Virus record (IMG/VR): IMGVR_UViG_3300008267_000055
Length of the DNA stretch: 20,000 nt
Direction: 5' to 3' (one strand)
From: an uncultured virus (IMG/VR IMGVR_UViG_3300008267_000055)
Taxonomy: Duplodnaviria > Heunggongvirae > Uroviricota > Caudoviricetes
Positions within the stretch are counted from its first letter, which is position 1; each line of letters begins with the position of its first letter. Of this stretch, positions 1 to 20,000 are shown piece after piece. The translations under genes and the position numbers were made by a program. The notes below the pieces were generated by a model. The model saw nothing but the letters and a program-made list of their open reading frames with translations. It had not been told where the DNA came from and searched no databases.

Positions 1-517
1 CTGCGTCCACTGCAGCCATAACTGCATTAACAGTCGAGCGGCTATGTCCGCGAGCGAACATAGAAGCTGCGATATCCATCCACGTATCCGGATTTTTAGG
101 AACAGGGCTAATAGCGATAGACATGACCTGCGCTTTAGTAACTCGCTTGCCTTTTCTGCCGCCGGGGAGGACACGCCCCTCGATGGAAAATCCCAGTGTG
201 CGACGGCCACCAGCTTCGGCCATTGCCTTCTGGGTGTCGTAAACGAGTTTTCCGAAGGGGCGATTCAGATAGAGCTGTCCGCTAACGCGGGTCGCAAGCT
301 TGCCGCTAGAGAGTCGAACCTGCTCGACCTTCTCAGGGTAGCCGGCGAGGCGCGCGATATCGACCGGGTGTTCGTACGTAAAAATGCCCTTGGTGAGACA
401 GAACGACCAGTCCAAGCCGGTCTGGTCGATCTCGGTAATCGGAGCCGACACCGTGATGTCGGCTGGAAGCCAAGCCAAGAAATCGCCTGAAGACTGAAGT
501 GCAACGTACGAAGACAT
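1..517 (-). CDS. Prohead (capsid maturation) serine protease, HK97/S78-like; 3' end lies outside the window
   Basis: Translated by hand from ATG at 517: MSSYVALQSSGDFLAWLPADITVSAPITEIDQTGLDWSFCLTKGIFTYEHPVDIARLAGYPEKV...LGFSIEGRV...SIAISPVPKNPDTW. The QxGLD, xEH (catalytic His), GYP, GFSIEG (catalytic Ser) and PxNPxT motifs are present, and the gene lies just downstream of the portal. Confidence 0.88.
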   Translation of the reverse strand, partial: MSSYVALQSSGDFLAWLPADITVSAPITEIDQTGLDWSFCLTKGIFTYEHPVDIARLAGYPEKVEQVRLSSGKLATRVSGQLYLNRPFGKLVYDTQKAMAEAGGRRTLGFSIEGRVLPGGRKGKRVTKAQVMSIAISPVPKNPDTWMDIAASMFARGHSRSTVNAVMAAVDA

Positions 518-562
518 GCGTGAACTCTAGAATCCTCGGAAAACTGAGGCTATAAAATGCGT

Positions 563-2053
563 TCACGCAGGCTTTGTCAATGGTGGAAGTCTGCGACCAT
601 CGACAAAAGCCCCGACAGTATCAATGTCGAACTGCGGTGGAGCAACGTCGTTCTCCAAAATCTTCTGTGCAGCCTGTGAGAAGAACGCATTGAGCGGGAG
701 ATCTGCAATCGGGGTTGCAAGAGGTTCGAGACCACGCTCAACACGAAGCTCGTTCGGCGTTCGGTAGGTCGTAACCGCCGCCATGTCCATGTCATGCTTT
801 TCGCGCTCGTTGCTGGCGTCAAAGCCAGCGAACTCGAACTTGAGCTGAGGCCACGTCGGCTTGATGACGTAGTAGTCAATCCACGATTGGACAGCGCGCA
901 ACAGCGGACGAAGACCTCGCTCCTTGGACTGAAGGATTTTATCCATCGGGGAGGCGCTGATGAAATTCGACTTCGAACCTTCAGCACCGAAGACGTAGCC
1001 CATCTCCGATGGGTCGATCGCGTAAAGCGAGCAGGCGACCTTCAGGAGCCAGTTAATCCACTCAGCGAACTCCATCTCAGCGTTCGACTTACCGAGCGTG
1101 ACGGCCTCAAGCTCTTCCTGCAGCTGGTTGGACAGCTGAATAATCGGAATACGCTTGAAGTTACGACCACCCGCCATCGAGGTCTGAATCTCGCGCCGGA
1201 ACTCGTTAAACCGGTTCTGGTCCCAAGCAGACTTCAGGACGAGGGCCGTGTGGGCGTGAATACCGGTCGTGAAGTTGACTTGGTTGAAGGTCTGAGCGTT
1301 AACGAGACCAGTAATAATCGACGCTAGCTGCTCAAGCTCGGGATGCCCGTAGCCGGAGAACTTGATGTCAGACCGTGGGCGGCGGATACCCCAAGCCATG
1401 TTGCCTGGCTCGTAGTAGTTCACGATCTCTCCCGAGGTCATGACCTGAACGAAGCCCTCGCTAAAATCCCAACGACCGTACCGAGGAGCTGGCTCCCCGC
1501 CGTAAATCTCCTGAGTCGGGATAGCTCGGCGAATAGTTTTTGGATCGACTGGGATAAAGGCGTACGGCGTACCGTCCTTTTCCCGGATGATCTCAAAATT
1601 CACCTGGTCGTAGGTGAGCGTGTCCGGAATAATCACGCGAAGGAACTGCTCGAACCCGCCAGGGAGCCACTCCGCACCCGCTCGGCTGATGACCTCCGCC
1701 GCCTTTTCGATGGCGACGCGATCTTTTCGAAGCGGTAGAGACTGGCGCTTATCCATCCGGATTCGCCAGCCGATGTCGACCGGGTTCTCTTGGGGTCGCG
1801 CCCAGTCCGTGGCTTGGTTTGTTCGCGTCTGATGGATGCCTGCGATCTGCGGGACGCTCGCCATCTGCGACAGCATGTCGTAGGTGATGCTGAGTGTTCC
1901 GTAGTGGTAGTCCCCCGTAGACCCGGTACGGGCCATCAGGTGCGCGTCGTTGATAAAATCAGCGTTGGCGGATCGCGGGGGAGAAACCGCAACCCACCTA
2001 CGCCCGACCTTTTTCACCTCGGTGGAGGTGGGCTTGGTGGGTTGCTCTTTCAC
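563..2053 (-). CDS. Phage portal protein
   Basis: 496 aa with portal motifs typical of Herelleviridae-like portals: FLRVIIPDTLTYDQVNFEI, FIPVDPKTIR, GYGHPELE, EMEFAEWINWL..ACSLYAIDPSEMG, SKERGLRPLL, TPNELRVERGLEPL. Confidence 0.92.
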   Translation of the reverse strand: MKEQPTKPTSTEVKKVGRRWVAVSPPRSANADFINDAHLMARTGSTGDYHYGTLSITYDMLSQMASVPQIAGIHQTRTNQATDWARPQENPVDIGWRIRMDKRQSLPLRKDRVAIEKAAEVISRAGAEWLPGGFEQFLRVIIPDTLTYDQVNFEIIREKDGTPYAFIPVDPKTIRRAIPTQEIYGGEPAPRYGRWDFSEGFVQVMTSGEIVNYYEPGNMAWGIRRPRSDIKFSGYGHPELEQLASIITGLVNAQTFNQVNFTTGIHAHTALVLKSAWDQNRFNEFRREIQTSMAGGRNFKRIPIIQLSNQLQEELEAVTLGKSNAEMEFAEWINWLLKVACSLYAIDPSEMGYVFGAEGSKSNFISASPMDKILQSKERGLRPLLRAVQSWIDYYVIKPTWPQLKFEFAGFDASNEREKHDMDMAAVTTYRTPNELRVERGLEPLATPIADLPLNAFFSQAAQKILENDVAPPQFDIDTVGAFVDGRRLPPLTKPA

Positions 2054-4563
2054 TTGGAAAGCTCCTTCTGGAGGGCCTTGGAAAATCCAGCGCCGAGGTT
2101 CTTGGTCGCAGCGTGAACGGCTACCGCAACTTCAGCAGGAACGTCGTCCGAGGCCACCGCGTACAGCAGCTGTTCGGATTTCGAGTAGCTCATGTAGTGG
2201 CAGTAGGTCACAGCCTTCTGAAGGTTGGCCTTCAGCCTATCCTGCTGCCACGTCTCAAACGGCGAAACCATGGACTTGGCGGACTCAGAGGTACCGCGCA
2301 ACGCGATCTTGATCTTGCGAGCCTTAGCCTTGACGCGATCGATATCCGCAGTCGGAGCTCCTTCCTTCTTCATCTGCTGAATCTTCAGAAGATAATTGCG
2401 GAGCATCTTCTTGCTGGGCTTAGCTTCCTTGGGTGAGTTGGCAGGTCCGTCGCCCTTCTTGTCTGGCGCGTTCTTGTCGTCAGGCTTGCCCTTACCTTGA
2501 CCCATCTCATGCCAGCGCCCGCCGCGCTTCTCAACAATCGTACCGTCGGCGTAACGCGAGACAGTTCCTTCGGGAGCAGACTGAGGTCCACGAGTAACCC
2601 CAGCCTTAGATACACCCGCATGGAGTGCGTTAACCATGCCCTCGAAGTTATTTATAAGAGCCGCGCCCAGGGCCTCGACCACCGACATCGGCGGAAGCCC
2701 CCCTCGCACGCTCGCTAGCACCCCTTCGGCCAACACTTGCTGAACGCGGGGCTCGGACAAAAGCGTTCGGGGACTTGGAGACGTTTCCTGGATTTTTGAA
2801 GGCTCGGGGGAGGGGGAAACAGTCTTCGAGCTCTCCTCCGCAATCGTCGTCGTCGAGGTCGACTTTTCGATCGGGCTCGGGGAAGGGGTAGGAGAGGGCT
2901 CGTTCGAGGAGATCTTTTCCTCGCTGAGAGAGGTTACGCATTCTGGCTCCTTGACCGTGCTAGCGATCTGCTGAGTGATGCCTTTGATAATTTCCGGGGT
3001 GATGTCCTTCAGGTACTTGGAAGCCAAGTAGCTGCCGAGGGCCTCGGGGACCTCAATCGACTTGGAAGTCTTTTCGCGAGACTCCATCTGCTTCACGAGC
3101 TTGGCGGACCAAGACTTACCGGCGTTTCCACCCCAAAGCTGCCAAGCCACCCAAGCCGGGGAGGTCTTGTCGCCGAGTGTCCGCGAGCTGCTGCCGACCG
3201 AGTGGCGAGCAAACCACGCGTTCATCTTACGGGCCTTCTCGGGCGAGATTTTCTGACCAGCCGCAAGCTTGCTGGCCCAAGAAACGGTGGCTGCCACAAG
3301 GCCCTTACCGCCGTGGCCCTCCTCCTTGAGCTTCAGCCCAGCGCGGCACGCAGCGCGAACCCCAGCAGGAGGAGTAAAGTTTATACCGTCGTACGACTTC
3401 ATGATGTCTTGGTCGCCGTCTGTGATGTCCTTCTCGACATCATCGCCAGCGTCCTCGTCAGACCCAACGTCGCTATCACCATCGAGCGCGGCGAGCTCAG
3501 CATCAACGTCCATGTCTTCCCCTCGATTTTCGATGTAAGGCTCACGCTTCTTAAACGTATCTGGCCAGTATCTGTGACCGCCAGCCTCGTCTACCGCTGC
3601 GACGGACATGGCTACGGGCAGGTAGACCATTCCGTCCGGGGCTGCGCGGTGGCCGTAATTACGGGCCACAGCGTCCGAGACGTTCATGATGACTTGGTTC
3701 ACGGACGACATTCCCTGATGGAAGTCGACGTCGTCCATTTTCACGGGAGCGCTTTTAGACATGGCGTCAGCAGCCATCCGCATGTTCGCGTGAGCGCGGA
3801 TAACTCCGAAATTCACGTCCTGAAGTCCAACCGTAGCGAAGGCCTCGGTTGGCTCGGCGAAAGAGCCGCCGTTGGCAGCGTAATCCGCGAGGGCTGGGTC
3901 GTAAACGTTGGCGATGAAAGCTCCCTGTGAGGGGTGCTCCACCATGAAGTGAAAGCGGTTCGGGTGCATCGAGTCGCGCGTGTCGGCCTTCTCGATAAAG
4001 AAGTCGAGCGAGTGCGACTTCTTAACCTCTCCGCGATAGACCCGCATCTTGTCGGGCGTCAGGGACGTAAAGACGTTAGGGCGGTGACCCGTGACCATCG
4101 ACGCGTAAGCCGTAGCGGCGCCTGCGTCCTGCTTGTTCATGAGGCCTTCAAGAGTATCCATGGCCTTCATGATCTTGTCGTGATACTTACCACACTCCTT
4201 GTGAAGCGCGTATGCGCGCTGCGTGTGGAATGCGCGCGTGTAGGACTTCATCGTCTTCCCAGCGCTATTCTTCCACTTCAAGACTGGCTTGGTGTCGATG
4301 TCACCCTCAACGTCGATCTCGACGTGCTCAGGTGCGATCGACTCGTCTGGAACGTGGCCGTCAAGGTCGTACTGACCTTTCATTCGAGCCCAATGACTTG
4401 GCTTAGCGCCAAGGTCATCTGAGTTGCCGTCGCTGGTGGTTCGAAACTTCGACCGACCAGTGCTATCCCCGTCTTGAAGCTGTTTCCACCCAGAATCGAG
4501 CTTCTTCCAGACGGAGTTATCTGCGCGCTGGGACTCGGTTCCGATCGGTGCTCTCTTAGCCAT
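2050..4563 (-). CDS. Large multidomain, probably head-associated protein: APxGT repeat, Topo IB-like domain, acidic linker, AWxLWGG phage domain, S/P/T linker, second APxGT repeat
   Basis: 837-aa ORF whose stop overlaps the portal start. Domain motifs were read by eye (see findings). Confidence 0.8.
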   Translation of the reverse strand: MAKRAPIGTESQRADNSVWKKLDSGWKQLQDGDSTGRSKFRTTSDGNSDDLGAKPSHWARMKGQYDLDGHVPDESIAPEHVEIDVEGDIDTKPVLKWKNSAGKTMKSYTRAFHTQRAYALHKECGKYHDKIMKAMDTLEGLMNKQDAGAATAYASMVTGHRPNVFTSLTPDKMRVYRGEVKKSHSLDFFIEKADTRDSMHPNRFHFMVEHPSQGAFIANVYDPALADYAANGGSFAEPTEAFATVGLQDVNFGVIRAHANMRMAADAMSKSAPVKMDDVDFHQGMSSVNQVIMNVSDAVARNYGHRAAPDGMVYLPVAMSVAAVDEAGGHRYWPDTFKKREPYIENRGEDMDVDAELAALDGDSDVGSDEDAGDDVEKDITDGDQDIMKSYDGINFTPPAGVRAACRAGLKLKEEGHGGKGLVAATVSWASKLAAGQKISPEKARKMNAWFARHSVGSSSRTLGDKTSPAWVAWQLWGGNAGKSWSAKLVKQMESREKTSKSIEVPEALGSYLASKYLKDITPEIIKGITQQIASTVKEPECVTSLSEEKISSNEPSPTPSPSPIEKSTSTTTIAEESSKTVSPSPEPSKIQETSPSPRTLLSEPRVQQVLAEGVLASVRGGLPPMSVVEALGAALINNFEGMVNALHAGVSKAGVTRGPQSAPEGTVSRYADGTIVEKRGGRWHEMGQGKGKPDDKNAPDKKGDGPANSPKEAKPSKKMLRNYLLKIQQMKKEGAPTADIDRVKAKARKIKIALRGTSESAKSMVSPFETWQQDRLKANLQKAVTYCHYMSYSKSEQLLYAVASDDVPAEVAVAVHAATKNLGAGFSKALQKELSK

Positions 4564-4614
4564 GTCGTCCTCGTTGGAAGTCGCGACTCAAAAAGCCAGC
4601 GGCCTTCGGATTGG

Positions 4615-5406
4615 TCAACCAGTTCGGTCTACCTTCTGAAAATCGAAAGCTGCCTTCAGAATGTTAGGCAGTCTAGATATTTTTAGGTCCTCTTCCAAGA
4701 GGACTTGCGACTCTCGCTCAACTACGACGAAAACATCTCCGCCAGACAGGGCTGTGATGGAGATGTAGAGCCTGCCGACGCCCCAAGTAGCGGTTACTGT
4801 CTCGCCCATGCAGGATATTTTCGGTTTTCGTATTTGAGGATGCTTGGATTTAAACGTTACGTGCGCGACTGAGCCGTGGGTGCGCCAGAAAGACAGCGCC
4901 AAGTTTCTTCGGTGCAGGGCCGCTTTTGACTTGGTCGTGTTTCGGATGACGATAGCGTCTTCTATAGACATCGGGCCTGGGTCTGGATGCTGGTTCCCCC
5001 AGATCAGGTCCTCTATCGACTCTTTCTGGTACTCGACAGCAGGAGGAGTCTCGTCGCCGTACCACCTAGAGACTGCAAGCTGAAAAACGCGCATAGCCTC
5101 GGAGGCTACTTTCTCATCCGAGAAGTCCGAGGCGTGGCTTCGGCCCATTTCTTTTTGTAGCCACCGCTTAGGATTTTTATTCAGGGCTTGAAGACTAAGG
5201 TCAGAACACACTTCTGGTAGAGGTTCGTACTTATCTAGCTCGGTAGTATTATTTATCTGCTTGTAGCAGATGTTACAGAGACCCCTGGCTCGATAAAAAA
5301 GCTTCGGAGGAGTACCTCCGCAGTATCTGCACTTAGGGCAGACCTGTGGCCACGGCCTTCCGCCAACATATTCTCCGCTTTTACGTGGCTTGCTTCTCCG
5401 TGACAT
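4615..5406 (-). CDS. Hypothetical protein with N-terminal Zn-finger-like motif
   Basis: 263 aa; contains CPKCRYC...ARGLCNICY and has its own predicted promoter. Confidence 0.65.
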   Translation of the reverse strand: MSRRSKPRKSGEYVGGRPWPQVCPKCRYCGGTPPKLFYRARGLCNICYKQINNTTELDKYEPLPEVCSDLSLQALNKNPKRWLQKEMGRSHASDFSDEKVASEAMRVFQLAVSRWYGDETPPAVEYQKESIEDLIWGNQHPDPGPMSIEDAIVIRNTTKSKAALHRRNLALSFWRTHGSVAHVTFKSKHPQIRKPKISCMGETVTATWGVGRLYISITALSGGDVFVVVERESQVLLEEDLKISRLPNILKAAFDFQKVDRTG

Positions 5407-5412
5407 GGCGAC

Positions 5413-5441
5413 AAGCTATGCTAGTCAAGAGATTCTTGCAA
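5413..5441 (-). promoter_or_regulatory. Sigma70-type promoter, probably leaderless
   Basis: The minus strand reads TTGCAA-17 nt-TAGCTT-6 nt-ATG(5406), with no SD. Confidence 0.55.
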
Positions 5442-5491
5442 TAATCGGTTTTCTGAGAAGCTTTCAATTTTATTTCAGGCTGTCTTTCATC

Positions 5492-5519
5492 TTGCAGCTG
5501 GCGGTGGAAAAGATAAAAT
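5492..5519 (+). promoter_or_regulatory. Sigma70-type promoter for parB, probably leaderless
   Basis: TTGCAG-16 nt-TAAAAT-7 nt-ATG(5527), with no SD. Confidence 0.5.
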
Positions 5520-5526
5520 CCGGCGC

Positions 5527-6333
5527 ATGAAGCAACCAGACATGTTTCTGTGTCCGATCGACGATCTCATCCCCGATCCAACACAACCACGTCAGTTCTT
5601 CGACGAGGAAGAGCTGAAAGCCCTGACTGACAGCATTCGAGAGAAGGGCGTCCTCCTTCCTATTATTGTAAGGGAGCACCCTAGGAGCCCAGGTAAGCTT
5701 GAAATCGTTGCTGGAGAGCGCCGCTGGCGCGCTAGCAAGCGTGCAGCGCTAGATCACGTCCCAGTCATAAAGCGAGAGCTCTCAGACAAGGCTGCTTTCG
5801 AGATCGCGCTGATTGAAAATACCCAGCGGGCTAGCCTCAATCCTATTGAGGAGGCGCTCTCCTTCAAGCGGCTCTACGAAGAGCACAACATGCCGTACGT
5901 GGAGGTTGCCGAGGTCGTCGGTAAGTCTACGTCTTACGTTAGCAACACGCTTCGCTTGCTAAATCTTGAAGACGCCTACCAGCGCTTGGTTATTAATGGT
6001 GAGCTTAGCGCCAAGGGCGCTCGCGCGCTGCTAGCAGTTCCGAGCGGAACCTTGCGCGATGAGCTTGCGAACCTCATGCAGAAGGGTATGGGTCCTGCCG
6101 AAGCTGAGACCTGGGCTCGTGAGATGCAGCAACGGTCAACGGCTAGGGCAAGACCCTCTCGCCTGACTGGGCGAAAACCAAATCAACCACTTTTCGACCT
6201 CCTGCTCTCCAAGCTCAAAGAGAGGTATGGTACAGGGGTTGCCCTCGACACGAAAGCAAGGTCCGGATCTGTTTCTTTTGCTTTCAAGGATTTGCACGGT
6301 TTGTACTCTCTGTTTAAGGAGCTGACCAAGTGA
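5527..6333 (+). CDS. parB: ParB/Spo0J-family partition protein
   Basis: Contains QPRQFFDEEELKALTDSIREKGVLLPIIVR, the Arg patch VAGERRWRA, ALIENTQRASLNPIEEA and an HTH (VAEVVGKSTSYVSNTLRLL). Confidence 0.93.
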   Translation: MKQPDMFLCPIDDLIPDPTQPRQFFDEEELKALTDSIREKGVLLPIIVREHPRSPGKLEIVAGERRWRASKRAALDHVPVIKRELSDKAAFEIALIENTQRASLNPIEEALSFKRLYEEHNMPYVEVAEVVGKSTSYVSNTLRLLNLEDAYQRLVINGELSAKGARALLAVPSGTLRDELANLMQKGMGPAEAETWAREMQQRSTARARPSRLTGRKPNQPLFDLLLSKLKERYGTGVALDTKARSGSVSFAFKDLHGLYSLFKELTK

Positions 6334-6875
6334 TGCTGGACTACTACAACGGACTTATCGCGGAAGCTTACGAGATCGCAGCCCTGAAGGGCTGGCACGA
6401 TGGGGAAGACTTCCCAATGCTGAACCGGTCGATCATCTCGTCTAAGCTTGCGCTGATTCATAGCGAGCTGACCGAGGCTTTTTACGACTGGAGCAAGGCT
6501 GGTAAGAAAGTCACCGACGACGTGATGCTTGAGCTCTCCGACGTGGCGATTCGCACCTACGACCTTCTCGGGTCCATGCGGATTCGATTCGGAGAGAACG
6601 ACTTCGCCAGCAAGCCAGGTGTTACTTCGCCGCAGGATCCAAGCGATTTCGCGATGCAGCTCTTGGACCTGCACTCTTGCGTCAGCGAGGCTTTGGAAGA
6701 CCTTCGTCGCAAGGACACCGCTTTTCCAGGCGGAGTCTCGGTGAAGCTGCTTTATCTGCTGACTCTCCTCTACGGGACAGCCATCGCTCAGGGTTCGGAC
6801 CTGAGCGTCTTTGTCGCCCGGAAAATGGAGTACAACCGTCTTCGGACGCATCGTCACGGAGGGAAGCTTCTCTGA
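6333..6875 (+). CDS. MazG-like NTP pyrophosphohydrolase with an internally duplicated domain
   Basis: KLALIHSELTEA...ELSDVAIR, then a second copy LLDLHSCVSEALEDLRR, and C-terminal KMEYNRLRTHRHGGK. The start overlaps the parB stop (TGATG); GTG at 6330 is an alternative start. Confidence 0.8.
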   Translation: MLDYYNGLIAEAYEIAALKGWHDGEDFPMLNRSIISSKLALIHSELTEAFYDWSKAGKKVTDDVMLELSDVAIRTYDLLGSMRIRFGENDFASKPGVTSPQDPSDFAMQLLDLHSCVSEALEDLRRKDTAFPGGVSVKLLYLLTLLYGTAIAQGSDLSVFVARKMEYNRLRTHRHGGKLL

Positions 6876-7474
6876 TGAGTGCTGCAAGACTCAATAGGAG
6901 CAGGGACCTCGTTAAAGGCCTTCTGCCTGAGATCAGGCAGCACCTGAATGAGTGCCCAGAGACCTCCAAGCTCATACCGCTTGATAACTGGGCGGCCATG
7001 CTCGGTCTTACCAAAGGCAGCTTCTACTACACCCTGAAGACCGAAGACCCGGTCTTCTTCAGGCAGTACGTGGATGGTCTTGCCGGGTACTACACGCGTC
7101 TTCGCGAGCTTGTCATGGCTGCGAAGACAACCAGCGCGTCTGACCTCTCCAACATCATGGTGGCTTACGACGTCTCCTTCGACACCCTGCAGGCTATCGC
7201 TAGGCGAAATGGCAGGCACGCGCCTTCTCGCAAAACGATTATCGGAGAAAAAGTAGCTGCCGTGGCTAAGGTCGGGATGACGGTAAAAGACTTGGCTGCG
7301 GCAGCCGGGCTCCACGCCGGCTCGCTGAAGTCGGCTAAAAATCTCGGCCGCCTCGACGGCTTTGTTGAGTTCGAGCAGGTTCTTAGAGCGTATCCCGGCG
7401 GATCCGCCAACAGGGTTGCGGTCGTTTCTTGGGTTAAGGAGATAAAGCTTGGGCGCCGTAAAAATAAATCATGA
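6875..7474 (+). CDS. Hypothetical, possibly HTH DNA-binding protein (paralog A)
   Basis: ATG at 6875 is coupled to the upstream stop. Shares LDNWAAM and DxAxAAG blocks with the next gene. Confidence 0.7.
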   Translation: MSAARLNRSRDLVKGLLPEIRQHLNECPETSKLIPLDNWAAMLGLTKGSFYYTLKTEDPVFFRQYVDGLAGYYTRLRELVMAAKTTSASDLSNIMVAYDVSFDTLQAIARRNGRHAPSRKTIIGEKVAAVAKVGMTVKDLAAAAGLHAGSLKSAKNLGRLDGFVEFEQVLRAYPGGSANRVAVVSWVKEIKLGRRKNKS

Positions 7475-8048
7475 CGACGTTGCAGCGATGCTGCCCGAGA
7501 TGAAGGAGCACCTCGCCAGCCTGCAGCCCTACGAGCGCGCCATCAGCCTGGACAACTGGGCTGCCATGGTCGGTCGCACGTATAGCCAGCTGCGCGTGGC
7601 GATGAAGTACCTCGATAAGACTTTCTTGAAGGCCTACACCGACCACCGGCGTGAGTACTATCGCTCGATGGAAGCTGAGCTCAAGGCGCTACCTGACTTC
7701 ACGATCAAGTACACACAGTCCGTGATGGACAAGTACGGGATCACACGCAAGGACGTGCAGCGGGTGAGGCTGCGCCTCAACCTTAAATGCGCTGCTAAGT
7801 ACTCTCGTGGAGCCGAGCGCGTGCACCCATTCCTGCAGCCTGGCTTGTCCCTGATGGACGTAGCCGAGGCTGCGGGGATGTACCTTTATCAGGTTCAGGG
7901 CTTGCTCAACCGTGGGCATCTGGACAAATACGCAGAGTTCGGCCACGCCAAGCGCCTGTGTCGGAACGGACGCAACCAGCGCGTCGTTGTGGTCGCTCGC
8001 CTCAAAGGAACGGAGAAGTCTCATGATCGAAGCAAGAGTCGTCGCTGA
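7449..8048 (+). CDS. Hypothetical, possibly HTH DNA-binding protein (paralog B)
   Basis: TTG start with AAGGAG 7 nt upstream; paralog of 6875-7474. Confidence 0.7.
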   Translation: MGAVKINHDDVAAMLPEMKEHLASLQPYERAISLDNWAAMVGRTYSQLRVAMKYLDKTFLKAYTDHRREYYRSMEAELKALPDFTIKYTQSVMDKYGITRKDVQRVRLRLNLKCAAKYSRGAERVHPFLQPGLSLMDVAEAAGMYLYQVQGLLNRGHLDKYAEFGHAKRLCRNGRNQRVVVVARLKGTEKSHDRSKSRR

Positions 8049-8871
8049 TAGCACATTCTATGGCCGCCGGCTGATCACGCTCTCGTGTGACTACCCGCGC
8101 TTCATCCATCCGCAGGTCATGACCTACGGCATGATCCGGAAGAGCACGTCGAGCAGCCGCGCCATCCCAGTGAAGCGGCAGCTCGAACTCTCCGCCGAGT
8201 ACGCCTACATCCCTGACGCGTTCTCTAAGAACAAGTCAGGGATGGCTGCCACGGAAGAGCTGAGCGACACGGACTACGCCCACGCCCGCGCCCTGGTGGA
8301 GTCTCACCTCAACTTCACGCGTAACATCGTGGAAAAGCTCGCAGACCTTGGCGTCCACAAGCAGCACGCCAACCGCTACCTCGAGCCCTACCTGATGACG
8401 CGCTGCATGATGACCGGCGCCTACGAAGCCTTCGAGCACCTCATCCAACAGCGCAAGCACGCCAACCTGCATGGTGAGGTGCAGCCTGAGATGTACGAGC
8501 TGGCCTGCAAGATGGACGAATCCATTAAAGCCTCCGAGTCTCAGATCCGTAAATTTCACGTCCCGTATTTTGATGGTGAAAAGCCTACGTACGAAGACGC
8601 CCTTTACGGCATCGCACGCGCTGCGCGGGACAGCTACATGCGCGAGGACGTGAGCTCTGAGTTTATGTCGCGTCTAGAGGCCCTGTGGAACGAAGGCCAC
8701 CTTGGGCCCTTTGAGCACGTAGCCTATTTTGAGTCCGTCGGATGCTACGCGGGTCCCTACATTATTCCGGCAGCTACGTCGGACGGGTCTGACGAAGTCA
8801 TGGCTGAGGACCTTTACGGATGGCGCACAGCTCGCCACATCGGACTTGAGAATCTGAAGGAGCTTTTCTGA
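8023..8871 (+). CDS. thyX: FAD-dependent thymidylate synthase-like protein (phage Thy1/ThyX family), divergent
   Basis: MIEARVVADS...YPRFIH...SSSRAIP, LGVHKQHANRYLEPY, VQPEM, HLGPFEHVA. GGAG lies upstream of ATG 8023. Confidence 0.8.
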   Translation: MIEARVVADSTFYGRRLITLSCDYPRFIHPQVMTYGMIRKSTSSSRAIPVKRQLELSAEYAYIPDAFSKNKSGMAATEELSDTDYAHARALVESHLNFTRNIVEKLADLGVHKQHANRYLEPYLMTRCMMTGAYEAFEHLIQQRKHANLHGEVQPEMYELACKMDESIKASESQIRKFHVPYFDGEKPTYEDALYGIARAARDSYMREDVSSEFMSRLEALWNEGHLGPFEHVAYFESVGCYAGPYIIPAATSDGSDEVMAEDLYGWRTARHIGLENLKELF

Positions 8872-9326
8872 TGCCGTACTTCTACATGAAGCAGCACCGA
8901 AATCCGTATTCGGACTATGAATTCCAGGATGCCTACCGGACCGGTACGACCGCCGCGCCGAGTACGACTCCTCCGGTCGAATATCCTCACCCGCAGGACG
9001 AGCGCGCCCCTAAATTCGTGTCTCGCATGGAAGGGGAGGGGCGTAAGTTCGATCAGGGAAAGCCTGATTTTACGCTGCTGCCGTGGGATTCCTTGGCTGA
9101 AGTCGTAAAAGTGCTTCAGTACGGCTGCGAAAAGTACGAGCGGGACAACTGGAAGCACGTCCCGGACGCTTTTCAGCGTTACGAGGCTGCAGGACTGCGT
9201 CACCGGGTGGCCAGGTTGAACGGCGAAGCGGTCGACCCTGAGTCAGGGCTCTCCCATCTGGCGCACGAGGCGTGTTGTCTTCTTTTCCAGCTCTGGCTCG
9301 AGCAGCAGGAAAAATCGACATCCTGA
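8871..9326 (+). CDS. dATP/dGTP diphosphohydrolase domain protein (former DUF5664)
   Basis: GRKFDQGKPDFTLLP...VLQYGCEKYERDNWK...LRH...DPESGLSHLAH. Confidence 0.88.
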   Translation: MPYFYMKQHRNPYSDYEFQDAYRTGTTAAPSTTPPVEYPHPQDERAPKFVSRMEGEGRKFDQGKPDFTLLPWDSLAEVVKVLQYGCEKYERDNWKHVPDAFQRYEAAGLRHRVARLNGEAVDPESGLSHLAHEACCLLFQLWLEQQEKSTS

Positions 9327-9335
9327 AAAAGAGCT

Positions 9336-9364
9336 TTGCATCCTGAAAAATCGGGGCGTACCTT
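9336..9364 (+). promoter_or_regulatory. Sigma70-type promoter overlapping a CATCCTGAAA box
   Basis: TTGCAT-17 nt-TACCTT upstream of AGGAGG and ATG 9385. Confidence 0.5.
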
Positions 9365-9384
9365 CTGTGAACTAGGAGGCAGCT

Positions 9385-9780
9385 ATGGAACCTGTTGCAG
9401 CACGACCCGAGGACAAGACCCTGTACGTCAAGCGCGGGCGGCGCTACCAGCCCGTGCTGGAGCACACCACCTACGACTTCATGGCAGAGGGGCACTACCT
9501 GCTGACCGTGAAGCCCGGCAGCAAGCAGCTCACGCTTCTGCTCACACCGGACGAGGCACCGCTCAAAGCCGCACTGCGCCACCCCATTGACGTGCTGGCT
9601 CAGCTGCTGTTTGAGGCATCCAAGGGACGCCCAATGCGGGAGCCCATCACGCAGAAGCAGCGGGACGCCTGGGAAAGATTCTGCAAGGAATACAAGGACG
9701 TATACTCAATCATGCTTCCCTCAGCTCAAGAGGTCGCGGAAAAGTTTCTGAAGGCTATGCTTGAGACTCCGACGGAGTAA
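9385..9780 (+). CDS. Hypothetical protein
   Basis: 131 aa, strong AGGAGG SD, GC3-rich codons. Confidence 0.75.
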   Translation: MEPVAARPEDKTLYVKRGRRYQPVLEHTTYDFMAEGHYLLTVKPGSKQLTLLLTPDEAPLKAALRHPIDVLAQLLFEASKGRPMREPITQKQRDAWERFCKEYKDVYSIMLPSAQEVAEKFLKAMLETPTE

Positions 9781-9842
9781 GGCTAGGCTGTACGGACCGC
9801 GCCCTCCAAACACTGCGCGGGAGCCAACACGGTGTTGGCGGC

Positions 9843-9874
9843 ACCCGTAACGCTTGCGTTGCGGGTTTTTATTT
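9843..9874 (+). terminator. Intrinsic terminator within a structured intergenic RNA
   Basis: ACCCGTAACG-CTTG-CGTTGCGGGT stem (CUUG tetraloop) followed by TTTTATTT. Confidence 0.7.
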
Positions 9875-9884
9875 GGAGTAAGCT

Positions 9885-10208
9885 ATGAACTGGGAACGCG
9901 TGATGTTTCAGGCCGAGTGCGATCCAGAGGGTACCGGCTGGTGCCAAATCCGGGACTGCGACCCTGCCGAGTGCTCGTGCTACGGACCAACGCAAGAAGG
10001 CTTGGAGTACAAAGTGATTGGAGACGTTCTTTACGCGCGCCCCAACCTTTCCGGGCGCATGCGTACGGCCCTTGAGAAAATCCTTCCGTACGCTGGGCGT
10101 GTCGTGGTTGATAAATCGCAACGTGAGGAGCTCAACGCTGCCGTTAAGTTCGCACTCTCCACGTTGGAGGAAGTAAATGCGGAAGACTCAGTGCCTGACC
10201 TGGGGTGA
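9885..10208 (+). CDS. Hypothetical Cys-rich protein
   Basis: 107 aa with a GGAG SD; five Cys clustered in the N-terminal part. Confidence 0.65.
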   Translation: MNWERVMFQAECDPEGTGWCQIRDCDPAECSCYGPTQEGLEYKVIGDVLYARPNLSGRMRTALEKILPYAGRVVVDKSQREELNAAVKFALSTLEEVNAEDSVPDLG

Positions 10209-10434
10209 GCCCAGACGCTGGTGTGAGCGTAGCTTACCGCCCCACTCAGTAATCATTTCGTGGGAGGAGTACGAGACACTCTGCGGGCGTAAAGACGAGG
10301 ACCCAATCGCTCCGACCTTTAACGGCGTGGGTCCAAGGCCTGCTGGTGTCTGTCCTAACTGCTGGGTTAAGTACAAAAAAGAGCTCGCCGTCGTCGAAGA
10401 CCTTTGGTTTACCGATATGAATGACGTCGACTAA
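10177..10434 (+). CDS. Hypothetical protein with a CxxC motif
   Basis: 85 aa, GGAGG SD, CPNC. Confidence 0.55.
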   Translation: MRKTQCLTWGEPRRWCERSLPPHSVIISWEEYETLCGRKDEDPIAPTFNGVGPRPAGVCPNCWVKYKKELAVVEDLWFTDMNDVD

Positions 10435-10488
10435 AAGCGTTACCCTGTGGTACTGACTTGACGGCTGTAAGGTTTTTCAGGAGGAAAC

Positions 10489-10956
10489 ATGGAACTGGAC
10501 CTCGATATCGACGCCGGCGGCATGCGCGACATTTCCGACGAGCTTGCTCGGTGCCTCGCGGACACCTTTGTCGTTTACATGAAGACCCTCGCTTTCCACT
10601 GGAACGTCGAAGGACCTAGCTTTCCTCAGCTGCACACCCTTTTTCAGGGACAGTACGAGACGCTGGCCGGGTCTATCGATCTGGTGGCCGAGCGTATCCG
10701 GGCCTTGGGTGAGATGGCCCCATGCTCCATGCGTGACCTGATCGAAATGGCGTCCATCTCGGAACAAGAGGGAGTTCCGGACGCAAACTCCATGGTCAAA
10801 ATCCTGAAGGACGACCACGAGACCATCGCACGCAACCTGCGGGCGGTTATCAGGGTTGCGCAGGAAGAGTCCGACGAGGCCACCGCTAATCTTCTTGCGG
10901 GGTTGCTGGAAGGCCACGAAAAAATGGCGTGGATGCTGCGGGCAACTGCTGGTTGA
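10489..10956 (+). CDS. dps: Dps-family (ferritin-like) DNA-protection protein
   Basis: YMKTLAFHWNVEGPSFPQLHTLF...IDLVAERIRALG...HEKMAWMLRA; the ferroxidase H/H/D/E residues are present; AGGAGG SD. Confidence 0.95.
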   Translation: MELDLDIDAGGMRDISDELARCLADTFVVYMKTLAFHWNVEGPSFPQLHTLFQGQYETLAGSIDLVAERIRALGEMAPCSMRDLIEMASISEQEGVPDANSMVKILKDDHETIARNLRAVIRVAQEESDEATANLLAGLLEGHEKMAWMLRATAG

Positions 10957-10981
10957 CATCCTGAAATTGCGCTGCTAAGTT
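10953..10981 (+). promoter_or_regulatory. Sigma70-type promoter
   Basis: TTGACA-17 nt-TAAGTT with a TGn extension; overlaps CATCCTGAAA. Confidence 0.65.
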
Positions 10982-10997
10982 TTTTCCTACGGAGGGA

Positions 10998-11351
10998 GTG
11001 ATGAAGCAGCGCAATGTTTATAGCCGGGCTTGGGAACGCTACGAGGCTCTTCTGGAACACCTTGAGTGGTTCTTGGAGAACAATCCCGAGGTCGAGTGGA
11101 ACGCGATGGAGCTGGTTGACGTGCTCGGTACGGACTACAACACTTGGCGGGCCATGGTCCGTTGGTGCCGCGAGCACATCACCCACGTCCCTTGGTTTGG
11201 ATACAGACCGCCAAAAGGTACCGCCCGAAGCGGTACTTATTTTTACCGGTCAGTGGTGTCTCCGAGAGAGTTGGCGGGGCACTCTAAAGAGTGGCAAGCA
11301 GGGTTCCTAGCAGGAATCGAATACGCGAAAGCCGGAGTGGCGAAAAGGTAA
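10998..11351 (+). CDS. Hypothetical protein; 3' end overlaps the tRNA
   Basis: 117 aa with a GGAGG SD downstream of a good promoter. Confidence 0.65.
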   Translation: MMKQRNVYSRAWERYEALLEHLEWFLENNPEVEWNAMELVDVLGTDYNTWRAMVRWCREHITHVPWFGYRPPKGTARSGTYFYRSVVSPRELAGHSKEWQAGFLAGIEYAKAGVAKR

Positions 11352-11413
11352 CCGCAGGGGACTTAAAATCCCTCGCCCTGTGGGGCTTGCGGGTTCGAAT
11401 CCCGCCTCCGGCA
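11331..11413 (+). tRNA. tRNA-Leu(TAA), CCA not encoded
   Basis: Acceptor GCCGGAG/CTCCGGC plus discriminator A; anticodon arm GGGGA-CTTAAAA-TCCCT; long variable arm GCCC-TGTG-GGGC; T arm GCGGG-TTCGAAT-CCCGC. Confidence 0.93.
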
Positions 11414-11456
11414 CGAAGCGTTTACGCCCTGTAAGTAGGCGGGTTAGATCACCCGC

Positions 11457-12578
11457 ATGAATAAGTTCAGAGAAGCACTCACTGACGCTTATCTTGCCAA
11501 GCGCCCCTCGTACGCCAGGTGCCTAGGGCGTCTTGGCAAACGCGCGCCGGAACTCTTGAACGAGTTCGACCGGAACGCCTACGAGACGCTGCTCTCGGAC
11601 ATCCGTCGGTTGGACGGCCTCCTGAAAGAGGCGGCCGTCGACACGGAAAATTACGAGGTCGAGCGGTACACCGTCAACTCTTGGTCCAAGGGGAACTTCC
11701 AGGTCAAGGCGACCCTGCGCGCCAAGGGGAAGGTCTTCAAGATCCCAGATTACGAGCCGCCGCTTTTGGATTTATCCGTAGAGGCTGGTTCAGGGATGAC
11801 AGCGCTCTGCATCCCGGACATCCACTTTGGATTTTTGTGCGAAACCAAGCTCAACGGAGAAATACCGGAGCTGGAATGGAAGACCATCCACGACGAAAAA
11901 GCCGTGGCGGTCGTTTTAGAGGTCGCCCGGCGGTACCAGCCCGAGAAAATCGTGATCTTGGGCGATTTATTGGACCTGCCTGCGCTGTCGCGGTGGGACG
12001 TCGAGCCAAAACACCGCCACCAGACCCTCACGGCGGTAAAAGCGGCGCACGCTTTTCTGAAAAAGCTGCGGGTCGCGTGCCCGGGGTCGAAAATCTTTTT
12101 GCTGGAAGGCAACCACGAGCGGCGGTTGCGGGACTACTTGGCAAAAAATGCGCCGGAGCTGCTGGGGGCGACGAGCGTCCCGGAGCTTTTGGGCTTGGGG
12201 GTGTTGGAAATTACCTACGTCGGGCCCTACGGGACCCGGCTTCCCTTGGAAAAAGGGATTTTCGCCACCCACGGCCATTTAATCGGGCGAAAAGGCGGGG
12301 AGTCGGCCGCAAAAATGCTGGGGGAATACCACCTCTCGACGATTTTCGGGCACACCCACCGCTTGGAGTTGGCGTACCACACCCACTACGACGAGCAGAA
12401 TTTAGGGGGAACGGTATTTTCGATGGGGTGCGGAACTCTGGCCAAATTAGACGGGTCGGTGCCGGGGTCGCAGCACCCAAATTGGCAGCAAGGCTTTGGG
12501 GTGCTCTGGGGCGGGGCCCCTGCTATTTATTTAATCGAGAACGGCCGGTGTCGGATGGAAGGGATTTGGATATCCTGA
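11457..12578 (+). CDS. Calcineurin-like metallophosphoesterase
   Basis: All five motifs are present: PDIH, GDLLD, GNHE, HGH, GHTH. Confidence 0.9.
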   Translation: MNKFREALTDAYLAKRPSYARCLGRLGKRAPELLNEFDRNAYETLLSDIRRLDGLLKEAAVDTENYEVERYTVNSWSKGNFQVKATLRAKGKVFKIPDYEPPLLDLSVEAGSGMTALCIPDIHFGFLCETKLNGEIPELEWKTIHDEKAVAVVLEVARRYQPEKIVILGDLLDLPALSRWDVEPKHRHQTLTAVKAAHAFLKKLRVACPGSKIFLLEGNHERRLRDYLAKNAPELLGATSVPELLGLGVLEITYVGPYGTRLPLEKGIFATHGHLIGRKGGESAAKMLGEYHLSTIFGHTHRLELAYHTHYDEQNLGGTVFSMGCGTLAKLDGSVPGSQHPNWQQGFGVLWGGAPAIYLIENGRCRMEGIWIS

Positions 12579-12618
12579 TTCCTGGTCGACCACGTAGCAC
12601 AATAAAACCTAAAATTAA

Positions 12619-12680
12619 GGCGCGGGCGCAGCCCGCGCCAAAAATAAATTAGCGCGGGCGCAGCCCGCGCAAAAATAAAA
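12619..12680. repeat. Two tandem copies of a GC hairpin followed by an A-tract (terminator-like on the minus strand)
   Basis: GCGCGGGC-GCA-GCCCGCGC followed by AAAAATAAA, at 12620 and 12652. Confidence 0.75.
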
Positions 12681-12973
12681 AACCGGCGAACGGTAAACCG
12701 AGGAGGTTTAGCGTGCGGCGGGGGTTTACGCGCGGCGAAAAAATACCCCAGCAAAAAACACGCGCCCGGGGCCCAGCGGGTCAGGGCGGGCGGGGCGAGC
12801 GGGGATTTTAAAAAACGCGCTTGGCGGGAAGATTAAAAAACATCCTGAAATCGCTTGCGGGGAAATTTTTGTGGGTGGGATGCTACAGGGGCTCAATCCT
12901 GGTCGCGTCGAACACGGTTTGGACTCGCTCACAAGCGGTCGAGAGCGAAAGTGCATGTCACTTGCATTTTCTT

Positions 12974-13002
12974 TTGACATCCGACCCGGGGGGAGTCATA
13001 CT
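12974..13002 (+). promoter_or_regulatory. Strong sigma70-type (early) promoter
   Basis: TTGACA-17 nt-CATACT with a T-rich upstream element; TSS predicted at about 13009-13010. Confidence 0.7.
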
Positions 13003-13009
13003 GCATCTC

Positions 13010-13047
13010 GTCAGCAGGTTCTTTCACAAGTAAATAGCGGGTTGGGC
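13010..13047 (+). repeat. Left arm of a 38-nt long-range inverted repeat
   Basis: GTCAGCAGGTTCTTTCACAAGTAAATAGCGGGTTGGGC, complementary to 13998-14035. Confidence 0.92.
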
Positions 13048-13084
13048 ACCAAACAGGCACGTACTGTGCCGAAGGAAGGTGCTT

Positions 13085-13987
13085 ATGCGAGACGAGTTTG
13101 ACAGTGTGTTCTCCTTCGACGCTCCCGATGAGGGGGTGTTCGTGAGCTTCGTCCCGAAGATCAAGACAAAGCACGGGCGCATCCTCGCGTTGCGGTCGTG
13201 CTTCAGGGGGTCTCAGGGGGCGTCCAACTTCACCGACGCCGTGATGCTCGATCTGACCGATGAGGCCAGAGTCGCGTGGAAGGCGGTGACTGACGAGGCC
13301 TTCAGCGAGCGGGTCACGACCGCTTGCAAAGAGGCGGGCAGGCTCTGGTGGCGCTCTCTCTCGAAAGAGGAGCAGGACGCCACCAAGGCGGAGTGGGAGC
13401 AGGCGAAGCTCGAAGCTGCCGCGCGCAAAGCCGCCAAGGCTGAGCGCAAGGCCAACGACGGGCGAGTCGAAGGGGAGGTCGACGAGGGCAACCTCGGGGA
13501 CCAGATCGACAAGGTCCGGAACGCTGACGCTCCCAAGCCTGACAAGGCGCGGGAGCCCAAGACTCCGGAAGAGTGGCGAGAGCTGAAGAAAGAGGCTCTC
13601 GCGGAAGGTCGGGAGTGGGAGAGTGGGATTCAGCCTGACTTTGAAGAAGCGGCTGAGTTGCTCGCGGACAAGGCGCTGTCCAAGGCCTTCAAGCCTGGCG
13701 ACAAGCGCAAGACCGACATCCAGTTCAAGGCGGTCTGGGACGCCGTGAGGCACGGCTACCCGGTCTGGCACGACGACGATGTTGCAGACTTGTTCGGTCC
13801 CATCGGGCTGGCAAAGTGGAAGGCCGACAAGGCCGAACACGGAGAGAGCTCGAAGAATGACAAGGTTGTCCGCATGGCGCGCTTCAGAGTCGGGCGGGAG
13901 TTGGAGGTCATCCGCGAGGAGGCTGCCAAGAGAAGCAAGACCGAGTATGAGCGCATGATGGACGAGTTGGTCATCGACGCTAGCTGA
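13085..13987 (+). CDS. Hypothetical charged protein, first gene after the strong promoter
   Basis: About 300 aa, AAGGAAGG upstream, GC3-rich codons; GTG at 13079 is an alternative start. Confidence 0.8.
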   Translation: MRDEFDSVFSFDAPDEGVFVSFVPKIKTKHGRILALRSCFRGSQGASNFTDAVMLDLTDEARVAWKAVTDEAFSERVTTACKEAGRLWWRSLSKEEQDATKAEWEQAKLEAAARKAAKAERKANDGRVEGEVDEGNLGDQIDKVRNADAPKPDKAREPKTPEEWRELKKEALAEGREWESGIQPDFEEAAELLADKALSKAFKPGDKRKTDIQFKAVWDAVRHGYPVWHDDDVADLFGPIGLAKWKADKAEHGESSKNDKVVRMARFRVGRELEVIREEAAKRSKTEYERMMDELVIDAS

Positions 13988-13997
13988 GTAGAATGAA

Positions 13998-14035
13998 GCC
14001 CAACCCGCTGTTTACTTGTGAAGGAACCTGCCGAC
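13998..14035 (+). repeat. Right arm of the 38-nt long-range inverted repeat
   Basis: GCCCAACCCGCTGTTTACTTGTGAAGGAACCTGCCGAC; 35 Watson-Crick pairs, 2 G-U and 1 A-C with the left arm. Confidence 0.92.
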
Positions 14036-14086
14036 ACCGCTCGCACGGTGCGAGCGGTTTGGCGAGAAACGAGAGGAGACGAGACC

Positions 14087-14305
14087 ATGACGAACGTGTT
14101 TATCAGCATCCGCGACGGAGAGAAGCTTGACAACCTGCTGGCAGAGCAAGGCCTGCAGAAGTGGAACGTGGAGGCGGTCGACGCCTCCACGTGGTCGGGC
14201 GGTCCGATCCTCGGGCGCCTCCCCGAGTCAGGGCTGCTCGTGACCGGCAAGCTGGAGACTCCGTGGCACGAGGAGTTCTGCGGCCTGCAGATCCTCGCAG
14301 TCTGA
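14087..14305 (+). CDS. Hypothetical protein, TWSGGP/TPWHEEF family (paralog of 17260-17484)
   Basis: AGGAG SD, 72 aa, clear paralog elsewhere in the window. Confidence 0.85.
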   Translation: MTNVFISIRDGEKLDNLLAEQGLQKWNVEAVDASTWSGGPILGRLPESGLLVTGKLETPWHEEFCGLQILAV

Positions 14306-14309
14306 GGCA

Positions 14310-14377
14310 GGCCGAAACCTAGGGGCGACGCGAGTCGCCCCTACGGTCCGCGAGTAGGTGCTCGCGCTGATGAGGCC
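14310..14377 (+). ncRNA. Hammerhead ribozyme, type II; predicted cleavage after C14348
   Basis: GGCC-GAAA-CC-TAGGGGCGAC[GCGA]GTCGCCCCTA-C-GG-TC^-CGCGAG[TAGGTG]CTCGCG-CTGATGA-GGCC. The full catalytic core and stems I-III are present. Confidence 0.88.
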
Positions 14378-14390
14378 AAAGGAGACGAAC

Positions 14391-14474
14391 ATGAGAGACG
14401 CAGGCGAGCTGGTCGTGGGTTGGGTGGTCGGTGGGATCTTGTGGTTCGGTCCGTGGTGGTACTTCCTGAGCTGA
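14391..14474 (+). CDS. Small hydrophobic peptide (27 aa)
   Basis: AAGGAG SD; MRDAGELVVGWVVGGILWFGPWWYFLS*; not in the ORF track. Confidence 0.6.
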   Translation: MRDAGELVVGWVVGGILWFGPWWYFLS

Positions 14475-14580
14475 AGCCACCACGTACAACGCGAGCGCGA
14501 CGCAAGCTGATCGTCGCGCTCGCTCGCTCGCTCGCTCGCACGTTGCGCGCTGAGCCTCAACCCTTGACTCGGAGAACAGC

Positions 14581-14793
14581 ATGAAAGAGACGTTCACCTT
14601 CCTCGCGCTCGCGTTCGCGCTCGCGTTCGCGATCACCCTTGCGGACGTCGCGCTCGCGCATCGCATGCGCGAGATCCCGATGCTGCTCGCGTGCGAGGTG
14701 CTGCTAGGCATCTCGCTCGCTGGTCGCGCCATCGCTTCCGATCGCGAGCGTCGCGCGGAAGCGAGAGAGCGCGAGCGCGAGAGCTCTCGCTGA
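14581..14793 (+). CDS. Small putative membrane protein
   Basis: GGAG SD; hydrophobic segments and a charged tail. It lies in low-complexity DNA, so the call is uncertain. Confidence 0.5.
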   Translation: MKETFTFLALAFALAFAITLADVALAHRMREIPMLLACEVLLGISLAGRAIASDRERRAEARERERESSR

Positions 14794-14800
14794 AGCAAGA

Positions 14801-14836
14801 GAACGCAGTAGAACGCGCGCGCGTTCTACTGCGTTC
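14801..14836. repeat. Perfect 36-bp palindrome with an alternating CG core
   Basis: GAACGCAGTAGAAC-GCGCGCGC-GTTCTACTGCGTTC. A further half-site ACGCAGTAGAA(CG)8 lies at 14890-14916. Confidence 0.9.
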
Positions 14837-15685
14837 GTTCGTTCGTTCGTCCGTTCACTCGTTCGCCAGCTTGGCAGCTTGCCAGCTCGACGCAGTAGAA
14901 CGCGCGCGCGCGCGCGCTCGCATGCGTGCGTGCGTGCGTGCGTGTGCGCGCGTCAACGAGCTTCGACCTCGTTCGCGTGCGCGCAAGAACCTTGCAAGAT
15001 CAAGACCTTGCAGCACAAGCGCGTCGCGTTCGGAACGCCGTCCAGGGCGGACTACGACGTGACGTAGGGGGTCTTGCCCAGGGGGCGGTTGCTAACAGTC
15101 GCGATCCTCGCGACATTCTGAAATACGAAGATCTCGAAAATCGCGCGCGGCGCGCTTCGCGCGCCAACCGAGCGCGCCGGGCCCAGGGGGCCCGGCGGCC
15201 GCGCACTGACGCTCAGTGGTACCAGGAGTACCGCTGGGTGCGCGGCGCGACCGCTCGCTGATTCCTGCCCGCTGCTCTGTGGTAGTTCGTTGGCTAGCTT
15301 TCTAAACTGTGCCTATGAACAAAGTGAATTACGAACAATTCCAATGCGCGCGCACCGCGAGGTCGCGCTGCTCTCCAACTACGAAGGGAGGGTGGGGCCC
15401 CGTAAGCTCACGTTAGATAGAGCTATCTATTGCGGTGAGTTTATTTCTTGAGTGTTGCTAGTAGGAAGAGATGCGTTGCTTCGCGTACTGTCGTAGGTGT
15501 TCGCTGCAGAATCGTAAGTGGGGGTCCAGACATCCTGAAACGCGCCTATTTCCACAGCGGGTACCAGGTCCCCCTCGCCCCCCGCCCTAAGGGAGATATT
15601 GCATGAGTTGTGGAACATGATGAAAATGCAACAATTCAAAAATACCCGCTGAAGGAGGGTTTACAAAATAACTATCAGGTAGACA

Positions 15686-15768
15686 GGGGGGGATGGGTCG
15701 AGGAGGGGGTGGTTGGGGTGGCCTGGGGTAGGGGGAGAGGGTAGCTTGGTGTGTGTGTGTGTGTGTGT
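15686..15768 (+). repeat. G-tract cluster followed by a (GT)10 microsatellite
   Basis: Seven G-runs of 3 nt or more in 15686-15741; (GT)10 at 15749-15768. Confidence 0.85.
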
Positions 15769-15801
15769 CCTTCAATGTATTCTCTAGAAAGGAGTAGGAA
15801 G

Positions 15802-15990
15802 ATGGCAGTCATGGGAAATACGTACAAGGTTGAACTGAAGAATGGCCGTGGATCGGTCATTGGTATGCGGCCGAATGGGATCGAGTTCGAGTGGCTGGTG
15901 ATTCCGAAGGAGCTGGTTCAGAAGTTCATGAACGGAGAGATGGACGAGAAGGAAGTGATTCAGAGAACGCGTTGGCCTGAGTGGGTGTGA
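15802..15990 (+). CDS. Small hypothetical protein
   Basis: AAAGGAGTAGGAAG-ATG leader shared with later genes; 62 aa. Confidence 0.75.
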   Translation: MAVMGNTYKVELKNGRGSVIGMRPNGIEFEWLVIPKELVQKFMNGEMDEKEVIQRTRWPEWV

Positions 15991-16080
15991 GGAAGAAATA
16001 ATAAGTCGAGCTCATCACACGGTGTGGTGGGCTCGGCTTATGTGTCGGGTTCGAGAAGACAGCCTGAAAGGAGTAGGAAG

Positions 16081-16434
16081 ATGAAGGTCGGAAAGGTTGA
16101 GTGGGAAATGCTGGATGGAATGGTTCGGGAGGAGATGGAGGAGAGCAAGTGGGCTGAGAACGAGAAGAGTTACGACCTGGCTTTGGAGTTGTTCAAGAAC
16201 ATTATCTGGGCTCGGGAAATGATCGAGCACATGGAGAACAAGGTTCAGGGTAGGGAGAAGATCGAGCTGAAGCAGGCGAAGCTTGCGTACCAGCTGGTGG
16301 ATATCGGGCTTCAGAGAAGTCAGATCACGAAGGCGGAGGAGATGAGCTTCCAAGGAACTCTGAAGATCATCGGGATTCAGGGTGACATGGTTCGTCGGGG
16401 GGTTTGGGAAAATCCTCCGGTGATCTTGATCTAA
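16081..16434 (+). CDS. Hypothetical protein
   Basis: CTGAAAGGAGTAGGAAG-ATG leader; 117 aa. Confidence 0.8.
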   Translation: MKVGKVEWEMLDGMVREEMEESKWAENEKSYDLALELFKNIIWAREMIEHMENKVQGREKIELKQAKLAYQLVDIGLQRSQITKAEEMSFQGTLKIIGIQGDMVRRGVWENPPVILI

Positions 16435-16512
16435 ATAATAAAGAAATAATCAATCGGGTCCATCACGCGGTGTGGTGGGCTCGATTGTGTCTGCGTAGTT
16501 GAGGAGGTTGGT

Positions 16513-16779
16513 ATGTTTCATCAGTGGCTGGTGGTCGAGGCGATCAAGAACATTCTGTCGGTGTGCGGGCAGGACATGGTCCACACGGCCGTGGTTGAGG
16601 AGTGGGACGGTACGCAGGATATCCTCAAGGTCGAGGGCCTTGGGAACGTTGACTGCAGCGTTGCCGAGGAGGTGGTGCTGGACATCGTGTACATGGATGG
16701 GCAGCGCCAGACGATGAGGGCGGCAGAGCTCAGAACGCTGGTGAAGGGTTGGCTGGGAGCCGACATCGAAGTGTTCTAA
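16513..16779 (+). CDS. Hypothetical protein (VEEWDG motif)
   Basis: GAGGAGG SD; 88 aa. Confidence 0.75.
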   Translation: MFHQWLVVEAIKNILSVCGQDMVHTAVVEEWDGTQDILKVEGLGNVDCSVAEEVVLDIVYMDGQRQTMRAAELRTLVKGWLGADIEVF

Positions 16780-16864
16780 AAAATAATCAGCCGGGTCCAT
16801 CACGCGGTGTGGTGGGCTCGGCTTTTTTTATTAGGGGCTAGAGACAGACTGAAAGGAGTAGGAA

Positions 16865-17173
16865 ATGAAGATCGAAATCGAAATCATCGAGCGTTGCGAA
16901 GAAGGAAAATACGATCAGATCCTCGGGAGGATTGGAGATATCCTCTGGGAGGGTGAGCTTGATGCCGAGGAGGCGAAGCGCATCAGCTACGGGTCGACTG
17001 CTGGGAAGTTCAGAATCATCGGGGATGGCATCGTCAAGGATTACGACGACGAGTTCGATTTTGGTGAGGAGAACGAGGACGATTACGAAGAAGCGGTGGC
17101 GGTTGAGGAGTGGGACGGCTGCCAGTGGGTGTGCGTCGTAACGAACAAGTGGATCACCGACGTGGTGAAGTGA
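16865..17173 (+). CDS. Acidic hypothetical protein (VEEWDG motif)
   Basis: CTGAAAGGAGTAGGAA-ATG leader; 102 aa, D/E-rich. Confidence 0.8.
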   Translation: MKIEIEIIERCEEGKYDQILGRIGDILWEGELDAEEAKRISYGSTAGKFRIIGDGIVKDYDDEFDFGEENEDDYEEAVAVEEWDGCQWVCVVTNKWITDVVK

Positions 17174-17259
17174 AATAAGGAATAATCAGTCGGGCTCATC
17201 ACGGTGATGGGCTCGGCTATTTATCGGGTCAGAAAAAACAATCTGAAAGGAGTAGGGAA

Positions 17260-17484
17260 ATGAGCAAGGAAGTTTTCATCAGCATCAAGGACGGAGAGGC
17301 CCTGGACGAGCTCTGCAAGGAGTTCAACCTGGAGAAGCACCAGGTGGTGGTTTGTAATTATGAGACATGGTCGGGTGGACCGTACCTGAAGAGACTGAAG
17401 GACTGTGACCTTCTGGTGGCTGGTGGGTTGAAGACTCCATGGCACGAGGAATTCTACCGTCTGGAGATTTTGAACTGGGACTGA
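17260..17484 (+). CDS. Hypothetical protein, TWSGGP/TPWHEEF family
   Basis: Shared leader; paralog of 14087-14305. Confidence 0.85.
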   Translation: MSKEVFISIKDGEALDELCKEFNLEKHQVVVCNYETWSGGPYLKRLKDCDLLVAGGLKTPWHEEFYRLEILNWD

Positions 17485-17563
17485 GAGCAACCTAGAAAAA
17501 TAAATCGCCCGGCTTCGAAAGGGGTCGGGCGGTTTGGTTTTATAAATAGTCAGGAGAGACAGT

Positions 17564-17815
17564 ATGAAAGAAGGTGTTTTCGAGATCTTTCTGGCGTTCG
17601 TGATTTTTGGAATTTGTCTGGGTGTACCAGCAATGGTCGGGAGCTGGGCTGAAGGAGAAAGAAGAAGAGAAGAACTGACAGAGCAGAAAAATAGTCTGGA
17701 AGAAGAACTGAAAGTTCTGAGCCAGAAGGTGGACGGAAGAAGAGTGGGTCCTTTGCTTAAGATCCTTGATCTGGAAAATGAGATTAATCGACTGGAAGCG
17801 GAGATGAGAAGATGA
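17564..17815 (+). CDS. Small protein with N-terminal TM segment and coiled coil
   Basis: AGGAG SD; hydrophobic residues about 5-26, then an E/K/R-rich region. Confidence 0.75.
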   Translation: MKEGVFEIFLAFVIFGICLGVPAMVGSWAEGERRREELTEQKNSLEEELKVLSQKVDGRRVGPLLKILDLENEINRLEAEMRR

Positions 17816-17904
17816 CTGGCATGTTGCTTGGGTACGTTGGATTTATTTTTGTTATGCCGATGGGTTTGGCTTTTGTCTTTAATCGTAAGGGAGGTGTGAG
17901 ATGA
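17812..17904 (+). CDS. Small hydrophobic peptide (30 aa)
   Basis: ATGA overlaps at both ends; MTGMLLGYVGFIFVMPMGLAFVFNRKGGVR*. Confidence 0.6.
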   Translation: MTGMLLGYVGFIFVMPMGLAFVFNRKGGVR

Positions 17905-18113
17905 GAATGCCGTTGATGTTTGTGAAAGAGAATAAGTGCCCTGAGTGTGGGGAAACCGTCAGGACCCATGTGGATGACGATGGGTTTGGACAGTACTGTG
18001 GAAATAAGAAGGAGTGTGGGTGGAACCAGGGAAATGCCTATGGAGAGAGGTGGCTGAGAAAGAACAATAAGGAAAGGATGGTCTGGGAAAGCATGTGGAA
18101 GAGGGGAGATTAA
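17901..18113 (+). CDS. Small Zn-ribbon-like protein
   Basis: GGAGG SD; CPEC...CGNKKEC. Confidence 0.75.
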   Translation: MRMPLMFVKENKCPECGETVRTHVDDDGFGQYCGNKKECGWNQGNAYGERWLRKNNKERMVWESMWKRGD

Positions 18114-18131
18114 ATAATAAGGAGAAACAAT

Positions 18132-18269
18132 CTGAAAAGTCTTAAAGAAAAAATAGAAGAGCTGAGGAGGGCAGCTGAGAAAATCCCTCAGGAAGAAAGG
18201 GAGCGTCGGGCAAGAGAAGAGGCCCGGCTGGTAATAAATGATCAGGAACAGAAGAGGAGGCTGAGATGA
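18132..18269 (+). CDS. Putative CTG-initiated coiled-coil peptide (45 aa)
   Basis: AAGGAG-7 nt-CTG; LKSLKEKIEELRRAAEKIPQEERERRAREEARLVINDQEQKRRLR*; the stop overlaps the next ATG. Confidence 0.45.
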   Translation: MKSLKEKIEELRRAAEKIPQEERERRAREEARLVINDQEQKRRLR

Positions 18270-18541
18270 GGAACTGTGACTGCTGTTACGACTGGGAAAC
18301 AGACATGGTTATTGATGACCGAGAGGCTTGGGAGATTGAGGAGGTTGAGATGCATAAGGAAGAGGAAAAGATCTGGGCACGTGCGAAAGCAGAGGGTCTG
18401 ACTTTTAATCAGGCAAAGGAAGTGATGGATGAGGAGCGCACAAAGGAACTGGTGGATGCCTATGAAAAAGAGATAGCGGAAATCATGAGGAAGGAAAACG
18501 TGAGCCGAGAGAGAGCGGAAGACATCTACATCCCGTTCTGA
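18266..18541 (+). CDS. Acidic hypothetical protein
   Basis: GAGGAGG SD; N-terminal CDCC. Confidence 0.75.
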   Translation: MRNCDCCYDWETDMVIDDREAWEIEEVEMHKEEEKIWARAKAEGLTFNQAKEVMDEERTKELVDAYEKEIAEIMRKENVSRERAEDIYIPF

Positions 18542-18631
18542 TGGGTAAGGAATAAATGGTCTGGCTCAGAAATGGGTCAGGCCATTTATTTCGTCTAGAA
18601 AAAACAATCTGAAAAAATAAAGGAGGAAAAT

Positions 18632-18961
18632 ATGGACGATCTGGATATTTGCGGGTGCTCGACATGTGATTTTTGCCGGGCTGGTGTGGATGACGATGAC
18701 GGTACGGAATATGTGGAGGGAGAGATGGAAAGCCAGGAGGATATGATGGGCCGGATTACGGAAGGAGATATCAGGGAGTGGGAGAAGAAGGAGAACGAGG
18801 ATATTGAGAAGGAGGCCAGAAAAGAATTGGAGAAGAAGGAGAACGAGGATATTGAGAAGGAGGCCAGAAAAGAATTCGTCAGGGACAATGGGCGGGAGCC
18901 GAGTGTGGAAGAGCTGGCGAAGAAGGGGTTGGAGGTTTGGTACCGTCGCTGGGTTGTCTGA
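18632..18961 (+). CDS. Acidic hypothetical protein with a 16-aa tandem duplication
   Basis: AAGGAGG SD; CGCSTCDFC; 48-bp direct repeat at 18781-18828 and 18829-18876. Confidence 0.78.
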   Translation: MDDLDICGCSTCDFCRAGVDDDDGTEYVEGEMESQEDMMGRITEGDIREWEKKENEDIEKEARKELEKKENEDIEKEARKEFVRDNGREPSVEELAKKGLEVWYRRWVV

Positions 18962-18996
18962 AAATAAACCTTGAGGGAATAAATAAGGAGGTAGGT

Positions 18997-19179
18997 ATGT
19001 GGGATTTTGATTTTGAGTTCGAGGTCCAGGCTAGCGACGCTTGGAGAAGAAGAAGAATCGAGCGGAAGCTGGAGAAGGTGGAGCGGGTGATCCGGGACGA
19101 GTTCGAGCTGGGACGCGAGGAGGCTTGCCCGGTCTTGATGAGAAGAGCCCTTGAGCTGCGGGTTCAACTGGAAGGCTGA
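18997..19179 (+). CDS. Small hypothetical protein
   Basis: TAAGGAGGT SD before ATG 18997; 60 aa. Confidence 0.72.
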   Translation: MWDFDFEFEVQASDAWRRRRIERKLEKVERVIRDEFELGREEACPVLMRRALELRVQLEG

Positions 19180-19242
19180 GAAATACCGAGTAGGGCAGGT
19201 AGGCCCGAAAGGGTCTGCCTGTTCTTTCTATCAGGAGGAAAT

Positions 19243-19428
19243 ATGTTCGTGGTTGAGAAGCTGGGTGAGGATGTGTGGGTGGCCGTGGCTTGGGAAGAGG
19301 GTGGTGAGATTTTCCGGATGGTAGGGAAAAGAGAAGACGTCAACGAAATGAGCTGTGTGGTTCGGAACGAGGCTGAGTTCGCAACCAAGGAAGAGGCCGA
19401 AGAGGCTCTGAAGGAAATGGAGGTCTGA
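19243..19428 (+). CDS. Small acidic hypothetical protein
   Basis: AGGAGG SD; 61 aa. Confidence 0.72.
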   Translation: MFVVEKLGEDVWVAVAWEEGGEIFRMVGKREDVNEMSCVVRNEAEFATKEEAEEALKEMEV

Positions 19429-19429
19429 G

Positions 19430-19651
19430 ATGGTGACCGTGGCTTTTATCGAAAATACCGAGGCGACCGTGAAGGTCATGCGAGACGACAACGAATGGTT
19501 CTTCCTGAAGGACACTGGAGGATTTATCGTCCTCAAGGATCAGGGAAAGAAAATCATCTGCTCGAGGTGGGATGACTGCCATCGTCAGGTCGAAATCACG
19601 AACGCTCAGATGATGTGGGCTAAGAAGTGGGTCAGAAGGCTCGGCGCCTGA
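19430..19651 (+). CDS. Small hypothetical protein
   Basis: GGAGGT SD; 73 aa. Confidence 0.72.
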   Translation: MVTVAFIENTEATVKVMRDDNEWFFLKDTGGFIVLKDQGKKIICSRWDDCHRQVEITNAQMMWAKKWVRRLGA

Positions 19652-19694
19652 TTTATTATTTCTTCCCCCAGACTCCCTGAAAATTAATTAAATC

Positions 19695-19722
19695 GCCCCA
19701 GAAAATCATCTGGGGCTTTTTT
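19695..19722 (+). terminator. Intrinsic terminator
   Basis: GCCCCAGA-AAATCA-TCTGGGGC followed by TTTTTT. Confidence 0.7.
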
Positions 19723-19759
19723 CTACCCTGAACCAGGCTCCAAGGGGCTCGGAGACACC

Positions 19760-19873
19760 ATGACATCTACATTAATTGCGTATCTGGGCTTTTTCGGCGG
19801 GACAGTTGGCTTGGCGAGTGGGCTCCATGGATTGGTTCGTTCTTTTGGTAAGGGTGGTTTTGGGAAAGTTTAA
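19760..19873 (+). CDS. Small hydrophobic peptide (37 aa)
   Basis: GGAG SD; MTSTLIAYLGFFGGTVGLASGLHGLVRSFGKGGFGKV*; N-terminus resembles the 17812 peptide. Confidence 0.55.
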   Translation: MTSTLIAYLGFFGGTVGLASGLHGLVRSFGKGGFGKV

Positions 19874-19912
19874 GGTAAGGGTTTTTGATTTTTTGACTTA
19901 CGGAGGTTTGAG

Positions 19913-20000
19913 ATGATCAGGACGCTTTCTTTCTTTTTTGCTCTGCTTTTCCTTGGTCTGTTTCTTGGGATCTTGGTGGACGCTTCTCACAACCCTTACC
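19913..20000 (+). CDS. Membrane protein N-terminus, cut by the window edge
   Basis: GGAGGT SD; MIRTLSFFFALLFLGLFLGILVDASHNPY... Confidence 0.55.
   Translation, partial: MIRTLSFFFALLFLGLFLGILVDASHNPY

Follow-up and report, generated by a model that had tools for sequence, protein, structure and literature searches.

A highly diverged type IB topoisomerase fold in a head-operon protein of uncultured myoviruses: a candidate DNA clamp

The window, a 20,000-nucleotide stretch of DNA from an uncultured member of the Caudoviricetes (IMG/VR IMGVR_UViG_3300008267_000055), encodes a multi-domain protein, P0001, whose N-terminal part resembles type IB topoisomerases (TopIB) well beyond chance and, judging by its predicted structure, is a true but highly diverged example of their fold. 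TopIB is regarded as an enzyme of eukaryotes, of poxviruses and other large eukaryotic viruses, of some bacteria and of a few jumbo phages. The TopIB-fold family described here is missed by Pfam and BLAST, lies inside a head-operon protein and has lost its catalytic residues in a mosaic fashion. The explanation that we favour, and hold with moderate confidence, is that the module has been exapted as a largely non-catalytic DNA clamp, and that it heads a modular "polyvalent" protein which uncultured myoviruses probably carry in their virions.

An earlier note on this DNA, made from its letters alone, had described aa 60-335 as a TopIB-like domain embedded in a probable head protein and had proposed a DNA strand-transfer function for it. 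This segment was correctly placed, at window positions 3559-4386 of the minus strand within the 837-aa ORF (Table 1), and the motifs quoted for it all lie where they were said to lie, namely LKWKNSAGKTMKSYT (aa 95-109), TGHRPN (aa 158-163, with R161), FMVEHP (aa 206-211), DPALA (aa 222-226), IRAH (aa 255-258, with R256) and VARNYGHRAAPDGMVYLP (aa 299-316, with H305 and Y314), together with a K-S site at aa 181-184 and a K-A site at aa 191-194. The spacing of 9 between H305 and Y314 is also as described, and the H-x8-Y pattern occurs only once in the whole protein.

Table 1. Features of the window and of protein P0001 (positions are those of the window; aa numbers are those of P0001).
Feature	Position	Strand	Basis or remarks
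Prohead (head maturation) protease gene	2..517	-	phrog_1028, E 6.6e-12; cut by window end
Portal protein gene	563..2053	-	PF04860, E 8.6e-11; phrog_12, E 1.6e-30; directly downstream of P0001
P0001, multi-domain TopIB-like head-module protein (837 aa)	2050..4563	-	ORF; stop codon counted
C-terminal coiled-coil and helical domain (aa 716-837)	2053..2418	-	pLDDT 88-96; columns conserved family-wide
Weaker second copy of N-terminal tag (aa 664-692)	2488..2574	-	Regex match; modelled small three-stranded sheet, strands at model 322-340
Disordered linker rich in Ser/Pro/Thr (aa 537-595)	2779..2955	-	Sequence; pLDDT 36-44
Conserved helical middle module (aa 394-501)	3061..3384	-	phrog_2859 (unknown function), E 1.5e-14
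Acidic low-confidence linker (aa 346-390)	3394..3528	-	Sequence; pLDDT 40-50 (model of aa 347-837)
Two-domain TopIB-like module (aa 55-345)	3529..4401	-	AF2 model; Foldseek and VIA top matches; hhalign
Disordered variable loop inside TopIB-like module (aa 181-193)	3985..4023	-	pLDDT <50, model residues 127-139
N-terminal tag of ~29 aa (aa 5-33)	4465..4551	-	Consensus PxGTxxxRADGSVWxKxxxGxWxQxxDG; N-terminal and conserved in family members
Zinc-ribbon partner gene (263 aa)	4615..5406	-	CPxCR...C motif; directly upstream of P0001
Stand-alone Dps-like ferritin gene	10489..10956	+	PF00210, E 3.1e-28

Modelled with AF2, aa 55-345 take the two-lobed clamp form of TopIB (pLDDT 89.7, pTM 0.85), the N-terminal beta domain and the helical catalytic domain with its beta-hairpin both being present. 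When the model was compared with the PDB by Foldseek, ranks 1-20 were all TopIB (best E 1.3e-4, TMq 0.50). A VIA search of 48,161 chains likewise gave TopIB for its top five matches (Z 12.4-9.3), the best being Deinococcus TopIB 3m4a (Z 12.4, rmsd 3.9 over 184 residues); the 28 chains at Z of 5 or more were all TopIB, tyrosine recombinases, protelomerases or repressors with this fold, and the chain that came next reached Z 3.9. Homology was also found at the level of sequence profiles, hhalign of the deeper family profile against 18 bacterial TopIBs giving a probability of 96.35% (E 1.5e-9, 210 columns) and the shallower profile giving 94.3% (E 1e-7). The earlier note had proposed structure and profile comparison as the check on its claim of a TopIB fold, and that is the fold they predict. 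Identity to bacterial TopIB is about 11-12%. No family was found for aa 60-335 in Pfam (E up to 10), NCBIfam, PHROGs or the PDB (phmmer and profile), PF01028 being absent from the module even at E 10; the one match that these searches gave in the protein was phrog_2859, on aa 394-501. An Atlas feature search with aa 55-345 gave no usable match.

Among the members of the family, which range from 692 to 1227 aa in length, the TopIB-like module stands at the N-terminus. The tag that precedes it is exclusive to this family among 1858 stop-to-stop segments from 14 sources. Its second copy is recognised by the N-tag HMM with E-values down to 2.9e-10 in distant members and of 0.15-0.43 in the window's clade, where the internal repeat is weak (the domain E-value in the window protein is 12), and BLASTP of aa 1-40 against aa 347-837 found no match for it. 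The middle module, aa 394-501, has no match in Pfam, its nearest Atlas clusters are viral hypothetical proteins of ~125 aa and the phrog_2859 module is placed differently in the homolog L009. The C-terminal domain is a candidate anchoring module; Foldseek gave no PDB match for it, nor any at E of 0.001 or below for aa 347-837 searched as one piece (model pLDDT 70.3).

The hhalign profiles place R256, H305 and Y314 at the catalytic Arg2, His/Asn and Tyr columns, as had been proposed, and the same mapping of these residues is obtained against five cultured-phage TopIBs (probability 78%, E 1.8e-5, 98 columns). The assignment of R161 to Arg1 is upheld by the deeper profile, but the shallower one picked R174 instead. 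By homology, the two arginines, the histidine and the tyrosine would cluster in three dimensions, and the spacing between His and Tyr equals that of the 18 bacterial TopIBs (N274 and Y283 in the alignment). The catalytic lysine had been suspected of being replaced, and indeed both profiles have P211 at its column, adjoined by H210 at the tip of the hairpin where the lysine is expected.

Conservation was counted over 29 family members. The alignment A2 leaves out P0005, P0006, P0008 and P0013 as near-identical or truncated, P0034 and P0035 (E 2-4e-4) were dropped as spurious, one of these being a DUF11/DUF7507 repeat protein, and alignment A4 excludes L083, a wrong-frame ORF, and five other TopIB loci. 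Four residues, H113, H210, D266 and K270, are invariant, position 116 is Arg or Lys throughout, 27 members (93%) retain R256 and as many retain H305, and H160 and H258 are each found in 26. R161 is kept in 16 members, while position 314 is Tyr in 19, Phe in eight and His in two, P0023 being one of these two. The tetrad R161/R256/H305/Y314 is found in eight of the 29, including all six members of the window's clade. Lys at position 211 occurs in just one, the distant P0020, and the full Arg-Lys-Arg-His/Asn-Tyr pentad that characterises TopIB occurs in none. On the tree, the tyrosine has been replaced independently at least 6-7 times (at least six Y/F changes and one for H; the starred branches require six), and the sister clade P0010-12, with 53-56% identity and an equal architecture, has Phe at this position.

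The loop with the K-S and K-A sites, to which the earlier note had drawn attention, does prove to be special, being the only low-confidence loop of the aa 55-345 model and a hot spot of insertion in the relatives. In the hhalign comparison, aa 178-201 form an insertion relative to TopIB and stand in place of its GNxxYxxxNxSYGLTTL active-site segment. Six of 28 homologs have inserts of 120-145 aa here, between aa 185 and 190, identifiable in five as a Dps-like ferritin or an inorganic pyrophosphatase (InPase). Counted over 22 scanned homologs, InPase is present in six and ferritin in three. The window itself has a stand-alone Dps-like ferritin gene, whose product is 36% identical to the nested insert of P0025 (E 7e-17).

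A DNA strand-transfer function, as put forward in the earlier note, is therefore not supported in that form, with Tyr replaced by Phe or His in 10 of the 29 members, Arg1 frequently absent and the pentad never complete. Taken for the window's clade, that reading would have the module still be a working type IB strand transferase, carried along with the head or produced next to it, using H210 as general acid in place of the missing Lys and relaxing, nicking or joining phage DNA at packaging or entry. Four catalytic columns are occupied by the appropriate residues in this clade and H210 sits next to the position at which P0020 has its Lys. Since P0001 itself lacks only one of the five catalytic residues and has the other four at canonical distances, with R256 and H305 so widely retained and H210 invariant, it may have a weak or altered activity. 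Even so, we regard a working enzyme as doubtful, because the pentad is never found, the tetrad is confined to a minority of the family, the tyrosine has been replaced repeatedly, the closest sister clade included, and the active-site segment after Arg1 is now a disordered, insertion-prone loop; the lysine is missing from 28 of the 29 and PF01028 does not match.

The preferred reading, that of a DNA clamp, would have the module descend from a type IB topoisomerase and keep its two-lobed, DNA-encircling fold while abandoning canonical catalysis, the general-acid Lys being gone, the post-Arg1 loop having become a disordered site of insertion and the Tyr nucleophile having become dispensable. DNA would be held non-covalently by the phosphate-binding residues R256 and H305, by the conserved DNA-contact motif K106-x-Y108...H113...R116 of the N-terminal domain and by the aromatic residue at 314. 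The protein would be produced alongside the portal, the protease and the capsid protein, and would probably travel with the DNA in the capsid. Its accessory modules would be exchangeable, the window phage having a DUF module and its relatives a pyrophosphatase or Dps-like ferritin. The retention of DNA-contact features (H113, R116, H210, R256, D266, K270 and H305) argues for such a clamp, while the position of the gene upstream of the portal argues against it, as genes for MuF-type cargo lie downstream. Were it true, TopIB would join the few DNA enzymes turned into DNA-binding scaffolds and there would be a concrete candidate for a protein that holds or escorts encapsidated phage DNA. The nesting of Dps-like and pyrophosphatase domains in the module suggests that a "DNA care kit" may be delivered along with the genome. 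Position 314 is Tyr, Phe or His in the family, position 211 is Lys, Arg, Pro or Ala, and Arg1 is present or absent; these natural variants provide a ready-made test of which residues serve binding and which chemistry.

A combination of the two, a transition from enzyme to clamp inside capsids, is to our minds unlikely. Here the tetrad-keeping window clade would perform a slow, His-assisted and possibly single-turnover cleavage by which the packaged genome is covalently tethered or capped, and the sisters with Phe or His at 314 would be inert clamps carrying Dps-like or pyrophosphatase modules.

The ORF of P0001 lies in a head-gene operon, its stop codon overlapping the GTG start of the portal gene as GTGA. 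The order of zinc-ribbon partner, TopIB-like gene, portal and protease is found in all four annotated relatives, with the capsid gene next in both of those scanned. The zinc-ribbon partner occupies an equal position in six of six aligned loci, with invariant Cys residues, and has no family in Pfam or PHROGs. A ParB gene adjoins in divergent orientation; when it was used to search genome contigs, only chromosomal ParBs of 34-49% identity were found and these gave no clue to the host. The earlier note's description of P0001 as a probable head protein needs correction to this extent, that the gene sits upstream of the portal in a head-gene operon and that its product would be a head protein on the strength of that context.

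This neighbourhood also bears on whether the protein is virion cargo at all, as it might instead be an intracellular DNA-handling factor co-expressed with the head genes, for instance a helper that acts with the zinc-ribbon partner and ParB in presenting or organising DNA for packaging. A place ahead of the portal is a common site of packaging genes, the partner and ParB are close by, and neither MuF nor a known capsid-targeting domain was found in the protein (for MuF, PF04233, of the MuF/SPP1 gp7 type, at Pfam E up to 0.1 on the whole protein and up to 10 on three parts of it). However, a conventional TerL (phrog_38, E 6e-56) is encoded elsewhere in a 101-kb relative, coupling to the portal gene is tight, and long disordered linkers with swappable enzyme modules resemble the build of polyvalent cargo proteins (PMC5512222). 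An intracellular factor is, in our estimation, distinctly improbable.

Other identifications were considered and set aside. Since the 101-kb relative encodes a separate TerL far from its portal, the TopIB-like protein is not the packaging motor, and a role as terminase substitute was rejected; the protein has no match to a terminase family, and PF03237 is absent in five partial relatives. A protelomerase or integrase was likewise rejected, with recombinases and TelA/TelK at Z of 9.0 or below against 12.4 for TopIB and with the tyrosine not conserved; the module has neither its best fold match among these proteins nor their set of Tyr and R-K-H-R-H/W. A Z-genome, prompted by a MazZ-like gene, is unsupported, no PurZ-type PF00709 being found in five partial relatives.

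It is very improbable that the active site has been rebuilt as a His-lined pocket (H160, H210, H258 and H305, with H113) for metal binding or for a Tyr-independent reaction on DNA or nucleotides: these widely conserved histidines do lie at or beside former catalytic sites, two members have His at 314 as well, and the associated InPase and ferritin modules are metal enzymes or metal-binding, but no known metal motif or family match was found, H113 is at a basic DNA-contact position of TopIB and not in the active site, and the idea is reached purely by inference.

As regards distribution, no relative in a cultured phage came up when 50,697 phage records were searched by tblastn, and a search of genome contigs with a single peptide pattern, which returned 15 candidates, gave none in bacterial genomes. 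Among proteins of 150-746 aa, a word-limited search that missed the 692-aa P0014 revealed no stand-alone form of the module bar one truncated entry. Scanning of viral contigs with the bacterial TopIB alignment gave 21 loci, none of them a head-module TopIB; most are at contig ends or in giant-virus records, those at contig ends probably being host genes at provirus borders.

With bacterial TopIB (Deinococcus radiodurans, PDB 3m4a/2f4q; PF01028) the module has in common its fold, the positions of Arg1, Arg2, His/Asn and Tyr and the spacing of 9. It differs in the missing Pfam match, in its lack of Lys, in the disordered loop that takes the place of GNxxY...SYGLTTL, in a Tyr and Arg1 that the family does not conserve and in being fused within a phage head-operon protein.

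Phage repressors of the tyrosine-recombinase fold (SPbeta MrpR/YopR and phi3T SroF; 8a0a, 8bj6, 9rd5/9rgl) are also structural matches (Z 5.8-7.2) and provide a precedent for the use of this superfamily's fold in DNA binding. MrpR, YopR and SroF are not known to be catalytically active. They are, however, less similar to the module than TopIB is, give no match to the TopIB-type N-terminal lobe and are regulators encoded outside head operons.

The topoisomerases I of jumbo phages (Lu11, PaBG, Motura and NCTB) are phage-encoded TopIB-fold proteins like that of the window (PMC7824862), and those of Motura (TMq 0.53) and PaBG are BFVD matches of the module. Their R, K, R, H and Y motifs are intact, unlike those of the window family. 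A tblastn search with bacterial TopIB reaches them (12 records), whereas the window family is in none of the 50,697 phage records. Their genes are mostly among non-structural genes, unlike the window gene in its head operon.

With the polyvalent proteins, the window protein shares its large multi-module build, its place near portal and head genes, the shuffling of unrelated domains among relatives and, in six of the 22 scanned homologs, the InPase, a domain typical of those polyvalent proteins of phages that are predicted to be packaged (PMC5512222). It differs in having no MuF domain and in a gene that precedes the portal. The text of that paper does not mention domains of type IB topoisomerase, tyrosine recombinase or integrase; the word "topoisomerase" occurs once, among the references, where a Toprim paper dealing with type IA/II enzymes is cited (PMC5512222).

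Poxvirus TopIB (variola 2h7f/2h7g/3igc) is also virus-encoded and aligns with the module over both lobes (226-231 residues, Z 10.2-10.6, model 5-277 against chain 28-291; for 2h7f, 231 residues at Z 10.2), but its pentad is complete and it forms a stand-alone protein of ~314 aa, compared with the degenerate, fused module here. Poxviruses carry this enzyme in the core of the virion, and if the transition from enzyme to clamp inside capsids were true, the protein of the window would be its phage counterpart.

The TopIB fold that the earlier note had proposed for aa 60-335 of P0001, the window's 837-aa ORF, is supported by structure prediction. The 29-row family alignment was used for an AlphaFold2 model of aa 55-345, which has a mean pLDDT of 89.7 and a pTM of 0.85; pLDDT falls below 50 only at model residues 127-139 (aa 181-193). 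With Foldseek, every PDB match from rank 1 to rank 20 was a type IB topoisomerase (variola, human, Deinococcus, Leishmania and others), at best with an E-value of 1.3e-4 and a TMq of 0.50. VIA-align, a comparison independent of Foldseek, placed TopIBs as the top five among 48,161 representative chains, with 3m4a aligning over 184 residues at 3.9 Å (Z 12.4) and variola 2h7f over 231 residues covering both lobes (Z 10.2). A Z of 5 or more was reached by 28 chains, every one from the TopIB / tyrosine-recombinase / protelomerase superfamily; the chain ranked after them has a Z of 3.9. BFVD contributed further viral matches, among them the TopIBs of the phages Motura and PaBG.

No family was assigned to aa 60-335 by Pfam (E up to 10), NCBIfam, PDB phmmer or a PDB profile search, the sole family match to P0001 being phrog_2859 (unknown function) at aa 394-501. 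Homology is supported by profile comparison with bacterial TopIBs, for which PF01028 gave 24 genes from 29 positives among 201 genomes. Eighteen of these were aligned (one wrong-frame ORF and five others being excluded); they carry the motifs RxGN, GKSG, FRTW and LGNT...Y, with an N-to-Y spacing of 9. Using hhalign, the 29-row alignment matched them with a probability of 96.35% (E 1.5e-9, 210 columns) and an 11-row, domain-only alignment with 94.3% (E 1e-7, 214 columns); the latter matched five cultured-phage TopIBs with a probability of 78.3% (E 1.8e-5, 98 columns). In all three comparisons R256 is the second catalytic Arg, H305 the His/Asn and Y314 the catalytic Tyr. P211 lies opposite the catalytic Lys, adjoining the invariant H210, in both bacterial comparisons, which span that region. 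The first catalytic Arg is R161 in the deeper 29-row profile and R174, in a low-confidence stretch, in the shallower one; aa 178-201 form an insertion relative to the bacterial TopIBs in the deeper comparison. The residue numbers and motifs quoted in the earlier note all agree with the P0001 sequence, its catalytic mapping is essentially right (R161 as first Arg in the deeper profile only) and the altered Lys strand it described is borne out.

Of 1225 candidates from a word-indexed search, 13 proteins reached E <= 0.001, and exhaustive phmmer against 1.84 billion cluster representatives gave 25, 23 of them with E <= 1e-10; the two weakest (E 2-4e-4), one being a DUF11/DUF7507 repeat protein, were left out. 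When longer proteins were sought by profile, 29 were listed, none with a Pfam domain and each either unnamed or annotated "hypothetical protein". Truncated entries aside, members are 692-1227 aa long, and the TopIB-like domain starts ~50-65 residues from the N-terminus in all except P0028, where an InPase domain precedes it. The family is present on twelve IMG/VR contigs; 50,697 deposited phage genomes contained none of its members, nor did a genome-contig scan with one peptide pattern yield any, and it is known from metagenomes only.

Across 29 sequences, position 314 is Tyr in 19, Phe in 8 and His in 2; Arg is found at position 161 in 16, at 174 in 13 and at 256 in 27; position 305 is His in 27, with one Asn and one Ser; and Lys occupies position 211 in one. 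R161, R256, H305 and Y314 occur together in eight sequences from three lineages, the complete set of five in none. The domain maximum-likelihood tree has at least six Tyr/Phe changes, six being forced by well-supported branches alone, and one additional change for His. The segment that follows the first Arg, part of the active site in TopIB, is a disordered loop in P0001, coinciding with the stretch of "K-S/A sites" in the earlier note. Six of 28 homologues have an insert of 120-145 aa in this loop, between aa 185 and 190. It is ferritin-like in P0018, P0025 and P0027 and an InPase domain in P0029 and P0032; the P0023 insert matched no domain. The loop, the unconserved Tyr and the incomplete catalytic sets make the proposed strand-transfer function, and with it the enzymatic interpretation, doubtful. 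That the window's clade is still an enzyme, assisted by His210 and dependent on Tyr314, is unlikely: although its four-residue set is retained, the closest sister clade (P0010-12, 53-56% identical, same architecture) has Phe at 314. Lineages differ in which catalytic position is lost while fold, gene position and other residues stay constant, the pattern expected of relaxed selection on chemistry and maintained selection on binding.

H113, H210, D266, K270, G159 and G304 are invariant, and Y108, R116 (Arg or Lys in all), R256, H258, H160 and H305 nearly so; D266 and K270 are family-specific and spaced one helical turn apart. K106-x-Y108...F112-H113...R116 aligns with the KQYxYH..W(R)..R motif of the TopIB N-domain/hinge, which contacts DNA in TopIB structures. 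That these motif residues are retained, along with R256 and H305, which bind phosphate, suggests that the module still binds DNA. Conversion of the former active site into a His-lined metal or catalytic pocket, for which the conserved His residues might be cited, is very improbable.

Genes and other features of the window are listed in the table. On the minus strand the order is zinc-ribbon protein, P0001, portal and prohead protease, the P0001 TGA stop and portal GTG start overlapping as GTGA.

Features of the window and segments of P0001
Feature	Position	Strand	Remarks
Prohead protease gene	2-517	-	cut by window end; phrog_1028 E 6.6e-12
Portal gene	563-2053	-	PF04860 E 8.6e-11; phrog_12 E 1.6e-30
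P0001, TopIB-like, 837 aa	2050-4563	-	TopIB-like region aa 60-335
P0001 acidic linker	start of aa 347-837 model
P0001 helical module	aa ~391-536		includes phrog_2859 match
phrog_2859 region	3061-3384	-	aa 394-501
P0001 disordered Ser/Pro-rich linker	aa 537-595
P0001 three-helix unit	aa 601-656
P0001 small three-stranded sheet	aa 668-686
P0001 disordered Lys-rich stretch	between small sheet and C-terminal region
P0001 coiled-coil hairpin and confident C-terminal helical domain	aa 716-837		pLDDT 88-96
Zinc-ribbon protein, 263 aa	4615-5406	-	CPxCR...C motif; no family assignment; directly upstream of P0001
ParB gene	5527-6333		divergent from P0001 operon
ThyX-like gene	7912-8871	+	PF02511 E 4.5e-8
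MazZ-like gene	8871-9326	+	PF18909 E 1.5e-31
Stand-alone Dps-like ferritin gene	10489-10956	+	PF00210 E 3.1e-28
tRNA-Leu, anticodon TAA	11331-11414	+	sole tRNA/Rfam match in window
Calcineurin-like metallophosphoesterase	11457-12578	+	PF00149 E 1e-5
48-bp exact tandem duplication	18781-18876

The same order is found in all four annotated relatives (L003, L004, L008, L009), followed by a phrog_752 major head protein in the two where that ORF was scanned. The zinc-ribbon protein, alignable in six of six loci with invariant Cys residues and always directly upstream of the TopIB-like gene, may be its partner. The 101-kb relative, a myovirus, encodes a tail sheath, a baseplate wedge and SbcCD as well as a DNA polymerase of its own, helicases and a primase. 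A separate large terminase (phrog_38, E 6e-56) is also encoded there, distant from the portal, so a role for the TopIB-like protein as terminase substitute was rejected. The terminase ORF (L094:13311-16886, minus strand, 1192 aa) has split matches (aa 32-257 and aa 730-1178), suggesting a ~470-aa insertion, e.g., an intein or nested domain.

The second model, of aa 347-837, has a pLDDT of 70.3 and no PDB match at E <= 0.001 with Foldseek. Its phrog_2859 region is a very strongly conserved helical module, taking the InPase slot in relatives; the Atlas clusters closest to it consist of stand-alone viral proteins of ~125 aa, and the leads to DUF3721, DUF6321 and DUF5824 are weak. A ~29-aa motif at the start of P0001 (aa 5-33) is repeated in the small sheet. 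An HMM of the N-terminal copy found the second in most of 28 members (E down to 2.9e-10); it is weak in the window's clade (E 0.15-0.43; domain E 12 in another scan) and gave no BLASTP match in P0001. In a set of 1858 stop-to-stop segments drawn from 14 sources, only the TopIB-like family has the motif, which is therefore not a general label on many proteins of these phages.

The MazZ-like dATP/dGTP diphosphohydrolase N-terminal domain and the ThyX-like gene adjoin, a possible sign of nucleotide-pool editing or of a modified base; a PurZ-type adenylosuccinate synthetase (PF00709) was absent from five partial relatives and from the window ORFs scanned. The metallophosphoesterase may be an SbcD/Mre11-type nuclease, since SbcC- and SbcD-like proteins are encoded in the 101-kb relative. 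Positions 15000-20000, with strongly positive GC skew (0.2-0.5), lower G+C (47-56%) and many small plus-strand ORFs without family matches, look like an early-gene block.

The window's Dps-like ferritin shares 36% identity (E 7e-17) with the insert of P0025; such fusion and fission of ferritin and the TopIB-like module, in which it is nested in three relatives, points to a function in common. Six of 22 scanned homologues contain InPase domains, which Iyer et al. (2017; PMC5512222) describe as typical of the phage polyvalent proteins that are predicted to be packaged. No domain of the type IB topoisomerase, tyrosine recombinase or integrase kind is named in the text of that paper; its sole 'topoisomerase' match is a cited reference, on Toprim and type IA/II enzymes.

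The analysis shows the fold, its homology, the residue states, the insertions and the gene order; the remainder of the mechanism, put at about an even chance, is inferred. An exapted TopIB module would encircle or grip duplex DNA non-covalently; the protein would be produced together with the portal and head proteins and would probably enter the capsid, perhaps via its conserved C-terminal domain, where it may hold, protect or escort the genome, carrying accessory modules along. That the protein is instead a helper handling DNA inside the cell, rather than travelling as cargo, is distinctly unlikely.

A full-text literature search returned no title or abstract concerned with TopIB in a phage capsid. 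A phage-specific topoisomerase I is reported for some jumbo phages by Iyer et al. (2021; PMC7824862). That enzyme keeps its catalytic motifs, whereas the P0001 family does not keep all five, and its genes lie mostly among non-structural genes, whereas P0001 adjoins the portal. The P0001 module represents a known enzyme fold in a new form, strongly diverged and in part decayed, within a phage protein of a known kind.

What the first reader, a model, noticed from the sequence alone, without database searches (positions are those of the whole stretch)
13010..14035. A whole gene enclosed by a 38-nt duplex that starts at the predicted transcription start
Seen: 13010-13047 pairs with 13998-14035 (35 Watson-Crick, 2 G-U, 1 A-C), enclosing only the roughly 300-aa ORF. 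The left arm begins 8 nt after the -10 box, and the right arm begins 11 nt after the stop. Two of the three deviations are G-U in plus-strand RNA, which favours an RNA role. The right arm overlaps the next hairpin (14030-14063), so the two folds partly compete. Known: pre-rRNAs are excised from such stems by RNase III, and some type I toxin mRNAs use 5'-3' pairing. Inference: a panhandle mRNA that is excised, end-protected or circularised for sustained or gated expression of an early effector.
Basis: partly seen in the sequence, partly recalled or inferred. Interest (0 to 1): 0.8.

Follow-up and report, generated by a model that had tools for sequence, protein, structure and literature searches.

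The report
Phage gene inside rRNA-style helix
A phage protein gene is bracketed by two 38-base stretches that pair in its messenger RNA, and the first stretch carries the signal bacteria put in front of their ribosomal RNA, so the message is probably made and trimmed like a ribosomal RNA precursor.

Summary
13010-13047 and 13998-14035 are a unique 38-nt inverted repeat (35 Watson-Crick, 2 G.U and 1 A.C in plus-strand RNA) enclosing one 300-aa ORF. The left arm starts 8 nt after a conserved -10 box; the right arm ends directly at a terminator-like hairpin.

A related metagenome contig (L001, ORF 97% identical) keeps the helix through 6 changes on both sides of a pair. It also keeps both G.U pairs. 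This supports a selected plus-strand RNA helix over a DNA repeat.

New here: arm positions 9-19 are a boxA-type motif. The L001 version, 20 nt long, lies just upstream of 16S or 23S rRNA, on the same strand, in 31 of 40 bacterial loci examined. In two real rrn operons that motif sits in the leader strand of the 16S leader-trailer helix.

A more distant phage relative (L002) keeps the boxA leader but has no trailer arm and carries a different ORF.

Best reading: an rRNA-style unit (promoter, boxA leader, leader-trailer helix, terminator) wrapped around a phage orphan gene. It probably recruits Nus factors and is cut by RNase III. Nothing supports circularisation, toxin-type gating or competition with the next hairpin. 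Earlier notes of this scan report similar phage helices in other genomes.

The parts
12974..13002 (+). Sigma-70-type promoter: -35 TTGACA (12974-12979), 17-nt spacer, -10 CATACT (12997-13002)
   Evidence: Best promoter-like site in the whole window, 10 of 12. The number of such sites in the window is not above chance (8 against 7.1 +/- 2.4). In L001 both hexamers are 12/12 identical, while the spacer has 5/17 changes and 13003-13009 has 4/7 changes.
13010..13047 (+). Left arm: leader strand of the 38-bp helix, starting at the predicted transcription start
   Evidence: Covariation with the right arm in L001. Outer 21 nt have 8 changes against L001; inner 17 nt have 0.
13018..13028 (+). boxA-type motif GTTCTTTCACA inside the left arm (arm positions 9-19)
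   Evidence: Only match to GYTCTTTNANA in the window (expected 0.39, so not significant alone). It matches the published gamma-proteobacterial consensus GYTCTTTAANA at 10 of 11 positions (consensus from PMC5725501). The L001/L002 form of this stretch is identical to a 20-nt motif lying upstream of 16S or 23S rRNA in 31 of 40 bacterial loci examined.
13056..13070 (+). Small 5'-UTR hairpin (5 bp, 5-nt loop)
   Evidence: Present in the folds. The stem is unchanged in L001 while the loop changed.
13072..13087 (+). Shine-Dalgarno (AAGGAAGGT) and ATG start codon, outside the helix
   Evidence: Read from the sequence. The database proteins begin at this ATG.
13085..13987 (+). ORF, 300 aa, orphan, predicted all-helical
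   Evidence: Substitutions against L001 by codon position are 10/6/48. There are 10/300 aa differences in this frame against 43/252 in the antisense frame. No family or solved relative. Only 5 sequences in 2 clusters among 5.8 billion clusters. Only itself among 1.84 billion representatives. AlphaFold2 mean pLDDT 52.3.
13998..14035 (+). Right arm: trailer strand of the helix, starting at the 11th nt after the stop codon
   Evidence: Outer 21 nt have 6 changes against L001, each mirroring a left-arm change; inner 17 nt have 0.
14036..14061 (+). Terminator-like hairpin (10 bp, 3-nt loop) followed by a short T run
   Evidence: In the MFE and centroid folds beside the long helix. One stem pair changed on both sides in L001. 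The T run has only 3 T, so the consensus terminator scan did not list it.
14087..14305 (+). Next gene (72 aa, no family), outside the helix
   Evidence: It differs from L001 at 53 of 218 nt.

Best explanation
The 300-aa phage gene sits in a transcription unit built like the 16S part of a bacterial rRNA operon. A host-type promoter starts the RNA at or next to 13010. Nucleotides +9 to +19 of the RNA are a boxA-type element, single-stranded while the gene is transcribed. I infer that it loads NusB/S10 and the other Nus factors onto RNA polymerase, as in rrn operons, and keeps the leader tethered near the RNA exit. When the trailer (13998-14035) emerges about 1 kb later, it pairs with the whole 38-nt leader. 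The adjacent hairpin (14036-14058) then ends or stabilises the transcript. The resulting 38-bp helix leaves no free 5' end. I infer that host RNase III cuts it, releasing an mRNA whose two ends stay paired by the inner, sequence-conserved 17 bp. SHOWN: the complementarity and its covariation; conservation of the promoter hexamers; the ORF is coding; the leader is identical to a motif that sits in rrn leaders; that motif lies in the leader strand of real 16S leader-trailer helices. INFERRED: the transcription start, Nus factor loading, RNase III cleavage, and the effect on mRNA stability or yield.
For: (1) The helix is real and unique. Predicted duplex energy is -69.2 kcal/mol here and -68.4 in L001, and -44 for mixed arms. 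It is in the MFE and centroid folds of both transcripts. (2) Window against L001: of 38 pairs, 30 are unchanged, 6 changed on both sides and stay paired, none changed on one side while staying paired, and 2 carry the single A.C mismatch, which moves from position 4 to 5. With the 3' partner slid by 1-3 columns there are 0-1 double changes and 36-41% pairing, against 97%. (3) Both U.G pairs (positions 13 and 26) are kept in both phages. They would be A.C mismatches in minus-strand RNA. (4) Flanking non-coding DNA diverged: 53/392 upstream, 8/37 in the 5' UTR, 9/50 downstream. The inner arms have 0/34 changes and the promoter hexamers 0/12 (alignment). (5) The helix begins at the predicted +1 and ends at the base of the terminator-like hairpin. 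Of 40 loci examined, 29 have it about 50-230 nt upstream of the 16S 5' end on the same strand, and 2 in the spacer upstream of 23S. In two operons the leader including the motif pairs with the 16S trailer: -84.9 against -46.7 +/- 5.0 for shuffled trailers, and -102.3 against -78.4 +/- 5.7. None of 79 other phage loci holds the 13-nt core. (7) Published knowledge (passages read): boxA is necessary and sufficient for forming the rrn antitermination complex; leader-trailer helices are 25-40 bp and hold the RNase III site; tethering of boxA is proposed to promote helix formation (PMC10250234). The consensus is GYTCTTTAANA, and boxA also regulates non-rRNA genes (PMC5725501).
Against: Only two sequences carry the helix, so all covariation rests on one comparison. 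In the shuffle control, 5 of 500 shuffles reached the observed values. The window's own boxA differs from the rrn-type form at 3 positions (arm positions 16, 18, 21). Its 20-nt form has 0 matches in bacterial genomes, so it may bind Nus factors poorly. A match to GYTCTTTNANA in 20 kb is not significant by itself (59 of 200 shuffles have at least one). 9 of the 40 bacterial loci show no rRNA next to the motif; 2 of these have under 120 nt of DNA downstream, the others look like chance matches. boxA lies only 8 nt from the predicted start, and there is no boxB-like hairpin before it. The terminator-like hairpin has only three T after it. There are no RNA data, the host is unknown, and the transcription start is predicted only. 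Relative L002 shows the leader can exist without any trailer, so the two features are separable.
Confidence: 0.6

Rival explanations
1. A plain 5'/3'-UTR helix that only protects the mRNA ends, as in B. subtilis hbs. On this view the boxA likeness is an inherited relic of the leader and no longer recruits Nus factors in this phage.
For: The helix and its covariation need no boxA. The window's boxA has 3 derived changes, and its 20-nt form is found in no bacterial genome. A 14-bp 5'/3'-UTR interaction that limits RNase Y cleavage is documented for hbs (PMC5737220, abstract).
Against: L001 keeps a 20/20 match to the rrn leader motif. L002 keeps it too, preceded by a small hairpin, as several 16S leaders are (by eye). 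The first 7 boxA positions are unchanged in all three phage sequences. Real rrn leaders place the same motif in the same strand of the same kind of helix.
Confidence: 0.2
2. A DNA-level feature: either the arms are recombination sites of an invertible on/off segment or ends of a mobile cassette, or they are kept alike by gene conversion or template switching rather than by selection on RNA.
For: 38-nt inverted repeats flanking about 1 kb resemble invertible segments and terminal inverted repeats. Conversion between the arms could also produce mirrored changes. L002 has a different ORF in this slot, so the slot is exchangeable.
Against: No recombinase or transposase was found among 35 ORFs of the window scanned against Pfam; the rest of the phage is not available. 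No direct repeat flanks the arms. Both contigs have the same orientation (2 of 2). The antisense frame is not conserved (43/252 aa differences), so there is no alternative gene. Conversion would have to copy positions 6-10 and 16-21 while skipping the T/C differences at 13 and 26, which both phages keep. A DNA repeat has no reason to start at +1 and end at a terminator.
Confidence: 0.08
3. A translational or lifetime gate of the hok or icaR kind: pairing of the 3' end with the 5' end controls ribosome access to the start site.
For: In partial transcripts of 80-150 nt, the inner end of the left arm can pair with part of the Shine-Dalgarno region. icaR shows that 3'-UTR pairing can block a ribosome-binding site and create an RNase III site (PMC3868564, abstract).
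Against: The Shine-Dalgarno site and the ATG lie 25-38 nt outside the helix. Computed Shine-Dalgarno accessibility with the arm free or sequestered showed no consistent change in either phage. The ORF is 300 aa, not a small toxin. No antisense promoter was found.
Confidence: 0.05
4. Two copies of a protein-binding site (operators), at the promoter and 1 kb downstream, that loop the DNA.
For: The left arm covers +1 to +38, a usual operator position. L002 has the leader copy alone.
Against: Six mirrored substitutions in genomes whose ORF differs at 64 of 903 nt would need the protein's specificity to change six times. Uncontacted positions should drift independently, but none does. The arm has no internal symmetry.
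Confidence: 0.03

Closest known systems
Leader-trailer helix (processing stalk) of bacterial pre-16S/pre-23S rRNA with boxA and the rrn antitermination complex (PMC10250234, passages read)
   Same: A promoter-proximal boxA-type motif in the leader. A long helix (38 bp; published range 25-40 bp) between leader and trailer encloses the whole product. Covariation includes G.U pairs. In the two operons tested here, the motif lies in the leader strand of the helix.
   Different: The helix encloses a translated protein gene, not an rRNA. The helix is nearly perfect, whereas the host helices are interrupted. boxA is only 8 nt from the start and has no boxB-like hairpin. A terminator-like hairpin follows directly. 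It is phage-encoded.
Lambdoid phage nut sites (boxA + boxB, N protein, host Nus factors; PMC2800207, abstract only, in the listings)
   Same: A phage uses a boxA-type RNA element near the start of a transcript, and so presumably host NusB/S10.
   Different: No boxB hairpin and no N-like protein were identified. nut sites are not part of a gene-enclosing helix.
boxA-regulated non-rRNA genes such as suhB (PMC5725501, passages read)
   Same: boxA in the 5' UTR of a protein-coding gene.
   Different: In suhB, boxA represses translation and promotes Rho termination. No 3' partner strand is described.
B. subtilis hbs mRNA 5'/3'-UTR interaction (PMC5737220, abstract) and S. aureus icaR (PMC3868564, abstract)
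   Same: Pairing between the two UTRs of one bacterial mRNA. In icaR the duplex is an RNase III substrate.
   Different: Those pairings are 14 bp or a short motif, against 38 bp. icaR pairs with the Shine-Dalgarno site, which is not in the helix here. Neither has boxA.
RNase III double-cleavage stems in E. coli mRNAs (PMC6212723, passages read)
   Same: Intramolecular stems with two cleavage sites on one transcript. Distances of 16-1080 nt were reported.
   Different: The median distance there is 58 nt. A stem spanning a whole gene from +1 to the terminator is at the far end of that range.

Membership tests
rrn-type leader-trailer unit (boxA + processing stalk) | boxA sequence in the leader | tested here: met
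   The window matches GYTCTTTAANA at 10/11 positions. The L001/L002 form is identical over 20 nt to a motif upstream of 16S or 23S in 31 of 40 bacterial loci.
rrn-type leader-trailer unit (boxA + processing stalk) | Long complementary leader and trailer enclosing the whole product, kept by covariation | tested here: met
   38 bp. 6 of 38 pairs changed on both sides against L001, and none was lost apart from one moving A.C mismatch. Present in the MFE and centroid folds.
rrn-type leader-trailer unit (boxA + processing stalk) | The enclosed product is an rRNA | tested here: not met
   A protein-coding ORF under purifying selection (codon positions 10/6/48). No Rfam family in 12000-16000 reaches its gathering score.
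rrn-type leader-trailer unit (boxA + processing stalk) | NusB/S10 binding and formation of an antitermination complex | not testable with these tools
   Needs binding or ChIP assays; the host is unknown.
rrn-type leader-trailer unit (boxA + processing stalk) | RNase III cleavage in the helix | not testable with these tools
   A 38-bp near-perfect duplex is a plausible substrate, but there are no RNA data.
Lambdoid nut site | boxB hairpin next to boxA, and an N-type protein | tested here: not met
   Only 8 nt precede boxA. The next hairpin (13056-13070) lies 28 nt after boxA. No N-like family was found among 35 ORFs.
5'/3'-UTR pairing that masks the ribosome-binding site (icaR type) | The 3' UTR pairs with the Shine-Dalgarno region | tested here: not met
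   The helix ends at 13047 and the Shine-Dalgarno site is at 13072-13080. No consistent accessibility change.
Type I toxin mRNA with 5'-3' fold-back (hok type) | Small toxic peptide ORF plus an antisense RNA gene | tested here: not met
   The ORF is 300 aa. No promoter-like site on the minus strand in 11000-16000.
Invertible DNA segment (Hin/Gin/Cin type) | A linked site-specific recombinase and both orientations in the population | tested here: inconclusive
   No recombinase among 35 ORFs of the 20-kb window, but the rest of the phage was not available. Same orientation in 2 of 2 contigs.
IS or MITE with terminal inverted repeats | Target-site duplication, a transposase, and several copies | tested here: not met
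   No flanking direct repeat, no transposase, and a single pair of arms in the window. Copies elsewhere in the genome could not be checked.

The most novel reading that the evidence does not exclude
The unit is a self-limiting antitermination cassette. boxA at the 5' end turns RNA polymerase into a fast, termination-resistant rrn-type complex for exactly one gene. The trailer is an 'anti-boxA' that strips boxA from NusB/S10 by pairing with it a few nucleotides before the terminator hairpin, which switches antitermination off at the gene's end. At the same time it closes the mRNA into an end-protected, RNase III-trimmed loop. On this reading the relative L002, with boxA but no trailer, is the open-ended version that reads through its strong intergenic hairpins. 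Together with similar helices noted elsewhere in this scan, this would make hijacking of the host rRNA synthesis and processing route a recurrent way for uncultivated phages to express single genes.
Probability: 0.2. Interest if true: 0.85.

Novelty: new variant of a known kind. Interest (0 to 1): 0.68.

Why it matters
boxA, Nus-factor antitermination and leader-trailer helices are regarded mainly as machinery for rRNA, plus lambdoid N-dependent nut sites and a few autoregulated genes. A protein gene of a non-lambdoid, uncultivated phage wrapped in a complete rRNA-style unit would show that phages copy the host's ribosomal RNA signals to make and shape an mRNA.

It would be a compact natural test bed for the proposal that tethered boxA helps distant strands find each other. 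It is also a natural design for an insulated, end-protected bacterial mRNA. The type of boxA may hint at the host, although no host could be named here.

Tried and rejected
More homologues
- The ORF has no relative in IMG/VR contigs, in the phage GenBank set by blastn or tblastn, or in one genome per species.
- The arm sequence gave 0 matches in IMG/VR.
Contigs of P0002, P0003 and P0005 could not be fetched.
- No whole genome is held for the window.

ORF function
- Nothing in Pfam, PHROGs, NCBIfam, PADLOC or the PDB sequence profile.
- The protein atlas gave no usable hit.
- The AlphaFold2 model was too weak (pLDDT 52.3), so no fold search was run.

RNA-level checks
- No Rfam family in 12000-16000 reached its gathering score.
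- Translation gating: Shine-Dalgarno accessibility with the arm free or sequestered showed no consistent change. Rejected.
- Competition with the next hairpin: not in the folds and not conserved. Rejected.

Host and relatives
- The window's own boxA variant gave 0 bacterial matches.
- The boxA-plus-inner-arm string gave 5 matches, none of which carries the full boxA. No host could be named.
- 80 loci around metallophosphoesterase relatives were fetched. Only L002 shares the leader, and it has no trailer and no homologue of the ORF in its 43.5-kb record.

Literature
- Searches for a phage mRNA panhandle or a boxA-bearing gene-enclosing helix found no description. The library lacks most subscription journals, so this is not proof of absence.
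Full report
**1. The observation**

The window carries a 38-nt inverted repeat, 13010-13047 and 13998-14035, with 35 of 38 positions complementary. Searched with up to 3 mismatches, the left arm finds only itself and the right arm. None of 200 dinucleotide-preserving shuffles gave two matches.

Read as plus-strand RNA, the three deviations are A.C at arm position 4 and U.G at positions 13 and 26. All three are transitions, so the 2:1 split says little by itself.

The arms enclose one ORF: ATG 13085, stop 13985-13987, 300 aa.
- A sigma-70-type site, TTGACA-17 nt-CATACT, lies at 12974-13002. It is the best in the window at 10 of 12, although the number of such sites is not above chance (8 against 7.1 +/- 2.4).
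- The left arm starts at the 8th nt after the -10 box.
- The right arm starts at the 11th nt after the stop.
- The right arm ends where a 10-bp hairpin (14036-14058) begins.

The claim that the right arm competes with that hairpin is not. The minimum-free-energy and centroid folds of 13010-14066 contain the whole 38-bp helix and the hairpin side by side.

**2. Context**

The window is from a tailed phage with no close cultured relative.
- Genes found: portal, head protease, ParB, MazG-like pyrophosphatase, ThyX, a dATP/dGTP diphosphohydrolase domain, a Dps-like ferritin, a metallophosphoesterase and a tRNA-Leu.
- The portal is about 30% identical to portals of large Bacillota myoviruses.
- No whole genome is held.

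The ORF is an orphan.
- No Pfam, PHROG, NCBIfam, PADLOC or PDB relative.
- Five sequences in two clusters among 5.8 billion clusters.
- Only itself among 1.84 billion representatives.
- A weak, all-helical AlphaFold2 model with pLDDT 52.3, so I ran no fold search.

**3. A second copy of the locus shows covariation**

The ORF is coding. It differs from L001 at 64 of 903 nt, distributed 10/6/48 over codon positions. That gives 10 of 300 amino-acid changes, against 43 of 252 in the antisense frame.

The arms in L001 (711-748 and 1700-1737) are again 35/38 complementary. Of the 38 pairs:
- 30 are unchanged.
- 6 changed on both sides and remain Watson-Crick (positions 6, 7, 10, 16, 18, 21). Five of the six involve transversions on both strands; position 10 is a transition pair.
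- None changed on one side while staying paired.
- 2 carry the single A.C mismatch, which moves from position 4 to 5.

Controls, both:
- With the 3' partner slid by 1-3 columns, there are 0-1 double changes and 36-41% pairing, against 97%.
- In the shuffle control, 5 of 500 shuffles reached the observed values.

Both U.G pairs are retained in both phages.

Energies and folds:
- Predicted duplex energies are -69.2 and -68.4 kcal/mol for the cognate arms and about -44 for mixed arms.
- The helix is in the MFE and centroid folds of the L001 transcript too.

Neighbouring non-coding DNA is much more diverged: 53/392 upstream, 8/37 in the 5' UTR and 9/50 downstream.
- The outer 21 nt of the arms changed at 8 and 6 positions, always in step.
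- The inner 17 nt have 0 of 34 changes.
- The promoter hexamers have 0 of 12 changes, beside 5 of 17 in the spacer and 4 of 7 between the -10 box and the arm.
- One pair of the terminator-like hairpin also changed on both sides.

**4. RNA or DNA?**

Mirrored changes could in principle come from conversion between the arms. Several points argue against that.
- Conversion would have to copy positions 6-10 and 16-21 while skipping the T/C differences at 13 and 26, which both phages keep.
- Those differences are harmless U.G pairs only in plus-strand RNA.
- The helix starts at the predicted +1 of a conserved promoter and stops at a hairpin. A DNA repeat has no reason to do this.
- No recombinase or transposase is among the 35 window ORFs scanned.
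- No direct repeat flanks the arms.
- Both contigs have the same orientation.
- The antisense frame is not conserved.

I put DNA-level readings at under 10% each. They cannot be excluded without reads or the rest of the genome.

**5. The left arm is an rrn-type boxA leader**

Earlier notes of this scan on other phage genomes mention boxA-like arms in similar helices. This made me look, and I then tested the idea on this locus.

A 72%-identical metallophosphoesterase in IMG/VR locus L002 is followed by a homologous regulatory region. This includes a leader like the left arm. In L002:
- The ORF is unrelated, at 365 aa.
- No complementary partner exists anywhere in the 9.3 kb held.
- The small membrane peptide further downstream is shared (48% identity).

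I then searched the 20-nt L001/L002 form of the arm (positions 8-27) in one genome per bacterial species.

I examined 40 of these loci with Rfam. The first 20 were picked for having full flanks. The other 20 were the rest of L082-L120.
- In 29, the motif lies about 50-230 nt upstream of the 5' end of a 16S gene on the same strand.
- In 2, it lies in the spacer upstream of 23S.
- 9 show no rRNA. Two of these have under 120 nt of DNA after the motif.

In two operons fetched in full, the leader including the motif pairs with the 16S trailer:

| Operon locus | Leader-trailer duplex (kcal/mol) | 40 shuffled trailers |
|---|---|---|
| L203 | -84.9 | -46.7 +/- 5.0 |
| L204 | -102.3 | -78.4 +/- 5.7 |

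So in real rrn operons this motif sits in the leader strand of the leader-trailer helix. As a control, none of 79 other phage loci holds the 13-nt core.

The published gamma-proteobacterial boxA consensus is GYTCTTTAANA (PMC5725501, passages).
- The window has GTTCTTTCACA at 13018-13028, a 10 of 11 match.
- L001 and L002 differ from the consensus at the same single position, and there they agree with the rrn leaders found here.

With L002 and the bacterial leaders as outgroup, the window lineage changed arm positions 16, 18 and 21 on both strands, and the L001 lineage changed position 10.

**6. Mechanism proposed**

Published work (PMC10250234, passages) states three things.
- boxA is necessary and sufficient to form the rrn antitermination complex.
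- Leader-trailer helices of 25-40 bp flank 16S and 23S and hold the RNase III site.
- Tethering of boxA to NusB has been proposed to keep the leader at the RNA exit until the trailer emerges.

The phage unit has the same parts in the same order around a protein gene. I therefore propose this sequence of events:
1. Transcription starts at about 13010.
2. boxA (+9 to +19) loads Nus factors while it is single-stranded.
3. The ORF is transcribed and translated. The Shine-Dalgarno site and ATG lie outside the helix, and a 10-nt spacer after the stop keeps a terminating ribosome off the helix.
4. The trailer pairs with the entire leader.
5. The hairpin at 14036-14058 ends or caps the RNA.
6. RNase III trims the helix, leaving an mRNA with both ends held in the conserved inner 17 bp.

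Complementarity, covariation, promoter conservation and the identity of the motif are shown. The start site, Nus loading, cleavage and the effect on expression are inferred.

**7. What speaks against it**
- All covariation rests on one pair of sequences.
- The window's own boxA variant is derived, and its 20-nt form occurs in no bacterial genome searched.
- The short consensus alone is not significant in 20 kb.
- boxA is unusually close to the start.
- The hairpin has only three T after it.
- There are no RNA data and no known host.
- L002 shows that leader and trailer are separable.

**8. Comparison with known systems and novelty**

The unit works like an rrn leader-trailer unit but is not one, because it encloses an mRNA.
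- It lacks the boxB hairpin and the N protein of lambdoid nut sites.
- It shares 5'/3'-UTR pairing with hbs (14 bp; PMC5737220, abstract) and icaR (PMC3868564, abstract), but it is far longer, does not touch the Shine-Dalgarno site and carries boxA.
- RNase III stems with cleavage sites 16-1080 nt apart (median 58) are known in E. coli (PMC6212723, passages).

My literature searches found no phage protein gene described in a boxA-bearing leader-trailer helix. The library is incomplete, so this is not proof.

The scan's own earlier notes report similar helices in other uncultivated phages. I did not check those notes.

I rate this a new variant of a known kind.

Noticed in passing
window 12620-12679: Two tandem copies of a perfect GC hairpin, each followed by an A run on the plus strand. 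They therefore look like minus-strand terminators, yet no minus-strand gene lies nearby. Both are conserved in L001.
   Followed up: partly
window 12700-12880: The intergenic region upstream of the promoter is built of G-rich blocks alternating with A/T tracts. L001 differs here by insertions of 5, 18 and 3 nt, one of them an extra repeat unit. The block nearest the promoter is also conserved in L002. Possibly regulator sites or bent DNA.
   Followed up: partly
L002 6455-6480: In the relative without a trailer, boxA is directly preceded by a small GC hairpin, as in several bacterial 16S leaders of alignment A7 (judged by eye). This is a boxB-boxA-like arrangement in a phage leader.
   Followed up: partly
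L002 7694-7746, 7995-8050, 8178-8232: Three copies of a hairpin with a stem of about 25 bp, one after each of three consecutive genes.
   Followed up: no
window 14391-14474 and L002 8075-8161: A 27-28-aa hydrophobic peptide gene conserved between the two phages (48% identity), while the neighbouring small genes are not detectably related.
   Followed up: partly
window 14801-14953: A perfect 36-nt palindrome (14801-14836) and an exact 21-nt repeat at 14803 and 14890, next to runs of 4-nt units (CGTT, CGCG/GCGT).
   Followed up: no
window 15500-19500: G+C falls to 46-53% and GC skew rises to +0.3 to +0.5. The region holds many small, acidic ORFs with no Pfam match, and no PHROG match for the three that were scanned.
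   Followed up: no
window 6330-9326: A nucleotide-pool cluster: a MazG-like pyrophosphatase, a ThyX-like protein and a dATP/dGTP diphosphohydrolase N-terminal domain. It might point to a modified DNA base; not examined.
   Followed up: no
window 11331-11414: A tRNA-Leu (anticodon TAA) between two phage genes.
   Followed up: no

Follow-up and report, generated by a model that had tools for sequence, protein, structure and literature searches.

Positions 14310-14377 (+) of the window, the 20,000-nt stretch of DNA from an uncultured tailed phage that was analyzed here as a whole, very probably encode a genuine type II hammerhead self-cleaving ribozyme. The ribozyme belongs to a large phage-borne subgroup in which stem II is formed by a GGCC strand pairing with a second GGCC strand. 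The motif and its fold are improbable by chance, the site is a member of a family of RNAs with covarying helices, and it has been retained in the one relative that is known. From the anatomy we infer that the RNA would cleave itself after C14348, and the site is a likely RNA processing site inside an operon of small genes, with a precise end expected at 14348/14349.

Structure of the ribozyme

Read directly from the sequence, 14310-14377 contains all of the hammerhead core nucleotides and three helices in the type II order, which runs from the stem II 5′ strand through GAA, the stem III hairpin, the cleavage site, the stem I hairpin and CUGAUGA to the stem II 3′ strand (Table 1). In this permutation, found in both the sequence and the fold, stem II is the open helix and stems I and III each end in a loop. 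Stem I is 6 bp long, stem II 4 bp, and stem III 13 bp with one bulge. The first pair of stem III is made by A15.1 (14317) and U16.1 (14347) and is followed by 12 more, with the GNRA loop GCGA at 14330-14333. In stem I, 14349-14354 are paired with 14361-14366 (6 pairs) and the loop is UAGGUG (14355-14360).

The pairs adjacent to the core, G14374-C14313, C14349-G14366 and A14317-U14347, are all canonical. Perreault et al. 2011 (PMC3088659) accept hammerheads that have no mispair at 10.1-11.1, 1.1-2.1 or A15.1-U16.1, and the window motif has none at any of these places. The minimum-energy fold of 14306-14382 is exactly the hammerhead, with an energy of −41.3 kcal/mol (z = −3.27); an equally good fold was obtained with 2 of 200 shuffles. 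A sequence-only reading of this DNA had described a type II hammerhead with an intact core, and the core, the helices and the permutation are all present in the sequence and the fold.

The position of hammerhead cleavage is set by the hammerhead numbering, and the cut 3′ of C17 leaves a 2′,3′-cyclic phosphate and a 5′-OH. The site predicted from the GUC triplet is the one that had been claimed, after C14348. As had also been proposed, it would follow from this anatomy that cleavage leaves a GNRA-capped hairpin on the upstream RNA and a hairpin at the 5′-OH of the downstream RNA.

Table 1. Features of the window discussed in the text, in order of position.
Feature	Position	Strand	Basis	Remarks
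Portal protein	563-2053	−	Pfam/PHROG match	
ParB	5527-6333	+	Pfam/PHROG match	
ThyX-like thymidylate synthase	7912-8871	+	Pfam/PHROG match	
tRNA-Leu (UAA)	11331-11414			
Metallophosphoesterase	11457-12578	+	Pfam/PHROG match	
Promoter-like site	12974-13002	+	Sigma-70 consensus TTGACA-17-CATACT, 10/12 positions	Consensus match only
302-aa frame	13079-13987	+		No Pfam/PHROG match
72-aa gene	14087-14305	+		Stop TGA 14303-14305; no Pfam/PHROG match
GGCCUGC	14282-14288	+		Inside the 72-aa gene; predicted to pair with 14307-14313 and compete with stem II
Stem II 5′ strand GGCC	14310-14313	+	Sequence, minimum-energy fold	C11.1 = C14313; A14309 just 5′
Core G12 A13 A14	14314-14316	+	Sequence, Rfam alignment	Same in contig L128
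Stem III hairpin	14317-14347 (31 nt)	+	Fold	13 pairs, bulged C14344
GUC triplet	14346-14348	+	Sequence	Predicted cleavage 3′ of C14348
Stem I hairpin	14349-14366 (18 nt)	+	Fold	Same in contig L128
Core C3 U4 G5 A6 U7 G8 A9 = CUGAUGA	14367-14373	+	Sequence	
Stem II 3′ strand GGCC	14374-14377	+	Sequence, fold	G10.1 = G14374; followed by A14378
Shine-Dalgarno GGAG	14381-14384 (region from 14380)	+	Sequence	
27-codon frame	14391-14474	+		ATG 14391-14393, stop 14472-14474; no Pfam/PHROG match
70-aa frame	14581-14793	+		No Pfam/PHROG match

A covarying family of hammerheads in viral contigs

Viral contigs were searched with the pattern GGCCGAAAC, gap, GTC, gap, CTGATGAGGCC, in which 23 letters are fixed and the stems are left free. 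The pattern matches at least 127 loci, with 118 distinct sequences among the matches listed, where about 2 matches would be expected by chance according to a rough estimate that assumes a collection of ~6e10 bases. Among the matches listed, several viral contigs carry 2 to 5 copies. Contiguous pairing of at least 6 pairs in stem I is found in 107 of the 118 listed members, and of at least 4 pairs in stem III in 105 of the 118. We aligned 22 of the 24 listed members that are 54 nt long, leaving out the 2 whose stems partition differently, and found that 352 of 352 pair cells are standard and that both partners vary in 10 of 16 pairs. The covariation score of this alignment is 0.643, compared with 0.164 in shuffles, and was reached by none of 500 shuffles; when the pairing partners are slid by one to three columns, pairing falls to 27-41%. 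The hammerheads with a GGCC stem II constitute a genuine family of structured RNAs.

The stem II and core letters are fixed by the search pattern and are not independent evidence, and the independent evidence for membership therefore lies in traits that the pattern leaves free and that the family and the window have in common. An A at position −1, outside the pattern, is found in 116 of the 118 listed members and agrees with A14309, and a U after a 6-bp stem I, likewise outside the pattern, is found in 103 of 107 and agrees with U14355. The A at +1 after stem II (88/118 listed members) and the G at the end of loop I (80/107) are matched by A14378 and G14360. Loop I is 6 nt long in the window, a length shared by 7 of the 107 listed members, and 5 nt long in 95 of them. 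The traits of the subgroup, i.e. the GGCC/GGCC stem II, the A at −1, the 6-bp stem I followed by U and the slot between stop and start, are all present in the window. A third of the subgroup also has a NUCAG 3′ tail, which shows covariation with N7 of the core and is able to fold back onto that core; the window copy is without the tail. We claim no novelty for the GGCC subgroup, for its position rule or for the tail, and the subgroup is set beside the published type II hammerheads by description only.

The same 23-letter pattern was run against one genome per species for 185,579 prokaryote species and gave 58 matches. Of these, 30 are well formed and all 30 have an A at −1, and 28 are ill formed with an A at −1 in 9. 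The window site, with both stems and the A in place, is unlike the chance letter matches in prokaryote genomes.

Chance and model scores

Both strands of the window were searched with a type II descriptor that demands the core, at least 4 pairs in each of stems III and I and at least 2 in stem II, with one 1-nt bulge permitted, and the single match in the 20 kb is 14310-14377. Any minimal match was found in 25 of 3000 dinucleotide shuffles of the window, and stems as long as those observed in 0 of 3000. A bulge-free first version of the descriptor, which matched 1 of 1000 shuffles, missed the real site and was replaced by the bulge-tolerant one. It is conceivable that a GC-rich, hairpin-rich spacer has spelled the core by accident, given that the local region is 64.5% G+C with many inverted repeats and that chance letter matches do occur, as in the 28 of 58 cellular-genome matches without good stems. 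We consider such an accident extremely improbable, however, in view of the shuffles, none of which is as good, of the stems and the A at −1 that set the window apart from the ill-formed genome matches, and of the retention of the motif in the contig L128.

The Rfam type II model RF02276 gives 20.8 bits at the site, below its gathering score of 37, with an E-value of 0.039 on 201 nt and of 3.9 on the whole window, and a default Rfam scan of the window does not report it. We also ran RF02276 on 20 loci, comprising 19 listed family loci and L128, and obtained 19 type II matches at E ≤ 1; the L128 copy is not reported at that threshold. The Rfam cut-off excludes most of the covarying GGCC subgroup too, because only 2 of the 19 type II matches reach 37 bits. 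With a model built from the 22 aligned family members, 14310-14377 scores 45.7 bits (E = 4.6e-9) and the next best site in the window 11.8 bits; since the pattern that gathered the seed had been derived from the window motif, agreement at 23 of the 54 model positions is built in. By the Rfam scan and by our own model, there is one hammerhead only in the 20-kb window.

Genomic placement

The window is part of a contig of about 77 kb, and from 5527 onward its long frames are on the + strand. The motif starts 4 nt after the stop codon of the 72-aa gene and ends 2 nt before the Shine-Dalgarno region, and the next ATG is found 14 nt after the motif. This placement between a stop codon and a Shine-Dalgarno sequence had been pointed out from the sequence and is confirmed; it is typical of the GGCC family. 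We counted placements in the 115 listed members that have enough flank, using random positions of the same loci as the control. Members that begin at most 12 nt from, or overlap, a stop codon closing a frame of at least 40 codons number 98 of the 115 (random positions, 266/2300), and for 79 of the 115 a start codon with a Shine-Dalgarno-like sequence is found no more than 45 nt away (random positions, 384/2300). For 53 of the 115 listed members, the last base of the stop codon is position −1 or the codon shares the first G of the motif. The placement of the motif between genes is real but generic.

A distant DNA search of 13000-15300 against deposited phage records gave no match, and viral contigs searched by protein gave no relatives of the 72-aa, 302-aa or metallophosphoesterase proteins. 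For each of the two upstream proteins, further protein searches yielded one relative, with identities of 75% and 76%; the one homolog of the 72-aa protein, P0004 (76% identity), is syntenic in L128. Contigs were available from four sequencing runs, two of them without cover over 14303-14491, and contigs cannot show RNA ends. A 251-letter contig that runs across the site comes from a run that is labelled RNA-Seq but is probably DNA, and none of these contigs has a bearing on cleavage.

Retention in a metagenomic relative

The metagenome contig L128 (2134 nt) was found through a 73-aa protein and not through the RNA, and its hammerhead occupies the equivalent slot: the stop codon immediately precedes it, and the Shine-Dalgarno sequence and ATG seen in the window follow. 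The model from 22 family members gives this hammerhead 32.7 bits. In a MAFFT alignment of the window with L128, 60 of 68 columns are identical in the ribozyme and 165 of 219 in the adjacent gene, the 72-aa gene, in which 26 of 53 substitutions fall at third codon positions. The two sequences agree throughout stem I, loop I and stem II and at all invariant positions of the core. The differences in stem III are a compensatory change of A14328-U14335 to G-C, a change of C14326-G14337 to U.G that leaves it paired, a change of U14342 to G that turns A14321-U14342 into an A.G mismatch, and a change of the bulged C14344 to U. Elsewhere, U14371 at N7, the one free position of the core, is C in L128, there is one extra U between A9 and stem II, and the letters 14306-14309 are absent. 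Because only one relative exists, covariation at the level of the locus rests on one compensatory pair, and we take the conservation at this locus as no more than suggestive. The indels of 4, 1 and 3 letters that separate the window from L128 within about 75 nt speak against a protein-coding frame through the motif, whichever strand is considered.

The viral contigs were scanned a second time with one extra letter permitted after A9, which gave at least 124 loci and, among the matches listed, 117 distinct sequences. The extra letter is U in 106 of these 117, and the stems are well formed in 99 of the 117. The form found in L128, with C at N7 and the extra U, is the commonest and accounts for 49 of the 99 well-formed listed variants. 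The extra U in L128 is not a defect, because the extra-U form is common among viral loci. The type III hammerhead of chrysanthemum chlorotic mottle viroid has an extra nucleotide, an A, between A9 and G10.1, which is the place of the extra nucleotide, mostly U, in L128 and the viral loci of the second scan; the window copy is without one. A further contig, L311, was returned by a search with a stem I pattern; it is unrelated, its hammerhead-like motif (30.5 bits) is mispaired as C.A at 10.1-11.1, and it was not taken as a homolog.

L128 also keeps the Shine-Dalgarno sequence and the 27-codon frame from its ATG through codon 13, before the contig ends. The frame is hydrophobic and has a good Shine-Dalgarno sequence, and the sequence-only reading had taken it for the gene of a 27-aa micropeptide. 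The comparison does not bear this out: the 9 substitutions over the 13 comparable codons are distributed 3:3:3 over the codon positions, without a coding signature.

Competing structures and tertiary contacts

Loop I had been proposed to hold the ribozyme in an off-state by pairing with the 5′ strand of stem III. The complementarity of ACCUA (14317-14321) and UAGGU (14355-14359) on which that proposal was based stands, and both segments are unchanged in L128. The pairing itself is not supported: its predicted probability is about 0 in the four contexts folded, and such complementarity is not a family trait, since complementarity of 5 letters between loop I and the stem III 5′ strand is found in 0 of 107 listed members, and of 4 letters in 7, compared with 3.5 expected from permuted pairs.

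In the folding predictions a better competitor than the loop I pairing is the hairpin formed by 14282-14288 and 14307-14313, which would take the 5′ strand of stem II. Folding in three contexts gives this hairpin probabilities of 0.15, 0.72 and 0.19 and stem II probabilities of 0.74, 0.21 and 0.04, respectively, with lower values for stem II in the longer contexts. This hairpin is absent from L128, and it is therefore not conserved. A helix between 14300-14303 and 14383-14386, which extends stem II in one fold and would sequester the Shine-Dalgarno sequence, has no counterpart in L128 and was discarded. Stem III was likewise rejected as an intrinsic terminator; it is without a U run, and no + strand terminator-like site was found in 14300-15300.

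According to Perreault et al. 2011 (PMC3088659), most, though not all, of the published type II hammerheads make their tertiary contact through a pseudoknot of loop I with the 3′ tail. This pseudoknot is impossible in the window, where at most 2 pairs can form, and pseudoknots of at least 4 pairs are found in 10 of the 107 listed members of the subgroup, with no excess over permuted controls. Because there is no such excess, the subgroup must use another tertiary contact or none.

Activity and control

The motif could be a hammerhead by descent that is inactive or barely active, with the hairpins serving only as RNA structure, for example in the protection of a 3′ end. A loss of this kind would be in keeping with the impossible pseudoknot, with the 6-nt loop I shared by few listed members, with a competing hairpin that reaches a probability of 0.72 against a short stem II, with the Rfam score below the cut-off and with the stem III mismatch in L128. 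Against it, the invariant core is the same in the window and L128 despite 25% divergence of the neighbouring gene, and the only change in the core is at N7, the free position. Moreover, the whole subgroup is without the pseudoknot and yet covaries strongly, and the competing hairpin is not found in L128, so that we judge inactivity to be quite unlikely.

We hold it to be very unlikely that the ribozyme is regulated, whether gated by the pairing of loop I with stem III or by ribosomes on the upstream gene, which would melt the hairpin at 14282-14288 and cover stem II while terminating at 14303-14305. The 5-nt complement between loop I and stem III does exist, but its predicted pairing probability of about 0 and its absence as a family trait speak against the first version. 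For the ribosome version, the stop codon lies 4 nt before stem II, it lies at −1 or over the first G in nearly half of the listed members (53/115), and the competing hairpin is within coding sequence; however, that hairpin is not conserved in L128, and tightly packed genes may be all that has brought the stop codon so near. A wider proposal, which we consider unlikely, is that the pseudoknot-free type II subgroup of phages acts as translation-aware punctuation and that the window copy is a tail-less form gated by the hairpin in the upstream coding region. Since the stop codon overlaps the start of the motif or is only a few nucleotides away from it, stem II would be hidden under a ribosome that is terminating there, and the cut could be made only once that ribosome has left. 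The near-invariant A at −1 would then often be the last base of the stop codon, and the NUCAG tail, where present, could lock the cut or release the products.

A model for transcript processing

In the reading that we prefer, an active hammerhead, the ribozyme would be transcribed within a + strand operon beginning near 13000. Stems III and I would form as local hairpins, stem II would close the three-way junction once 14374-14377 has been made, and the RNA would then cut itself after C14348. The upstream RNA, with the 302-aa and 72-aa genes, would end in a 2′,3′-cyclic phosphate just 3′ of (within five nucleotides) the 13-bp GNRA-capped hairpin. The downstream RNA would begin with the stem I hairpin of 6 bp, to which the 5′-OH is directly attached, at a distance of 25 nt from the Shine-Dalgarno sequence of the following frame. 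In bacterial RNA decay, a 3′-terminal helix slows 3′ exonucleases, and a 5′-terminal hairpin and the absence of a 5′ monophosphate slow the 5′-end-dependent attack of RNase E. With a 3′ helix on one product, and a 5′ hairpin and no 5′ monophosphate on the other, the two RNA halves could gain separate lifetimes, and the cut may uncouple their stability or their translation.

RiboJ, a type III hammerhead, is an engineered ribozyme insulator that is used immediately upstream of a ribosome-binding site. As in RiboJ, the upstream RNA is predicted to be cut off in the window and a hairpin to be left at the new 5′ end shortly before a Shine-Dalgarno sequence; unlike RiboJ, the window element occurs naturally, and its place is between genes and not behind a promoter.

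The sequence-only reading had gone further and combined the ribozyme with a duplex and hairpin arrays into an RNA-level system that cuts one transcript into single-gene units. Such units do not follow, because there is only one hammerhead in 20 kb, and nothing ties the ribozyme to the downstream palindromes and hairpins. The operon-cutting function as such repeats a published hypothesis, that of Perreault et al. 2011 (PMC3088659), in which phage hammerheads are proposed to cut long transcripts into gene-length mRNAs. A 2019 review (PMC6765202) still lists this role as unproven.

Relation to known hammerheads

The window hammerhead is an ordinary member of a large and already known group of phage hammerheads. 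With the type II hammerheads of bacteria, prophages and metagenomes (RF02276), as described in PMC3088659, it shares the core, the permutation, the context of phage genes and the proposed role in cutting transcripts. It differs from these published examples in that it has no pseudoknot, a 4-bp GGCC stem II, a 13-bp stem III and a score below the Rfam cut-off.

The same source (PMC3088659) describes tandem prophage hammerheads that flank genes in Agrobacterium tumefaciens (ardA), Clostridium scindens and Azorhizobium caulinodans and that cleave in vitro, those of Agrobacterium also in vivo after cloning. Like them, the window hammerhead occupies an intergenic slot in a multi-gene phage RNA; unlike them, it is the only one in 20 kb and not part of an array, and consequently no gene of the window would have a cut on either side.

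Three type II hammerheads of Desulfovibrio vulgaris, which adjoin hypothetical and phage-like genes, were found by cyPhyRNA-seq to cleave in vivo and during transcription, according to PMC8782182. Their 3′ fragment is 39 nt long and their 5′ fragment 29-32 nt, where the corresponding lengths within the window motif are 29 and 39 nt, a comparison made by description.

Hammerheads between phage genes have been known since 2011, and what the window site adds in general is small. For annotators, the Rfam type II cut-off misses most of the covarying GGCC-stem-II subgroup in viral contigs, a subgroup that is without an excess of the textbook pseudoknot and that has a very regular position between a stop codon and a ribosome-binding site.

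A 3′ tail complementary to the catalytic core

In the GGCC-stem-II family, the type II hammerheads of viral contigs retrieved with a pattern built from the window's core and stem II, 82 of 243 distinct sequences among the matches listed have a 3′ tail that starts with NUCAG. This count covers family members at viral-contig loci L001-L252, the window not being among them, and the tail is absent from both the window's ribozyme and the copy in L128, the metagenome contig that is the only relative found. Among the NUCAG-tailed members listed, the N of the tail is Watson-Crick complementary to N7, the free position of the CUGANGA core, in 80/82 sequences: C7 is accompanied by G in every case (40/40) and U7 by A in 40/42. 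This complementarity points to a conserved hairpin, CUGAN-loop-NUCAG, in which the tail would fold back onto the catalytic core.

Forms with and without one extra nucleotide between A9, the last core letter before the 3′ strand of stem II, and stem II itself are about equally common among the viral-contig matches listed, and in 106 of the 117 distinct sequences that carry the extra nucleotide it is a U. The window's ribozyme and that of L128 differ in this way, the copy in L128 having the added nucleotide.

Hammerhead arrays and a related motif

Several viral contigs carry further type II hammerheads near a pattern match, so that arrays are common in the GGCC-stem-II family, whereas the window has none.

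Hammerhead forms and additional copies on viral contigs
Feature	Location	Basis
Type II hammerhead, outside exact search pattern	L006 666-730	near pattern match on same contig
Type II hammerhead, outside exact search pattern	L013 651-714	near pattern match on same contig
Type II hammerhead, outside exact search pattern	L009 1124-1195	near pattern match on same contig
Type II hammerheads, outside exact search pattern	L002 526-594, 1240-1305	near pattern match on same contig
Extra-nucleotide form	L129-L252; L128 2011-2079	pattern search (L129-L252); match to upstream protein (L128)

An unrelated viral contig holds a hammerhead-like motif (L311 400-468, − strand) whose stem I letters are identical to those of the window and whose long stem III is interrupted after the third pair. 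As in the family, it follows a stop codon and precedes a Shine-Dalgarno sequence with ATG; its 10.1-11.1 pair, the stem II pair touching the core, is a C.A mismatch.

Flanking features of the window

Upstream of the ribozyme, the 302-aa and 72-aa genes are separated by a spacer that contains a GC-rich hairpin followed by UUUG (14036-14062). This hairpin may act as a weak terminator or may stabilise the RNA. Its counterpart in L128 (about 1736-1762) shows a compensatory change from U-A to G-C, and the hairpin was not among the sites listed by a terminator scan of the window.

Downstream, within about 500 nt lacking a convincing gene, the stretch 14801-14950 contains a perfect palindrome of 36 nt (14801-14836) and runs of CGTT, GC and GCGT repeats; a 21-nt word at 14803-14823 recurs at 14890-14910 and, in inverted orientation, at 14814-14834. 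This region may serve as an origin or be bound by protein; no connection between these sequences and the ribozyme was found. Across 15300-20000, G+C is 0.47-0.53, down from about 0.64, and GC skew climbs to 0.27-0.51. This composition sets the stretch apart from the window's left part and suggests either another module or a difference in how the DNA is transcribed or replicated.
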